Of a stretch of 64,000 nt of DNA, positions 1 through 64,000 are shown piece after piece (within the stretch, counting starts at the first letter, position 1; each line of letters starts with the position of its first letter). Under the pieces are notes generated by a model. It ran no database searches. It saw only the letters and a list, made by a program, of their open reading frames with translations, and was not told the origin of the DNA. The stretch is from Candidatus Latescibacterota bacterium. Lineage in GTDB: Bacteria; Latescibacterota; UBA2968; UBA8231. The stretch covers positions 282,639-346,638 of the forward strand of contig CBDCNM010000002.1 of NCBI GenBank assembly GCA_965219385.1. The letters run 5' to 3'. A program made the position numbers and the translations under genes.

Positions 1-2
1 GC

Positions 3-581
3 TGCGCCCTGGCCGGCGGCCGGACCCTCACCGCCAACCTCACCCACGCCGTGCGCCGCCGCGCTCCGGGCGCGGCCGACGACGAAGTCCTGCGCGAACT
101 CTTTGTGCAAATGGATTCACCGCTGGGCCAACGCGTCGATGTGCAACTCTTTGCCGATTTCAGCCGCAATCGGATTCTCATTGACGACGAGAGCCGCTTT
201 TTCGGCACGCGCTGGGCGTGGTCTCCGGACGGGTCCCACACCCTCGAGTTCGACGCCCAGTTCCAGGACGTCGATCGGCGCTTCGGCACTCTCGCCCTGC
301 CCTACACCAACTTCTACTACGCCCTGGCGGCCCACCGCGCCCCCGGCCTCTCCGCCGCCGTGCAGGTCCAACGCACCTCCGACGAATTGGAAACCGGTGC
401 CGATCCCTCCGGCGTGACCTGGTGGCGGGGCCTCAACCTCGGTGCTGATATCCGCGACGGCCACAGCCTCAATGTTTTCGCCGGCCAGCGCCGCTCGGGC
501 CTGGCCTGCACGGCCGGTATCTGCTACGAGGTTTTAGGGTTTGAGGGGGTCGAAGTCCGGCTGCTCAACCGCTTCTTCTGA
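3..581 (+). CDS. 3' part of a DUF6029-like outer-membrane beta-barrel protein (runs in from before the window)
   Basis: The frame is open from the window start. It shows amphipathic beta-strand patterning and ends in GQRRSGLACTAGICYEVLGFEGVEVRLLNRFF (CxxGxC, terminal Phe), which I recall as typical of DUF6029. Confidence 0.6.
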   Translation, partial: CALAGGRTLTANLTHAVRRRAPGAADDEVLRELFVQMDSPLGQRVDVQLFADFSRNRILIDDESRFFGTRWAWSPDGSHTLEFDAQFQDVDRRFGTLALPYTNFYYALAAHRAPGLSAAVQVQRTSDELETGADPSGVTWWRGLNLGADIRDGHSLNVFAGQRRSGLACTAGICYEVLGFEGVEVRLLNRFF

Positions 582-583
582 CC

Positions 584-1414
584 TCACCTGAGCAGCAGCA
601 GCTTGCGGATCACCACGTGCCCGCCGGCCCGCAGCCGGTAAAAGTACACCCCGCTGGTTACCTCTCGCCCCGTCTGGTCGCGGCCGTCCCAGCGCACCGC
701 GAACGCCCCGGCCGCGGCGGGCCCCTGCACGAGCACCGCCACCGGCTGGCCGAGCAGATTGTAGATTGCCAGCTCGACCTGGCTCGGCCGCGGCAGCGCG
801 AAGCGGATCACCGTATCGCTGTTGAAAGGATTGGGCGCGTTCTGCGCCAGGGACAGGCCCCCGGGCGCGGACGCCCGAGCAGACGCCTCCACCGCCGTTT
901 CGGTCACCTCTTCCGGGGGGGGCAGCGCAGCAAGGGCCAGCACCACCTCGTCGCGCAGCTCGTCCATGGGTACCAGGGAACTGGTCTTGTAGCGGAAGAG
1001 GCCCTCGTGGTCGATGATGGCAAAGGTCTGATTGGCTTGCCCATACGCGGTTGCCATCCGGCTGGCGTTCAGCAAGAGGGGCATCGTAACCCCCTTGTCC
1101 ACGCGCCAGCGGGTCCGCAACTGGGCCTCGGTGCCGTCCCACACCTCGGCCCCCAGCGCGATAAAGGGCTCGTCGGCAAATTCCTGCCAGATTTCTTCGA
1201 AGCTCTCGGCACGCGAGAGACAGGCCGGTCAGCTATGGCCGAAAAAGAAAATCAGCACGACTTGGCCGTCGAAGTCGCTCAGGGCCGCGGTGCCGCCGTC
1301 GAGCCGGTCCAGCAGGAAGGCGGGGGCCGCCTGTCCTACTTGCGGCGCCTGGGCGCCTAGGGCAGAAGCCCACAACACCGCCAAACTCGCCAAACGCAAC
1401 AAAGACTTGCTCAT
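584..1414 (-). CDS. Selenoprotein: signal peptide + AhpC/TSA/TlpA-like redoxin (UxxC) + T9SS type-A/FlgD-like CTD, 276 aa, Sec at TGA 1229-1231
   Basis: ATG at 1414 with AAGGAG upstream; MSKSLLRLASLAVLWASALGA signal; VGQAAPAFLL..LSDFDGQVVLIFFFGHS-TGA-PAC continues in frame with no stop into ORF 584..1144; C-terminus QNAPNPFN...SGVYFYRL...RKLLLLR. Confidence 0.85.
1202..1221 (-). promoter_or_regulatory. Bacterial SECIS-like stem-loop
   Basis: mRNA after UGA: CCGGCCU G-(U bulge)-CUCUCG-[CGUGC]-CGAGAG-C. The apical loop carries GU and starts 16 nt after the UGA. Confidence 0.7.
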
Positions 1415-1658
1415 GGTGAATCTCCTTAGTTTTGCCGCACAAACTTCTGCATGCCGTGGGCACAGCCCGGGAACCACCCCGGGGGATTGATGCGCTCGCC
1501 CGCGCTCCATTCGAATACCACAAACGGGTCGTCTGGACCAATCGCGCTCCGTTCTTGCCGTGCGGTGGTGCGGGCCATTTATTTTAACTTACTCCATGGA
1601 CGCCTCAGCCGCAACCTTCATCTCTTGAACCCCCAGGCTGAATGGAGCTATAAACGCT

Positions 1659-2048
1659 ATGAAACTAGTGCAATTCATCGATCCAGGCGACGGCCTGCGC
1701 GTCGGCCTAGTCGAAGGCGACGAGGTCTTGGACCTGACGGGCGCGGAAGAGCATCCGCGCACGGTGCATCAACTCTACTACTACGGCGGCGGAGACGAAA
1801 AGGGGCTGGTCGCGGCAGTAGAACAACGGCGAGGCGCGGCCTCGCGCCGCTTGCGTTTAGACGAACTCCTGGCCACTCGCGGCACCAAAACGTCCTGTCT
1901 AACCAAGCCGGTGAGCGGCCCGCCCGGGCATCCTCACGCCCTGCGGGTGTGGCTGGCTGGAGTCACCCACGAGGTCAGCGCCAAGTTGCGCGAGATCGAG
2001 GCCAGGCAGGCGACCGGCGAGGTCGTCAACGTGTACGATCAGAAGTAC
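1659..2048 (+). pseudogene. N-terminal fragment of a fumarylacetoacetate-hydrolase-family (AraD1/KDX dehydratase-like) protein
   Basis: MKLVQF..RVGLVEGDEVLDLT...VWLAGVTH..SA..RE; similarity ends near NVYDQKY and the FAH catalytic domain is missing. Confidence 0.6.
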
Positions 2049-2071
2049 CGTCTCGTCGGGTGCAACCCAGC

Positions 2072-3044
2072 TTACAGGAACTCCTTTATGTAGGCGCCTG
2101 AGCGCTCGAACTGCTCCAACTCATAGGCGACGCAGGCTCGGGCACTCTCGCCGCGCTCGTGCGGGGTCTGCCAGGTGTCGGGATCGCCAGCGGCCTGGTG
2201 CAGGGTGCGGATGGCGTTTATGGCCTCCTGGAGAGGTCTCTCGGGAAAGGTGGCCCACCAGTCCTCTTCCAAAAGGCGGATGTGGCGGGCGACGCTGGCG
2301 CCGAGTTCGATGTAGCCTTGGACCTGCGGCGCCTCGCGGTCGAAGAGAGCAGTCATCTCCGGCCAATCGACGCCGCCGCTGCCGATGGCGCAGCGCTTGA
2401 GGCGGTAGCCGGAGGAGGTCGGGTGGACCGTGTAGTCCTTGATGTGGACGTGTTTGAGGATCGGCAAGACCCGCTGGACAAAGGACAGGGGGTGCTCGCC
2501 GATAGCCAAGGCATTGCCTACGTCCATGGTGATGCCCAGTTGCGGGCTGCCAACCTTTTCGCACAGCGACAGCAATTCCCAGGAACATAGATCCTGGTGG
2601 TTTTCGATGCCCACCGGGATGCCGTATTCCTCGGCTAAGGGCATGACTTCTCTGAGGGGCTGCACCAGGGCTTCGATATAGTCCCGCATGCCCTCGGCGC
2701 CGCATTCGGTGCGGTCGCCTTCGACGAGGCGGCTGACGGTGGTGCGCACGGTGCGGGCATTAGGCGCGGTGGGCCGTCTCAACGGTTTGGCGCAGCGGCG
2801 CAATGTCTTCGGCGTAGTTGTGGCCCCCAGTGTCCAAGAAGAGGTCGAGATCGCCGAGCGCCTGGGCGAAGGCGACTCATTCTTTGTCGGAGCGATCTTG
2901 GAGTGATTGGGCGGCAAATTCGACACTTGGGAGGCCGTTGTCGCGGGCCAAGCGCATCAGGCCCTCGGGCATATGGGGATCAATTGCGCGGCCGGCTTCG
3001 CGGTGGGCGCTGGTAAAGCTCCAGGCGCACAGGCCGATTTTCAT
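2072..3044 (-). pseudogene. Sugar phosphate isomerase/epimerase (xylose-isomerase-like TIM barrel), disrupted
   Basis: Start MKIGLCAWSF at 3044, in-frame TGA at 2877-2879, frameshift near 2765; motifs GIENHQD, MDVGN, HVHIKD downstream. Confidence 0.75.
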
Positions 3045-3826
3045 GTGCTACTCGTTTCGGTCAACTGGTCGAGGGGGATACTTTCCTCGGCGCCGGTGGC
3101 CAGGGTCTTGGTCCGCACCTGACCGCCGGCCCATTCGTCGGGGGCCAGCAGGATCAGGCGCTCGGCACCGGCCTGGTCGGCGCGGCGAAGGGCCCAGCGG
3201 ACTTTTTTGTCTTCGAGGATCAGGTCGACCGAGCGGCCGGCCCGCCGCAGTCGGGTCGCCACTTGCATGGCAGCCGGTCGGGCGCAACCCGGCGTTGAAG
3301 GCAAAGACCAGGTCGTCCACGGTCTTGGGGATAGCGGGCAGTAGCCCCTTGTCCTTGAGCAATTCGACGATGACCGCGTCGCCGCAGCCAAAACCGCAGG
3401 CCGGCGCGCCCTTGCCGCCAAAGGTCGACAGTAAGCGGTCGTAGCGGCCCCCGCCGCAGATGGCGCGCAGATCGCCGCCGCGGTCAAAGGCCTCAAAGAC
3501 AATGCCCGTATAATAGGCCAGGCCCCGCACCAGGCTGGCCTCGAAGGAGAGCCAGTCGGCAAAGCCGTAGTCAGCGGCGAGGTCGAACAGGTGGCGCAGT
3601 TCGACAATACCGGGGTGTCGGTGCTGACCAGAGCGGCTATCTGGCCGAGTTCGTCGAGCGAGAGAGCCTCGATAATGAGGTCGACCATGCCGCGGTCCAG
3701 GCCCAGGGCAGCCATATCGCCCTCAATGGCCTGGCGTGGCACTTTCTCCAACTTGTCGATTCGGACGCACACTGGGGCGAATTGGTCGTCGGGCACGCCC
3801 AGGCCCTCAAGCAGGCCCTGTCGATT
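3041..3826 (-). pseudogene. hisS: C-terminal part of histidyl-tRNA synthetase, frameshifted
   Basis: VRGLAYYTGIVFE, ICGGGRYDRLL, PACGFG.GD and the anticodon-binding domain (ALRRADQAGA) lie in different frames; the N-terminus is absent. Confidence 0.85.
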
Positions 3827-3828
3827 TG

Positions 3829-4145
3829 CTACCAATTGGTGAATGAGCCGCCCTCTCGCCTGAGTTGGGGACTGCTGTGCAATTGATTGGAATGAGTGGT
3901 CCGCGGCGGCCTCCTCGTCGAATTCGATTCCCAGGTCCGGGCGGGCGGCGACAGACAGCCCGCCCGGTAGGGCACCTGCACGGGAAAGAGGTCTTGCAGG
4001 ACGGGAGTGCCCACCAAGCCGCCCTCCTGCACGGCGAAATTGTCGGTGGCCAGGTCCAGGTGCAGGCAGGCCGTAGCCGAAACCGGGCCCAGGGGATTGT
4101 GCGGGACGATTTTTACATAGTGGGGCTCGCACCAGTTGGCCGTTT
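3829..4145 (-). pseudogene. C-terminal fragment of a galactonate-dehydratase-like enolase-superfamily protein
   Basis: PHNPLGPVSATACLHL...NFAVQE, PDLGIEFDE and a DG/GGSFTNW-type end, spread over shifted frames. Confidence 0.7.
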
Positions 4146-4339
4146 GGTAGGCCGTGTGCAACCCTCTTCACGACCACTCACCATCAGGCCTGAGAGAATA
4201 ACGCCTTGTATTTGAAGGACTTATGAAAAGCCGGGCCGTTCCGCAGCGGCGGAAGCGGGGTTGTGGCCAATTTCTTCTCCTTTTCCGATTAAAGTCAGCA
4301 AAAGCAGAAGCGGCGTCAAGACGATTTCTGCCTTTCAGG

Positions 4340-4700
4340 TCAGATCAGCCGCTGTTGGGACATGGGATTCAGGATCTCCGGATCGTCGTTGACGACGCTG
4401 TTCACCCTCGCGCTGACGGCGCGCTTCTCGTAGGGGCCGGCATGGAGTTCCCGAACCAGCTCAAGGAGCTACTTCGCCGGCGAGGCCGGATCGAGCCAAT
4501 CAGCAAAGTGGTCGGGATCGACAATCGCCGGCTGTCGCTGGTGGATGTCGGAAAGCGCCGGGGAGGCCGCCGTAGTGATGATGGTGAAGGATTCGACGGA
4601 TTCTCCACCCTTGTCCCAGCCAGCGCTCCCACAGAGCGGCGAACGACACAGGCGATCCGTCCGCAAGCGCCAGAAAGTAAGGCTGCTTGCCGGCCTCCCT
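4340..4700 (-). pseudogene. C-terminal fragment of an SOS-response-associated peptidase (SRAP/YedK)
   Basis: KQPY..., FAALWERW, ESFTIITT, IHQRQPAI, VSARVNSV; frameshift and internal stop. Confidence 0.8.
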
Positions 4701-4805
4701 CGGGGCTTCGCTGTGCGCGTCCGCTTCGTCCAGGGCAAGAAGGCCTGTCTTCGGGGTTGACCTCACCCACCACGCCGACGCTCCGATTGAACGGATCTTT
4801 CGGGA

Positions 4806-5566
4806 CAGATTACTTACCCCCGCCCGTTCATAAAGTATAATCGTAGCGCTGGGGTTGCCCGGCTTCCATGGGTAGGGGCTGACCCCGTTCCTTGAGATGG
4901 TGCTTGTTGGATGCATCCAAGCAGACCAAAGGATACACCGCCGAATAGGGTTGATGGTAGACGATGAGCACCTCCTCCATGGCGCAGACAACCTCGGCGT
5001 TGGCCTGGGGGGGCATGCGCCATTGTTTTTTCAACCAAGGCTTAAGTTCGTTTTTTTACCAGCCGACGCACACTGCAGGCCGACAAAATGTCGGCCTGCT
5101 CAAGCCGCACCATTTCGTCGGCTAATAGTTGCAGGGTCCATCGCTCACGCCCGGGGGGCGTCTTCGAACCGGCCAGCATGCTCAGATGGGCCTCATGCCG
5201 ACCATCAAACGTTTGATTGCCCGGATGGGAGCGCTTCTTTCGATGGAGGGCCCCTTCCAGGCCCTGTTCGACGAAGGCTTTGCGCCACCCGCTCGACGGT
5301 AGGCCGACTCACCTCCAGCGCTTGACTGAGGTGGGTATCGGTCCAGCCGGCTTGATCGGCTTTGAGTAGCATACGGGCGCGGGTCCGTTGTTGGGCCGAA
5401 GACGTGCCCGTAGAGATGAACTCTAATAAATAGGACCGCTCCGCTTCGCTCAAAAGGATGTGGTGCCCGGATGGCATGAAAACCTCCTTGAGATCGGAAA
5501 AAGAGCATGCAATTTCAAAGATCGTTCTTCTTGGCCCATCCATCAAATAAAAAAATTGGACTACTA
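4806..5566 (-). mobile_element. Truncated IS630-family element
   Basis: Transposase pieces TRARMLLKAD, RWTLQLLA, KNELKPW with an A7 slippery run at 5051-5057, AMEEVL..Y, VCLD, YERAGVSNL; end sequence TA|GTAGTCC at ~5566; cut off near 4806. Confidence 0.8.
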
Positions 5567-5699
5567 GGTAGGCTTCCATGATGCCCAGCCGCATTGGCGT
5601 CTCCGAGCCCTGGGCCAAGGTCATCCACGATCCGCGCTCGTTGAACGGTTCGAACAGGTCCTGAAGCCGCTCCTTTTCCCGTTGGATGAATTCGCTCAT
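5567..5699 (-). pseudogene. Hypothetical gene interrupted by the IS630
   Basis: ATG 2 bp after the upstream stop; MSEFIQREKERLQDLF...EAYL runs into the IS end at a TA. Confidence 0.45.
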
Positions 5700-5701
5700 G
5701 G

Positions 5702-6007
5702 TTACCCCTTCACCAGAATGATGTCCTCGACCTTGCGGCCGTCAGGCAGCTTGGAGACTTGGTGCTTCTGGAACACCTCCAGCAACCGGCTGCGTTCCCG
5801 CTCGCTGCCCACGACGATCACTTCGATGTTGTCCAGCAGCGTGATGGAATGCTTGAAGATCGTCTCGTTGCTGCTGTTCCTGGCGTATTGCTTCCACTCT
5901 GCCGGAGTACTCCCGAGATGGCTGGAAACATAGTCGTCCTGCACCTTGCCGAAGGCGTCATGGTTGTAGCTGATGGCGTCCTGGCGCCGCAGCAACCGTT
6001 TCTTGAT
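5702..6007 (-). pseudogene. C-terminal fragment of an unknown protein (possibly phage- or toxin-associated)
   Basis: Coding-like codon bias (LLRRQDAISYNHDAFG...SNETIFKHSI); the 5' end is fused to other fragments. Confidence 0.4.
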
Positions 6008-6082
6008 CCGCCTCGCGCTCCTGGATCCAGATCGGATTCAGGTCCATGGACCAGGTGCGATCCAGTTCGTCGGACTTGGCTT

Positions 6083-6203
6083 TCCAGAGGAATCGCTCCA
6101 TGGCGAAGTATTGAAGCAACTCGTTGAATGGCCGTCGTTCACTCCTAGACCGGTTGAGGAGACGTTGCCGGACGGACGCGGGCGCGTTGCGGGGATGCGT
6201 CAT
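6083..6203 (-). pseudogene. Truncated AbiEii/AbiGii nucleotidyltransferase toxin (N-terminal ~40 aa)
   Basis: ASVRQRLLNRS...FNELLQYFAMERFL is the typical AbiEii N-terminus; its start overlaps the AbiEi stop (ATGA). Confidence 0.8.
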
Positions 6204-6793
6204 ACCATTGCCTCCAGATAGGGCCGCATCACCTTTTCGACCCGGCAGATCCTGGCGTATTCGAGCAGTTCGCCCAGGTCGAACCCGTTTCGTGTCTTGT
6301 GGAGTTTCACCGCTTCCAGCACCACGTCCATACCGATCTTGTTGCGAAACTTGAAGCAGTCAGCCAGGGTTTTTTCGCGGCAGTAGACTTTGATGGGCAC
6401 TCCATCAAGCAGATGCTTTTCGATGCCGGGTTGGTATGCTTCATTCGAGAATCTGTGAGCCCGGATGGGGGGATAGTCGAGTGACGGCACCCGTGAGTCT
6501 CTTGGTACCGCCACGGAAATCTTATGGGGAATCTGGGTCGTGATTCCATGATAGGCCAGCGCGGAGACGAGACAAACGACGGCGTTGGGGAAGCGAAGGC
6601 TGACCGTGACCAGATCAGGGTTGCCGAGCGGAGGTAGTTCCCGCAGCCGATAGATGCCTCTGCTGACCGGCTCGATGACGCCCCTGTCCTTGAGAGCATA
6701 CAGCATGTAGCGTGTGATCCCGTGCGCGATGGCCTCGCTCATTCGAAGTTGGCTACCGTACCTGCGGAAGATTTCTTCAGGTTGTTCTTTCAT
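6200..6793 (-). CDS. Type IV toxin-antitoxin AbiEi-family antitoxin
   Basis: VSRGIYRL, VCLVSALAYHGITTQIP, EKTLADCFKFRNKIGMDV; ATG at 6793 with GGAG upstream. Confidence 0.9.
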   Translation of the reverse strand: MKEQPEEIFRRYGSQLRMSEAIAHGITRYMLYALKDRGVIEPVSRGIYRLRELPPLGNPDLVTVSLRFPNAVVCLVSALAYHGITTQIPHKISVAVPRDSRVPSLDYPPIRAHRFSNEAYQPGIEKHLLDGVPIKVYCREKTLADCFKFRNKIGMDVVLEAVKLHKTRNGFDLGELLEYARICRVEKVMRPYLEAMV

Positions 6794-7248
6794 CTCCGGC
6801 CCCAGACAAATCGTCTCCATTTGATTATAAATGGTAACAATATGTCTAATTCTGGCCAAGAAATCAAGAGAAACATCACAGGAACACGGGGTCCGTCATC
6901 ACCGAGACCAGGGACACCGTCTCCTCGCCTCTGCCGCTGCTAGGCAGACAGACCGGGGGACGGTCGCCAGGATCTCGTTGGAGTCCGCTCGGCATCGCCA
7001 GGACGAATGCCGTCGGCACCCACAACGGGCCCCCCGTGCTCACGGCCGCTGCCGCTGTCTGGTGATCCGCCGGACCCCTGTGCCCCGCGGATGGATTACC
7101 TACCGGGGCGGGTTAGGAAACGTCGACATCCGGCTATCCGTGCGCAACCCCCACGGTTGCACTCGGATACCAAACGTTCCGCTTCGAAACGGAGAATCGG
7201 GGATAATGTGTGGGGCGGCGCAAGTGCTTGAAAAAACGCCAGATACGC

Positions 7249-7281
7249 CAAGCCCCCGAGGGTGCGATTCTCGGGGGCTTG
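7249..7281. terminator. Hairpin downstream of tRNA-Met
   Basis: Perfect 12-bp inverted repeat CAAGCCCCCGAG / CTCGGGGGCTTG. Confidence 0.55.
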
Positions 7282-7322
7282 CGTTAAACAACAAACCGCC
7301 AAAATTGGCAGCTGGCTATTTC

Positions 7323-7399
7323 TGGTAGCGGTGGAGGGATTCGAACCCCCGACACGTGGATTATGATTCCACTGCTCTAACCAGCTGAGCTACACCGCC
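7323..7399 (-). tRNA. tRNA-Met (CAT), elongator type
   Basis: GGCGGTGTAGCTCAGCTGGTTAGAGCAGTGGAATCATAATCCAC...GGTTCGAATCCCTCCACCGCTACCA, 77 nt with encoded CCA. Confidence 0.95.
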
Positions 7400-7470
7400 A
7401 TTTCACTGGGTAAGATAGAAAAGCTAGGTCCTGAACCGATTTTGTCAAGCTATTGATCCAGCATCTCATT

Positions 7471-7500
7471 AGAGGCCGCATGGCCAGAGGCCGCATGGCC
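7471..7500. repeat. 15-bp tandem duplication
   Basis: AGAGGCCGCATGGCC x2. Confidence 0.85.
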
Positions 7501-7700
7501 TCAAAAATCAAAGATATCCTGCAAATCCTTTTCGATGATCCGGCCGGGCGCGACCAGGGTCTTCATGAAGTATAAAATGTTCGCCGCCGGCAAAATCCCC
7601 TCCTGGTCTTTCCTTGGCGATGGCACGTTTTTTGTTCGGTATTGCTGCTTATTGAAAATCCCTGATAAAACTGTGTAGTTTTCATCACAGGAGAGGGTGG

Positions 7701-8441
7701 ATGACTTCACTTCTGGACGGAGTCCGGGGACTGGGGGCAGCGTTGCTGGATTTTGTGTATCCTTTGCACTGCCTGGCCTGTGGAGAGGGCATGGAGGAGG
7801 GGGAGGAGTACCTGTGCAAGGTGTGCTGGGGGGAGATCCTCGTCCAGCCCGGTCCCCGGTGCCGGCGCTGTAGCTGTCCTCTGGAGTCCGTGGCTGCAGT
7901 CTGTAACAACTGCGCCGTCTGGGAGCCGGCCTTTGAGCGGGCCCTGGTACTGGGGCCTTTCGCGGGAGCCATGCAACAGGCCATCCACGCCCTCAAGTTT
8001 TTGCACCAGCAGGAGCTGGGCAGGAAACTGGGCCGTTGTCTGGGACAAAGCCCTGAATTCGCTGGTATTTTGCAGACGGTGGACCTACTGGTACCGGTGC
8101 CCTTGCACCCGGCGCGGGAGCGCGAGCGAGGGTACAACCAGAGCCTCAGCATTGCTCAGGGGATGGCCGAGGTGATGGGGTGTACCCTGGATAGCCGTTT
8201 ATTAAAGCGGTGCATTCCCACCCGCCAGCAGGCCAAGCTGGATGCGCGGATTCGTCGGCAAAATCTGCACGCCGCTTTCCAGGTCGTAGGAGACCTTCCG
8301 CGGCACGAGTGTATTGGGGTTGTGGACGATGTGCTGACCACCAGTGCCACGCTCAATGCCTGTGCGTGCGCTTTGCAAGAGGCTGGCGCCCGGAAGATAT
8401 GGGTCATAGCCCTGGCCAGTCCCTTCCGGATATCCGCTTAG
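7701..8441 (+). CDS. comF: ComF-family protein (double zinc ribbon + PRTase)
   Basis: CxxC pairs, VPVPLH, RGYNQS, VDDVLTT.ATL. Confidence 0.9.
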   Translation: MTSLLDGVRGLGAALLDFVYPLHCLACGEGMEEGEEYLCKVCWGEILVQPGPRCRRCSCPLESVAAVCNNCAVWEPAFERALVLGPFAGAMQQAIHALKFLHQQELGRKLGRCLGQSPEFAGILQTVDLLVPVPLHPARERERGYNQSLSIAQGMAEVMGCTLDSRLLKRCIPTRQQAKLDARIRRQNLHAAFQVVGDLPRHECIGVVDDVLTTSATLNACACALQEAGARKIWVIALASPFRISA

Positions 8442-8577
8442 AAGGCTGCTTTGAACGGGCTGCGCTTGCTGAAAAGCACCCAGTGCCCATATTTTCTAAT
8501 TTTCTAAGTTAGCTATGCTGCATCATTAATAATTCATTGGATCGCGCCGATTGTGCAAAGGACTGAGAATTTAAAAC

Positions 8578-9780
8578 ATGGCAAAAAAAACGGTTGAAGA
8601 TATCGATGTAGCCGGCAAACGAGTGCTGGTGCGGGTAGACTTCAATGTGCCACTGGATGCGCAAGGGGTGGTGGACGATACGCGAATCCAGGGCGCGCTT
8701 CCCACCCTGCAGTACCTGCTGGATCGGGGTGCCACACTCATTCTGATGTCCCATTTGGGGAGGCCTAAAGGCAAGCGGGTGGCGGATATGTCCTTGCAGC
8801 CGGTGGCTGCACGCCTGGATGCAGTACTGGGGATGTCAGTAGAGCTGGCGCCGGATTGCGTTGGCGAGGGGGTCGAAGAGCTGGCCCGGGCCTTGTCCGC
8901 GGGCGGGATCTTGCTGCTGGAAAATTTGCGCTTCCACCCCGAGGAGGAAGCCAATGAAACGGATTTTTCTCGCCGTCTGGCCGCGCTGGGAGAGATCTAT
9001 GTAAACGATGCTTTTGGCGCTGCGCACCGCGCCCATGCCTCTACTGAAGGGATCGTCCACCACCTGCCGGTGGCCGTAAGCGGTTTTTTGATGAATAAGG
9101 AAATCAGGTACCTGGACGATGCTTTGAAAAACCCGCAGAGGCCTTTTGTCGCCATTTTAGGGGGGGCCAAGGTTTCAGGTAAGATCGAAGTGATCGAGCA
9201 CCTGCTCGACAAAGTGGATGTGTTGATCATCGGAGGGGGTATGCCCTACACCTTTTTCAAGGTAATGGAGCTGGAAATCGGAAATTCCCTGCTTGAAGAG
9301 GACGGCCTTGACCTAGCCGCTCAGGTTCTCCGCAAGGGGGAGGAGGCCAGGGTGGAAATACTGCTGCCCGTGGACTGCGTGGTCGCGGATCGTTTTGCCG
9401 CCGATGCACGGACCCAGGTGGTAGCCCGTGAGGATATACCTCCCGGTTGGGAAGGGGTTGATATAGGGCCACGGACTCGCCAGCTCTGCAAGGAGAGGAT
9501 CGGCCAGGCCCGCACCGTGGTTTGGAACGGCCCCCTGGGCGTCTTTGAAATGGAACCCTTTGCGGCGGGCACCCGGGAAGTGGGCCAAGCCCTGGCCGCA
9601 GCTACTGAAAAGGGTGGGGCGATCAGTATCATTGGAGGAGGGGATACAGCAGCGGCTCTAAATCAAGCAGGTTTGAGCGATCGCATGACCCATGTTTCCA
9701 CCGGTGGGGGGGCCTCGCTCGAATGCATGGCCGGTCGGGTCTTGCCCGGCGTTGCCGCGTTGGCGGACAAGGAGCAATAA
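8578..9780 (+). CDS. pgk: Phosphoglycerate kinase
   Basis: RVDFNVP, LENLRF, NDAFG.AHRAHAS, GGGDT, STGGGASL. Confidence 0.98.
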   Translation: MAKKTVEDIDVAGKRVLVRVDFNVPLDAQGVVDDTRIQGALPTLQYLLDRGATLILMSHLGRPKGKRVADMSLQPVAARLDAVLGMSVELAPDCVGEGVEELARALSAGGILLLENLRFHPEEEANETDFSRRLAALGEIYVNDAFGAAHRAHASTEGIVHHLPVAVSGFLMNKEIRYLDDALKNPQRPFVAILGGAKVSGKIEVIEHLLDKVDVLIIGGGMPYTFFKVMELEIGNSLLEEDGLDLAAQVLRKGEEARVEILLPVDCVVADRFAADARTQVVAREDIPPGWEGVDIGPRTRQLCKERIGQARTVVWNGPLGVFEMEPFAAGTREVGQALAAATEKGGAISIIGGGDTAAALNQAGLSDRMTHVSTGGGASLECMAGRVLPGVAALADKEQ

Positions 9781-9785
9781 ACCCT

Positions 9786-10544
9786 ATGCGCAGATTACTT
9801 GTGGTGGGCAACTGGAAAATGCACAAGACCCCGGACGAAGCTGTTAAACTGGCCCGGGCGCTCATGGCTTTGGTGGGGGGGACCGGCGGGGATCGAGACC
9901 TGGTTGTATGCCCTCCCTTTGTCGATTTACAGTCCGTAGGCCCGGTCCTGCGGAACACTCCTATCGCCCTGGGCGCCCAGAACGTGCATTGGGAGATGGA
10001 AGGCGCCTATACCGGAGAGGTCTCACCTTCTATGATCTTGACCTGTGGGTGCACTTACGTTATATTAGGCCATTCCGAGCGCCGCCAACATTTCGGAGAG
10101 ACCGAGGCCACGGTAAACCGCAAACTCATAGCGGCTCTGGAGGTCGGTCTTCTACCGATTGTGTGTGTGGGCGAAAGTCTTGAACAACGCGAAGCCGGAT
10201 GCGTGGAAGAGGTGGTGCTGGGGCAATTGGAATCCGCGCTGTGCTCTGTGGCGCAAAAGGAGATCCCCAGAGTTGCTGTGGCCTACGAGCCCGTCTGGGC
10301 CATTGGCACGGGCAGAACAGCCTCCAGCGAGCAGGCCGAGGAGGTCCATGATCTGATCCGAAGGTTCGTGCATCGTCACTACGGCGATGGAGCGGCCGCT
10401 CGGATCCGCATTTTGTATGGCGGGAGTGTCAAACCCGAGAATGCGGCCGATCTTTTTGCCCGAGCCAACATCGATGGCGTCCTGGTCGGCGGGGCATCGC
10501 TCCAGGCCGAAACCTTTGCTGCTATTGCGAAAACAGGTGGTTGA
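9786..10544 (+). CDS. tpiA: Triosephosphate isomerase
   Basis: GNWKM, GHSERR, AYEPVWAIGTG, YGGSVKP. Confidence 0.98.
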   Translation: MRRLLVVGNWKMHKTPDEAVKLARALMALVGGTGGDRDLVVCPPFVDLQSVGPVLRNTPIALGAQNVHWEMEGAYTGEVSPSMILTCGCTYVILGHSERRQHFGETEATVNRKLIAALEVGLLPIVCVGESLEQREAGCVEEVVLGQLESALCSVAQKEIPRVAVAYEPVWAIGTGRTASSEQAEEVHDLIRRFVHRHYGDGAAARIRILYGGSVKPENAADLFARANIDGVLVGGASLQAETFAAIAKTGG

Positions 10545-10549
10545 TTCTC

Positions 10550-10939
10550 ATGGATATACTGTTGACCATACTCCACGTTCTGATTTGTCTTCTTTTGATC
10601 GTAGCCGTTTTGTTACAGGCTGGTAAGGGCGGTGGTTTGGCCAGTGCGCTCGGCGGCGGCATGAGTTCCTCTTCGGTTTTGGGAGGGCGCTCGGCCGCTA
10701 CCTTTTTGACCAAGGCCACAGGGGTACTGGCTGCGGTTTTTATGCTGATCTGTCTAGTGCAGTCGTTCACCTACACCGCCCCCGAAGCGGATACTTCTAC
10801 GGCGACCGAGCGCGTAATGGAACAGAGCCAGGGGTCGGTCCCGCCGCCTTCATTGGGTGAGGGGTTCCTGGAAGAAGAGGCGCCGACCGCGACCGAAGCG
10901 CCGGTCACTACAGGGGAAGAAGGCGAGGTGGAGAAATAA
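10550..10939 (+). CDS. secG: Preprotein translocase subunit SecG
   Basis: VLLQAGKGGGLA..LGG, FLTKAT; conserved tpiA-secG-tRNA-Leu order. Confidence 0.95.
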   Translation: MDILLTILHVLICLLLIVAVLLQAGKGGGLASALGGGMSSSSVLGGRSAATFLTKATGVLAAVFMLICLVQSFTYTAPEADTSTATERVMEQSQGSVPPPSLGEGFLEEEAPTATEAPVTTGEEGEVEK

Positions 10940-10959
10940 AAGCACTTTTAGATTTCTGT

Positions 10960-11044
10960 GCCGAAGTGGTGAAACTGGTAGACACGCTGTCTTGAGGGGG
11001 CAGTGCCTCCGGGCGTCGGGGTTCGAGTCCCCGCTTCGGCACCA
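10960..11044 (+). tRNA. tRNA-Leu (GAG)
   Basis: GCCGAAGTGGTGAAACTGGTAGACACGCTGTCTTGAGGGGGCAG..., long variable arm, GGTTCGAGTCC...ACCA. Confidence 0.95.
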
Positions 11045-11062
11045 TTAGAATAAATCCAATTA

Positions 11063-11112
11063 AATAAAGGCACTTATGTTGGTCTGTAACGGACGATATG
11101 GGTGCCTTTATT
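11063..11112. terminator. Bidirectional terminator-like hairpin
   Basis: AATAAAGGCAC...GTGCCTTTATT between convergent units. Confidence 0.6.
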
Positions 11113-11162
11113 CGTTGGGAGTTCGAAGATGCAGGTGGTACTAAGGTAAAAATTCCGGAGGA

Positions 11163-11417
11163 TTAGTCGTTCTTGAGCGGTATCGCCTCATCTATCAGCA
11201 TGACAGGGATATCGTCATCAACCGGGTAGAGATAGGCCCCGTCCTCGCGGACCAGTCCGCCGTCGATCTTCTTTTCGACCTGCTTGTCCCCTCTGTTTTT
11301 GACCTCGCCCCGTTCAATGCGGGCATTGATCTCATCAATCAGGCTCTGGTCGGCCAGATGTACGGGCTCCTTGGTTTCGGGGCAGGCCAAAATTTCCAGC
11401 AAATCCTTGTCGATCAT
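11163..11417 (-). CDS. Trm112-like protein
   Basis: MIDKDLLEILACP...YPVDDDIPVMLIDEA. Confidence 0.85.
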   Translation of the reverse strand: MIDKDLLEILACPETKEPVHLADQSLIDEINARIERGEVKNRGDKQVEKKIDGGLVREDGAYLYPVDDDIPVMLIDEAIPLKND

Positions 11418-11495
11418 CACTTTTTTCCTCGTAGTGTATGACAATATAGCCTGGATCTTATTGTAGATCCCTCGAGGTAGAGACAGGGCGTGTTT

Positions 11496-11723
11496 TCAGA
11501 TGGTAACGCCGTTCTCTGCAAGGACCTGTTTGGCTCCCTTTTTATTCATGGTGCGCAGGGCGCGGGCGGAAAGTCGTAGAGTAACGGTGCGATTTTCTTC
11601 AGGGATGAAGATGCGCTTTTTGATCAGATTGGGTCGCTGGGCCCGTTTGGTCTTGCGGTGGGAGTGACTGACGTGGTTGCCCACCAGCCTCTTTTTGCCG
11701 GAAACCTGGCACGTTCTAGACAT
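11496..11723 (-). CDS. rpmB: 50S ribosomal protein L28
   Basis: MSRTCQVSGK..GNHVSHSHRKTKR..PNL. Confidence 0.97.
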   Translation of the reverse strand: MSRTCQVSGKKRLVGNHVSHSHRKTKRAQRPNLIKKRIFIPEENRTVTLRLSARALRTMNKKGAKQVLAENGVTI

Positions 11724-11871
11724 ATCTCATCTCCTTGACAGACATAAAAAAATAACGGAGACAAGGAGATAAGTCAAGGGGAAGACCTTGACAAATAAGG
11801 GGATAGCCTCCACCTTAAAAGGCGTTGGAGCACCGCTCACCAAGGTTTTGCAGGTTATTTTCTCGCGGTTC

Positions 11872-14800
11872 ATGAGAGAATCCGGTTGCCGTTCTAGTAT
11901 TGCTTTCTTGTTTGCCCTCCTGCTGATGGCTGGATCTGTAGTTGCAGAGGTCGGGATAGTCCAGACCAGTTCGGCCCATTTGCGGATTGTCTATGAGGCC
12001 GCAGGTAGCAATTGGCGGATGGATACCGGTCGCAGCGTCCTTGTAGGTCTTCCTTTGGAAGGAGAGGTGGGCCTGCAAATCATAGAAGCCCAGGTCGCAG
12101 AGCAACTCGAGGCGGAGGAGGTTTTAGATGAAGTGGGGGAGGATCTGAGGCTGGATGGGCCGGCGTTTTTGGGGCAACCTGGCTTTGTGCGCGACCAGCG
12201 GGTCGTCCAGCTGGTCTTTGCACCCCGGCGGGAAGCGGAGGGTCGGATTCTGGTATACAACAGAGTGGTGGTGGAACTGCATTTTACCGGGGGGCTGAGT
12301 TCGGGGGGAAGGTGGGGCCAGGATAAATGGGGCGAAGAATTTTACCGTCGTACCCTGCTCAACTACGAGCAGGCCAGGAAATGGCGTCGTTTCAGGTCCC
12401 GCTTTGCCCCCAAAGCCGGCTTGCAGTCAGCGGCTACGTCGTTATTGAAAGTGGTAGTTCCCAGACAGGGTATGTACCGAATCAGCGGTCGGGATTTGGA
12501 GGCGGCCGGCCTCTCCCTGGAAGAGGTGGATCCAGCCCGGCTGCGGGTGCTGTACGGCGGAGGGGGGATCCTGTCCTTGAGCCCGGCGCAGGGAGGAGTG
12601 GAACGGGAGGAGATCGCCAGTGTCATCGAAGACGGTGGGGATGGGCGTTTCGCAGTGGACGATTTTATCCTGTTTTACGGGGAGCCGGTGTCGCGTTGGG
12701 AATACAACAGGGAAGAGAGCCAGTACCAGTACCTGAATAATCCCTACACCGGAGACAACGTGTACTGGCTGGAGATCGGGGGCGAGGAGCCGGGCAAGCG
12801 GGCTGCTGTGCGCAGTGGAGCGCTGCAGGACTCCAAGCCACAGGTGCCGCAAAACTATCGGGTGAAGATCCATGCAGAATCTGAGGATTTTATCCGGACC
12901 CAGACTTTCGGTATCAAATCCGGTTATGAATGGTATTGGCATGAATTTCGTCGCAACGCCCGGAATTTCTCGAATGTGATACAGAATGCTATTGATACAC
13001 CAGTGAATATCCGGCTACATTTTTTCGCTGTAAAAACCGATGCTGGGAAATTTCCATTAAGCCAGTTCGATGTAAGGTGGAATGACAAATTAATCAACCA
13101 GATCTCCTTTGAAGGCGTTCCGAGATTTGCCACAGAACTGGAGGCTTCGGAAGGAGCACAAGAAGGAACGAACCAGTTGGGGTTATTCCACAATGGACAT
13201 GTCGCCCGTCTGGACTGGTACGAACTGGAGTACAGTCGTGAATTTGTGGCTAAGAGGGGGGAACTGATCTTCGGCTCGCCGGTCTTTGAAGGGATAGCCG
13301 AGTTTCGCCTGACCGGCTTTGCCGAGGAGCGTCCCCGGATTTTCGAGTTTTCCGAGGATCTGGTCGAGATCAAAGCCTTTGAATATGATGCCACGGCCGG
13401 CACCGTGGTCTTCCAGGACAGCCCCGGCGAGATACCGCGGCAATACCTGGTGGCCGGGCCGGCGCGGTGGAAACGGCCCGACCGCATCGAGTTGTATCAC
13501 CCCGGCGCCCTGCGGACCCTGGGCAATGGAGCGGATTATTTGATCGTTACCCATCAAGACTTTGCCTCGGCCGCCCAGCGTCTGGCAGCCTGGCGGGAAC
13601 AGGACGATCGCTTCGGGGCGCCCCTGCAAACTATGGTGGTGGATGTCCAGGATATCTACGACGAGTTTTCCGGCGGCTTGCTGGACCCGGCGGGCATCCG
13701 CAATTTTTTGGCCTACGCGGTAGAAAACTGGAGTCCCAGGCCTTTCTTCGTGGTGCTGTTCGGGGATGGTTCGTACGACTACAAAAACAACTCCGGGACC
13801 AGCCCGGGCAACTGGATCCCGCCCTATCAGGATGGCGACAGTACTTATGATGAATGGTACGTGCGCGTCATCGGCGAGGACGAACTGCCGGACCTGGCCA
13901 TCGGCCGCCTGACCGTACAGACGGCTCAAGAGGCGGACATCGTGGCCGACAAGCTCATTGACTACGATCGTCAGCCCCAGGTCGGCCCCTGGCAGAGCCG
14001 GGTCTTGCTGGTGGCCGACGATCTGAGCAACCCTAAGTATCGGGATCGCCTGGAGACTTTTTTCCTGAACGATGCGGAGTTTCTGGCTGCTACTTTTCTG
14101 CCACGAGGACTGGACCTGGTGAAACACTACATCGCGCAATTCCCTCTGGAGGGACGGGAAAAACCCCGGGCGCGGGATGAGTACATCCGCCTTTTTAACG
14201 AGGGGGCGCTGATTCTCACCTACATCGGCCACGGCAATCCCGAGGTGCTGGCGCACGAGCAGATGTTTGTGTTGTCGCGCGATTTTCCGGTCCTGGACAA
14301 TGGCCGGCGCCTCCACTTCATGTACACGGCGGCCAGCCAGACGGGCGTGTTCGACGATCCGGTGCGCAACTCCATGCCCGAGACCATGCTTAAAATGCCC
14401 AATGGCGGGGTGATCGGCATGATTTCGGCCACCCGGGTAGGGTATCACACCAGCAATATGGTTCTGGCCTACAGCTTTCACCGCCAGATGTACCGCTCCG
14501 GGCGCGAGCACGTGCCCGTGGGCACGGCGCTGATGGAAGCCAAGCAGCTGTCGCACTCTTCAGTCTCCATTAGGGGGAGGAAGAATATACGGCGCTACTC
14601 CCTCATCGGGGATCCGGCCACGCGTCTGGCCCGGCCGCGCTACCAGGCCGTGCTCCAGGTAGCCGATACCCTGCGGGCTCTCCAGGAGATCCATATCCAG
14701 GGTCAGGTGTTGCGGCCGGACGGGACGCCGGCGAACGATTACAACGGGCAGGCACGGGTGCAGGCCTTTGATTCGTCGGTGCTGAGCAAGCTGGACGGGC

Positions 14801-15642
14801 TGAACTACCAGCGGGTGGGCGGCCCACTGTTTCGCGGTATATTCCCCGTGGAGAACGGCCGCTTTACGGCCGCCTTCCGGGTGCCCAAGGATATCACCTA
14901 CCGGGGAACCAATGGGCGGGTGAGCGCCTATCTGTGGAGTGCGGACCAGCCCGCGGGCTTTGGCTCGGTCGAGGGGTTGCAGCTGGCCGGCACGGCCGAG
15001 GGGGTCGAGCCGGATCAGCAAGGGCCGGAAATCATCATTGGTTTTGCCGGCCGGGAACAGGTTGAGAATGGACAGTTTGTCCCCCAGCGACCTCTCCTGC
15101 GCGCCACCATCCGGGATGAGAGCGGGATCAACGTAACAGGGGAGACCGGCCATGAAATTGTTCTGACCGTTGATGAGACCATCTTCAAGGTGACGGACGG
15201 TTTTACCAGTGCTGGAGGGAACTATCGGGAGGGGCTGCTGGAATACCAGCTGCCGGCTCTGGAACCAGGGGCGCATGTGGTTGGTTTGAAAGCCTGGGAT
15301 ACCTTCAACAACTCGGCTCAGACCCAGGTGGAGATCCAGGTGGGTGAGGCCGGGGATGTGGCCCTGGCGGACGTGCTGTTTTACCCCAATCCCCTGCAGG
15401 GGGAAGAGGGACATTTTACCTACAACTTGTCGGCGCCGGCCCGTTCGGTCCAGATTCAGGTGTTTTCGTTGGGCGGCAAGCTGGTGGACGAGTTGGAAGG
15501 GACAACGCAGTTGGGCTACAATCAGGCGGCGTGGCAGCCGGCGGTGGCCCTGGCCAATGGGACCTATCTCTATCGCATACAGGTGCGCAGCGAGGAGGAT
15601 GGGGTCGCCGAACAGACTGCGGCCATACAGGTGATGAAATGA
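11872..15642 (+). CDS. porU: PorU-like T9SS sortase (peptidase C25 fold) with C-terminal CTD
   Basis: Signal peptide; ADYLIVTH, IYDEFSGG, LFGDGSYDYK, IGRL, YIGHG; C-terminal YPNP...NGTYLYRI. ATG 11872 preferred because the TTG at 11788 is part of a TTGACA box. Confidence 0.88.
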   Translation: MRESGCRSSIAFLFALLLMAGSVVAEVGIVQTSSAHLRIVYEAAGSNWRMDTGRSVLVGLPLEGEVGLQIIEAQVAEQLEAEEVLDEVGEDLRLDGPAFLGQPGFVRDQRVVQLVFAPRREAEGRILVYNRVVVELHFTGGLSSGGRWGQDKWGEEFYRRTLLNYEQARKWRRFRSRFAPKAGLQSAATSLLKVVVPRQGMYRISGRDLEAAGLSLEEVDPARLRVLYGGGGILSLSPAQGGVEREEIASVIEDGGDGRFAVDDFILFYGEPVSRWEYNREESQYQYLNNPYTGDNVYWLEIGGEEPGKRAAVRSGALQDSKPQVPQNYRVKIHAESEDFIRTQTFGIKSGYEWYWHEFRRNARNFSNVIQNAIDTPVNIRLHFFAVKTDAGKFPLSQFDVRWNDKLINQISFEGVPRFATELEASEGAQEGTNQLGLFHNGHVARLDWYELEYSREFVAKRGELIFGSPVFEGIAEFRLTGFAEERPRIFEFSEDLVEIKAFEYDATAGTVVFQDSPGEIPRQYLVAGPARWKRPDRIELYHPGALRTLGNGADYLIVTHQDFASAAQRLAAWREQDDRFGAPLQTMVVDVQDIYDEFSGGLLDPAGIRNFLAYAVENWSPRPFFVVLFGDGSYDYKNNSGTSPGNWIPPYQDGDSTYDEWYVRVIGEDELPDLAIGRLTVQTAQEADIVADKLIDYDRQPQVGPWQSRVLLVADDLSNPKYRDRLETFFLNDAEFLAATFLPRGLDLVKHYIAQFPLEGREKPRARDEYIRLFNEGALILTYIGHGNPEVLAHEQMFVLSRDFPVLDNGRRLHFMYTAASQTGVFDDPVRNSMPETMLKMPNGGVIGMISATRVGYHTSNMVLAYSFHRQMYRSGREHVPVGTALMEAKQLSHSSVSIRGRKNIRRYSLIGDPATRLARPRYQAVLQVADTLRALQEIHIQGQVLRPDGTPANDYNGQARVQAFDSSVLSKLDGLNYQRVGGPLFRGIFPVENGRFTAAFRVPKDITYRGTNGRVSAYLWSADQPAGFGSVEGLQLAGTAEGVEPDQQGPEIIIGFAGREQVENGQFVPQRPLLRATIRDESGINVTGETGHEIVLTVDETIFKVTDGFTSAGGNYREGLLEYQLPALEPGAHVVGLKAWDTFNNSAQTQVEIQVGEAGDVALADVLFYPNPLQGEEGHFTYNLSAPARSVQIQVFSLGGKLVDELEGTTQLGYNQAAWQPAVALANGTYLYRIQVRSEEDGVAEQTAAIQVMK

Positions 15643-15771
15643 AAAGGTATATTCCGAGAGGGGGAAACGGCTTGCAGGATCGCTAACGGGATTTGGCGGT
15701 ACAAACCGCATTGGGGAAGGAAATACAGGAATATCACAATTTCATTACGTCAAGTCTGAGGAGGACTTTTC

Positions 15772-16824
15772 ATGAAAAAGCTTTACTCTCTTTTACTGGC
15801 GGGAGTTTGTATCTGGGGCAGCGTCCAACAGGCCTTGGCCACTCCCGAAAGCCAGGCCGCAGTGTTGTTCTTGCTGGTCGAACCCGGCGCCCGGGCCATC
15901 GCCATGGGCGAGTCCTATGTGGCCATCTCGGATGATGCCACCGCAAGCTATTTCAACCCCGCGGCCCTGTCGGGACAGACCAAGAAGGCCCTCAATTTCA
16001 CCCACAGCAAGTGGCTCCCCGAACTGGCCACTGACATGTCCTACGAGTTTCTGGCTTATTCGCAGCCGGTGGAAGGATGGGGAAATATCGGACTCAATAT
16101 CGCTTTGCTGGACTTGGGGGCTCAGGTGCACACCGGCGAACGAGGCGAAAACCTGGGGGATTTCAGCAGCTATGATGTGGCTGTATCAGCGGCCTACGGT
16201 TCGGAAATCGCGGCCAATATGTCGGCTGGAATCGGGCTGAAGTTTATCCGCAGCAGTTTATCTCCCACCTTTGGCGCAGGTGAAGAACGGGGCAAGGGTG
16301 TGGGCAACAGCTTTGCCACGGACCTGGGCTTTTTGTGGCGGCTTTCACCCAGCCTGACCTTTGGTTCCGCGCTGCGCAATCTGGGCCCCAAGATCGCCTA
16401 TATCGACGTCAGCCAAGCAGACCCCCTGCCCCAGCACATTGTCGCCGGTTTGGCCTATAAAATGATGGACACTGAATTCAACGATGTACTGATTTCCGTG
16501 GATGTGTACAAGCCCCTGATTGCCGATGGCTCGTTCGCCGGCAACCTGGTCAAGGCCTGGACCGACGAGTCGCTCGGGAACGAGTTCAAGGAAATGGATC
16601 TGCACGTCGGCGGCGAGTACAAGTACGGTCTGTCGACCCGCCAGGACGAATCTTTTTTTGCCATGCGTGGTGGTTATTCGCTGGATAACGACGGCGAACT
16701 GAAGGTATGGACGGTTGGCGTAGGACTGAAGTACAATATGTTTCAGGTAGATGTGGCCTACATCATCGGTGATGGAACCCCTATCAACAACAATACGCGT
16801 TTCTCCCTGAATCTGACATTCTGA
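15772..16824 (+). CDS. porV: PorV-family outer-membrane shuttle beta-barrel
   Basis: FLLVEPGARAIAMGE, A.YFNPA.L, KWLPEL, NLGPKIAY, C-terminal RFSLNLTF; directly after porU. Confidence 0.88.
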   Translation: MKKLYSLLLAGVCIWGSVQQALATPESQAAVLFLLVEPGARAIAMGESYVAISDDATASYFNPAALSGQTKKALNFTHSKWLPELATDMSYEFLAYSQPVEGWGNIGLNIALLDLGAQVHTGERGENLGDFSSYDVAVSAAYGSEIAANMSAGIGLKFIRSSLSPTFGAGEERGKGVGNSFATDLGFLWRLSPSLTFGSALRNLGPKIAYIDVSQADPLPQHIVAGLAYKMMDTEFNDVLISVDVYKPLIADGSFAGNLVKAWTDESLGNEFKEMDLHVGGEYKYGLSTRQDESFFAMRGGYSLDNDGELKVWTVGVGLKYNMFQVDVAYIIGDGTPINNNTRFSLNLTF

Positions 16825-16865
16825 GGTGTTGAAGTGGCATTTGCCATTCATCCATCTACCGCCTT

Positions 16866-19823
16866 TTGATCAATTGTAATTTCTTGGTTTTCACCTTCTT
16901 TTTCCTGTTGGTGCTCTTGGGGCCTGCAGGAGAGGCTCCAGCCGTCCAGGAATGGAATATTCTGGTGTTGCGGGCGGATTTTCCCCTGGAGGAACCGGAC
17001 GAACCCAGCACCACGGGAACGGGCGCTTTCGATCTGCGGACCTTCGAAAGCGCCTTGTCCGGCTATCTTTATCCTTATGATACCCCACCCCACGATCGGC
17101 TCTATTTCGACAACCATCTGGAAGCCCTTGCGCGCTATTACCGGATTGTGTCCAGAGGCGAGGTCGAGATCCATTTCGAGGTCTTCCCGCGAGGAATTGA
17201 CCAGGTTTATACCCTGCCCGAATCCGCTCTGAGTTACGGTAGAGGCCGCACCCCGGAGGAAATCGGGACCAAGTGGGTCCAATTGTTTCGCGCCGCCGTG
17301 GAGTTGGCGGATGCGGATCCGGCAGGCCCGCTGTTCGGGGATTTCAATAGCTTCCTGGTATTCCATGCCGGCGTCGGCCACGAGACCGGCGCGCTGAACG
17401 ACATCCGTTCGGTGTACCTGGCGCCCCAAGATATGGCGGCCTTTCTGCAGGAGCCGCTCGTGGTGGACGACGGGCAGTTCGAAATAACCGACGGCTGGAT
17501 CCTGCCCGAGGCCACCAGTCTGAGGGGACAGGGTGGTTTGAACGGGCTGCTGGCCAAGTTCTTCGGACATCAACTGGGTTTGCCCGGTCTGTCGAATTTT
17601 GCCGATGGTCGGCCGGCTGTCGGGGAATGGAGCTTGATGGACGTCGGCGCCCATGCCCTGGGTTTTGTCCTGGTGGCGGATAGTCTGCAAGCTGTGGTGG
17701 GTTTTGTCCCGTCGCACCCCATGGCCTGGAGCAAGGCGCGTCTGGGCTGGATCGAACCCCTCGAGGTCCGGCGGGATACCACCGTTTCACTGGTGGCTAC
17801 GGACCGCGACGCGGATCTGCCCAAGGCGGTGCGGATTCCCATCACCGAAAAAGAGTATTTCCTGCTGGAGAACAGGCAGCAGCGCGGCACCTCTGGTGTA
17901 CCTCCCGGGGTCAGGAGTCCGTACCAGGGATCGACTATTGGGTGGATCGGAAGGGAACAGATCGAGTTTTCCCGGAGTGATGGAGCGGGTGTGTGGTTGG
18001 GCGTGGAGGACTACGATGCCTTCGTCCCAGGGTCGGGAATCCTGATCTGGCACGTGGACGAAGCACGCATCGAGGACGGATTCGCGGCCGGTGCCATAAA
18101 TAACGATCCAGTGCGGCAGGGCATTGTCCTGGAGGAGGCGGATGGGTACCGGGATATCGGCAACCCCGCCTTCGCTCGTCTGATCCAGATCGAGGGGGGT
18201 CCCGATGATCCGTTCTACCAGGGGGGGCAGACCGCCTTCGGACCTGGGACCCGGCCGGATAGCAGGAGCAACGCGGGGCATGCCAGTGGCATCCATATTG
18301 AGGTACTTTCCGAGCCCGAGGATACCATGCGGGTCGAGATTCGTTTCACCGGAGAAAAGTCGGGCTGGCCGCTCCTGGTGAATGGGGGCAGCCGTTTGCA
18401 CGGGGCGGATGTGGATGGTGACGGGGAGGTGGAACTTTTGGTGGAGGACGGCACCGGGGTCCAGGTGAACTGGGCAGATATGAGCAAAGCGCCCTGGAGA
18501 CTGGAAGAGGTGAGGCTTTTGGCCAGCGCGGATGCAAACATGGATGGCCGGGCCGAGATTTTTGTCGTCCGAGATAAAGAAGTCGGTGCCTGGGAGGTGG
18601 AGTCGGGGGAAGCCCTGTGGACCAGCACCCTGGATGCCGTGCCCCTAAGCGGGCTCTTCTTCGGCACGGGTCTGGGGCTTTTTCCCGGGCGTTCCATCCT
18701 GGCGCTTAGCGGCACGGGTCTGGACCTGCTGGATGGAAACACCGGTGAGGTCATCAGGCAGGAGAGCGAAAGGCTCACCGGCATGACCGCGGCAGACCTG
18801 GATGGCGATGCTGCGCTGGAAGTGGTGGTGGCTTCGATGCAAGGGGTCTGGAGGCTGGGTGCAACAGGCCTGGACCTGCTCCAGGAAAACCAGGCAGGAT
18901 CTTTGCTGCCTTTGGTGAGCGGCGATCTGGAGGGGGATGGTCGAGCCGAAATCGTACTGGTCGAACCCACTGGAGAATTGGAGGTAGTGGCGGAGCGGAA
19001 TGCGGGATTCAAAGCGGTTTTGCGGGATGCTACCCAGGGGCCCGTCCTCGGCGATATAGACGGCGATGGGTACCTGGAAATCGTCGTGGCCGGCACCAGC
19101 CAGGTCCACGCAATCCGGCACAATGGCATCCGGCAGGCCGATTTTCCCGCGCGCCTGGCGCGTAGCGATGGAATTGGACGCCTTGAAGTCTCCGCCGTGC
19201 TGCTGGATTTGGACGGGACGGGAGGACAGGAGATTTTTCTGGGCACCCGCAAGGGGGTGTACGGGTTGGATACCAGAGCCACACTTCTGCCCGGGTTTCC
19301 GCTGTTGACCGCGGAAGCGGTGTCTTTTTCTCCCCTGGGGGCGGATCTGGACGGCGATGGCCTGCTGGAGCTGGCCGCTCTGACCGGAGAGGCGCTGTAC
19401 CTGTGGGAGCCGCAGGAGATTTCGCCGGTCTACCAAGGGCGCTTGGCAGGGTGGGGGCAGGACGGCTATAGCGCAGCCCGCACCTATGCCCATCCCGGAT
19501 TCGGCGCCGCGCCGGAGCCGGCGGTCGGATTGCTGCCCGAGGGAAAGGTTTACTGCTACCCCAATCCAGTGGCCAACGGAGGGTCGGTACACCTGCGGTT
19601 CTTCCTGAACCAGCCGGCCAGAATTGCCCTGGAGGTCTACGACGCCATTGGAGATCGCGTGGAATACCTGGAAAAGGAAGAGGGCCTGGTGGCGCCGGCG
19701 GAGAACGAAATTGGTTTTTCCACCAGCGGGTACGCCAGTGGCCTGTACCTTTGCCGGCTGGAGGCCAGAACCGCAAGCGGCCAGCAGGAGGTGGTTTTTG
19801 TCCGAATGGCGGTGAGTCAATGA
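16866..19823 (+). CDS. Immune-inhibitor-A (M6)-like domain + FG-GAP/VCBS repeats + T9SS CTD; metal-binding motif degenerate
   Basis: VFHAG, WSLMD.G, WSKARLGW, EYFLLENRQ, GILIWHVDE, LEEADG; DxDGDG repeats; YPNP...SGLYLCRL; AKFFGHQLGLPG in place of HEFGHxLGLPD. Confidence 0.8.
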   Translation: MINCNFLVFTFFFLLVLLGPAGEAPAVQEWNILVLRADFPLEEPDEPSTTGTGAFDLRTFESALSGYLYPYDTPPHDRLYFDNHLEALARYYRIVSRGEVEIHFEVFPRGIDQVYTLPESALSYGRGRTPEEIGTKWVQLFRAAVELADADPAGPLFGDFNSFLVFHAGVGHETGALNDIRSVYLAPQDMAAFLQEPLVVDDGQFEITDGWILPEATSLRGQGGLNGLLAKFFGHQLGLPGLSNFADGRPAVGEWSLMDVGAHALGFVLVADSLQAVVGFVPSHPMAWSKARLGWIEPLEVRRDTTVSLVATDRDADLPKAVRIPITEKEYFLLENRQQRGTSGVPPGVRSPYQGSTIGWIGREQIEFSRSDGAGVWLGVEDYDAFVPGSGILIWHVDEARIEDGFAAGAINNDPVRQGIVLEEADGYRDIGNPAFARLIQIEGGPDDPFYQGGQTAFGPGTRPDSRSNAGHASGIHIEVLSEPEDTMRVEIRFTGEKSGWPLLVNGGSRLHGADVDGDGEVELLVEDGTGVQVNWADMSKAPWRLEEVRLLASADANMDGRAEIFVVRDKEVGAWEVESGEALWTSTLDAVPLSGLFFGTGLGLFPGRSILALSGTGLDLLDGNTGEVIRQESERLTGMTAADLDGDAALEVVVASMQGVWRLGATGLDLLQENQAGSLLPLVSGDLEGDGRAEIVLVEPTGELEVVAERNAGFKAVLRDATQGPVLGDIDGDGYLEIVVAGTSQVHAIRHNGIRQADFPARLARSDGIGRLEVSAVLLDLDGTGGQEIFLGTRKGVYGLDTRATLLPGFPLLTAEAVSFSPLGADLDGDGLLELAALTGEALYLWEPQEISPVYQGRLAGWGQDGYSAARTYAHPGFGAAPEPAVGLLPEGKVYCYPNPVANGGSVHLRFFLNQPARIALEVYDAIGDRVEYLEKEEGLVAPAENEIGFSTSGYASGLYLCRLEARTASGQQEVVFVRMAVSQ

Positions 19824-22800
19824 AATGCACGGTGCTGGGGGCGCTCGTCCTCGTCGTCCAGATCCCGGCGGCTTTTTCCCAGAATCATCCCGAGTTGGAC
19901 TGGCAGGAACTGGAGACGGCGCACTTTCGCATCTTCTATCATCAGGGGCTCGAGAGAGCCGGAGCTCGGGCCGCGGAGATTGCCGAAGCAGCGTATGGTC
20001 CGGTGACCCGGCTCTACGGGTACGAACCTGGAGAAAAGGTGCGGATCGTGCTCAAGGACTACGACGACTACGCCAATGGGGCCGCCTTTTTCTACCACGA
20101 TACTATTGAAATCTGGACCACGTCCCTGGATCACGACGTTGATTTGCGCGGGACTTCGGACTGGCTGAGCAATGTGATTACCCACGAATTCGTCCACATC
20201 GTTTCCCTGGGCGCTTCCCGCAAAGCACCCCAGCGCTGGCCGGCTTTCTACCTGCAGTACTTTGGTTACCAGCGGGAGGAGAATCGCCCGGATGTGCTGA
20301 TTGGCTATCCGGATGTGCTGGCATCCTACCCGGTACTGGGTACGATTGTGGCCATGTGGTTTGCCGAAGGGGTGGCCCAGTACCAGGTCGAGGGCGCCCG
20401 CCACGATCGCTGGGATTCCCACCGCGACATGATCTTGCGCACCGCTGTATTGAACGATGCGCTGCTTTCCTTTGATGAGATGGGGGTGTTCGCCAAAAAA
20501 GGTTTTGGCAATGAGTACGTGTACGATCATGGCTACGGCTTGGTCAGATACATCGCCCGGACCTATGGCGATGAAAAGTTGGCCCAGATCTGCCGGGCGA
20601 TCTCGGGATGGTCGGAAATGGAGATCAACGGAGCCATCCAAGAGGTCCTGGGAGTATCCGCGGAGGAGCTGTACCGGAGCTGGCGAAAATCCATGCAGCA
20701 CAGATACCAAAAGCAGGTGGCCGATCTGGGCGAGTTGCACCAGGGCGAGGCGATCGGCGACCAGGGGTTTTCCAATATCCGCCCGGCCTATTCGCCGGAT
20801 GGCCGCTACCTGGCCTATCTGTCTACCCAGAAAAGACACTACGGTCCTCACCTGCTGGTGTTGCGGGATATGGAGAGCGGGGAAGAGAAGGTCCTGTACG
20901 GAGGGGTCGTCTCTTCCGTGAGCTGGTCGCCCGACAGCAGGCGTTTGCTTTTCGTTATGAAAAGCAAGGGGGATAAGTACGGGTCACGCCAGGCGGATAT
21001 CTACCAGTACGACTTGGACAGCGGCGAAGTGGGGATCTTCTCCAGAGTACTATGGACGGTGCCGGCCATGGTGAGTGGTCATGCGCCGGAGTCGCCGAAA
21101 ATCCGCCGTTTGAGCCATGGCCTGCGCGCGCTGTATCCGGCCTATTCGCCGGATGGGGAGTGGATCGTCTTTGTGCACAACCAGGGGAGCAGCAACAATC
21201 TCGGATTGATGAAAGCGGATGGCAGCCAGGTCCATTACCTGACGGATTTTAGCGACGGCACCCAGCTCTACACTCCACAGTGGTCGCCCGATGGTCGCAG
21301 TCTGGTCTGCTCCATAACGCAGGAAGGCCAGCGCGACATTGCCTTGTTGGGGGTTGCCCGGGAGAAAACCCAGCAACTGGCCGCGACAATGCCCCTGGCG
21401 GCTGCGAGCCAGGCGCGCTTGGAGGTTCTGGTGGCCACGCCGGCTACGGACCGCGATCCTGTGTGGAGCGCGGACGGCAAAGAGGTGGTCTTTGCCTCGG
21501 ATATCAGCGGCCTCTTCAATCTCTACGCGATCCAGATCGAGACCCGGCAGGTACAGCGGCTAACCAATCTGGTCGGCGGAGGCTTGAGCCCCACACTCGA
21601 CCCAGAGGGCAAGGTGGCTTTTGCCGCCTATGGCGAGAAGGGATACGAAATTCGCCAGATCGACCGGGAGAGGGCAGCGGCGGCAGAGCTACCCATGCGC
21701 CCGGGAGTGGATTTCGGCGATCATTTTATCTCCAGCCCCAACACCCCGAAGGATGCGCTCAAGGCCCAGCCCTATGGCATCGATTTTCTCAAGACCTCGC
21801 TGATGCCCCGCCTGATGTTGGACGAGGGACGTTTCAAGGGAGGGATGTACCTGAGTGCCGGAGATGTACTGGGGCGTCAGGCTATTTTCGCCGGGGCAGC
21901 CCTGGCGCCGACAAACCGGGACCGCGATTTGTTTTTAATTTACCAATACAGAAAGTGGCGTCCGACCCTCTTCCTGGAGTTCTTCCACCAGCGGCGGCAC
22001 TCGGCGCGAGGAGACAGTTCGGAAGCAAAGGACTTTATCGTCACCGGAATGAATTTCGTTCTCAACCAAGTCAGTGTCGGTCTGCGGAGCAAGCTGGGAA
22101 AGGACAGTGAACTGGACCTGTCCATGACCTATGATCGCTACGATACCAGCATTTGGGGAGATGCCTTCCAACCCAGACGAGATGGTAGCATCGGATTTGA
22201 GCGCGTGCCGGTAAAACCCTTTGGCTACACCTATCTGAACGGTTTCGATCTGGGACTGACCTACCGCTACGAATCGGTGGCGCGACGCAGGGATCGAGAC
22301 ATCAACCCGCGCCAGGGCCGCAGGATCTACTTCCGCTACGACCGCATGTTCAATAAGTTCATCGAAGGCTTCGACGAGCAGAATACTTCATTTTTACAAG
22401 AGGAGTTCCTCAATCTCTCCTACAATCAATTCACCCTGGACTGGAGTGAATATATCGGCTTGCCCTGCAACAACACCCTGGGATTGCGCCTGTACAGCGG
22501 CTGGATCGACAGCAAAAAGGTGGATGATAAGGAAGTGGTCAACGACTTCTTCGACTACCATATCGGTGGCCTTCAGTACATGAAGGGGTACACCTTCTTT
22601 AGTCTGGAAGGGCGCAAGGCTCTCATGGGGCAGACCACCTTGCGCTTTCCCATCCTGCCGGATGTCAGGAAGCGGTTCCTCCATCTTTACTTCGACAAGG
22701 TGTACGGTGCCTTGTACGGAGATATGGGCAAGGCCTGGGACGATAAGTGGGACGACCTGGACCCGAATTTTGGCCGCAAGGGGCCGCTGCGCGATCTGGG

Positions 22801-22939
22801 AGGGCAATTGCGTTTTGATCTGATCTCCTACTACAGTATGCCCACCCGGGTGCAGATGGATCTGGCCTACGGAATTGACGAGGTGGAGTACAAAAGTCCG
22901 TGGAAGTTTTATCTTGCGGTGTTGTTTGGATATTTGTAA
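19820..22939 (+). CDS. Gluzincin-like peptidase + TolB/PD40 propeller + Omp85/BamA-like C-terminal barrel
   Basis: Signal peptide; ITHEFVH...WFAEG.A; repeated PAYSPDG/WSPDG; C-terminal beta-strands (NPRQGR, MKGY, YGD.GKAW). Confidence 0.8.
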   Translation: MKCTVLGALVLVVQIPAAFSQNHPELDWQELETAHFRIFYHQGLERAGARAAEIAEAAYGPVTRLYGYEPGEKVRIVLKDYDDYANGAAFFYHDTIEIWTTSLDHDVDLRGTSDWLSNVITHEFVHIVSLGASRKAPQRWPAFYLQYFGYQREENRPDVLIGYPDVLASYPVLGTIVAMWFAEGVAQYQVEGARHDRWDSHRDMILRTAVLNDALLSFDEMGVFAKKGFGNEYVYDHGYGLVRYIARTYGDEKLAQICRAISGWSEMEINGAIQEVLGVSAEELYRSWRKSMQHRYQKQVADLGELHQGEAIGDQGFSNIRPAYSPDGRYLAYLSTQKRHYGPHLLVLRDMESGEEKVLYGGVVSSVSWSPDSRRLLFVMKSKGDKYGSRQADIYQYDLDSGEVGIFSRVLWTVPAMVSGHAPESPKIRRLSHGLRALYPAYSPDGEWIVFVHNQGSSNNLGLMKADGSQVHYLTDFSDGTQLYTPQWSPDGRSLVCSITQEGQRDIALLGVAREKTQQLAATMPLAAASQARLEVLVATPATDRDPVWSADGKEVVFASDISGLFNLYAIQIETRQVQRLTNLVGGGLSPTLDPEGKVAFAAYGEKGYEIRQIDRERAAAAELPMRPGVDFGDHFISSPNTPKDALKAQPYGIDFLKTSLMPRLMLDEGRFKGGMYLSAGDVLGRQAIFAGAALAPTNRDRDLFLIYQYRKWRPTLFLEFFHQRRHSARGDSSEAKDFIVTGMNFVLNQVSVGLRSKLGKDSELDLSMTYDRYDTSIWGDAFQPRRDGSIGFERVPVKPFGYTYLNGFDLGLTYRYESVARRRDRDINPRQGRRIYFRYDRMFNKFIEGFDEQNTSFLQEEFLNLSYNQFTLDWSEYIGLPCNNTLGLRLYSGWIDSKKVDDKEVVNDFFDYHIGGLQYMKGYTFFSLEGRKALMGQTTLRFPILPDVRKRFLHLYFDKVYGALYGDMGKAWDDKWDDLDPNFGRKGPLRDLGGQLRFDLISYYSMPTRVQMDLAYGIDEVEYKSPWKFYLAVLFGYL

Positions 22940-22961
22940 ATATAGCAAAGGAAGGTGCACA

Positions 22962-23843
22962 ATGTGGAGACCCGGTGCAATCATGGTGTTCAGCTTTTTT
23001 CTGGCAGGTCAATCCCTGGCCGAGGGATTGCCCAGCATGTTCGGAGACCGGCGCCAGATCCTGGACGCGTGGCCGGTCCTGGGCGCCGGTTCTCTGCAAC
23101 AGGTAGAAGAAACTCCTGCCGCGGAGGAAATCGCTGGAGGGCCACCTGTAAAATCGCCGAAAAAAGCGCTGTTTCTGTCGGCTATCCTGCCCGGGGCGGG
23201 CGAGTTTTATGCCGGGGCCCCCAAACGCGCGGCCCTGTTCTTTGGGGTCGAGGCCGTGGCCTGGGGGTTGTACCTGAGCTGGACCGGCAAGGGGAACGAT
23301 ATCGAGGACGAATTCCGCGCCATGGCGGATTCTCTCTGGAATCCCCAAGACTACCTGGCTTGGTTCGACTCGCCCCAATCCAAATACTCGGAGACCCACC
23401 ACGAACTGCCCTGTAAAGACCATGTGGATATATATAAGACTACAGGTGAATTTAGGGGTTGTGCGGATAGTGAAGTGCAGCAGTACTATGAACTGATAGG
23501 CAAGTACGATCAGTTCGTGGCCGGGTGGAAGGATACCAGGGACAGAAGTGGCAATCCTGTCCAGCCCACCGATATAGACTCGGTGGAAAATTTCATCTCC
23601 GAGCACAGACTGGATTACGAAGATCGCCGCAATGACAGCAATCGCTTTCTCAAACGGGCCAGCAATATAGCCGGACTCATCCTGATCAATCACGCGATCA
23701 GCGCCATTGATGCGGCGCGCGTAGGCGCCCGTGCCCAGGGAGCGGACCGGGCCCGGCTGGAGCGTCGGAGCCGGTTTCTGGTCGCCTTGCAGCCGGGAAG
23801 TCGCGGGCGGGTACCCATGCTCCTGGCCTACAAACCATTCTGA
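22962..23843 (+). CDS. DUF5683-like membrane protein
   Basis: KSPKKALFLSAILPGAGEFYAG, QYYELIGKY, NHAISAIDA. Confidence 0.65.
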   Translation: MWRPGAIMVFSFFLAGQSLAEGLPSMFGDRRQILDAWPVLGAGSLQQVEETPAAEEIAGGPPVKSPKKALFLSAILPGAGEFYAGAPKRAALFFGVEAVAWGLYLSWTGKGNDIEDEFRAMADSLWNPQDYLAWFDSPQSKYSETHHELPCKDHVDIYKTTGEFRGCADSEVQQYYELIGKYDQFVAGWKDTRDRSGNPVQPTDIDSVENFISEHRLDYEDRRNDSNRFLKRASNIAGLILINHAISAIDAARVGARAQGADRARLERRSRFLVALQPGSRGRVPMLLAYKPF

Positions 23844-23850
23844 TTCCGCC

Positions 23851-24483
23851 ATGAACAAATGTGTGTTGATTGCGGTGATTGGTGGCGTGTTGATCGGGCC
23901 GATGAAACTCGAAGCCCAATCGGCGCGCCGGGCTTTCTGGTACTCCCTGCTGATCCCGGGTTGGGGACACTACCATGCGGACGACAAGTCGAGTGGCGCC
24001 CGTTTTCTGCTGGTGGAGCTGGGGCTCTGGGGTGGGTACTTTTCCTTTCGCCACCTGGGAGCGATCCGCCGCAATCATTACCGCACCTTTGCAACCGAGC
24101 ATGCAAGGGCCCACCCCGAGGGCAAGAACAAACGGTATTTCGACGATCTGGGATTTTACGACAGCAGGTTGTGGCACAACCGGTTTGCCCACAGAGAGGA
24201 CGGCCTTGAGGCCGAGTTCTACCCGGATACCCCCGACTACTTCTGGGAGTGGGATCGCGCAGAGTCGCGCCGGCGCTACCGCGAATTGCGCAATGCCAGC
24301 GAGAATGCCAAGCGCCAGGCCTTGTTTACGACCGGTCTGGTCATAGCCAATCACCTGTTCGCCGCTATTCACGCGGCGCGGGGGCTGAACCTGGAAAAGC
24401 AGGCGGATACCCAGCCTCGGGTAAAGGTAGAACTCAATACCGTGGATGCATCCCTGGGAGTGGTGTTGCGGAAGCAATTTTGA
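23851..24483 (+). CDS. DUF5683-like membrane protein (paralogue of the upstream gene)
   Basis: AFWYSLLIPGWGHY, W.WD, NHLFAAIHA, terminal Phe. Confidence 0.6.
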   Translation: MNKCVLIAVIGGVLIGPMKLEAQSARRAFWYSLLIPGWGHYHADDKSSGARFLLVELGLWGGYFSFRHLGAIRRNHYRTFATEHARAHPEGKNKRYFDDLGFYDSRLWHNRFAHREDGLEAEFYPDTPDYFWEWDRAESRRRYRELRNASENAKRQALFTTGLVIANHLFAAIHAARGLNLEKQADTQPRVKVELNTVDASLGVVLRKQF

Positions 24484-24529
24484 AATGCGCCGGGTACCCT
24501 GATCATTCAGTGTCTGAGGCGGTTTGTCC

Positions 24530-26170
24530 ATGGCTTTGCGCAATCCACCAATACTCGGGCTTGTCTTTCTGCTCCTGGCCGTCTTTTCCACGGTCGAGGC
24601 CCGTGTCTGTGGCACCCGGTTCGTCGAGCACTACAGGCAGCGCTTTCCCCTGCCCGCAGCCAAGCTTCTCGCCCCCGAGCAGGAAGAGGGGGAGATTACC
24701 CTGGGCACCCAGCTACATTTCCTGGTTTTCAACCGTTTTTCCCTGGTGCCGGCCACCTGCCGGTACGTGGGGGAGCACGCTTATATCTTTGTCGAAGACG
24801 CGCAGTGGGACACCAATGGGGGGCCGGTCGTACAACAGGATGTGGATGAACTGGGCGAGTTGTTCGAGCGTTCCACCCCGTCGGATCTGGATCGGGGAAT
24901 CTACAGCCTGGAGGTGGAGGCTTTTGGAGCGCCGGCGGATGTGGATGGGGACGAGCGGATCTTTATACTGATCCTGGACGTAGATCCAAGCAGTCGCCAG
25001 GTGGATGCGGTCGGGTTTTTCGATCCTTGGGTGGCGACCCATGCTGACCCCCAACTGCGCCGGGACACCCTCTATCTGGACGCCACGGTTGTGCGGCGGG
25101 CCCGCTATCTGGCCCGGGGCACCCTGGCCCACGAGTTCCAGCACCTCATCCATTGGGCCCACGATGACGACGAGGAAGTCTGGGTCGATGAGGGACTTGC
25201 CGGCTACGCCGAGGAACTGGTCGGATTTCCCGAAGCCGATCCGGCCGTTGTGCCGGCTTTTCTGAAAAGGCCGGATATCGACCTGACGGCATGGCACAAA
25301 CAGGCCTACAATTATGGATCTACTTATCTATTTATGTCGTTCCTGGCCGAAAAATACGGAGCGGAATTGATTCGCAGGATGGTGGAGGCGCAGGGCAATG
25401 GCATCCTGGGGATTGACGAGGCCTTTGCCAATAGCGGTCTGGATCAGGATTTCGAGGGGGGCTGGAAACAGTGGATCGCGGCCAATTATGGCGGGGATAC
25501 CATGTACGGATACGCGGCCCTGCAGGGTCGCCAGGTCCTGGCTGCCAGGATACCGCCCCCACCTCCTGAAGGGAGGAGGTTGAGACTCCTGGTCGGCAAT
25601 CGGTGGGGGACGAGCAACATCCTGATCCGCGCGGAAGGCGGTATCAAATTGGATTTCTCAGGGGAACGGGATAAAGGCTACAGGGTATGGTTGTATACCA
25701 TGGGTAACGACGTAACTCGCCTGGAAGAACTGGTGCTGGATGATGAGAACAAGGGCAGGGTCGAGGTGATAAATGTGGATAGCCTGGCGCTGGTCGTGGG
25801 GCTCACATCGTTCCAGGGGGGGCTTTTTGAGATCTTGGCTCAAGCCTCGATCCCCACTGCAATAAGGGTTCAGACCAGGCGCGATCCGGTGCAGGCATCA
25901 GATTTGGGCGCGGTTTACCCCAATCCTTTCAACGGATTTATGCGGATTCCTTTTCACCTATCGGCCGCGGGAAGCCTGGAGTTGAGTTTGTACAATGTTC
26001 TCGGGCAGCAGATCCGGGTGTTGCAACGAGGATTTCATCAGGCCGGTCGCTACGAAGCGGTATGGGATGGACGGAATGGAGGGGGTAGCGAGGTTGGAAG
26101 CGGGACCTACCTGGTGGTGTTGCAGACTGGGTCCGGGCGCGTGGTGCAAAGGATTAGTCTGGTGAGATAA
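24530..26170 (+). CDS. Secreted zinc metallopeptidase (M30/hyicolysin-like) with T9SS/FlgD CTD
   Basis: Signal peptide, CGT, TLAHEFQHLIH...WVDEGLA; CTD YPNPFN...WDGRN..SGTYLV. Confidence 0.8.
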   Translation: MALRNPPILGLVFLLLAVFSTVEARVCGTRFVEHYRQRFPLPAAKLLAPEQEEGEITLGTQLHFLVFNRFSLVPATCRYVGEHAYIFVEDAQWDTNGGPVVQQDVDELGELFERSTPSDLDRGIYSLEVEAFGAPADVDGDERIFILILDVDPSSRQVDAVGFFDPWVATHADPQLRRDTLYLDATVVRRARYLARGTLAHEFQHLIHWAHDDDEEVWVDEGLAGYAEELVGFPEADPAVVPAFLKRPDIDLTAWHKQAYNYGSTYLFMSFLAEKYGAELIRRMVEAQGNGILGIDEAFANSGLDQDFEGGWKQWIAANYGGDTMYGYAALQGRQVLAARIPPPPPEGRRLRLLVGNRWGTSNILIRAEGGIKLDFSGERDKGYRVWLYTMGNDVTRLEELVLDDENKGRVEVINVDSLALVVGLTSFQGGLFEILAQASIPTAIRVQTRRDPVQASDLGAVYPNPFNGFMRIPFHLSAAGSLELSLYNVLGQQIRVLQRGFHQAGRYEAVWDGRNGGGSEVGSGTYLVVLQTGSGRVVQRISLVR

Positions 26171-26289
26171 TCGGCCCTACTCACCCTCACTGGACCGCGA
26201 CGCGCGTCGCAGCTATAGAGCATCAACCGTGTGAACAACGCGGTCAGACAGCGGACGAAAAAGGGGGAACCCATGGAAATAAACCCTGT

Positions 26290-26802
26290 TCAGTGGGCCG
26301 GCACGAGGTGCAAATGTCCGGCGATGCGGAGTTGCTGGGTGCAACCCAGTTTCAGGTAATAGGAACGGAAGGGTTTGCCCGAACAGGGATGGCAGAGGTT
26401 GGGGGCGATTTCGCACAGGGGAGCCAGGACAAAACAGCGTTCGGTGATCTGCGGGTGGGGCAGCTTCAACTGAGCGGTGTCGAGCCGGCGCTCGCCATAG
26501 AGCAACAGGTCCAGGTCCAGGGTGCGGGGACCCCAGTGGATAGAGCGTTGGCGGTGGTGTTTTTTTTCGATCTGCAGCAGGATTTGAAGCAGTTCTTCCG
26601 GAGCGATACAGGTCTGGATGGAAAAGACGGCATTGAGAAAAAAGGGCTGGTTGGTATAGCCGATTGGGGCTGTCTCATACACGGAAGACACCGCGTCTAG
26701 TTGGATTCCGGGCACGGCAGTCAACTCTGTGAAGCCGGCCTCGAGATAGGCCCGGCGGTCTCCTAGATTGGAGCCTATCCCTACATAGGCTTTTTCAGCC
26801 AT
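26290..26802 (-). CDS. folK: 2-amino-4-hydroxy-6-hydroxymethyldihydropteridine diphosphokinase
   Basis: GIGSNLGD, WGPRTLDLDLL, LPHP. Confidence 0.97.
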   Translation of the reverse strand: MAEKAYVGIGSNLGDRRAYLEAGFTELTAVPGIQLDAVSSVYETAPIGYTNQPFFLNAVFSIQTCIAPEELLQILLQIEKKHHRQRSIHWGPRTLDLDLLLYGERRLDTAQLKLPHPQITERCFVLAPLCEIAPNLCHPCSGKPFRSYYLKLGCTQQLRIAGHLHLVPAH

Positions 26803-27160
26803 AGGAGCGGTGCAATTCTACTTCGATGCCATCGAAGTGGGCCTTGGTCGGGGGGGTGGGTTTGCGCACTCGAAGGGTCAGATCGATGGGGGCAAAACGC
26901 TCACCGACTTCCTGGGCAATGTGTTCGGCGAGGGCTTCCACCAGCTTAAAACGTTGCTGTGTGACCACCTTTTCGATCAGTTCGTAGATTTCCGGGTAGT
27001 TCAGGGTCTGGTCGACATCGTCGCTTGTGCCGGCCCGGGACAAGTCGCCAAACAGGTCGATATCGACCTCGAAGTGCTGCCCAAGCCTGTTCTCTTCGGG
27101 GAAGAGGCCGTGGTAGGCAAAAAAGCGCATATTGCGCAGTCGCAGTACATCAGGCGGCAT
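26795..27160 (-). CDS. folB: Dihydroneopterin aldolase
   Basis: FFAYHG..EE..LGQ.F.VD, TLNY, LVEALAE. Confidence 0.96.
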   Translation of the reverse strand: MPPDVLRLRNMRFFAYHGLFPEENRLGQHFEVDIDLFGDLSRAGTSDDVDQTLNYPEIYELIEKVVTQQRFKLVEALAEHIAQEVGERFAPIDLTLRVRKPTPPTKAHFDGIEVELHRSYG

Positions 27161-27190
27161 GACTGGAATATACCCACATTCTTTAGCCTG

Positions 27191-28507
27191 TCAATCAAAT
27201 CGTTTGAGGGCCCGGTGGGCGATGTCGGTGCGGAAATAAGCGTTTTCAAATGAAACCTGCTCCACCCCCTCGTAGACTTTTTGCACGGCGGTGGAAATAT
27301 CAGCGGCCAGGGCCGTGATACCCAGGACGCGGCCCCCCGCAGTGAGGAGGCGGCCGGCTTCGAGACGGGTGCCGGCGTGAAAGACCAGCAGATCCGCGCG
27401 GCCGGCAAAGTGGTCCAGGCCAGAGATTGTCTTGCCGGTTTCATAGGCACTGGAGTCGGGATAGCCCGAGGATGTCAGGATCACACATACGGCTGCTTCA
27501 CCGGTGTTTTTGATCTCGATCTCGCCGACTCGGTCGTCACAGGCGGCCTCGAGAAGGTCGAGGAAGTCGGTTTTGAGGAGGGGCAGGACGACCTGGGCCT
27601 CGGGATCGCCAAAACGACAGTTAAATTCCACTACTTTGGGGCCTTCAGCGGTCAGCATCAGACCGCAGTACAGGGCCCCCTTGAAGGGGCAACCGAGGCG
27701 GCGCATTTCATCCAGCACCGGACGGATGATCCGCTCCTGCGCCTCCTGGACGAGTTCGGGGGGCATCACCGGAGCCGGGGCATAGGCGCCCATCCCCCCG
27801 GTATTCGGGCCTTTGTCGCCTTCGTAGATGGCCTTGTGATCCTGGGCTGGTACCAGGGTCACAAACTGGTGTCCGTCGGCAATGGCAAAGAGAGAGGCTT
27901 CCTCGCCTTCCATGAATTCCTCGACCACCACCTCATTGCCCGAGTCTCCGAAAATGCGCTCGTCCATGATGGCGGAAACGGCTTTCAGAGCCTCGAATTC
28001 GCTATGGGCTACAATGGCCCCCCTGCCCAAGGCCAGGCCGCTGGCCTTAACCACGACCGGGGCGCCCTGCTGACGCACGTAGTCCGCCGCTGCAGTACTG
28101 TCGGCAAAGCTCCGGTGGCGAGCGGTGGGCACCCCTAGGCGCTCCATTAAGGTTTTTGCAAAGGCCTTGCTGGACTCGATGCGGGCGGCGGCGGCAGTGG
28201 GGCCGAAGATCTTCAGGCTTTTTTCCTCGAAGCGGTCGACGATACCAGCGCTGAGGACATCTTCCGGTCCGACCACGGTGAGGTCAATCTGCTGTTCCAC
28301 GGCAAAGTCCCGCAGGTGGATGATCTCGGCCTGTAGTTTCTCCAGGTTCGAGATCGGAGTGTCTACCCCGATGTCGAGGCATTCGGCGAATTGGGCGATG
28401 CCCGTACTTCCAGGAGCGGCGTAGATCTTTTCGACCCGGGGACTCTGGGCGAGCTTCCACACCAGGGTGTGTTCTCGCCCTCCTTTACCGACGACCAGGA
28501 CCTTCAT
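27191..28507 (-). CDS. purD: Phosphoribosylamine-glycine ligase
   Basis: GGREH, QDHK, GPNTGGMGAY, EFNCRFGDPE, TAGGRVL. Confidence 0.98.
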   Translation of the reverse strand: MKVLVVGKGGREHTLVWKLAQSPRVEKIYAAPGSTGIAQFAECLDIGVDTPISNLEKLQAEIIHLRDFAVEQQIDLTVVGPEDVLSAGIVDRFEEKSLKIFGPTAAAARIESSKAFAKTLMERLGVPTARHRSFADSTAAADYVRQQGAPVVVKASGLALGRGAIVAHSEFEALKAVSAIMDERIFGDSGNEVVVEEFMEGEEASLFAIADGHQFVTLVPAQDHKAIYEGDKGPNTGGMGAYAPAPVMPPELVQEAQERIIRPVLDEMRRLGCPFKGALYCGLMLTAEGPKVVEFNCRFGDPEAQVVLPLLKTDFLDLLEAACDDRVGEIEIKNTGEAAVCVILTSSGYPDSSAYETGKTISGLDHFAGRADLLVFHAGTRLEAGRLLTAGGRVLGITALAADISTAVQKVYEGVEQVSFENAYFRTDIAHRALKRFD

Positions 28508-28532
28508 CGATCATCTCCTTTGAGTTGCAGGT

Positions 28533-29423
28533 TTATTTGTAACCGAAATCCTTGAGATCCTTGTCTTTATTGCGCCAATCGGGACGAATTTTGACCCACA
28601 GGTCGAGGTATACCTCGGCCTCGAGTAATTCCTCGATTTGCATCCGGGCCTGGCGCCCAATGGCGCGCAGACGGCTGCCCTTGTGGCCGATGACAATGCC
28701 TTTCTGGCTGGTGCGCTCGACGTAGATCAGGGCTCGCAGATAGGTCTTGTGCCGGCGTTCGGCGAATTCTTCAACGACGACATTGATGGCGTAAGGCAGC
28801 TCTTCGGCAAGGTGATGAAATGCAGCCTCGCGGATGAGTTCGGCTGCGAAAAAACGCTCTGGCTGTTCGGCGATCATATCGTCCGGATAGAGCTTTTCGC
28901 CGTAGGGGAGGAGGGCTTCAACTTGGTCCAGCAATTCTTCTAGGTGATCGCCTCTCAGGGCGGAGAGCGGGAGAAGGGTTTCAAGGTCGAATTCGGCCCG
29001 CCGAGTTTCCAACTCGGTCTCGATCTGTTCGGGAGGGAGCAGGTCAATCTTGTTCAGGGCAGCGACGATAGGGACCTTGACCTGGCCGATGAATTCGCGG
29101 ACCAGTTCACCTTTGTCCTGCGTCCGACTTGCATCGATGAGGAGGAGGACCAGGTCCGCTTCGCGCGCGGCCAGGGCGATCTGGTGTTCCATGGTCTCGT
29201 GGAGCTTGTAGCGCGGTTCGAGCAGGCCCGGGGTATCCATGAGAATGATCTGGCTATGGGGCCGGGTCAGGATGCCGAGGATCCGGCTCCGGGTTGTTTG
29301 AGGCCTGGGGGTTACGATGGACAACCGCTGGCCGATAAATGCGTTGAACAGGGTGGACTTGCCCGCGTTGGGGCGACTGACCAGGGCAATATATCCACAT
29401 CGGGGCGGCCGGGAATCGCTCAC
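28533..29423 (-). CDS. era: GTPase Era
   Basis: GTG start; (S)RPNAGKS, PQTTR, DTPG, NKID, KH domain SQKGIVIG.KG. Confidence 0.95.
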   Translation of the reverse strand: MSDSRPPRCGYIALVSRPNAGKSTLFNAFIGQRLSIVTPRPQTTRSRILGILTRPHSQIILMDTPGLLEPRYKLHETMEHQIALAAREADLVLLLIDASRTQDKGELVREFIGQVKVPIVAALNKIDLLPPEQIETELETRRAEFDLETLLPLSALRGDHLEELLDQVEALLPYGEKLYPDDMIAEQPERFFAAELIREAAFHHLAEELPYAINVVVEEFAERRHKTYLRALIYVERTSQKGIVIGHKGSRLRAIGRQARMQIEELLEAEVYLDLWVKIRPDWRNKDKDLKDFGYK

Positions 29424-29430
29424 GGATGAC

Positions 29431-30369
29431 TCAGAAGCGCAGGCCGGCTGAGAAGCGGTAGATCGCTTCGAGGGCGTCGTGCTGGAGGTAAGCCAGGTCC
29501 AGTTGAAGACGTTTGTGCGGAAGAAGCCCAAAGCCCAGGGCCTGTCTGGCGTCCTCAATCCCCGCTCGTAGAGCTATGATTCTGTACCAGTACTCCACAC
29601 CGACGTTCAAGGGTTTGGTTCCGGATTCATCCACGGCGTCGCCGCCGGCTCTGGAGGCGATACCTAATGTAGCCTGGCCGCCGGCCAGGGGATGAGAATA
29701 GGCCAGGCCCAGCAGCACCGAGGGCCGGATGCTGTCCGTGGTATTGGTGTCCCACGCGATCGGAGTGGTGGTGATATCTCTGATATTGGCGGCCAGGATA
29801 AGGCGAGGGCCGAGGCGGTAGCGCAACCCCAGGTCCAGGCCAAAACCATAGGCACTGCTGAAATTGCCGACGCTGCGGTAGATCAATTTGAGACTGCTCC
29901 CCAGTGACAGGCGGCCGGAGAGGCGATGCCCGGCGGAAAGATAAAGGGCGTAATCGGAACTGTTGAACGTGGAGGAAACCACCGGCCGATTATCCGGTCC
30001 CAGGGCGCTGCCAGGGTCCTGCAAGGTGGTCTCCTTGAGATCGTTGACGCCCACCCGGATCAAGCTGAGAGACAGGCCGTGGATCCGCTTGCCTCTCAGG
30101 GCCAGGGCCAAATAGTCTTGCTGAACCAGGCTCGAGAAACGCTCGGCGTGCATGAGGTGGACCTGGCGCTCTTTGAGGGTGGCCAGTGCAGCGGCATTCC
30201 AGTACCCGGCCGTGGCATCGTCGGCCAGGGCCACGTAGGCACTACCCAGCGCCAGGGCGCGAGCTCCTGTGCCCAGCGCCAGAAACTCCCCGGCATAGCT
30301 GGAAGCCGCGGTCAGGGGCCGGATCAGGAGCATAACCAGACCGGCGGATAGAATGAGATATCGAGGCAT
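29431..30369 (-). CDS. Second PorV/PorQ (UPF0164)-family beta-barrel
   Basis: Signal peptide; EFL..G.GARALALG, AGYWN.A.L, C-terminal RFSAGLRF. Confidence 0.8.
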   Translation of the reverse strand: MPRYLILSAGLVMLLIRPLTAASSYAGEFLALGTGARALALGSAYVALADDATAGYWNAAALATLKERQVHLMHAERFSSLVQQDYLALALRGKRIHGLSLSLIRVGVNDLKETTLQDPGSALGPDNRPVVSSTFNSSDYALYLSAGHRLSGRLSLGSSLKLIYRSVGNFSSAYGFGLDLGLRYRLGPRLILAANIRDITTTPIAWDTNTTDSIRPSVLLGLAYSHPLAGGQATLGIASRAGGDAVDESGTKPLNVGVEYWYRIIALRAGIEDARQALGFGLLPHKRLQLDLAYLQHDALEAIYRFSAGLRF

Positions 30370-30485
30370 ATAACCTGTGAAAATGCGACTGAGATCAAAT
30401 AAAAAATACTAACAGAAGAAACCGGTAGTGTCAAGTGGCACTGCCCTTGAAATCGCCCCAAAATAGCGGTGTAGGATTTGTAGTG

Positions 30486-31826
30486 TTAGGAGATCAGGAC
30501 GATTTGCAGGTCCATGACGTTGGTATTGGTAGGGCCGGTGATAATCAGGTCGTCCAAGGCTTTAAAAAAGGGGTAGGAGTTGTTCTGCTCCAGGTGCTCG
30601 GCAGCGGATAGACCAACTTTGTGTCCACGTTCCACAGTCGTACCATCGGCGAGGGCGCCGGCCGCATCTGTGGGGCCATCGGTGCCGTCGGTGCCGCCGC
30701 TGAGCAAGGTGATATGGTCCCAGCTTTGCAGGCGCAGGGCGGCGGCCAGAGCAAATTCCTGGTTGCGGCCCCCTTTGCCTTGGCCGCGCAAGGTTACGGT
30801 GGTTTCGCCACCGCTGATGATGCAGGCTGGCGTGGGTATGGGTTGGCCCGATGTGAGGATTTCCTGAGCAATCGCTGTGTGGACCGCTGCTACTTCCCTG
30901 GTCTCGCCTTCGATCCGGGACGAAAGCACCAGGGTATGATAGCCGTGGTCCCGGGCGATCTGTTGGGCTGCCGCGATCGCCAGAGCATTGTTGCCAATTA
31001 CCCGGGTCTGGACCCGCTCAAAGCAGGGATCCCCGACTTTAGGAGTCTCTGGAAGTCGTCCCTGAGCTCCAGCCTGGAGGTGTTGGTACACCGCCGTCGG
31101 GAGTTGCTGGCCGAGCTGGTAGCCTTCGAGGATGTCCAGGCAATCCGCAAAACGGGTGGAGTCGGGGTGAGTGGGACCTGAAGCGATGGTATCGAGAGGA
31201 TCTCCGATGACATCTGAAAGCATCAGAGAAACGACCTGAGCGGGAAAGGCCAAACGGGCGAGGTGCCCGCCTTTTGTCCTGGATAGATGCTTGCGGATGG
31301 CATTGATCTCATTGATGGAGGCACCACAGGCCAGGAGCATTTGTGTGGTTTCCTGCTTTTCGGCCAGAGAGATGCCTTCTATGGGAGCGGGCATGAGGGC
31401 GGATCCGCCTCCCGAGAACAGACAGAGGACCAGGGTCTCCTCATCCGTTTCCTGGAGCAGGGAGACCATCCGCTCTGTGCCGGCCACCCCGACCTGATCG
31501 GGTAAGGGGTGGTCGCACTCTGTGGTGGAGATGCGGCTGAGGGGAAGACCATGGTCGTACTTGGTGTTGATGGCACCCGTCGTGATGTGGTCTCCCAGAA
31601 TCTCTTCCACAGCCGCGGCCATGGCCGGCGTGGCCTTGCCGGCGCCTACGACTAGGATTTTGGAAAACTGTCGGAGCGAAAAATCGGCGTCGACAAGCCG
31701 CAGGTGGTCGCCTTCCAGAACCAGTGTACGGGAAATGCAGCGCCGCGGATCGGCTGCTTGCAGACCGGCGCGGAAAATATCGAGGGCATCCTCGCGCCGT
31801 TGTGTCCTTTGAGCAGTTTCTTCCAT
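30486..31826 (-). CDS. Glycerate 2-kinase (GckA/TtuD, MOFRL family)
   Basis: GAGKA, SGGGSAL, SGGETTV, GGRNQE, GTDGTDG, TGPTNTNVMD. Confidence 0.93.
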   Translation of the reverse strand: MEETAQRTQRREDALDIFRAGLQAADPRRCISRTLVLEGDHLRLVDADFSLRQFSKILVVGAGKATPAMAAAVEEILGDHITTGAINTKYDHGLPLSRISTTECDHPLPDQVGVAGTERMVSLLQETDEETLVLCLFSGGGSALMPAPIEGISLAEKQETTQMLLACGASINEINAIRKHLSRTKGGHLARLAFPAQVVSLMLSDVIGDPLDTIASGPTHPDSTRFADCLDILEGYQLGQQLPTAVYQHLQAGAQGRLPETPKVGDPCFERVQTRVIGNNALAIAAAQQIARDHGYHTLVLSSRIEGETREVAAVHTAIAQEILTSGQPIPTPACIISGGETTVTLRGQGKGGRNQEFALAAALRLQSWDHITLLSGGTDGTDGPTDAAGALADGTTVERGHKVGLSAAEHLEQNNSYPFFKALDDLIITGPTNTNVMDLQIVLIS

Positions 31827-31833
31827 TGGAGCT

Positions 31834-32463
31834 TCAGAAACGGCGCATGAGCCCCACTACCTTGCCGGCGATGCGAAAATCCTGGTCGTCGTGGGAGACC
31901 ACAATGGGCTCGAAGGCTTCGTTTTCGGGCAATAGGCGGATACAGGCCGTATCTGGAGCATACCGCTTGACCGTGGCCTCTTCGCCGAGAAGGGCGACGA
32001 CGATATCGCCGTGGTCGGCGTTTTCTTGTTGCCGGGCGAGTACAATATCGCCTTCGAGAATACCTGCGTCTTTCATGCTTTCGCCGTGTACCTTCAAGGC
32101 AAAGGTAGTGCCAGAGGCCGGCAACAAGGACTGATCTACCTGCATGGTACTCTCGATATTCTGGGTTGCCAGGATGGGTTCGCCAGCTGCTACCCGCCCG
32201 ATCAACGGCACGTCGCAGATATTCTCGGAAAGGTGCTCGCGTTCGACGTAGTCGGCCAGTTCAATTCCTCTGGATAGTCGCGCATGACGGCGGATATGTC
32301 CTTTTTTTTCCAGCGCGGCCAGGGTGGTGCGCACCCCATTGGTGGAATTGATATCAAAGACCTCCATAATCTCCCGGATCGTGGGTGGTGCGCCCCGGGA
32401 TTTAATGGTCTGGGCAATAAACTCGAATATGGCTTGTTGGCGTTCAGTCAATGGCTTGCGCAT
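31834..32463 (-). CDS. lexA: SOS repressor LexA
   Basis: LTERQ, PPTIREI, VAAG cleavage site, GESM (Ser), ATVKR (Lys). Confidence 0.96.
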   Translation of the reverse strand: MRKPLTERQQAIFEFIAQTIKSRGAPPTIREIMEVFDINSTNGVRTTLAALEKKGHIRRHARLSRGIELADYVEREHLSENICDVPLIGRVAAGEPILATQNIESTMQVDQSLLPASGTTFALKVHGESMKDAGILEGDIVLARQQENADHGDIVVALLGEEATVKRYAPDTACIRLLPENEAFEPIVVSHDDQDFRIAGKVVGLMRRF

Positions 32464-32510
32464 GGGTATTTGCCTCCGGAATGCACGATGGGAAAAGATC
32501 AACCACTGCT

Positions 32511-32543
32511 AATATATATACTGCACATTAGTTCATTTGTCAA
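32511..32543 (-). promoter_or_regulatory. lexA sigma70 promoter with a putative SOS box in the spacer
   Basis: TTGACA at 32543-32538 and a TA-rich -10 region ~17 nt later; TGCAC-ATTA-GTTCA at 32522-32535 is one mismatch from TGAAC-N4-GTTCA. Confidence 0.65.
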
Positions 32544-32931
32544 GATAAAATTCGTGCTTTTATCTCGAAGCGAGAGTTTTTAACTATGGGGTTATCACCG
32601 TTAAAGGAGTTCGATCCTGGCCCCTGATCAATCGCCGCATGGTGGGAGTGCGCCTGAAAGAGAGCATCATAAAACGCCAGAAGCACAAACCCCGCCCGGC
32701 CGTCGATTCCGTGCAATACTGATACTCGTTCCAGCGCGATGGGTAGGGTGGAACTCTGCCCGATCTGACTCGTCCATTAATCTAGCGCCGTCTCCCAACC
32801 CTCGCTGGCAGCCTTTGGCCCACCGGAATTTTAAGACGGTTTCTCAGGTACTCAGTACTTCACCAATACTGTGGACATTTTTTGTAACCTATTGTTTTCT
32901 ATGAATTTAAGAAATTTATAGTCGAAATGGA

Positions 32932-32956
32932 TAATTTGTTGATTTTTAACAACTTA
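32932..32956. promoter_or_regulatory. IHF-consensus-like site within an imperfect palindrome
   Basis: Minus-strand AATCAACAAATTA matches WATCAANNNNTTR. Confidence 0.4.
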
Positions 32957-33001
32957 GGAAAGTAACGTTTCCCGAATCAGGCTGAAATCGCAAAAAGTGT
33001 C

Positions 33002-33015
33002 TGAACTATTGTTCA
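33002..33015. promoter_or_regulatory. Putative LexA box upstream of tilS
   Basis: TGAAC-TATT-GTTCA with perfect 5-bp arms. Confidence 0.55.
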
Positions 33016-33099
33016 CTAGATACCGTAAATATTTGGACCTCGAGCCCCGCCCGGCGATTCCGTCAAGTACTGATACTGTAAGGAGATGCCGAAATCTCG

Positions 33100-34521
33100 G
33101 TGCATAGAAAAAGAAAAGGGCCCACGGTCGCCGGGATACTGGAACAGGTGCAAGATTTGTTGCGGCAAGCCGCTATTCTAACGGCGGGCGAAAAGGTCAT
33201 TGTGGCGGTTTCCGGTGGGGTCGATTCAATGGTGTTGCTGGACGTTATGGAGCGCCTTTCCAGGAAACTGGAGGTTGAGCTCCACCTCGCTCATCTCGAC
33301 CACCAGCTGCGCCCGGACTCAGCGGCTGATGCCGACTTTGTAGAAGAGGTCGCCCGCCAACGCGGCCTTGCCTGCACCCGGGGCCGGGTGGATGTAGCCC
33401 TGTGCGCCCGCCAGCAGGGCATGTCCCTCGAAGAGGCCGGGCGCTGGTTGCGCTACCAGTTCTTCGACCAGGTGGCACTGGAGCAGGGCAGTGAGAAAAT
33501 CGCCCTGGGGCACCACGCCGGCGACCAGGCGGAAACCCTGCTCTTGCGCCTCTTGCGCGGCAGTGGAACGGGTGGATTGGGGGCCATGGAGGTGGTGCGG
33601 GAGGGGCGCTATCTGAGGCCTTTGCTGGGTTGTCAACGCTCTGCAATTGAGGCTTATGCCAGAGCCGGCTGCATCGAGTTCCGGGAAGACATTTCCAACC
33701 AGGACCTGCGTTTTGTCCGCAATCGGATCCGCGGCGAATTAATCCCCTACCTGCAACAGCACTACAACGCCAATATCATCCAGGTACTGGGGCGCACGGC
33801 ACAAATCCTCAAAGACGAGGATCGATTCTTGGTTGAACTGGTAGGGGAGGCCTTGAGCGCGGCGGTTTGCGAGAGGGATGCGCGCAAGATAATCCTTGAT
33901 GTCGAGCAATTTCTGAATTATCATATAGCTATACAAAGAAGGATCGTAAAAACGCTGCTTCAGGGCCTTTCCGAGCAAGAAGGGCCTTTTGATTTTGTCC
34001 GTATTGAAGCAGTCCTGGCCTTGTTGAAACAAGGCTCCGGCTCCGGCGTGCATCAGATCGGCTCGGGTTTGCGGGCACAGCACGCTGGGAACCGTTTTAT
34101 TTTTTACAAGGGACATCCATCTCCTGTAGATTTAGAGGTCCGGATTCCGGGAGCAATCAGAATCCCCTCGCACGGCTTGTCGGTGACAGCCCGATTATTG
34201 CCTGTCCGGGTTTTTCCCAAGTTAAAATCCAGTCTGGGAAAAGGGCGAGCAGCCTTTGACGCCGACCTGGTCGGTACGCACTTACAAGTGCGCAGCCCGC
34301 GGCCTGGAGATCGGTTTCAGCCTCTGGGTATGGAGGGTCACAAAAAACTGAGCGATTTTCTCATCGACCACAAATGGCCTCGCATCCTGCGGGATGAAGT
34401 CCTGTTGTTGGCGCGGGACGACGAGATCGTCTGGGTGGCTGGTCTGCGCCCCGATCACCGCTTCCGGATCAGCGGTGCCACCAAAAAGATCGCACTTGTG
34501 GAACTGAGCCAGACTGACTGA
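33100..34521 (+). CDS. tilS: tRNA(Ile)-lysidine synthetase
   Basis: AVSGGVDSMVL, GHHAGDQAET, RNRIR, KKLSDFLID; start codon uncertain. Confidence 0.96.
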   Translation: MHRKRKGPTVAGILEQVQDLLRQAAILTAGEKVIVAVSGGVDSMVLLDVMERLSRKLEVELHLAHLDHQLRPDSAADADFVEEVARQRGLACTRGRVDVALCARQQGMSLEEAGRWLRYQFFDQVALEQGSEKIALGHHAGDQAETLLLRLLRGSGTGGLGAMEVVREGRYLRPLLGCQRSAIEAYARAGCIEFREDISNQDLRFVRNRIRGELIPYLQQHYNANIIQVLGRTAQILKDEDRFLVELVGEALSAAVCERDARKIILDVEQFLNYHIAIQRRIVKTLLQGLSEQEGPFDFVRIEAVLALLKQGSGSGVHQIGSGLRAQHAGNRFIFYKGHPSPVDLEVRIPGAIRIPSHGLSVTARLLPVRVFPKLKSSLGKGRAAFDADLVGTHLQVRSPRPGDRFQPLGMEGHKKLSDFLIDHKWPRILRDEVLLLARDDEIVWVAGLRPDHRFRISGATKKIALVELSQTD

Positions 34522-34543
34522 CGGACCTATAAAGAGCAGAAAC

Positions 34544-36574
34544 ATGGAAAAACGAGAAGAGACCAATACCGAGCGCGAAGAAACCGAGGGAGAAGAAAAC
34601 CAGCTGGGGGCACCCGGGCCTGTGCAGGGTGGGAACGAGCCGGACAACCAGGACCTGAAGAACAATGGTCAAAGGCCAGAGGAGAAAAGCCGCCTGCGCT
34701 GGCGTCGGCCCTCTAGGTCGGTCGCATTCTGGATCTTCTTCATTTTAATCGTGATCTTTGCAGGTCGTTTCCTCGGGAGTTTGCCATCCGAGGCCGATAA
34801 AATCACCCATAACAGATACGAAGAATACCTCAGAAACGGCGATATCGCAACGGCCTATATCATTGCCGGTGAAAACGCCGAATTCCACGGTAGTTTGCGA
34901 GACGGTAGAAAATTTGTGGTCAATCTGGGACCGATCGATTCGGCGGACAAGCGCGAGTGGGAGGAGGTGGGGCTCGAATTCGAGTTCAAAGAAAAGCCTT
35001 TCCAATGGTATAACCTGCTGTTCAGTTTTCTGCCTTGGTTGCTGTTTATCGGGTTCTGGATTTTTATGTTGCGCCAGATGCAGGGAGGCCCCAGGGGCCT
35101 GTTTTCTTTTGGCAAAAGCCGGGCCAAGCTGCTGATGGAGGACAAGAAAAAGACCACCTTCAAGGATGTGGCCGGGGCCGATGACGCCAAACAAGAGCTG
35201 CAAGAAATCATCGAATTTCTCAAAGATCCCAAAAAGTTTCAGCGCCTTGGGGGACGCATCCCCAAAGGGGTGCTGATGGTGGGGTACCCAGGCACCGGGA
35301 AAACCCATTTGGCCCGGGCGGTCGCCGGCGAGGCGGGTGTGCCTTTTTTCAGTATCAGCGGTTCGGATTTCGTCGAGATGTTCGTCGGCGTGGGCGCCTC
35401 CCGGGTGCGCGATTTATTTGAGCAGGGCAAGGCCAGCGCCCCCTGCATCATCTTCATTGACGAAATCGATGCGGTGGGGCGGCATCGCGGGGCCGGCATC
35501 GGGGGGGGGCACGACGAACGCGAGCAGACCCTCAACCAGTTGCTGGTGGAAATGGACGGGTTCGAGTCCAACGATGGAGTGATCCTGGTTGCTGCCACCA
35601 ATCGTCCGGATGTGCTCGACCCCGCCTTGTTGCGGCCCGGTCGCTTCGACCGCAGGGTCGTGGTAAACCTGCCGGATGTGCGAGGCCGCGAAGGCATCCT
35701 CAAGGTGCACTCGCGCCAGATGCCGCTGGCGGCCGATGTGGATTTGAAGCGCGTAGCCCAGGGGAGCCCGGGACTGTCCGGGGCGGATCTGGAAAATCTG
35801 GTTAACGAGGCGGCCCTGATGGCCTCGCGGAGCAATCGCGATGAGGTGACCATGGCCGATATGGAGAATGCCAAGGACAAGGTCATGATGGGGGCCGAAC
35901 GCAAGAGTCTGGCCATGTCGGACGAAGAGAAAAAGAACACGGCTTACCACGAGGCCGGTCATGCGCTGGTGGCCAAGCTGGTACCTGGAGCGGCCCCCAT
36001 CAACAAAGCCACCATCATTCCACGTGGTCAGGCTCTGGGCATGGTCTCCTACCTGGAGGAGGAGATGCATATGGTTTCGGTCACGGAGACCAAGCTAAGG
36101 GCCCACCTGGCCACGGGATTGGCAGGGCGTTGCGCCGAGAAGCTGGTTTTCGGAGAGTTGACACCTGGAGCGCAAAACGATTACAAACAGGTAACTTCCC
36201 GGGCGCGAGCCATGGTTTGTGAGTGGGGGATGAACAAGGAGTTGGGGCCGCTGTCCTTTGGCAGTGACGACGACGAGGTTTTTCTGGGTAAGGAATTTAC
36301 CCGGACCCGAAACTTCAGCGAGCAAACCGCCCAGGCCATTGATCAGGAAATCAAGGAGTTGGTGCTCGAGGCAGAGCAGACAGCCAGTGATCTGCTGAAG
36401 AAAAACCAGGATAAGCTGCATGTACTGGCGCAAGCCCTGCTCGAATACGAGGTCCTGGACGATGGTGAAATCGACCGCATCCTGGCCGGAGAAAGCCTTG
36501 CACGCGAGGGCCCCCAAGCCGCCTTTGAAGGAGGGGACGGCCCTGGGGCCGAGGCCGAGGAAGAGAGTGCATGA
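34544..36574 (+). CDS. ftsH: ATP-dependent zinc metalloprotease FtsH
   Basis: [33 protein letters not shown]. Confidence 0.98.
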
Positions 36575-37455
36575 TCTGGGAACTGGGTGCAGGGACGCTC
36601 GATTTTACTGCCCGCGTGCAGATCATGGGCATCCTGAACGTGACCCCCGATTCCTTCTTTGACGGTGGACGGTATGCAAAACGACAAGCCGCGGTCGAAC
36701 GCGGGTTGCAGATGGTGGAGGAAGGCGCTGATATCATCGACATAGGAGGGGAATCGTCGCGTCCCCCCCTGTACGGAGGAGGGGATCGGGTGCCGCTCGC
36801 AGAGGAGTGTCGAAGGGTGGTGCCCGTTGTGGAGGAATTATGCCGGCACTGCAGCATCCCGATTTCCGTGGATACTACCAAGGCCGAGGTGGCTCGCCAG
36901 GCCCTGCAGGCCGGTGGCGCCATCATCAACGATATCAGCGCCTTGCAAGAGGATGCTGGAATGATTGAGGTGGCCGCGACGAACAAGGCCGCGGTAATCC
37001 TCATGCACCGGCGTGGAAGCTCCGCAACCATGCAGCAGAATACCCACTACGAGGATCTGCTGGGGGAGCTAAAGGATTTTCTGGCAGCTCGGCTTGAAGT
37101 GGCGCGGGCCGGGGGTATAGCGCCCGGCCGGATTGCCGTGGATCCAGGTATTGGCTTTGGTAAATCGATTGAAGGCAATCTCGAGATCATCCGCCACCTG
37201 GGGGTCTTTGCCGAATTGGGTTGTCCTGTCCTCGTCGGTGCCTCGCGCAAGTCGTTCATCTGGAAGAGTCAGGGGTTGGCCGTCCACGAAAGCCTGGAGG
37301 GCAGTCTGGCTGTCGCGGTTCTGAGCGTGGTAGGTGGGGCCCATATTCTAAGGGTGCACGATGTCGGGGAGACCGTGCGGGCGGTGCGTTTAACCGAGGC
37401 GATCGCGCCGCGCGGTGAAACGGTTGCTTTTAGAGGATCCGACGAACGGTGTTAG
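36571..37455 (+). CDS. folP: Dihydropteroate synthase
   Basis: MGILNVTPDSF, DIGGES.RP, DPGIGFGK, SRKSFI, RVHDV. Confidence 0.97.
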   Translation: MIWELGAGTLDFTARVQIMGILNVTPDSFFDGGRYAKRQAAVERGLQMVEEGADIIDIGGESSRPPLYGGGDRVPLAEECRRVVPVVEELCRHCSIPISVDTTKAEVARQALQAGGAIINDISALQEDAGMIEVAATNKAAVILMHRRGSSATMQQNTHYEDLLGELKDFLAARLEVARAGGIAPGRIAVDPGIGFGKSIEGNLEIIRHLGVFAELGCPVLVGASRKSFIWKSQGLAVHESLEGSLAVAVLSVVGGAHILRVHDVGETVRAVRLTEAIAPRGETVAFRGSDERC

Positions 37456-38264
37456 AAGACAGGCTCACCTTATTCCATCTCGATTTCATTCCGGTTTCGC
37501 TCATCTCCATTATCGATATCCTGATCGTCTCATTTGTCTTTTACCAGCTGCTCAGGCTCATCCGGGGCAGCCGGGCGGCGCAGATCCTGGTAGGTCTGTT
37601 TGTGGTGGTGATTGTGGCCATAGCCGCTCCCTGGCTGAAGATGCAGGCCCTGTCCTGGCTGCTGACACAGGTGCAGCCGATTCTCTTGATCTTGCTGGTG
37701 ATCTTGTTTCAGCCCGAACTGCGCCGGATCCTGTCCGTGCTCGGCCAGAGTCCGGTGGTGCGCTGGTTTTACAAAACCGAACCTACCCGGGTCATCGACG
37801 AAGTGGTAACCGGGGTGGAGCAATTGGCGGAGATGGGGTATGGAGCGCTCATCGTCCTGGCCCGCGAGGTGGGCCTGGGCCCCATCGTGGCCAGCGGCGT
37901 ACAGATCAATGCCCAGGTTTCGGCGGATCTTCTGACCACCATATTCACCCCGCGTTCCTCTTTGCACGATCAGGCGGTTATCATTCAGGGCGAGACCCTG
38001 GTTGCCGCACGCTGCACCTTGCCGCTGGCCGAAGATGTCGAGGACCAGCGTCTGGGGACCCGGCACCGGGCGGCTCTGGGCCTGTCGCAGGAGTCGGATG
38101 CTGTGACCATAGTGATATCGGAAGAGAGCCGGGCGGTTTCTCTGGCCATTGGCGGCGTACTGGTAAGGAGGTTGGATAGCAGGGATTTGAAACAACGTCT
38201 GGCCGAACATCTGACCCCTGGAGAGGGGAATATCCCGGTGACAGCGGCAGAAGAAGAGGTTTGA
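37449..38264 (+). CDS. cdaA: Membrane diadenylate cyclase CdaA (DisA_N), with DQA in place of DGA
   Basis: Three TM segments, FQPELRR, LHD(Q)AVII, LGTRHRAA, ISEE. Confidence 0.9.
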   Translation: MLEDRLTLFHLDFIPVSLISIIDILIVSFVFYQLLRLIRGSRAAQILVGLFVVVIVAIAAPWLKMQALSWLLTQVQPILLILLVILFQPELRRILSVLGQSPVVRWFYKTEPTRVIDEVVTGVEQLAEMGYGALIVLAREVGLGPIVASGVQINAQVSADLLTTIFTPRSSLHDQAVIIQGETLVAARCTLPLAEDVEDQRLGTRHRAALGLSQESDAVTIVISEESRAVSLAIGGVLVRRLDSRDLKQRLAEHLTPGEGNIPVTAAEEEV

Positions 38265-38283
38265 AGGAGGGTGGTCCCGACTC

Positions 38284-38349
38284 TTGACAGGGCCTGAAAT
38301 ACGCTGTATATTACAATATTTATTCGATTAAAACGAATAAATATTTATT
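38284..38349 (+). promoter_or_regulatory. argR operon promoter with tandem ARG boxes
   Basis: TTGACA-17 nt-TATATT (38284-38312); 18-bp boxes at 38311-38328 and 38332-38349 separated by 3 bp. Confidence 0.75.
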
Positions 38350-38362
38350 TTGGGACTATTGA

Positions 38363-38830
38363 ATGCACAGCAAGCAAGCCCGTCAGGCCAGGATTAGGGA
38401 ACTGCTTCTCGAAGAGGTCATCGACACTCACGAAAAACTTGCAAGGTTCCTGCAAGGCCAGCAAATCGAGGTCAGTCAGTCCACCCTCTCAAAGGACCTG
38501 AGGGAATTGGGTGTGGTGCGGATGCCCCGTCCCGATGGGGGCTTCCGCTACACCGTGCCCGAGGCGGGAGCCACCCTCAAAGACCAGCACATTCTAGAGC
38601 GGGAACTGCGGGATTATCTGGTGCAGGTGGACCGTGCCCAGAACATGATCGTGGTGAAAACTCTTTCCGGTCATGCCCAGAGTGTATGCGAGGCCATCGA
38701 CCGGACCGGCTGGCCCGAAATCATGGGAACCATCGCAGGGGAAAACACCATCTTCATTCTCACCAAAACCTCGGAGAAGTCCGCAGTGGTGATAAAATAC
38801 CTGGTGGAGATCAGCGGAGAGAGTGTTTAA
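38363..38830 (+). CDS. argR: Arginine repressor
   Basis: VSQSTLSKDLREL, GTIAGENTI. Confidence 0.95.
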   Translation: MHSKQARQARIRELLLEEVIDTHEKLARFLQGQQIEVSQSTLSKDLRELGVVRMPRPDGGFRYTVPEAGATLKDQHILERELRDYLVQVDRAQNMIVVKTLSGHAQSVCEAIDRTGWPEIMGTIAGENTIFILTKTSEKSAVVIKYLVEISGESV

Positions 38831-38841
38831 ACATTGTTGGA

Positions 38842-39723
38842 ATGAATACCCTGAGGGAATACATCGACAAGGCGGCCGTGCTCATCGAGGCGCTCCCCTA
38901 TATCCAGGCTTTTCGCGGCAAGATCGTGGTGGTGAAGTACGGGGGCAGTACCATGAGCGGGGACAATCAGGCCGATACCGTGCTAAAGAACCTGGTCTTT
39001 ATGGAGACCGTCGGCATGAAGCCGATCATCGTCCACGGCGGTGGTGCGGCCATTGACCGTCGACTCGGGGAAACAGGAGTAGAAACCAGACGGGTAAATG
39101 GCCTGAGGGTGACGGATGCGGCCGCTATGAAAGTGGTTGAAGAGACCTTGTTCGGGGAGGTGAACGCCGGCCTCGTCGAGGAGATCAACCAGCTGGGGGG
39201 CGGGGCCATCGGGGTATCGGCCAAGGAAGCCGGCGTCATGCACGTGCGCAAACACATGGCTCAGACTCCGGAGGGTGAGGTGGACCTTGGTTTCGTGGGC
39301 GCTGTGGAACGGATCAATGCCGCTCCCATAGTGGATTTGATCCACGCCGGCATGCTGCCGGTCGTGGCCCCGATCGGTCGCGGTCCCCAGGGCGAGAGTT
39401 ACAATGTCAATGCCGATACGGCGGCCGGCGAGATCGCCGCGGCCCTTCATGCGGAGAAGCTGGTTTTTCTCACGGATGTGAAGGGTATCATGCGCGATCC
39501 AGCCGATGAAGATACCTTGTTGTCCACGGTGCATGTAAAGGAAGTGGACGAACTCATTGAAGATGGGACAATTGAGGGCGGCATGATCCCGAAAGTCGGA
39601 GCCTGCGTCAAATCAGTAAAGGCCGGAGTGCGCAAAACCCACGTCATCGACGGGCGCATTCCACACTCGATGTTGCTGGAGCTTTTTACCGACGAAGGTA
39701 TAGGAACCCAGATCGTTCAGTAG
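38842..39723 (+). CDS. argB: Acetylglutamate kinase
   Basis: EALPYI, VKYGG, VHGGG, NVNAD, GGMIPK. Confidence 0.97.
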   Translation: MNTLREYIDKAAVLIEALPYIQAFRGKIVVVKYGGSTMSGDNQADTVLKNLVFMETVGMKPIIVHGGGAAIDRRLGETGVETRRVNGLRVTDAAAMKVVEETLFGEVNAGLVEEINQLGGGAIGVSAKEAGVMHVRKHMAQTPEGEVDLGFVGAVERINAAPIVDLIHAGMLPVVAPIGRGPQGESYNVNADTAAGEIAAALHAEKLVFLTDVKGIMRDPADEDTLLSTVHVKEVDELIEDGTIEGGMIPKVGACVKSVKAGVRKTHVIDGRIPHSMLLELFTDEGIGTQIVQ

Positions 39724-39738
39724 GACGGAGGAAGACCA

Positions 39739-40938
39739 ATGCGGACAGCGGATATCATCGCCCAGGAAAGTCGGTACATTATCCAGACCTATGGCCGGCC
39801 CGAATTCGTGCTGGAACGGGGAAACGGCGTCTATCTTTTCGACCTGGATGGCAATCGCTATCTCGACTTTGTCAGCGGCCTGGCGGTCAACGGTTTTGGC
39901 TACGGGGATTACGATATCCTCAAGGCTATCGAAGAACAGGCCGCGCAGTTAATGCACTGCTCCAACCTCTATCACACCATCCCTTCGACCCGGCTGGCCA
40001 AGGAGCTGGTGGAAAACTCCTTCGCCGATCGCGTCTTCTTCTGCAACAGCGGTACCGAGGCCTGGGAAGCCTCCCTGAAGTTTTGCCGCAAATGGGGCAA
40101 TACCAGCTTCGACCAGCCCAAGAACCGCTTCATCGCCATGAATGATTCCTTCCACGGCCGCACCTACGGGTCCATTTCCACTACCGGGCAGCCCAAGTAT
40201 CACAAGGGCTTCGAACCTTTGTTGCCGGGCATTGACTTTGCGGACTTCAACGACCTCGAATCGGTAGAAAAACTGGTCGGAGACGAAACCTGCGCCATCC
40301 TGGTCGAGCCGATTCAGGCGGAAGGGGGCATCCACATGGCCACGCCGGAATTTCTCGAGGGTTTGCGGGCCCTGTGCGACGAGCACGACATGTTGCTGGT
40401 CTTCGATGAAATCCAGGTGGGGCTAGGGCGCACCGGTTCGTTGTGGGCGCATCAGCAGTACCAGGTCGAACCCGATATCATGACCCTGGCCAAGGCCCTG
40501 GGCGGGGGGTTGCCGATCGGAGTATCCCTGCTGCGCCAGAAAGTGGCCGCCGCCATCCAGGCCGGGGATCACGCCGCGACCTTTGGGGCCAATCCCGTGG
40601 TCTGTGCCGTGGCCCTGCGGGTATTTGAGAAATTGACCGCAGAAGGGTTCGTGGAAGCGATCAAGGAAAAGGGCGAGTACCTGATCGCGCGCCTGGGGAA
40701 ACTGCAGGAGAGGTGGCCCGAGCACATCAAGGGCGTCCGGGGCCGTGGCCTGATCGCCGGCGCCGTGACCGAACGGCCGGCGGCCGACTACCTGGCCCCT
40801 TTTCGGGAGCGCGATATCCTGGTGGCTACAGCGGGCCCCGAGGTGGTGCGTTTTCTGCCCCCTCTAATTATCGAGAAGGATCACCTCGACGAGGTGATCG
40901 ATGTGTTCGATGAGATCCTGCGCCAGGGACTGGATTGA
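39739..40938 (+). CDS. argD: Acetylornithine aminotransferase
   Basis: NSGTEA, SFHGRT, DEIQ.G.GRTG, TLAKALGGG. Confidence 0.95.
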   Translation: MRTADIIAQESRYIIQTYGRPEFVLERGNGVYLFDLDGNRYLDFVSGLAVNGFGYGDYDILKAIEEQAAQLMHCSNLYHTIPSTRLAKELVENSFADRVFFCNSGTEAWEASLKFCRKWGNTSFDQPKNRFIAMNDSFHGRTYGSISTTGQPKYHKGFEPLLPGIDFADFNDLESVEKLVGDETCAILVEPIQAEGGIHMATPEFLEGLRALCDEHDMLLVFDEIQVGLGRTGSLWAHQQYQVEPDIMTLAKALGGGLPIGVSLLRQKVAAAIQAGDHAATFGANPVVCAVALRVFEKLTAEGFVEAIKEKGEYLIARLGKLQERWPEHIKGVRGRGLIAGAVTERPAADYLAPFRERDILVATAGPEVVRFLPPLIIEKDHLDEVIDVFDEILRQGLD

Positions 40939-40955
40939 GAATTGCCCGGCAAAGT

Positions 40956-42344
40956 ATGAGCGCAAAGGATGCGAAGAAAGCCTGGGACGGGCGTTTCAGC
41001 GCAGCTACGGATGAGTTGATGGAGCGCTTCAATGCCTCCATTGGATTCGACCGCAAGCTCCTGGAGGTCGATGTGGCCGGGAGTGTGGTCTATGCCCGGG
41101 CCCTGCACAAAGCCGGGGTCCTGGATTCGAGCGAATCCGAGTGCATCATCCAGGGTTTGCACCAGGTCAGGGAGGAAATGGCGCGGGCGGACTGTGAGCT
41201 GGGGCCGGACCTGGAGGATATCCACCTGGCCGTGGAGCGCCGCCTGACCGAAATCATCGGGCCGCTGGGGGGCAAGCTGCACACCGGGCGCAGCCGCAAC
41301 GATCAGGTGAGCCTGGACGAGCGGCTCTACCTGCGCCAGGCCGTCATCGGCCTGAAGGACCTCATCCGCGGCTTACAGGCCGTTCTGCTGGATGTGGCCG
41401 AGGAGCATATCGAAGTGGTGTTGCCCGGATACACCCACCTCCAGCAGGCCCAGCCGATCCTCTTCGGCCACTATGCCCTGTCCTTGTTCTGGATGCTGGA
41501 GCGGGACCGGGGGCGCCTGGAGGATGGGTGGAAAAGAGCGGATTTTCTACCTTTGGGCGCCGGGGCCCTGGCCGGCAGCACCTTTCCTCTGGACCGCGAG
41601 TTTTTGGCCCGGGAGTTGGGCTTCAGCAGGGTGACGCCCAACAGCCTGGACGCGGTCAGCGACCGCGATTTCCTGCTCGAATGCTTGGCGGCACTGTCCA
41701 TCCTCATGATGCACCTGAGCCGTTTCTGCGAGGATTTGATCCTCTGGTCATCGGCGGAATTCGGTTTTGTCGAACTGGACGATGCCTTTGCCACGGGCTC
41801 CAGCATGATGCCGCAGAAAAAGAATCCGGACTCACTGGAGTTGATCCGGGGCAAATGCGGCCGGGTGTACGGGGACCTGATGAGTCTTTTGACCACCATG
41901 AAGGGGATCCCTCACACCTACGCCAAGGACATGCAGGAAGATAAGGAACCCCTCTTCGATGCGCTCGAAACCACCCAGATCTGTCTGCAGGTCTTCAAGG
42001 GCGTGTGGGAGACCCTGAAGTTGCGGGAACAGCGCATGGCACAGGCCATCGACGGCCATGCCCTGGCCACGGATCTGGCGGATTATCTGGTTCGTCGGGG
42101 AATGGCATTCAGGGAGGCGCACCACCTCGTCGGCAATTTGGTGCGCCAGACCATGGACGCCGGGAGAGCCCTGACTGCGCTGGAGCCGGAGGAATTGCGC
42201 CGGCACTCGGACCTGTTCGGGGAGGACGTGGTGGAACGGCTGAATGTGCGACGCAGTCTGGAATTGCGCAACATCGAGGGCGGCACCGGTCCCCAGGCCG
42301 TGCGGCGCCAGCTGCAACAGGCGCGCGCCCTGCTGAACGCGTAG
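40956..42344 (+). CDS. argH: Argininosuccinate lyase
   Basis: HTGRSRNDQ, PGYTHLQ, GSSMMPQKKNPD. Confidence 0.98.
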   Translation: MSAKDAKKAWDGRFSAATDELMERFNASIGFDRKLLEVDVAGSVVYARALHKAGVLDSSESECIIQGLHQVREEMARADCELGPDLEDIHLAVERRLTEIIGPLGGKLHTGRSRNDQVSLDERLYLRQAVIGLKDLIRGLQAVLLDVAEEHIEVVLPGYTHLQQAQPILFGHYALSLFWMLERDRGRLEDGWKRADFLPLGAGALAGSTFPLDREFLARELGFSRVTPNSLDAVSDRDFLLECLAALSILMMHLSRFCEDLILWSSAEFGFVELDDAFATGSSMMPQKKNPDSLELIRGKCGRVYGDLMSLLTTMKGIPHTYAKDMQEDKEPLFDALETTQICLQVFKGVWETLKLREQRMAQAIDGHALATDLADYLVRRGMAFREAHHLVGNLVRQTMDAGRALTALEPEELRRHSDLFGEDVVERLNVRRSLELRNIEGGTGPQAVRRQLQQARALLNA

Positions 42345-42353
42345 CCTTTTCCA

Positions 42354-43748
42354 ATGGCAACAGCAACAGATATACGGGTGCGGAGTGCGACGCTGTACTT
42401 CCTCCCTGTAGCAACCCGGATGCCGCTCAAGTTCGGACCGGAGACCCTGACCAGTGTGACCTGCGCCCGGGCGTGTATCCGGGTCGAAGACGGGCAGGGT
42501 AGGGGGGCCGAAGGTTGGGGTGAGACGCCGCTGAGCGTGCAGTGGGTCTGGCCCGGCAGTCTGTCCTATGGCGAGCGGCACGAGGCCCTGAAGGATTTCT
42601 GTGTCGAACTGGCCAGGGCCTGGAACGATTTTCAGGTCAGCGGCCACCCCCTGGAAATCGGACACGCCTTTCAAGAAGTGCTCTCCCACCTCTTGCTTCG
42701 GTTCAACCAATCCCGTACAGATCCCATGCCCTGGCTGGCGGCCCTGGTGTGCTGTTCGGCCTTCGATATTGCCGTGCACGATGCCTATGGCCTGCTGCAC
42801 CAGTGTCCGGTGTACCAGACCTACAATGCCCGCTTCATGAACCTCGACCTTTCCCATTTTCTCAAACCGGCGGCGGGGACACAGGCATTTTTCGCCCATA
42901 GTTACCCGGAAGATTTTCTGGTGCGACCTCCCCAGGATCGACTCCCTGCCTGGCACCTGGTAGGGGGGGTGGATCCGCTCGACGACTCTGAACTGGACGG
43001 CAGTGAACCCGACGATGGTTATCCGGTACTTCTGGAGGATTGGATCCTGAGCGATGGTCTGAAATGCCTCAAGGTCAAGTTGCGCGGCAATGATGCCGAG
43101 TGGGATCTCGAGCGCCTGGTGAGGGTAGGGCGGATCGGCATGGAGCAGGGGGCGGACTGGCTGTCGAGCGATTTCAACTGCACGGTCCAGGATCCAGCCT
43201 ACGTCAACCAGATCCTGGACCGCCTTCTGGCCGACTACCCGAGGATCTACGGGATGATCCTCTATGTGGAGCAGCCTTTTCCCTACGAGTTGGAAGAGCA
43301 TCGGATCGATGTCCACAGTGTGGCGGCGCGCAAACCTTTGTTTATGGACGAGAGCGCGCACGACTGGCGCCTGGTCGAGTTGGGGCGTTCCCTGGGATGG
43401 ACCGGCGTGGCCTTGAAAACCTGCAAAACCCAGACCGGGGCCTTGCTGAGCTTGTGCTGGGCCAGGGCCCACGGCATGACCTTGATGGTCCAGGATCTGA
43501 CCAATCCTATGCTGGCGCAGATTCCCCACCTGCTTCTGGCCGCCCACGGAGGCACCATCATGGGGGTCGAAACCAACAGCATGCAGTTTTATCCCGAGGC
43601 CTCGCTGGCGGAAGCTGCCGTGCACCCGGGATTGTACAGGAGGCGTCGGGGAGAGGTCGATCTATCCACTGCTGCAGGGCCGGGTTTCGGCTACCGGGTG
43701 GAACGGATAGAGAGAGAACTGCCCGAGCCGGCGGCGGCATTCGGCTAG
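42354..43748 (+). CDS. Enolase superfamily (mandelate racemase/MLE-like) enzyme
   Basis: KVK motif, metal ligands in SDFN / YVEQP / MDES, ALKTCK, PGFG. Confidence 0.8.
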   Translation: MATATDIRVRSATLYFLPVATRMPLKFGPETLTSVTCARACIRVEDGQGRGAEGWGETPLSVQWVWPGSLSYGERHEALKDFCVELARAWNDFQVSGHPLEIGHAFQEVLSHLLLRFNQSRTDPMPWLAALVCCSAFDIAVHDAYGLLHQCPVYQTYNARFMNLDLSHFLKPAAGTQAFFAHSYPEDFLVRPPQDRLPAWHLVGGVDPLDDSELDGSEPDDGYPVLLEDWILSDGLKCLKVKLRGNDAEWDLERLVRVGRIGMEQGADWLSSDFNCTVQDPAYVNQILDRLLADYPRIYGMILYVEQPFPYELEEHRIDVHSVAARKPLFMDESAHDWRLVELGRSLGWTGVALKTCKTQTGALLSLCWARAHGMTLMVQDLTNPMLAQIPHLLLAAHGGTIMGVETNSMQFYPEASLAEAAVHPGLYRRRRGEVDLSTAAGPGFGYRVERIERELPEPAAAFG

Positions 43749-43873
43749 GAAGGCCCAATATGTGCGACGAAATTTTCTCTTTATTTTGCCGGGTGAAATG
43801 GCTAAAGTTATAGTATAACCAGGCCTTGGAGCATTCGAGGCCCTCACCACCTTTGCGCAGGAGAAACACCAGC

Positions 43874-44788
43874 ATGGATTTTGCATCGACGCGACAGGGA
43901 TTGTACGAAAACGTGGTAGCCGTGCCGACCACGATCTGGAAGGCGCCTGGCGAGCTGGACCTGGAGGCCAACGCAGCCAATGCCGAGTATATTTTTAAGC
44001 ATGGGGTGACGGCGGCGGTCTACGCCGGTGGCGTGGGTGAGCACGACCGGCTTTCGGTCGAGCAACAGAAAGATTTGCTCGGGGCCGTCGGAGAGGTGGC
44101 CCGGGCTTCCGGGAACAACATCTGCCTGGGTGCGGGGTTGGGCCGCACCGTGGAGCGGGTGTGGGAACTGGCTCCTGCCCTGGCCGAGATCGGTGTTAGC
44201 TGGGCCATGCTGATGTCCCCGCCGATCGACGATCAGGACGAGCAATACGCCTACTACAGCGAGGTCATGGGGATTTTGAACCAGCACGGGGTCTGGCCAT
44301 TGCTCTACCCCCGGCCCGAACATCCCATGTCAGTAGGGCTGCTCGAACGGCTCTTTGATGGGTTTGCGATCCCAGGGGTCAAGCTAGCCCACAATGGCAT
44401 GTTGATGGCCTATGCCGAGATGGTGAGTCGCCTGGGCCATGAGAACTGCGCCTGGCTCTGTGGCACTGCCGGATGGTGGATGCCTTCATACCATGCGGTG
44501 GATGCGGCCCGGGGCATGTCTTCGGGCATTGTCAACGCCTTCCCTCAGCGGCCGGTGAAGCTTTTGAATAAAATCCTGGGCGGTGATTTCCAGCGCGATA
44601 AGGACTACTGGACCATGGTGCGGATAGAGCAGATCCGCCAGCGGCAGCCAGCCAACATCCCCCTGGTCATCAAACACATGCAGGAAGTGGTTGGCTTGAA
44701 GGGGGGCATGAACGGGGATGGGGCGGAGTTGCCGGGCGAAGCTAAGGCAGAAGTGGATAGCCTGGTTCGGGAAGCGGGATGGGTCTAG
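43874..44788 (+). CDS. DHDPS/NAL-family aldolase or dehydratase
   Basis: GGVGE, LS..Q, LLY, GVK Schiff-base Lys. Confidence 0.75.
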   Translation: MDFASTRQGLYENVVAVPTTIWKAPGELDLEANAANAEYIFKHGVTAAVYAGGVGEHDRLSVEQQKDLLGAVGEVARASGNNICLGAGLGRTVERVWELAPALAEIGVSWAMLMSPPIDDQDEQYAYYSEVMGILNQHGVWPLLYPRPEHPMSVGLLERLFDGFAIPGVKLAHNGMLMAYAEMVSRLGHENCAWLCGTAGWWMPSYHAVDAARGMSSGIVNAFPQRPVKLLNKILGGDFQRDKDYWTMVRIEQIRQRQPANIPLVIKHMQEVVGLKGGMNGDGAELPGEAKAEVDSLVREAGWV

Positions 44789-44881
44789 GGGAAATGAGGT
44801 GCTCCACGTCCGCCGGTTAGACGAAGCATAGGTATAATTCCTGCGAGATCCCTCCTGTGTCGAGGGAGTGAAGATAAGCCC

Positions 44882-45175
44882 ATGGAAGCCCCGATTGAAT
44901 ATCTCAAAGCCTACCCGCTCGCCGCCGTAGTGCTTGCCCTCGTGATCGGCCTATTTATCGGTAGCCTGTTCAAGAAGCTGATAAAAGCAGCCCTGATCCT
45001 GGGCGTGATCTTGCTAGTCGGCCTTTACATTACCCATAAACAGGCCTCGGAGGAATGGCGCGCCAAGGCCGATATCCTGCTGAAAAAAGCAGAGGAAAAA
45101 GCCCGGGAGTACGGACAGGAGGCCCTGGAGAAGGGCAAGGAAGCGCTCAAAGAGCACCTGACCGAAAAGGAGTGA
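44882..45175 (+). CDS. Small membrane protein with charged helical tail
   Basis: Two hydrophobic segments and a K/E-rich C-terminus. Confidence 0.65.
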   Translation: MEAPIEYLKAYPLAAVVLALVIGLFIGSLFKKLIKAALILGVILLVGLYITHKQASEEWRAKADILLKKAEEKAREYGQEALEKGKEALKEHLTEKE

Positions 45176-45189
45176 AATAACGCTGGATT

Positions 45190-47283
<2,094 letters not shown>

Positions 47284-47284
47284 T

Positions 47285-47320
47285 CAAAAAGTCGCCAGGG
47301 GGCAAAAAGTCGCCAGGGGG
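47285..47320. repeat. 18-bp tandem duplication upstream of ligA
   Basis: CAAAAAGTCGCCAGGGGG x2. Confidence 0.85.
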
Positions 47321-47522
47321 CAGGTTGGTCTTCAGAGCAATTATAGACTGAGGTCCGAACCCTGTCAATCCATCTGCTCTGTCGAGGTTTTCCTCTTTCC
47401 CGCTCCACCATGCGGCGGCAGGGCGATTCAAGTGTTGTACTGGTAGTTACGGAATTATTGCTTATATTTTATTTTTCTTCCCCGGCACCGGTTCTTCTGT
47501 CGTGATGGAGTGAGCTTACAGC

Positions 47523-48389
47523 GTGCTCTCTGCGATTCCACTTTCCGCCTATCTGGAACTGACCAAACCCAGGATTGCCGCTTTGGTACTGGTTACGGCA
47601 GCCCTGGGTTTCTTCCTTGGGGGCAGGGGGATTCACTCTCCGCTCCTGCTGGGGTATTTTCTCCTGGGAACGGCCGGCGTGGTCGGCGGGTCGGGGGTGC
47701 TCAATCACGTCCTAGAACGCGATGCGGACCGCCGCATGGAGCGCACCCGCAACAGGCCTCTCCCCGCCGGTCTGATCAAGCCTGCCTCGGCTATGTCTTT
47801 TGGAATTTTCCTGGTGCTGGCCGGACTTTTTGTCCTCCTGGCTACTACCAATCTACTGACGGCCTTTCTGGCCCTGCTCTCGGCCTTCCTCTACGTGGTG
47901 ATCTATACCCCGATGAAGCGCCTGACCTGGTTGAATACCTCTCTGGGGGCCATCCCCGGTTCCCTGCCTCCGGTAGGGGGGTGGACGGCGGCCACCGGTG
48001 GACTGGATACCGGCGCCTGGGTGCTTTTCCTGATCCTCTTTGCCTGGCAGCACCCCCATTTCTATGCGATTGCCTGGATATTCAGAGAGGATTACCGCCG
48101 CGGAGGGTTCAAGATGCTTCCTGTGGTGGAGCCGGATGGCAAGAGCACCTGTCGGCAAATCATCGTTTTTTCCGTCCTCTTGATCCTGGTTTCCACGCTG
48201 CCCACCTTCCTGGGCATTTCCGGATGGATTTACCTGTGCGGGGCCGTGCTCATGGGCCTGGGGATGCTGGTCGTGGGCATTGCCCTGACCCTGTCCAGAT
48301 CCCATCTCGACGCCTGGCGTTTGCTCAAAGCGTCGGTGCTCTATCTGCCGTTGCTGTTGCTGCTGAGCGTGGCGGATGGGGGGTTTTGA
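47523..48389 (+). CDS. cyoE: Protoheme IX farnesyltransferase (heme O synthase)
   Basis: LTKPRI, D..M.RT..RPLP, YTPMKR, WQHPHF. Confidence 0.95.
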   Translation: MLSAIPLSAYLELTKPRIAALVLVTAALGFFLGGRGIHSPLLLGYFLLGTAGVVGGSGVLNHVLERDADRRMERTRNRPLPAGLIKPASAMSFGIFLVLAGLFVLLATTNLLTAFLALLSAFLYVVIYTPMKRLTWLNTSLGAIPGSLPPVGGWTAATGGLDTGAWVLFLILFAWQHPHFYAIAWIFREDYRRGGFKMLPVVEPDGKSTCRQIIVFSVLLILVSTLPTFLGISGWIYLCGAVLMGLGMLVVGIALTLSRSHLDAWRLLKASVLYLPLLLLLSVADGGF

Positions 48390-48401
48390 GAAGGCTCCTT
48401 A

Positions 48402-49007
48402 CTACGATCCCCGCTGCACATGTGCCCGGGCGCGTTTGTAGTCCTCCGGGGTGTTGATATTCATAAAGAGGGTATCGCCGGAGGCAAAGACCTGCCATTC
48501 ATCGGGTTCGAGAATGCGGACATCCACTTCCTCGTGGAAGGCGTTCATGTGGAGCTGATTGCCCTCCAGCGCTCGCTCGATGGCGGGCAGGCAGGAGCGG
48601 GTGTACACCGCGCACAGGCGTTGCAGCCCCTCGTTGCTTCGGGGTACCACAGCCTGGTGGTCTTTCAGTTCGTCCAGCATAAAGCGCAAAAATTCGGTCC
48701 TGACAAAGGGCAGGTCGCAGGCCAGGAGGAGGACCACCGGAGACAGGGCCCGCTCGAGCGCGGTGTAGAGTCCTCCGATAGGGCCGAGGTTGGAGCGCAG
48801 ATCCGGATGGATGGACAGGTCAAACCGGGCGAACGCATCTGCAGCGCTGGAGATGATCATGCAGTCCGTGGCCAGGGGAGCAGCCGCGTTGATGACCCGC
48901 TCGATCAGGGTGGATGGGCCCAGTTTGAGAAGGGCCTTGTTGCAGCCCATGCGGCGGCTTTGACCGCCGGCCAGGATAGCCGCTGAGACGCGGGGTGCCT
49001 TGTCCAT
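48402..49007 (-). CDS. mobA: Molybdenum cofactor guanylyltransferase
   Basis: ILAGGQSRRMG.NKA, GPIGG, ACDLPF, NINTPED. Confidence 0.92.
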   Translation of the reverse strand: MDKAPRVSAAILAGGQSRRMGCNKALLKLGPSTLIERVINAAAPLATDCMIISSAADAFARFDLSIHPDLRSNLGPIGGLYTALERALSPVVLLLACDLPFVRTEFLRFMLDELKDHQAVVPRSNEGLQRLCAVYTRSCLPAIERALEGNQLHMNAFHEEVDVRILEPDEWQVFASGDTLFMNINTPEDYKRARAHVQRGS

Positions 49008-49013
49008 CCAGGA

Positions 49014-49781
49014 TCAGTCCGTGCGACAGGCGAGGTTATTGATGAGGGCTGCCGCATACCCTGCCCCAAAGCCGTTGTCGATATTGACCACGGTCACCCC
49101 CGAGGCACAGGAGTTGAGCATGGCCAGCAGAGCGGCCAGGCCATTGAAGCTGGCTCCGTAGCCCACGCTGGTGGGTACGGCGATGATCGGGGCCTCCACG
49201 AGGCCGCCCACGACACTGGGAAGAGCGCCTTCCATGCCGGCGGCCACGACAATAGCGTGGGCCGCCCCAAGCTGGTCGCGATAGGCCAGCAGGCGGTGGA
49301 TGCCGGCCACTCCCACATCGAAAATGGATTCTACCCTGGCGCCCATCGCACCGGCCGTGACCACTGCTTCCCGGGCCACGGGCAGGTCGGAGGTACCGGC
49401 GGAAACCACGGCTACCAATCCCTTTCCCGGAGAGGCCGGCACCTCGGGGTCGCGGATGAGAACCGTGCGGGCGATGGCGTCGTATTCGGCGTGGGGAAAG
49501 CGATCCACCAGAGCCCGACCGGTTGCCTCGCTCGTGCGGGTGGCCAGAAGGAAGGGGTTGCGGGCGGCAATGCGGGCGGCAATGCGCACAACCTGGTCCG
49601 TGGTCTTGCCCTGGCAAAAAATCACCTCGGGATAGCCCGTGCGCAGGCTGCGGTGATGGTCCAGATGGGCAAATCCCAGATTTTCGAACGGCAGATCTTT
49701 GAGCCGGTCAAGGGCTTTTTCCGCTGAAACCTCGCCCGCTGCCACTTGTTTTAAGAGCTGGTAAATATTGTCTGGATCCAT
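49014..49781 (-). CDS. larB: Nickel-pincer cofactor biosynthesis protein LarB
   Basis: DHHR..R.G.PEV, AGTSDLPVA, DVGVAGIHRL, AGMEGALPSV, NIDNGFGA. Confidence 0.93.
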   Translation of the reverse strand: MDPDNIYQLLKQVAAGEVSAEKALDRLKDLPFENLGFAHLDHHRSLRTGYPEVIFCQGKTTDQVVRIAARIAARNPFLLATRTSEATGRALVDRFPHAEYDAIARTVLIRDPEVPASPGKGLVAVVSAGTSDLPVAREAVVTAGAMGARVESIFDVGVAGIHRLLAYRDQLGAAHAIVVAAGMEGALPSVVGGLVEAPIIAVPTSVGYGASFNGLAALLAMLNSCASGVTVVNIDNGFGAGYAAALINNLACRTD

Positions 49782-49923
49782 GGTGAGGAATAAAGCAGAC
49801 CTGGGGATGTTGTCAACCAGTGGGAAGCTTTGCCTCCTACCTGGAAAAAATTGCTGGGGGGCCGCGTCCTCCAGGACATATACAGTGGATAATATATCCA
49901 CTTAGGGCCGTGGTCCAAATTTT

Positions 49924-50703
49924 GGGAATTATATACAATAGTAACCATTTTTCTTGACAATTGCCTTATATTTCCGTTCGGTAAAGACTGGGTCGGTTAT
50001 GGAGTCGTCTAATCTTGGCTACCAAGTCTGGGCTATTGCTATATATTTACTGACTACGAATCTGAAAAGTGTGTCTAGCATGAAATTACATCGAGATTTG
50101 GATATTACTCAAAAATCGGCATGGCACTTGGCGCATCGTATTCGGGAAACGTACAGTAAGAGCGATTTAGAAGTGCTTACCGGGTTGGTCGAAGTAGACG
50201 AGACTTATTTATATTGGCGGTAAGGAGCGCTTACAAGCACAAAGACCAGAAACTGAATACAGGTCGAGGTGCGGTGGGCAAGGCGGCGGTCGTTGGTAGA
50301 AAAGAGCGCGGAAGTGGTACGATTGTGGCCAAATCGATAGCGGCTACCGACCGGAATACCCTATTTATTGAAGAGACTATTGTGCTGGGATCAATGATTT
50401 TTACAGATGATCATCATGGCTATAGAGGTTTGAGAGTCTATTTTCACAGGTCGGTAAACCAATAGTGTGGGGGAGTATGTGAAAAACATGGCGCATACGA
50501 ATGGGATTGAATCGTTCTGGGCGGTATTCAAACGTGGTTTTCAGGGAACGTTTCACCAGTTGGACAAGAAACATCTGCATAGATATGTAACCGAGTTTGC
50601 CGGTAAGCACAATATTCGACCGCAAGGGACTTTGAACCAAATGGCTGCAATCGCTCGGGGTATGGCCAACAAGCGCTTGAAGTATGCAGCATTGGTGGGC
50701 TGA
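49924..50703 (+). mobile_element. IS1595-family transposase remnant
   Basis: SVKTG.VM, VSSMKLHRDL.ITQKSAW, VEVDETY, TD, NGIESFW, YVTEF in three broken ORFs; AT-rich; N-terminal zinc ribbon missing. Confidence 0.85.
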
Positions 50704-50711
50704 ATTGCCTA

Positions 50712-51665
50712 GGCTGTGTACGATAATTGCTTGAAATAGTATTGGGACGTGGTATACTCTCTTTCAACCATTGAATCGAAGGAGGGGATACCGATGGCCC
50801 GCTACGACTTAACCGATGAAGAATTTGCCCTGCTAAAGCCGTTGTTACCTGCCGAACGGTCGGGCAAACCGGGCTGCCCTTATCGGAGTCATCGCCAAGT
50901 GCTCAACGGCATTTTCTGGATTTTACGCACCGGCGCGCCTTGGCGCGATTTGCCCCCCCGGTACGGCCCTTGGAGCACGGGGGCCGACCGGTTTCGTCGT
51001 TGGGAACAAAAAGGCTTATGGCAACAGATCCTGGATGCGTTAGAAGCCCAAGCGCGCCATATGGATCAGATCGATTTTACGTTCGCCGCCCTCGATGGGA
51101 GCATCGTTCGGGCGCATAAAGCAGCCGCCGGGGCAAAAAAAACATAAATGGTGTTTCCATAAGCCGTGAAGAAAGCCTTCAAAAACAGGGGCTTGGGCAA
51201 AGCCGTGGCGGCTATACCACCAAAATTCATGTCCTTTGTGAAGGGGCGGGCAAGCCCATCACGGTTACCATAACCCCGGGTCAGCAGCATGAATCCACCC
51301 AGGTAGACGCCTTGCTCGATTCAGTGGCCATTGGAGGCAAACCCGGTCCCAAGCGCACCCGGTTTGAAGCCCTGGCCGGTGATAAAGCCTATGATAGTCA
51401 ATCCATCCGCGAGAAACTGCGCCAACGGCGAACCAAGCCCGTGATCGCCCATCGAAAAAATCGGCAGGGGGAGTATCCCCCTGAGGCCATCGGATTCGAC
51501 AAGGACTTATATCGGCAGCGCAATGTGGTGGAACGACTCATCGGACGGCTCAAAGAAAACCGACGCATTGCCACCCGATATGAAAAACACGCCGACAGGT
51601 ATCAGGCGATGATCATACTCGCTTTCATCCGTATTTGGCTCAAAAACCTTTTATCGTACACAGCC
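50712..51665 (+). mobile_element. IS5-family insertion sequence, apparently intact
   Basis: Perfect 19-bp inverted repeat 50708-50726 / 51651-51669 including the flanking CCTAGG (probable TA duplication); two-ORF transposase. Confidence 0.92.
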
Positions 51666-51668
51666 TAG
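50794..51668 (+). CDS. IS5 transposase expressed by -1 frameshift at A8 (51135-51142)
   Basis: OrfA: ILRTGAPWRDLP.RYGPW, DGSIVRAH. The -1 frame is open through GLGQSRGGYTTKIH, GDKAYDS, RNVVER, RRIATRYEK. Confidence 0.88.
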
Positions 51669-51672
51669 GAAA

Positions 51673-54600
51673 ATGACCGAGAAAATCTCAATCCATGTGG
51701 CTCTACAAGATTTCGCCGCCTCTGTGACAGCCAAAATGACGCAGGCCACCGCTGGCGAGCCCGAAGACCAGGTGCGCAGTCCGTTCGAGACCTTCATGGC
51801 CGATGCGGCCCGCGCGCGCGGCTGGAACGTCGTCTGCACGGGCGAAACACCCCTGCCCGACCGTCTCGGCCGGCCCGGATTACGCTGCCCATCGCAACCA
51901 ACTACTCGCCGGATATGTCGAGCTCAAAGCCCCTGGTGTCGGCGCAACACCCACTCGTTTCAGAGGCCACAACCGCGATCAGTTCAAGCGCTTCTCTGCT
52001 ATTCCCAACATTCTCTACACCGACGGCAATGAGTGGGCGCTCTATCGCGGCGGCGAACTGGTCGACAAGGTCGTCCGTCTGGCAGGCGATGTCGCCGCCG
52101 ACGGCAGAAAAGCCGTCGCGATAGAGGACGCCCGCGGGGTCGAGCGTCTTTTGCGCGATTTCCTCTCGTGGGAGCCGATCCTGCCACTGGACCGCAACGG
52201 CAAGATCGACCTCAAAGGATTCGCCGAGCTGCTGGCGCCGCTTTGCCGCATGTTGCGGGACGACGTGACGGACGCGCTCAAAGACCCAGGTTCGCCCCTC
52301 GTGCAGCTTGCGGGAGACTGGCGGCAACTGCTCTTCCCGGATGCTTCGGACGAGCAGTTCGCCGACGCCTACGCCCAGACCGTCACCTTCGCCCTGCTGC
52401 TGGGCTGCAGCGAGGGGGCCGATCCGCTCACCCTTGAAAGCGCGAGAGAGGCCCTCGCCGCACAGCACAACCTGCTGTCGCGGGCGCTGCAAGTTCTGAC
52501 GGACCCCGGCGCGCGCGCCGATATAGCCGCTTCCCTCGACCTGCTGCTGCGCGTGATCGATGTAGTACCGCTCGCCACGCTCACCGGTCCCGAGGATCCC
52601 TGGCTCTATTTCTACGAAGACTTCCTCGCCGTCTACGATCCCGATCTGCGCAAGGACGCCGGGGCCTACTTACTACACCCCGGTCGAGGTCGTCCGCGTC
52701 CAGGTGCGCCTGATTGACGACCTGCTCGTCCACCGTCTCGGCAAGCCGCTCGGTTTTGCCGATCCTGGCGTCGTCACGCTCGATCCCGCCGTGGGAACTG
52801 GAACCTATCTGCTCGGCGTCATCGAACACGTCCTCGGCCGCGTCAGAGCCGAGCAGGGCGCGGGAGCGGTCGCCGGCCAAGCCACCGCACTGGCCGAAAA
52901 CCTCTACGGCTTCGAGCTGCTGGTCGGCCCTTACGCGGTGAGCGAACTGCGCGTCAGCCGTGCGCTGCGCGGTAACGGCGCAACGCTGCCCGCCGACGGT
53001 ACGCACATCTACCTGACCGACACCCTCGAAAGCCCACACGCCGAGCCTCCGCGGATGCCGTTTATTCTGCGGCCCATCGCCGATCAGCACAGAAAGGCGC
53101 TCGCAATCAAGAGCGCGGTCCCGGTCATCGTCTGCTTGGGCAACCCGCCCTACGACCGACACGATGCGGTAGATACAGAAAACGAGGCCAATCTTTCTCG
53201 GTATGGTGGATGGGTTCGATTCGGTGACCCTTTGCCCGGAAATACGGTTGAAGGTAAGAGGGAAAAAAGAAGGGAACTCAAGACCGCCGAGGCCCGGCTT
53301 GAAAGAAGACAGCAACTTGCCATCCTGAAGGATTTCCTCAACCCCGCCCTCGCCGCCGGGCACGGTGTCCATGTCAAGAACCTCTACAACCTCTACGTCT
53401 ATTTCTGGCGTTGGGCGCTGTGGAAGGTCTTTGAGCAAGACACCGCCGAAGGCCCCGGCATCGTCAGCTTCATCAGCGCGTCGAGCTACCTCAGTGGTCC
53501 CGCTTTCTCCGGGATGCGCGAGCACCTGCGCCGGATTTGCGACGAAATCTGGATTCTCGATCTCGGTGGCGAGGGACGTGGGTCGCGTAAAAGCGACAAC
53601 GTCTTCGCGATCCAGACACCCGTCGCCATTACTGTGGCTTTCCGTGTGGGGGAAGCGGTAATAGATAAACCCGCGAAAGTTCACTATGCCCGGATTGAGG
53701 GGACACGAGAGGAGAAACTTGCTGCGCTCAACAACATCAACGACTTTGCGAAAGTGAAATGGCAGGATTGCCCGGATAAATAGGGTCAATAGACGATGTT
53801 CCCACCGATTGAGGAGTTTGCGAAAGTGGAATATAAATGGCAGGCCCCGTTTCGCCCGGCAGGTAAAGGCGCTTACTTCGATTGGCCGCTTCTGATTGAT
53901 CTCATGCCGTGGCAGCACTCGGGAGCGCAATTCAAGCGGACATGGCCGATTGCACCAGACGCGGAAACATTGGAACGGCGCTGGCGCGGATTATTAGGTG
54001 CCGAGGATCGCGCTGAGGCGTTCCGCGAGACAGGAGACCGTACCATCAATGGGACGTATCGCGTCGCTCTAACAGATCGGAGCGACTCGACGCCGATTTC
54101 CAAACTACCGAATAACACTCCCCTTCCCGAAGTCCGAAGATACGCGTATCGCTCTTTTGACCGCCATTACATCATCGCGGACGGTCGCTTGATGTCCCGC
54201 CCGCGCCCCGACCTGTGGCACGCCCACGGAGAGCGGCAGGTGTATTTGACGACTCTGCTGAAAGATTCTCTAGGTCAAGGACCAGCGACAACCGCCTGTG
54301 CGTTGATTCCCGACCTGCATCACTTTTCGGGGCGCGGCGCAAAGGACGCGATTCCCCTCTACCACACCGCCGACGTCTCGCAGGCGAACATTACCCCTGG
54401 CCTGCTCGAAATCCTCGGCAAGGCATACCAACGCAACGTCACGCCCGAAGATTTCCTCGCCTACGTTTACGGCGTGCTGGCGCAACCGGCCTTCACCGCG
54501 CAGTTTGAGAACGAGCTGGAAACACGCGAACTGCGCCTGCCCATCACGAAGGAGGCGGCACTGTTCGAGAAAGTCCGCAAGGCGGGCGCGCAATTGCTGT

Positions 54601-55118
54601 GGCTCCACACCTACGGCGAGCGTTTCGTCCCCACGGGACAGACACGCGGTCGTGTTCCGCCCGGTGCGGCCAAATGCGTCAAGGCCGTCCCCGGCGACGC
54701 CGACGGCTACCCCGAATCGTTCACTTACAACGACACAACCCAGACGCTCCGCGTCGGCGAAGGCGAGTTCGCACCCGTCGCATCCGAGGTTTACGAGTTC
54801 GAGGTTTCGGGCCTCAAGGTCGTGCAGTCCTGGCTCAAGTACCGCATGAAGAAAGGGGCCGGCAAGAAATCCTCGCCCCTCGACGACATCCGCCCCGAAC
54901 GCTGGACCAGCCAGTTCACCACGGAATTACTCGAATTGCTCTGGGTTCTGGAGGCGACGGTGAAGTGCTATCCTGAACAGGCGCGGCTGCTCGAAGCCGT
55001 CGTCGCGAGCGACTGCTTCCGGGCCGAGGAATTGCCGCAGGTCCCGGAGGAGATGTGCAAGCCACCAAAGGCACGGACCATCAGTGGTGGCCTGTTCGAC
55101 ACGGAGGATGGCGGTTAA
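51673..55118 (+). pseudogene. Single-chain restriction-modification enzyme (PD-(D/E)xK + N6-adenine MTase + ISP-like specificity domain), disrupted
   Basis: PD...ELK, GAYYTP, LDPAVGTGTYL, GNPPY, YAYRSFDR; frameshifts near 51875 and 52670 and an in-frame TAG at 53781-53783. Confidence 0.85.
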
Positions 55119-55271
55119 CCGTAGCGTGTCCTAATCGTTGTGAGAATTTGTTACCTAATTTTGTGAGAATCTGGTAAAATGGTTGGCCTCCTTATTACAA
55201 GGGAATGCCAACCAAACCTACAAAATTAGGCCACAAATTCCTACATCAATTAGGACACGCTACGGTTAACC
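55113..55271. mobile_element. MITE-like non-autonomous element
   Basis: 23-bp perfect inverted repeat GGTTAACCGTAGCGTGTCCTAAT / ATTAGGACACGCTACGGTTAACC with further internal imperfect IRs; AT-rich; no sizeable ORF. Confidence 0.75.
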
Positions 55272-55448
55272 ACAGTGGGCTATCTTGCCGGCTGTGGATG
55301 TGGACTCTCCTGGGCCGACATGCTTTAGGGAGTTCATCCCAGATCCTCTAATACCGTGCCTCTGGTTTCGGGCCTTCGGCCCGTCGCCCAACCGCTGCGC
55401 GGTGCGGAGCAGGGGCACAAGAACTTTATCCGGCGATTTCGACGGCCC

Positions 55449-56183
55449 TCAGCGCAGCAAACCCAGCATTGACTTGAAGCGCAGCAACCACACCGTCCAG
55501 ATCGCCTCGCCCATGATGCGCATGGACATTTTGGAGACCCCCGCGGCCCGGTCGTAGAAAATGATGGGGATTTCCTTGATCCTGAAACCCTTTTCCCAGG
55601 CCCGCATAGTGACCTCGACCTGAAAGGCGTAGCCTGAAGCGTGTACCGCATCCAAATCGATGGCCTCCAGAACCTGGCGCCTGAAGCACTTGAAACCGCC
55701 GGTGACGTCGCGGATCCCCATGCCCGTGACCAGACGGGCGTACCCATTGGCGTAGTACGACAGCAACAGCCGCCCGATGGGCCAGTTGATCACATTGACC
55801 CCGGACACGTAGCGCGATCCCAGGACCAGATCGTGCTGTTCTATTTCTCTGAGGTGGTCCTTCAGGTATTCGGGCCGGTGGGAAAAATCGGCGTCCATTT
55901 CGAAGACCAGATCAAAGCCGCGTTCAATAGCCCATTTGAAACCGGCGATATAAGCCCGGCCCAAGCCCTCCTTACAGGCTCGGTGCAAGACATTGACGCG
56001 CTCGCATTGCGCGGCCAGGCCGTCGGCCAGTTCGCCCGTGCCATCGGGTGAATTGTCGTCGACCACCAGCACGTGCAGCCGCGGATCCACGGGCAGAACG
56101 GCTTGGAGCAGGGCCTCTATATTGTCGCGTTCGTTGTAGGTAGGGATGACGATGAGGGCGCGTTCGCCGAGTGGAGAAGACAT
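55449..56183 (-). CDS. Polyprenol monophosphomannose synthase (GT2, DPM1-like)
   Basis: IIPTYNE, VDDNSPDGTG, EMDADFSH, GYAFQVE. Confidence 0.9.
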   Translation of the reverse strand: MSSPLGERALIVIPTYNERDNIEALLQAVLPVDPRLHVLVVDDNSPDGTGELADGLAAQCERVNVLHRACKEGLGRAYIAGFKWAIERGFDLVFEMDADFSHRPEYLKDHLREIEQHDLVLGSRYVSGVNVINWPIGRLLLSYYANGYARLVTGMGIRDVTGGFKCFRRQVLEAIDLDAVHASGYAFQVEVTMRAWEKGFRIKEIPIIFYDRAAGVSKMSMRIMGEAIWTVWLLRFKSMLGLLR

Positions 56184-56231
56184 GAACGGAGTTTAGTTTT
56201 TTTGCTGCAAAAGAGCAAGTGCCAACGCCCG

Positions 56232-57839
56232 TCACCCGCCCCGGCGCAGCACCTGCCCGCCCCGCGCCCCGGTCCACGTCCCGTCTTCGAGGGCGGGCAC
56301 GCCGTTGACCAGCACGTGGACCATGCCCCGGGCGGTGAGGTTGGGCGCGGCGACCGTGCCCCGTTCGCGGAAGATCTGGCCGTCGAACACCGCCAGATCG
56401 GCCCAGGCGCCCGGGCGGATCGTCCCCCGGTCTTCCAGACCCAGGCGGCCAGCCGGCAGCCCGGTGAGGCGGTGGACGGCCGCCTCCGGGGACAAAAGAC
56501 CCGTATCGCGCACAAAGTGCCGGAAAAACCAGCCCGCCCAGGTATAGGCCCCGTGGAAGACAGCCCCTTGCAGCGGACCGTCGGGGCACAGGGCCGTGGC
56601 ATCCGAGCCGACCATGCAGCGCGGGTGCGCGAACACCCGGCGCACATCGTCTTCCCGGTAGCAAAAGGCCAGGATCATCGGCTCGTGGACCCGGTCGAGC
56701 GCCGTCAGCAATAACTCGCAGATGAGTTCGACGGGCTCCAGCCCCATATCCCGGCCAATGCCGGCTAGGCTCTGCCCGGCCAGCCCGGGACAGGGCCCGT
56801 ACTGCGACAAGAGGATCCGCTGCCAACCGCCCCGGGCCAGCCCCGCCACAATACTGCGGTACGCCCCCACTCGCCGCCGCACCTCGGGATCGCGCAGCCG
56901 CGCCGCCACTGCGGCCTGGTCGCCCTCCAGCACCTCGGGCGGCAGCGCGGCGCTCAGATTCGTCGTGCCGAACAACCGCGTGTGCATATCGAAGTCCACG
57001 TCCAGCCCGGCCCGCCGCGCCCGGTCCACCTGCTCCAGGGCCCCATCCACGGCTCGGGCTCCGTCCGCGGCCAGCCGCGCCACCACCGAGATATGGGAAA
57101 TCTGCAGGGCCACCCCCGCGGTTTGAGCCGTGCGGATGGCCTCGGCAATGGTCTCCTGGTCCTCGCCCGCCCGATTGCGCGTATGGGTGGCGTACAAACC
57201 CCCGCACCCGGCCACCACGCCGCACAACTCGGCGATCTCTTCCTCGGAGCAGGCCCGCTCCGGCCCGTATTCCAGACCCGTGGAAAAACCAAAGGCGCCC
57301 TCCTCCAGGCCCGCCTGCAACAGCCCCTTCATGCGCCTCAACTCATCCGGCGTGGAAGGCCGGTCCACCAGGCCGGCTACGGCCAGGCGCAGCCGGCCGT
57401 TGGGCACCAGGGTCAGCACGTTGACCGCCGGCCGGCGCTCTTGCAGCCGTTCGAGGTACTGGCCCACGCTGCGCCAGTCAATGGGATAGTCGGCCACGTA
57501 CCCGTAGATATTCATCCGGGCGGTGGTCGGATCGGCCAGGGGGGCGCAGCCGTGGCCGCAGTTGCCCACCACTTCCAGGGTCACTCCCTGGGCAATCGAA
57601 CTCATCGCCCGAGGGTCGGCCAGCAAAGTAAAATCGGAATGACTGTGGATGTCGATAAAACCCGGCGCGACCCACAGACCCGCGGCTTCCAGCACCCGGT
57701 CCGTCGTCCCGGGCCATCGAGGCCCCACGTACGCGATGCGGCCGTCTTTGATCGCCACATCCGCGGTCAGGGGTGCCTTGCCCGTGCCGTCGATTACGGC
57801 GCCGCCCCTGACGAGCAGATCCGCCGGCGCCGGGCTCAT
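56232..57839 (-). CDS. N-acyl-D-amino-acid deacylase (D-aminoacylase family)
   Basis: PGFIDIHSHSD, GNCG, FSTGLEY, GSD, ADLAVFD. Confidence 0.9.
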   Translation of the reverse strand: MSPAPADLLVRGGAVIDGTGKAPLTADVAIKDGRIAYVGPRWPGTTDRVLEAAGLWVAPGFIDIHSHSDFTLLADPRAMSSIAQGVTLEVVGNCGHGCAPLADPTTARMNIYGYVADYPIDWRSVGQYLERLQERRPAVNVLTLVPNGRLRLAVAGLVDRPSTPDELRRMKGLLQAGLEEGAFGFSTGLEYGPERACSEEEIAELCGVVAGCGGLYATHTRNRAGEDQETIAEAIRTAQTAGVALQISHISVVARLAADGARAVDGALEQVDRARRAGLDVDFDMHTRLFGTTNLSAALPPEVLEGDQAAVAARLRDPEVRRRVGAYRSIVAGLARGGWQRILLSQYGPCPGLAGQSLAGIGRDMGLEPVELICELLLTALDRVHEPMILAFCYREDDVRRVFAHPRCMVGSDATALCPDGPLQGAVFHGAYTWAGWFFRHFVRDTGLLSPEAAVHRLTGLPAGRLGLEDRGTIRPGAWADLAVFDGQIFRERGTVAAPNLTARGMVHVLVNGVPALEDGTWTGARGGQVLRRGG

Positions 57840-59575
57840 GCGCTTTCTGTGGCCCTGGCCGCGGCCAGCTGCGCCCGCAGGGCGGCCGTACCCTCGCGGT
57901 CCACGGTTAGGGCCCCGTCGAGCACCACCCCGTACTGGTCCCGGGCCGCCGCGGGCGAAACCTTGTCGTCGCCCACGTCCCGGGCCACGGCTTCGGGGTC
58001 GCGCTCCAGCGGGTCGCCCCAACCGCCGCCGCCGGCCTGGCGGTGATAGATCACTTCGCCGGCGGCCATGGTGGTGGATATCATCGTCGGCAGGGTCTCG
58101 GCCTCGTCGGCGCGGTAGAGCGTATTGATCGAAGCCGTGCCGGGTCCGCCCCCGTACAGGCCGTAGGGCAGGTGGTCGCGCCGATCCGAGCGGATGGCCA
58201 GGTGCGCCTGGCCATCGAGAAGGCGCCACGACCGCTCGATGGCCAGACCGCCGCGGAAACGGCCCGGCCCGCCGCTGTCGCCCACCAGCCCATAGCGCTC
58301 CACCCGCACCGGGTACTCGGATTCGGCCTGTTCCACGGGGATATTGCTGGCGACATTGGCCGGATTGCACAGCCCGTCGTTGCCGTCGCGGTCCGGCCGC
58401 CCGCCCCAGGTCCCCGACAGCAACTCGTAGTACACGTAGGGCTGGCGGTCGGACCGCTGCCCCCCGATAATCACCAGGGTATTGCCCCCTTCGCCGGCGG
58501 CCATGACCCGATCGGGCAGCAGTCCGGCCAGAGCCCCGAAGACCGTATCGGCCAGGCGGAAGCCGGTGATGCCGCGCATGGACGAAGCCGCGGGCATGAC
58601 CCCGTTGACCACGGTGCCGGGCGGGGCGACAATCTCGAGGGGGCGGAACATGCCCGCGGTATTGGGGATATCCTCGCGCAGCACTGACCGCACGCACAGG
58701 GCCGCCACCGAGGACGTGAAGGAGAGCGTATTGTTGATGGCCCCGCTCACCTGCGGATCAGTGCCGGTGAAGTCGGCCCGCAGCCCGTCTCCCGCCACGG
58801 TGATCTCCACCTGCAAACGCACCGGCGGTCCCCCCACCCCGTCGCTGTCCATATAGTCGACAAAAGTGTGGCTGCCGTCGGGCCAGGAGGCGATTTCGGC
58901 CCGCACCAGCCGCTCGGTATAGTCGATCAGATCCGCGGTGCAGCGCGCAAGGGTGTCGGGGCCGTAGCGGCCGATCAACTCGCCTATGGCCCGGGCGCCG
59001 ATGTGGCAGGCCGCCAGCTGGGCCCGCAAGTCTCCGATGGTCATCTGCGGCACCCGCACATTGGCGCGGATCAGGGCGAACAGGGCCTCGTCGGCCTCGC
59101 CCCGGCGGTAGAGCTTGAGCCAGGGGATGCGCAAACCCTCCTGAAAAATCTCCGTATTGTCGCAGGCCGAACTTCCCGGCAAACGGCCGCCCAGATCGAG
59201 GTGGTGGGCCGTGCTCACGGCAAAAGCCACGCGCCGGCCCTCCGAGAAGACGGGCTGGACAATGAAGATATCCGGGATGTGCATACCCCCTTCAAAAGGA
59301 TCGTTGAGGATGAAGACATCGCCCTCTTCCACATCGTCGCCGTACTTGGCCAGCAGGGTCTCCATGGCAAAGGGCACCGCGCCCAAATGCAGCGGAATGG
59401 TGACGCCCTGGGCGATCATCCGGCCCTCGGCATCGCACAGGGAAGTCGAGTAGTCCAGACAGTCCCGCACAATGGTCGAATAGGCCGTGCGGTAGAGCGC
59501 CATGGCCATTTCGTCGGCCGCCGAAGCCAGGGCGTTGCGCACGATTTCACGCGTGATCGGGTCTATGGCCGCCAT
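57836..59575 (-). CDS. Hydantoinase B / oxoprolinase family
   Basis: IDPITREI, S.IVR...DYS, NDPF.GG.HIPD, EIFQEGLRIP, GGGGWGDPLER. Confidence 0.93.
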   Translation of the reverse strand: MAAIDPITREIVRNALASAADEMAMALYRTAYSTIVRDCLDYSTSLCDAEGRMIAQGVTIPLHLGAVPFAMETLLAKYGDDVEEGDVFILNDPFEGGMHIPDIFIVQPVFSEGRRVAFAVSTAHHLDLGGRLPGSSACDNTEIFQEGLRIPWLKLYRRGEADEALFALIRANVRVPQMTIGDLRAQLAACHIGARAIGELIGRYGPDTLARCTADLIDYTERLVRAEIASWPDGSHTFVDYMDSDGVGGPPVRLQVEITVAGDGLRADFTGTDPQVSGAINNTLSFTSSVAALCVRSVLREDIPNTAGMFRPLEIVAPPGTVVNGVMPAASSMRGITGFRLADTVFGALAGLLPDRVMAAGEGGNTLVIIGGQRSDRQPYVYYELLSGTWGGRPDRDGNDGLCNPANVASNIPVEQAESEYPVRVERYGLVGDSGGPGRFRGGLAIERSWRLLDGQAHLAIRSDRRDHLPYGLYGGGPGTASINTLYRADEAETLPTMISTTMAAGEVIYHRQAGGGGWGDPLERDPEAVARDVGDDKVSPAAARDQYGVVLDGALTVDREGTAALRAQLAAARATESA

Positions 59576-59723
59576 TGCTTCACTCCTTCCTCGTCCGCAC
59601 CTTGCCCGCCACGGTCTCTCTTGCCCGGTACGAGCCCAGAATCTTGACCCTCGTGGAAATAGGCGCGGGCGTCCATTCCTTAAAAAGCGACTAGCGCATC
59701 GGCGTGCTTCACGCTTTTTCCTT

Positions 59724-61811
59724 CTAGCTGGAGCGCGCTTCGATGAGGAGGTGGCCCAGGTAGTGCCGCCGGGCGCGCACATCCGGCGGCACTACAATGG
59801 TGGAATCGCACTCGTCGATGAGCAGGGGCCCCTCGGCCCCCTCGTCGAGGTCCCGGCGGTCGACCACCGGGACGGCCAAGGTCTCGCCGGCGAAATAGGC
59901 CGTCCGACTGTCCCCGCCCGCAACCGGCTGGGCCGCTGTTTCCAGGCCCCGGCCCAGACCTCGCACCCCGGCCTGGCCGACCAGGCGCACGGCCACCACT
60001 TCCACTGGGTTGTCCGGATCGGAGCGATGCCCGTACAGGCGCTCGTGCTCGCGCACAAAGTCGGCGCGCAAGCGGGCCACCCCCTCCGGGCTTATGGGCC
60101 CGTCGACCAGGCCGATGCCGATCTCCGAGGTCTGTCCTCTAAAGCGCACATCGGCGCTGCAGCGCAGTTCGACCTGGTCGGCCCCGAACCCCTCGGCGGC
60201 GAACTGGGCCAGCTGCCGCTCCTGCATCCGGGCCCGGATTTGCTCCAGGGCCGGGGCCTGGAGATTCTCCCCCCCCAGCAGGCAACTGTGCACGTCGTGG
60301 TGCTCCACCCCCGAACACAAAAGCCCCAGGGCGCTGAACAGACCCGGCAGCGGCGGCACCACGACCCGGCCAATGGCCAGGTCTCGGGCCAGACCCGCGG
60401 CGTGGATGGGCCCGGCCCCACCAAAAGCCATCAGGGCGAAGTCGCGCGGATCCCGCCCCCGCTCGGTGGACACGGCCCGCAGGGCCCGCATGGTGCGCGC
60501 ATTGGCAATGCGGTGGATGCCCTCGGCCGCCTGCAGCAAATCCAGTCCCAGGGGCGCGGCAATGCGGTCGTGTACCGCCCGCTGCGCGGCCTCCGCGTCG
60601 ATCGATACTTCGCCGTCGGCCAGGTCCCCGGGGCGGATATAGCCCAGCACCACATTGGCGTCGGTGAGGGTCGGCTCAATCCCCCCCCGCTGGTAGCAGG
60701 CCGGCCCCGGCACGGCCCCGGCGCTGCGCGGCCCCACCCGCAAACCACCGGCCTGGTCCAAAAAGGCGATGCTGCCGCCCCCTGCCCCCACTTCGGCGAT
60801 GTCGATGCTGGGCGCCCGGATCAACTCGCCCCCGCCGCCGATGAGCCGGTTGCCCGCGGACAGCAAGGCGCCCACCTCGTACTCGGGACTGTGCGCGATG
60901 CGGCCCTCTTCGATCATGGCCGCCTTGGCCGTGGTGCCGCCCATATCCAGGGTGATGACCTGGTCCAATCCCAGCTGGCCGGCGGCGAAGCTGGCGCCCA
61001 GGACCCCGGCCGCCGGACCCGATTCGAGGGCAAAGACCGGCCGGCGGGCCGCTTCCCAGTCCGGGGCCAGCCCGCCGGTGGACTGCATGATCAGCAGCGG
61101 CGCGTCCACGCCGCGCTGCTCCAGCCCGTGGCGCAGCGCGCCCAGATAGCGCTGCATCACGGGCTGGACATAGGCGTTGACCGCGGTGGTGGCGCTGCGC
61201 TCGTACTCGCGGCGCTCGGGCAGCACTTCCGACGACAGCGACACCAGCACCCCGGGCACGCGCTTGCGCAAATACTGTCCCAGGCGGCGCTCGTGCTGCG
61301 GAAAGGCGTACGCGTGCAGCAGGCATACGGCCACTGCCTCCACCCCCTCGGCCTCGAGCCGCTCGCCGAGCCGCTCGAGGTCTTTCTCTTCGAGGGGCAC
61401 CAGTATCTCGCCGTCGGCCGCCACGCGCTCGTCCACTTCCAGGCGCAGGCGGCGCTCGATTAGGGGCCGGGGTTTGTCGAAGAACAAATCGTAGAGCTGG
61501 GGGGCCCGGATGCGGCGCAGCTCCAGCACGTCGCGGAAACCCCGGGTGGTGATCAGGGCCGTGCGCGCGCCCCGGTGTTCGAGCACGGCGTTGGTGGCCA
61601 CTGTGGTGCCGTGCGCCACCTCGGCCACGGCACGGCCCGCGGCGCTGATGCGGGGCATGAGTTGGTCGAGGGCAGCCAGCACGGCCCGCTCGAAATGGGG
61701 CGGGGTCGACGGCACTTTGTGGGTCCAGATGCCGCCCCGATCGTCGAGGGCCACCACGTCGGTGAAAGTGCCTCCTACATCGGCACCAATGCGGATGGTA
61801 GAGCGGGTCAT
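59724..61811 (-). CDS. Hydantoinase A / oxoprolinase family
   Basis: DVGGTFTD, HGTTVATNA, ESGPAAG, DMGGTT, GAGGGSIA. Confidence 0.94.
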   Translation of the reverse strand: MTRSTIRIGADVGGTFTDVVALDDRGGIWTHKVPSTPPHFERAVLAALDQLMPRISAAGRAVAEVAHGTTVATNAVLEHRGARTALITTRGFRDVLELRRIRAPQLYDLFFDKPRPLIERRLRLEVDERVAADGEILVPLEEKDLERLGERLEAEGVEAVAVCLLHAYAFPQHERRLGQYLRKRVPGVLVSLSSEVLPERREYERSATTAVNAYVQPVMQRYLGALRHGLEQRGVDAPLLIMQSTGGLAPDWEAARRPVFALESGPAAGVLGASFAAGQLGLDQVITLDMGGTTAKAAMIEEGRIAHSPEYEVGALLSAGNRLIGGGGELIRAPSIDIAEVGAGGGSIAFLDQAGGLRVGPRSAGAVPGPACYQRGGIEPTLTDANVVLGYIRPGDLADGEVSIDAEAAQRAVHDRIAAPLGLDLLQAAEGIHRIANARTMRALRAVSTERGRDPRDFALMAFGGAGPIHAAGLARDLAIGRVVVPPLPGLFSALGLLCSGVEHHDVHSCLLGGENLQAPALEQIRARMQERQLAQFAAEGFGADQVELRCSADVRFRGQTSEIGIGLVDGPISPEGVARLRADFVREHERLYGHRSDPDNPVEVVAVRLVGQAGVRGLGRGLETAAQPVAGGDSRTAYFAGETLAVPVVDRRDLDEGAEGPLLIDECDSTIVVPPDVRARRHYLGHLLIEARSS

Positions 61812-61897
61812 GGGCGCGGTATCACGGGCAGGATCAGGTGGGAGGGATGGGCTCGGTCGTGGCAGATCCGCTGCCGGGCCATTTGCATCTCGTCGTC
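61808..61897 (-). pseudogene. C-terminal remnant resembling CocE/NonD hydrolases
   Basis: ARQRICHDRAHPSHLILPVIP with its stop overlapping the hydantoinase A start (ATGA); GC drops immediately upstream. Confidence 0.55.
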
Positions 61898-62158
61898 CAA
61901 ACCGTTATGTTTCATGCTCATTTGAAGTTTTAAGCAGCGCTTCTCTTGGCAGAGTACGTCGCCGCTTTTCTTCACAATTTAGTAAAACCCCCTCAGTGAG
62001 GCAACCGACGTAAGTTATCTTTGTTGCCAGATCCATGGTGCCGTCTTTCTGGGGAAGGTATCGGTGCCTGGCTGGTCGAAGATACCAACCTGAGGAGACG
62101 GTACCTTGTCAAAAAGTGTCCGAATTATTGATCAATCATCATCGAGGAAGAAGCGAGT

Positions 62159-64000
62159 ATGATGACCAAGATGATGAAAGCAGTCGCGCTGGCGGTGCTG
62201 TTCGCCGGCCCGTCGGTCGCGCAGCAAAACCCGCCCGGCCTGGACTGGCGACAGATCCGGACGGATCGATTCAAAGTCGTTTTTCCCGCGGCGATCAGCG
62301 CCGATGCCCAGCGGGTAGCCAATACGCTCGAACACATCTACGGCCCGGTCTCCAAAACGCTACGGGGACCGCAAAAACCGATAGATGTGGTGCTGGTCAA
62401 CCAGTCGACTCGGACCAACGCTTTTGTCGCCCTGGCGCCGCGCCGCAGCGTGTGGTTCAGCACCCCGCCCCAGATCGCGGGGCGGCTCAGCGGCGATTGG
62501 TACCAGTTGCTGGCGGTCCACGAGATGCGCCACATGGTGCAGGTTGACCGCCTGCGCCGGGGCTTCGTGCGCCTGGCCTGGCTCTTTTACGGCGAACAGG
62601 GCCAAGACCTAGCGGGTCTGTTGGTGCCGCCGTGGTTCTGGGAGGGGGATGCGGTGGGGGTCGAGACGGCGCTGAGCCGGACCGGGCGCGGGCGCATGCC
62701 CCAGTTCGCTCTGGACATCCAGGCCCTGCTTTTGGCGGGAGAGCGCTATTCCTACTACAAGGCCTACCACCGCTCGTACCGCGATTGGTACCCCAGTCAC
62801 TACCCGCTGGGATACTTTCTCACGACCTACGTCAAGCGCCACTACGGTGCCGAGACTTGGGACAAGGTCCTGGGTCGCACCGCCAGGTGGGGGTTCCACC
62901 CCTTTGCCTTCAGCCGGGCGCTCAGGAAGTACACCGGGGCCAGCGCCGCCCAGACCTACGAACGGACGATGGACGAGTTGACCGGGCTGTGGCAGACGCA
63001 GCAAGAAGACCTGCCCACGACGTCGTTACGGCTACTCCCCGGGCAGAGCCGCGCGGGCATCTGGACCAATTACGAATATCCGCAACCGCTGGCCGACGGC
63101 AGCGTGCTGGCGAGCAAGAGCGGCCTGGCAGACCCGGCGACGCTGGTGCGGCTGCACCCCGATGGCCGCGAAGAGGCCGTGCGCTTTTACCAACCCTTCG
63201 GCGGCATCCGCGCAGCCGGCGGCAAAGCGGCGTGGAACCGCTTCACTCCGGATCGGCGCTGGGGCTTTCGCAACTTCTCCGACGTGGTGGTGCTGGACAT
63301 CGACAGCGGCCGGATGCGCCAACTCACCCGCAAGGCCAAGTTGTTCGCACCCGCTCCTTCGCCCGATGGCATGCGCCTTGCCGCCGTTGAATTCGGACCG
63401 GACCGACGCTGCCACCTGGTGTTGTTGGAGACCGTCAGCGGCGCGGAGCAGGCCCGTTTTGCGGCCCCGGACGGGGTTTTCTGGCGCACGCCGGCGTGGT
63501 CGGAGGACGGACGCCATATCGCCGTGGTGCGGCAGGACGGCCGCGGCAACGCGCTCGAACGCATTGACGTTGCCGATGGCGAGGGGCAGATCGTGTTGCC
63601 GCCCACCCACGCCGATATTGGCTGGCCGGTCTTCTGGGGTTCCTACTTGCTGTTCAACTCGCCCCATTCGGGCATCGACAATATCCACGCGGTCCACCTG
63701 CCGAGCGGTGCCCGCTACCAGGTGACCTCTCGACCGCTGGCGGCCACCAACGCGGCGGTGGCCGGCGATTCGCTCCTGTTCCAGGAGTACACCGTCGACG
63801 GCTACCGCATCGCGGTCATGCCCCTCGACCCGGCGACCTGGACGCCGGTCGAGCAGGTCGCCGACCGGCGAATGCGCTACTACGAACCCCTGATCGCCCA
63901 GGAGCAGGGCGGCCCTGTGTTGGCGGACATCCCACAGCGGGTCTATCCGGTGAGCGGCTATCGGCCGCTGGGCCATCTGCTCAAAGTCCATAGCTGGTTT
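62159..64000 (+). CDS. Secreted gluzincin-like peptidase + TolB-like propeller protein (partial, runs off the window; missing from the ORF track)
   Basis: The frame is open from MMTKMMKAVALAVL to the window end; LDWRQIRTDRF, AVHEMRH, PWFWEGDAV, SPDG / PAWSEDG repeats. Confidence 0.85.
   Translation, partial: MMTKMMKAVALAVLFAGPSVAQQNPPGLDWRQIRTDRFKVVFPAAISADAQRVANTLEHIYGPVSKTLRGPQKPIDVVLVNQSTRTNAFVALAPRRSVWFSTPPQIAGRLSGDWYQLLAVHEMRHMVQVDRLRRGFVRLAWLFYGEQGQDLAGLLVPPWFWEGDAVGVETALSRTGRGRMPQFALDIQALLLAGERYSYYKAYHRSYRDWYPSHYPLGYFLTTYVKRHYGAETWDKVLGRTARWGFHPFAFSRALRKYTGASAAQTYERTMDELTGLWQTQQEDLPTTSLRLLPGQSRAGIWTNYEYPQPLADGSVLASKSGLADPATLVRLHPDGREEAVRFYQPFGGIRAAGGKAAWNRFTPDRRWGFRNFSDVVVLDIDSGRMRQLTRKAKLFAPAPSPDGMRLAAVEFGPDRRCHLVLLETVSGAEQARFAAPDGVFWRTPAWSEDGRHIAVVRQDGRGNALERIDVADGEGQIVLPPTHADIGWPVFWGSYLLFNSPHSGIDNIHAVHLPSGARYQVTSRPLAATNAAVAGDSLLFQEYTVDGYRIAVMPLDPATWTPVEQVADRRMRYYEPLIAQEQGGPVLADIPQRVYPVSGYRPLGHLLKVHSWF

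Follow-up and report, generated by a model that had tools for sequence, protein, structure and literature searches.

Thiol relays from DsbD/CcdA to ResA/TlpA proteins carry electrons across the inner membrane. The outer membrane is crossed by MtrAB porin-cytochrome conduits (PMC7198977). At the level of single enzymes, thioredoxin-fold proteins with a UxxC active site are known selenoproteins: Table 1 of a 2026 review catalogues a PF00578 'Prx-like thiol:disulfide oxidoreductase' and a PF08534 'Redoxin family protein' as such (PMC13188914), and Prx-like 1/3 selenoproteins are given in a second work (PMC2398784). The terms 'secret', 'T9SS' and 'periplasm' do not occur in the main text of the review. 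A thioredoxin outside the cell is described in HBP35 of Porphyromonas gingivalis, a Cys-containing protein with a T9SS tail that is surface-anchored and has thioredoxin activity (PMC2907840; PMC7712824; PMC11681262), and the portions of PMC2907840 and PMC7712824 considered here contain no recharging route for it. Extracellular selenoproteins are represented by SaoB and SaoC of Firmicutes (bioRxiv 10.1101/2022.07.06.499078). The T9SS itself may occur in further FCB phyla (PMC11285876).

We analysed a stretch of 64,000 nucleotides from a Candidatus Latescibacterota genome (referred to as the window; contig CBDCNM010000002.1, positions 282,639 to 346,638), which contains a predicted selenoprotein gene with a T9SS-type tail. 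Its redoxin family shares with the catalogued UxxC selenoproteins the Pfam domains, the UxxC motif, an in-frame UGA with a 3' hairpin and the existence of Cys orthologues, and differs from them by a G-x-x-U-x-x-C signature, a signal peptide and swappable surface-sorting tails. No NCBIfam selenoprotein model reached its cut-off for this family, and the Omp28 model NF033782 matched weakly in 2 of 32 members (best E 6.9e-4), a level at which membership is not assigned. With HBP35, the selenoprotein has in common a thioredoxin motif followed by a T9SS C-terminal domain, whereas HBP35 carries Cys, belongs to another thioredoxin subfamily and, unlike the selenoprotein, does not come from a host in which GldL, GldM and GldN went undetected. 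SaoB and SaoC likewise face the extracellular milieu, but are, in the preprint sections considered, monoderm lipoprotein and ABC-transport components with CU motifs and involve neither a thioredoxin-T9SS fusion nor an outer-membrane barrel. The relay proposed below resembles DsbD/CcdA and MtrAB in placing a membrane protein between redox partners on both sides, while its proposed carrier is a haem-free Cys pair on a loop of an outer-membrane barrel. For this predicted barrel, DUF6029, a role as polysaccharide porin is suggested in the one work found (PMC9603273), and the parts of that paper considered here mention neither its constant redoxin neighbours nor its invariant CxxGxC loop. The main text of a study of sponge Latescibacterota (PMC12993501) contains neither 'selen' nor 'secretion'.

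The sequence-only reading that we followed up knew of no surface-exported bacterial selenoprotein of this architecture, while taking UxxC AhpC/TSA-like selenoproteins as known; the latter is borne out by the catalogues cited above, and the former holds for the combination and not for its parts, as extracellular SaoB/SaoC and T9SS-anchored HBP35 have been described. Only the combination of Sec and a T9SS tail is new. The literature searched, which lay mostly outside subscription journals and supplements, yielded no protein with Sec and a T9SS tail, no link between DUF6029 and a redoxin and no thiol relay through an outer-membrane barrel, and supplementary tables of predicted selenoproteins could contain the redoxin family. 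A categorical novelty could lie in the three-gene module to which the selenoprotein gene belongs.

A redoxin gene with an in-frame TGA

It had been proposed that two entries of the open reading frame list, 1229..1510 and 584..1144, are one frame interrupted by a TGA at the first Cys position of a thioredoxin-fold CxxC. Both entries lie in the same minus-strand frame, and the PF00578 match spans the U-P-A-C motif. The gene has the following features.

584..1414, minus strand: predicted selenoprotein gene of 276 codons, with signal peptide, UxxC thioredoxin-fold domain, linker and T9SS type A/FlgD-like tail
1422..1427, minus strand: Shine-Dalgarno-like AAGGAG, read from the sequence, 7 nt ahead of the ATG at 1414
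1352..1414, minus strand: predicted Sec-pathway (SPI) signal peptide, residues 1-21, lacking a lipobox Cys, assigned by eye; N-termini of homologues are alike
992..1339, minus strand: thioredoxin-fold redoxin domain, ResA/TlpA-like (PF00578 AhpC-TSA, residues 26-141, E 1.7e-13)
1229..1231, minus strand: in-frame TGA, codon 62, putative selenocysteine at the first position of U-P-A-C (U62, C65); 31 TGA and 1 TGC of 32
1202..1221, minus strand: SECIS-like hairpin with a 6-bp stem (1219-1214/1208-1203), a 5-nt loop CGUGC and a bulged U at 1220
587..835, minus strand: C-terminal sorting domain, T9SS type A/FlgD-like, PNPFN ... SGVYFYRL ... RKLLLLR (TIGR04183, 38.3 bits, cut-off 23; PF13860 FlgD_ig)

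The frame runs from an ATG at 1414-1412 to a TGA stop at 586-584 and contains a single internal TGA (1231-1229) in the context FFFGHS-U-PAC; a Pro/Glu/Ala linker separates the redoxin domain from the tail. Among solved structures, the nearest in sequence belong to ResA/TlpA/DsbE proteins of the periplasm or membrane. This likeness is one of fold only, with the ResA equivalog NF002854 scoring 31.2 bits against a cut-off of 170, and no NCBIfam model exceeded its cut-off for the redoxin family or the neighbouring barrel. A single-sequence AlphaFold model of the selenoprotein was too low in confidence for use (pLDDT 37.5). As anticipated, standard annotation splits the gene: among the best ca. 76 database matches, most of them C-terminal pieces, the records of the gene itself and of most of its ca. 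75 closest relatives are fragments that start 3' of the TGA and are named for the tail alone. The gene split by callers at the TGA is one conserved gene. The host genome has 91 tail-bearing frames, five of them with an upstream TGA near a Cys, and one of these five, the gene at 584..1414, combines a redox motif with a credible upstream frame.

The host genome (5.8 Mb, 94% complete) encodes adjoining selA and selB genes, a selD gene which itself carries an in-frame TGA and a tRNA-Sec(UCA), with selA, selB and selD all over cut-off; the selenocysteine machinery that the sequence-only reading had called for is thus present. In loci taken from 40 relatives, the codon-62 column held TGA at 31 of 32 sites and TGC at the remaining one, never a Trp or Arg codon or any other, and one additional match stopped short of the column. 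Homologues sharing the TGA column are 25-67% identical. A profile search of the phylum matched 122 of 168 genomes at E<=1e-15. Of its 255 matches 150 were listed, 146 with one TGA and four with none, the position of the column being confirmed in the fetched loci only, where a motif-based count gave 46 TGA and one TGC of 47. Orthologues with Cys (signal peptide, GxxCxxC and tail) are common outside the phylum, with a recognisable tail in 59 of the best 150 representatives and named members in Calditrichota and Marinimicrobia. Among 50 of the 52 genomes reached via DUF6029 loci, selA was over cut-off in all 10 with a TGA form and in 1 of 40 with a Cys form (Fisher p 1e-9, a value overstated by the non-independence of kin). 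A quick tree of few columns, which served solely for this minimum count, forces at least six switches between Sec and Cys. Trp reassignment is disfavoured because TGA alternates with Cys, never with Trp, and tracks selA; TGA is also an ordinary stop in the host genome, as at the end of the selenoprotein gene. The concern that the TGA might be a sequencing error is met by independent RNA-library contigs (three samples, one study), which span it without a listed difference. Contigs from DNA runs match the TGA as well, but on one side they bridge it with fewer than 31 letters, and the source sample may be among them; they were not counted. Where a run containing the stretch names a habitat, it is a sponge metatranscriptome. 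Judged from these comparisons of sequence, we regard the gene as real and its selenocysteine as near-certain.

The bulged-U stem-loop with a GU-containing loop that had been noted downstream of the TGA is present as described, with G as the second loop nucleotide, followed by U, and a loop beginning at nt 16 past the UGA (15 nt between). The bSECIS consensus places the apical loop 16-37 nt from the UGA (PMC13188914); the hairpin fits this consensus apart from its borderline spacing, so that the claimed SECIS match stands for loop and stem and, in spacing, falls at or just under the lower edge. In most relatives of family f1 the spacing is 16. The folding energy of the region 1190-1228 is -8.4 kcal/mol, and dinucleotide shuffles folded as well as the native single sequence (z +0.2 to +1.1). 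Because this measure alone was not significant, we replaced it with covariation and recoding controls. Covariation had been suggested as a check and was found: across 31 distinct homologues, the same register was paired in 67.7% of cells with two-sided changes at five of six pairs, a score that 0 of 500 shuffles reached and that all slid controls fell below. The hairpin of the selenoprotein gene itself carries a G-C to U-A compensatory change. In more distant families, the register has moved by a few bases. Synonymous recoding of the gene's own codons gave p values of 0.023 for stem length and 0.037 for energy, and the hairpin region was stabler than its recodings in 43 of 47 family members (p<=0.1 in 30). 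The same comparison found the natural region stabler in 10 of 10 TGA forms, 7 of them at p<=0.1; among Cys forms of other phyla this held for 28 of 48, with 8 at p<=0.1.

Several further loci were seen along the way. In one genome (G026), tandem paralogues carry Cys in one copy and Sec in the other (L022:241 and L022:1612); the Cys copy retains the hairpin sequence, which suggests, at the level of sequence, a recent change from Sec to Cys. Sec forms nested within lipoprotein orthologues of the Bacteroidota type occur at L212, L172 and L177, with selA in all three genomes, one of which (L212) is labelled Bacteroidales. Three further thioredoxin-like TGA candidates were found in the host genome (G000). 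Two are likely selenoproteins with a strong 3' hairpin, namely a lipoprotein-like redoxin with T-U-S-F-C (C2:480728, minus strand) and a ResA-like protein with W-A-S-W-U-G-C (C2:3407715, minus strand), and the third (C2:179865) was rejected, its TGA being an upstream stop. Within the window, sugar-isomerase/GguC-like genes upstream (1659-2926) appear frameshifted or truncated.

Predicted export route and sorting tails

The C-terminal domain had been read as routing the selenoenzyme to the cell surface or medium through a T9SS-like machinery. The host genome contains SprA and PorU, together with seven PorV-family genes (of 14 matches) and 63 sorting tails that score over cut-off. Two of the corresponding genes lie in the window.

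11788..15642, plus strand: PorU-type T9SS sortase gene (NF033707, 656 bits, cut-off 420)
15856..16821, plus strand: PorV-family gene beside porU (NF033709, 242.6 bits, cut-off 90)

GldL, GldM and GldN gave no match in the 94%-complete host genome, and the control genomes were silent for them as well. Because these three are unmatched, the export machine of the host is probably not a canonical T9SS. The host, with SprA, PorV, PorU and 63 tails and no GldL/M/N match, possibly has a motor-less T9SS. What stands of the proposed routing is the tail and the set of SprA, PorV and PorU; GldL, GldM and GldN went undetected, and a T9SS-like route is plausible, with secretion of the enzyme as a prediction. 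The layout of the protein is that of type A cargo, namely a signal peptide (assigned by eye) and a TIGR04183 domain over cut-off.

Within the phylum, the redoxin domain occurs with three swappable endings: the T9SS/FlgD tail, a dockerin/EF-hand-like DFDG repeat, often after Ig domains, and a short W-G/S-x-x-K ending. The extra PorV paralogues may serve the dockerin-like and W-G-x-x-K endings, which would then act as additional sorting signals. The redoxin orthologues of Bacteroidota carry a lipobox with acidic residues after the lipidated Cys, an arrangement resembling a published surface-export signal (PMC5080379). By a crude pattern, a lipobox or tail was present in 42 of 51 redoxin partners, compared with no tails and five non-acidic lipobox-like matches in 56 TlpA proteins. 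Because four different signals occur on one domain, we consider the surface location of the redoxin, as predicted from these signals, likely. At L014:1498-3354 and L047, a PF00144 serine-hydrolase (beta-lactamase-like) domain and a T9SS tail are joined to a Sec redoxin.

The neighbouring barrel and TlpA genes

The selenoprotein gene is, by gene neighbourhood, the third member of a conserved TlpA-DUF6029-redoxin module, a context that the sequence-only reading had missed. Its partners are located as follows.

1..581, plus strand: 3' part of the gene for a DUF6029 outer-membrane barrel (507 aa; whole gene at G000:C2:281696-283219; PF19494 E 2.8e-13)
507..524, plus strand: C-x-x-G-x-C hairpin of the barrel, invariant, in the last predicted extracellular loop
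G000:C2:281147-281638, outside the window, minus strand: TlpA-like gene with WATWCKPC and a signal peptide, divergent from and to the left of the barrel gene

The barrel gene is convergent with the selenoprotein gene and ends 2 nt from its stop, and its PF19494 match scores 49.8 bits against a gathering cut-off of 27 (Atlas 0.97). To the left of tlpA, the region G000:C2:270000-281000 is dense in transposase remnants. Counted over the 150 matches listed, the distance from a barrel to a listed Sec gene is at most 4 kb in 48 of 52 genomes of family f1, 20 of 20 of family f4 and 0 of 29 of family f2, with weak nearby matches existing in L118 and L119; the family-f2 barrel keeps TlpA as its neighbour. 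Gene order and orientation of the module differ among genomes. Presence and absence in family f1 (both genes in 51, a single one in 1+1, neither in 23) are confounded by adjacency and were set aside. We collected 57 DUF6029 loci from other lineages (mostly Bacteroidota, with Calditrichota, KSB1, Krumholzibacteriia and Latescibacterota), all drawn with one sequence pattern from named genomes and representing one DUF6029 subclade with non-independent kin. TlpA was adjacent in 56 of them and a redoxin in 51, the latter belonging to the same family in 48 and to a related W-x-x-C/U form in three; five of the six loci without a redoxin are at a contig edge. In G055, an Omp28-like protein with a T9SS tail occupies the redoxin slot beside TlpA-DUF6029. 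Versions of the operon with Cys exist in cultured marine Bacteroidota, namely Carboxylicivirga (C. marina is L164), Saccharicrinis and Labilibacter. Contigs from RNA libraries extend over the barrel and Sec genes and scarcely into the following 1 kb; they come from one study, are of a kind from which neither expression level nor strand can be read, and were not taken as evidence of transcription. A second DUF6029 operon was seen at L122:5273-9914 (G079), consisting of a redoxin lipoprotein, TlpA, a barrel and a large LVIVD-like/Ig protein; the latter ends in a W-U-P-V-C redoxin and a dockerin-like tail and is split at its TGA.

The CxxGxC motif is invariant in barrel alignments of 14, 75 and 38 sequences and was found in 59 of 60 barrels, the one miss being a frameshifted copy; in the alignment of 75 sequences, its Cys are among only 16 invariant columns. 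An AlphaFold model built from these 75 sequences (pLDDT 87.6) predicts ca. 24 strands without a plug and places the Cys hairpin in a long loop before the last strand, strand count and loop position being taken from DSSP and not from coordinates. In the usual barrel topology, a long loop at this position faces outward. The best structural matches of the model are the usher pores FimD and PapC (Z 18.6 and 17.8, 10-11% identity; best match with rmsd 4.9 over 357 aligned residues at 10% identity), a match of the modelled barrel in size, not in function. The loop disulfide could be purely structural.

Family f3 has Sec genes, and DUF6029 was found in 0 of its 3 genomes. In two f3 genomes, the Sec-redoxin genes precede a PF13557 barrel with a Cys-Cys end, after which comes a UxxC TlpA-like gene. 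Such a Cys-Cys-tailed PF13557 barrel followed by a TlpA-like gene with W-U-G-x-C is present at L082:10352-11844 (G030), L126:3183-4850 (G026), L218 and L231-L234. The tail is found in 6 of 6 complete close relatives of this barrel, some of them closely related to each other, and a clear redoxin neighbour in 6 of 7. About 30 distant PF13557 paralogues were without the Cys-Cys tail, four of them beside a UxxC gene. Two Cys-Cys barrels in tandem occur at L233, and on the metagenome contigs L240, L242, L250 and L251 a different UxxC gene (G-D-W-U-P-F/Y-C) stands beside tailless PF13557-like barrels.

A possible thiol relay and its alternatives

The best explanation of the locus, to which we give a probability of about 50%, would be a surface-anchored U-P-A-C reductase that is recharged via a thiol relay through TlpA and DUF6029. 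The enzyme would leave the cytoplasm by the Sec pathway, pass through SprA/PorV and be attached by PorU through its C-terminal tail. Electrons would move from DsbD/CcdA, which is encoded in the host genome, to the periplasmic TlpA with its CxxC. TlpA could then reduce the CxxGxC loop of the barrel through the open lumen, and the loop, swinging between lumen and surface, would pass the electrons on to the UxxC selenoenzyme. Speculatively, the enzyme may act on disulfides or oxidised residues, whether these belong to surface proteins or to the surroundings. Selenium at an active site brings reactivity and resistance to over-oxidation. Here it might, again speculatively, keep an exposed active site reactive and protected from over-oxidation. 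If the selenoenzyme is at the surface, the odds for the relay itself are about even.

Other readings of the locus differ in how far they depart from this scheme. Most radically, the TGA could truly end translation, in a pseudogene or a split gene, or it could be a reassigned Trp codon or an error of sequencing. Such a reading could draw on a lone hairpin that equals its shuffles and on a spacing at the edge of the consensus, but the same-column TGA in 31 of 32 homologues of 25-67% identity, the alternation with Cys and never Trp, the tracking of selA and the at least six Sec/Cys switches on the quick tree speak against it, as does the unchanged TGA in RNA-library contigs from three samples of one study. 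Error and Trp recoding were rejected in view of the Cys alternation, the selA tracking and the RNA contigs, and the normal use of TGA as a stop in this genome further opposes reassignment; on these comparisons, the reading as a whole is effectively refuted. A selenoprotein that stays in the periplasm is quite unlikely in our view. Its FlgD-like tail would then be an Ig domain for binding or anchoring, in a lineage without a Gld motor, and the protein a ResA/TlpA-like envelope helper, which would agree with the unmatched GldL/M/N, with the periplasmic or membrane ResA/TlpA/DsbE proteins as closest solved relatives and with the published wording that a T9SS beyond Bacteroidota 'may also be present' (PMC11285876). 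Against this stand the SprA, PorV and PorU genes and the 63 tailed proteins of the genome, the acidic surface-type lipoprotein signal of the Bacteroidota orthologues and, in the sources as far as considered here, the surface anchoring of the thioredoxin HBP35, which ends in a tail of this kind (PMC2907840; PMC7712824).

A surface selenoenzyme that works with no relay is unlikely, though to be taken seriously. DUF6029 would then serve for import, or as the pore through which the redoxin itself is exported; its loop disulfide would be structural or regulatory, and redoxin and TlpA would be co-regulated helpers that, for instance, reduce disulfide or selenium compounds outside the cell ahead of their uptake or maintain the pore. 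The usher-sized, unplugged barrel model would be wide enough for solutes or small proteins, HHpred links DUF6029 to Wzi-like porins in the published text considered (PMC9603273), and in family f2 the barrel and the Sec gene are not linked. What favours a relay instead is that nearly every locus has two redoxins of opposite predicted topology beside the barrel, that the barrel Cys are among so few invariant columns (16 in 75 sequences) and that an unrelated barrel in the same slot has gained a dicysteine tail absent from its distant paralogues; an export pore in particular is disfavoured by the redoxin partners having export signals of their own. We tentatively set aside the idea that DUF6029 mainly serves polysaccharide export at these loci, in an analysis whose scope did not extend to OPX genes.

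Beyond the single locus, TlpA, DUF6029 and a surface redoxin may together form a widespread, undescribed disulfide electron conduit across the outer membranes of FCB bacteria, a counterpart to DsbD. The Cys hairpin on a barrel of ca. 24 strands would carry reducing equivalents from the periplasm to a surface thioredoxin, and this thioredoxin would use Sec in cells able to make it. We put this forward tentatively, at somewhat less than even odds. The conduit would have evolved on two or more occasions, since a small barrel that is unrelated and carries a Cys-Cys tail would play the same part. The analysis adds a phylum-wide family of predicted surface selenoenzymes which databases hold as truncated 'T9SS sorting domain proteins', and it flags a selA-bearing genome labelled Bacteroidales with Sec in the redoxin family (L212). 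It further points to a possible answer to how thioredoxins outside the outer membrane, such as HBP35, are re-reduced. The uncharacterised DUF6029 would gain a specific, testable role, and the Cys versions of the operon in cultured marine Bacteroidota would allow this role to be tested directly.

Follow-up and report, generated by a model that had tools for sequence, protein, structure and literature searches.

A PorU orthologue with serine at the catalytic cysteine position in Candidatus Latescibacterota, a predicted serine transpeptidase of the gingipain fold

PorU (PG0026) of Porphyromonas gingivalis, the C-terminal signal peptidase and sortase of the T9SS, is a C25 protein like the gingipains RgpB and Kgp; the title of its PDB entry, 6ZA2, describes it as latent. 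To our knowledge, clan CD, with its caspases, legumain, separase and gingipains, has been treated as cysteine-only, and substitution of Cys by Ser is the usual way of killing its enzymes. Gorasia et al. (PMC4560394) give the PorU cut site as X/(GSA)(VLI) and describe Arg722 of PorU as a sortase-type residue that is absent in the gingipains, which are Arg- or Lys-specific Cys hydrolases. The Gln282/Trp284 region of RgpB provides S1-pocket residues and lid (PMC4357240), a probable Cys-His-Asp triad is described for Kgp (PMC6426963), and the anchor used in transpeptidation is supplied by PorZ (PMC8545088). One natural case of a clan CD enzyme inactivated by Ser is metacaspase 4 (MCA4) of Trypanosoma brucei, which is of caspase fold, keeps the His, carries Ser at the nucleophile position and was shown to be inactive, beside active paralogues (PMC3220528). 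For TEV protease, which is of another fold, PMC4576821 reports that the Cys-to-Ser switch costs about 10^4-fold before re-adaptation and is recoverable by evolution. The literature that we searched, with subscription journals and supplements outside its scope, held no report of a Ser-bearing PorU or of such a system in Latescibacterota.

The window, the whole stretch of 64,000 nucleotides analysed here, comes from a Candidatus Latescibacterota bacterium and contains a porU orthologue at 11788..15642 (+). The open frame is 1284 residues in length, and its translation probably starts at the Met near residue 29. The PorU sortase family profile NF033707 matches the protein with 656 bits against a cut-off of 420, over profile positions 5-1087 of 1095, which confirms the identification as PorU made in the first-pass annotation from the letters alone; its residue assignment also stands. 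The C25 (gingipain/caspase-fold) catalytic domain covers residues 584-947 (13537..14628, +; PF01364, E 6.3e-79), and the C-terminal T9SS signal covers residues 1199-1266 (TIGR04183). His815, at the catalytic His position in YIGHG, is encoded in frame by CAC (14230..14232, +) and was aligned by phmmer with the His of PorU and RgpB, so the His is intact as had been read. Ser850, in MYTAA-S-QTGVFDDP, is encoded in frame by AGC (14335..14337, +); phmmer aligned it to the Cys of ITATCDF in PorU (6ZA2) and to the Cys of FDVACVN in RgpB (1CVR), in agreement with the reading that Ser replaces the catalytic Cys. The motif had been described as aligning without gaps, which holds; between His and nucleophile, two one-residue gaps are needed, the distance being 35 residues here and 33 in PorU and RgpB. 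The chain numbering of 6ZA2 is offset by two residues, chain Cys688 being the published C690. Thus, in place of the His-Cys dyad of clan CD (family C25), the protein has His-Ser. Like the P. gingivalis protein it has the full-length family match, the His, the equivalent of Arg722 and the fold; different from it, it has Ser for Cys690, and judged by sequence it is a PorU orthologue (hereafter Ser-PorU) that fails in one defining feature, the catalytic Cys.

The model of the C25 domain has a pLDDT of 93.2, and it matches RgpB with a Z-score of 41.9 (rmsd 2.3, 327 residues aligned) and Kgp with a Z-score of 37.5; the caspase/gingipain fold is therefore predicted to be present in Ser-PorU. Like the gingipains, the protein shares the fold of the catalytic domain and the aligned positions of His and nucleophile; different from them, it carries Arg883, which was aligned to PorU Arg722 in 6ZA2, 1CVR being compared as well. 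Behind Arg883, the loop of the substrate pocket contains two residues peculiar to the clade, Gly885 and His887 (14434..14448, +). G885 was aligned to RgpB Gln282 and H887, by extension, to Trp284. The invariant acidic pair Asp744-Asp745 (14017..14022, +) is a candidate for the third catalytic residue, and D744 or D745 possibly plays the Asp part of a triad like that of Kgp.

Since AGC is one base from TGC, the first-pass annotation had also allowed for a recent inactivating mutation or a sequencing error. This explanation is refuted and its residual probability is negligible: Ser is fixed across a clade made up of family f1 and family f6, the latter belonging to another class, and occurs in the clade both as AGC and as AGT. 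The contigs of public runs X3 and X5 show 0 differences over 14000-14700, although the window may itself derive from one of these runs; RNA run X12 covers two short pieces, neither over the Ser850 codon. The fixation of Ser in orthologues, for which an alignment had been proposed, was borne out by the 120 best protein matches (of 1069, one being the window's own protein), all of which have His and Ser and mostly come, among close relatives, from Candidatus Latescibacterota, and by 188 of 190 clade members.

To place the Ser sequences, the 120 best matches, the best 150 representatives and the genome loci were pooled; 391 of 441 aligned rows were kept after removal of identical or gappy rows. 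In the 391-row tree, all 188 Ser sequences of more than 50% identity group together, with support 1.0, in a single clade that has 190 members, the remaining two having Cys at position 850. The clade is nested among Cys PorUs, and outside it the nucleophile column is Cys in 151/151. An IQ-TREE analysis of 45 chosen rows, from which the nucleophile column and the columns on either side of it had been removed, gave the Ser clade a support of 100/100. Where PorU was read in other members of the phylum, Cys was found in 19/19. One Cys (TGC) copy of PorU is nested in the Ser clade (locus L145, G009:C108:1200-8300), and the other copy of the same genome has Ser; L145 is known from one assembly and its Cys codon differs from a Ser codon by one base; it is likely a natural revertant. 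Sequence P0129, also with Cys, lies near the base of the clade with weak support (87/79), and it was not counted as a reversion because it may be ancestral and its position is weakly supported. P0188, with Ser, without the His and at 35% identity, was set aside as an unrelated degenerate copy. The suggested check for TCN codons at Ser850 was run, giving AGY in 77/77 Ser codons, but it is uninformative, because other invariant Ser columns also hold a single codon family (S685, AGY 77/77; S862, TCN 78/78); the AGY-only usage would simply fit an origin from a Cys codon.

The tree of the clade has a length of 27.8 changes per site; by parsimony the median column changes 15 times, and 33 of 368 columns show zero changes, among them D744, D745, H823, E824, A848, A849, F855, D856 and R883. 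H815 and G814 show one change each, both probably stemming from the same incomplete and garbled sequence (P0136), H815 being kept in 189/190 members. The D744-D745 pair is present in 190/190 sequences of the Ser clade and in 151/151 and 150/150 of the Cys set. By these counts, His815, Arg883 and the acidic residues are not relaxed, although strong conservation is not peculiar to His815 and extends to H823 and H887. Relative to the 151 Cys orthologues, fixed changes are concentrated around the site (A849, S850, Q851, P864, G885 and H887). The idea of a substitute nucleophile was dropped: no other conserved Cys was found in the C25 domain across the 190 clade sequences, and the sole frequent-Cys column near the site, column 880 (48/190), is Ser in the window protein.

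Such conservation could also be read as that of a conserved pseudoenzyme, whose intact pocket binds the cargo linker with no cut and which, together with PorV and PorZ, holds or passes the cargo non-covalently or presents it to a protease of another family. We consider this main rival less likely than not, at about half the weight of the favoured reading given below. MCA4, with its retained His and dead Ser (PMC3220528), is a precedent within clan CD, and binding alone could hold both the pocket residues and the cargo motif described below under selection; conservation, motif and PorZ retention would be expected of a motif-binding, non-cutting protein as well. Two features of the clade stand against it. 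Ser850 is replaced by Cys only (2/190) and never by Ala, Gly or Thr, whereas the other AGY-coded Ser columns S672, S737 and S889 drift to Gly, Thr, Ala or Asn; moreover, the sortase Arg (R883) is retained in 190/190.

The T9SS context of PorU is present in the window's genome, which is 94% complete. SprA is above cut-off, 14 PorV-family matches were found, and 63 of the 66 matches to the signal domain TIGR04183 are over cut-off. A PorZ-like protein is encoded at G000:C2:713231-715465; NF052228 matches it over its length with 205 bits, below the cut-off of 260, and it matches 5M11 with E 5e-16. The likeness to the P. gingivalis PorU system thus extends to an adjacent porV, PorZ-like protein and SprA in the genome, and cargo sites of X/(GSA)(VLI) type. 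Of the PorK/L/M/N ring and motor of the canonical Bacteroidota T9SS, GldM and GldK were looked for: the GldM profile gave 0 matches in this 94% complete genome, with a control that was silent as well so that absence does not follow, and the GldK profile gave partial matches only, all below cut-off. This may be a difference from the P. gingivalis T9SS. With SprA, PorV, PorU and the PorZ-like protein encoded beside this lack of a GldM match, the genome possibly has a T9SS without the known motor.

Among the genomes compared, the PorZ-like match occurs in 64/64 of family f1, 2/2 of f6, 32/34 of the other PorU-bearing genomes and 0/51 of the PorU-less families f2-f4. PorZ, known for feeding transpeptidation, therefore co-occurs with Ser-PorU, which is a further point against the pseudoenzyme. 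Several f1 genomes carry additional or divergent Ser-PorU copies that adjoin a porZ-like gene of the same orientation. Going by their positions, such porZ-porU pairs are found on G005:C52, G005:C57, G027:C120, G019:C20, G013:C2, G017:C1, G007:C39, G138:C4 and G119:C1; judged from gene order, this is a duplicated porZ-porU cassette.

Downstream of porU, the window carries a gene for a porV-family shuttle barrel (15772..16824, +; NF033709, 243 bits against a cut-off of 90), a gene for an M6-like protein with a T9SS signal (16866..19823, +; NF052323, 315 bits, below the cut-off of 600), which is syntenic in relatives, and a gene for a fusion of MA-clan zinc peptidase, propeller and Omp85 (19751..22939, +; PF13485, PF07676 and PF01103), which is syntenic also where porU is missing. 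In the relatives examined, the M6-like and peptidase-propeller-Omp85 genes (window 16866-22939) adjoin porV with or without porU. The M6-like neighbour is related to an 'inactivated' protease family (NF052323), which lends the pseudoenzyme some further support. As a substitute cutter, which that reading could call upon, the zinc peptidase-Omp85 fusion is insufficient: it persists in two PorU-less loci examined, and there the cut motif is at chance level. These are G037:C1:2096000-2113000 (L306) and G056:C1:3392000-3410000 (L307), in which porV, the M6-like gene and the peptidase-Omp85 gene follow in order and porU is missing upstream.

In cargo proteins of the window's genome, T-A-V, T-A-I or T-S-V precedes the YPNPF motif by about 20 residues. 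The window itself encodes a T9SS cargo (24524..26170, +; TIGR04183) in which T-A-I, a cut motif of PorU type, precedes the signal domain by a similar distance of about 20 residues. The resulting motif, T/[GSA][VI], fits the PorU site X/(GSA)(VLI) given in PMC4560394. We counted it in 151 genomes of the phylum (64 f1, 2 f6, 34 other PorU-bearing and 51 f2-f4), grouped by family, the residue itself having been read in 46/64, 2/2 and 19/34 of the first three groups. The motif stands before the cargo signal in 1553/3813 cases (40.7%) in the 66 Ser-lineage genomes, in 304/1743 (17.4%) in the 34 other PorU-bearing genomes and in 23/739 (3.1%) in the 51 PorU-less genomes, against 2.8% by chance at random anchors; the DNA pattern used counts Thr-type sites before PNPFN signals only, and it undercounts other sites, probably most in the Cys group. 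In a first, smaller cargo sample the looser pattern [GSA][VLI][EDA] failed to separate the groups (Ser 37/94, none 17/49), so the contrast depends on patterns that also specify the position preceding the cut.

No NF033707 match near the cut-off was found in the 51 f2-f4 genomes, which are of the same class as the window; the best one (E 6e-83) comes from a long paralogue. SprA is kept in 5/5 PorU-less genomes tested, and the median number of PNPFN signals is 12 in f2-f4 genomes versus 55 in the Ser lineage. These 51 genomes keep signal-bearing cargo with no porU or porZ match, as a T9SS-like system without the attachment step, and may serve as a natural knockout of that step. The paralogues sampled from f2-f4 (10 of 51 genomes) form one clade, so the loss of porU was likely a single event, and we claim no P value for the contrast.

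The long paralogue raises the question of which protein would do the cutting. In the window's genome this second C25 protein (L113, G000:C2:1598130-1603706) is about 1850 residues in length; it has His, Cys and a signal domain but no sortase Arg. It is conserved across f1-f4, many f1 genomes included, but did not turn up in f6 or in the majority of genus g13. One could thus suppose that the Cys paralogue cuts and a dead Ser-PorU is only an adaptor. However, when 58 f1 genomes, each at least 88% complete, were searched, PF01364 matched just once in 22, 13 of these being on one contig; in the two f6 genomes, too, PorU was alone in matching PF01364. Of these 24 genomes with PorU as the sole C25 match, 23 were read, all with Ser, the unread one being G134; the 17 for which counts are available hold the motif at 485/1177 signals (41%). 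Conversely, the PorU-less families retain the paralogue, with Cys in 10/10 read, and lose the motif; in 3/3 PorU-less genomes tested, the long Cys paralogue is alone in matching PF01364. The motif is thus present with Ser-PorU regardless of the paralogue and gone where the paralogue alone remains, which indicates that the Cys paralogue is not the cutter, and the sortase Arg is present in 0/21 of the second-C25 sequences. On these genome comparisons the paralogue explanation is largely refuted, and we regard it as highly improbable. The same data set Ser-PorU apart from MCA4: in 24 genomes no C25 gene was found besides that of Ser-PorU, and the putative substrate motif of Ser-PorU goes along with it.

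Starting from what is established here, namely orthology, the model fold, the fixation of Ser, the unrelaxed His, Arg, Asp and Glu residues and the retention of PorV, SprA, a PorZ-like protein and the cut motif, we read Ser-PorU, the PorU of a type IX-like secretion system, as an active Ser transpeptidase with Ser850 as its nucleophile. We give this reading a probability of about 60%; it is predicted from genomes and not proven. The first-pass annotation had left the choice between a dead scaffold and a Ser sortase, and motif, PorZ and conservation favour the latter, short of proof. With slightly better than even odds, an essential Cys transpeptidase of caspase fold was converted into a working Ser transpeptidase, the first Ser-nucleophile enzyme of clan CD. 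The case would resemble the mixed Ser/Cys clan PA and the evolved TEV(Ser)X, in which, according to PMC4576821, the nucleophile switched within one fold; those are of chymotrypsin fold, whereas Ser-PorU is of caspase fold.

The chemical steps that we propose are modelled on P. gingivalis PorU and PorZ as described in PMC4560394 and PMC8545088. Cargo would be exported through SprA and delivered by PorV. His815, perhaps together with Asp744/745, would activate Ser850 for attack on the bond that follows Thr in T/[GSA][VI]; the signal domain would leave, with an ester replacing the thioester as acyl intermediate. The acyl-ester would then be resolved by an anchor molecule that the PorZ-like protein brings. 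The neighbouring fixed changes A849, Q851, G885 and H887 may be the adjustments that let the serine work.

An ester is what a Ser nucleophile gives as its intermediate, and a changed chemistry is conceivable on that ground: a reactive Ser850 might only hydrolyse the signal domain away, or transfer the cargo to a hydroxyl acceptor, with no amide link being made. The clade-specific fixed G885 and H887 in the pocket loop would suit such a change. Against it, both the gene for the PorZ-like protein and the sortase Arg have been retained, as in the amide-forming PorU, and we hold a changed chemistry to be distinctly improbable.

If Ser-PorU is indeed a Ser transpeptidase, clan CD becomes mixed, like clan PA, and how a dyad tuned to sulfur activates oxygen becomes directly testable. 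The natural Cys revertants, together with A849, Q851, G885 and H887, would show how the switch was made, and, more speculatively, a protein ligase that resists oxidation and recognises a short Thr/Ala-Val site could follow. If Ser-PorU is dead instead, T9SS cargo would be handled with no sortase chemistry in organisms that have retained PorZ.

Several other features of the window lie apart from the porU locus. Upstream of the pgk region, window 5205-6859 (-) holds an AbiEi-type antitoxin (PF13338) and a short HTH_23 open frame, the latter presumably a transposase remnant. A stand-alone type ISP restriction specificity domain (PF18135) is encoded at 53796-55118 (+), and a cluster of hydantoinase A/B and amidohydrolase genes is located at 56232-61811 (-).
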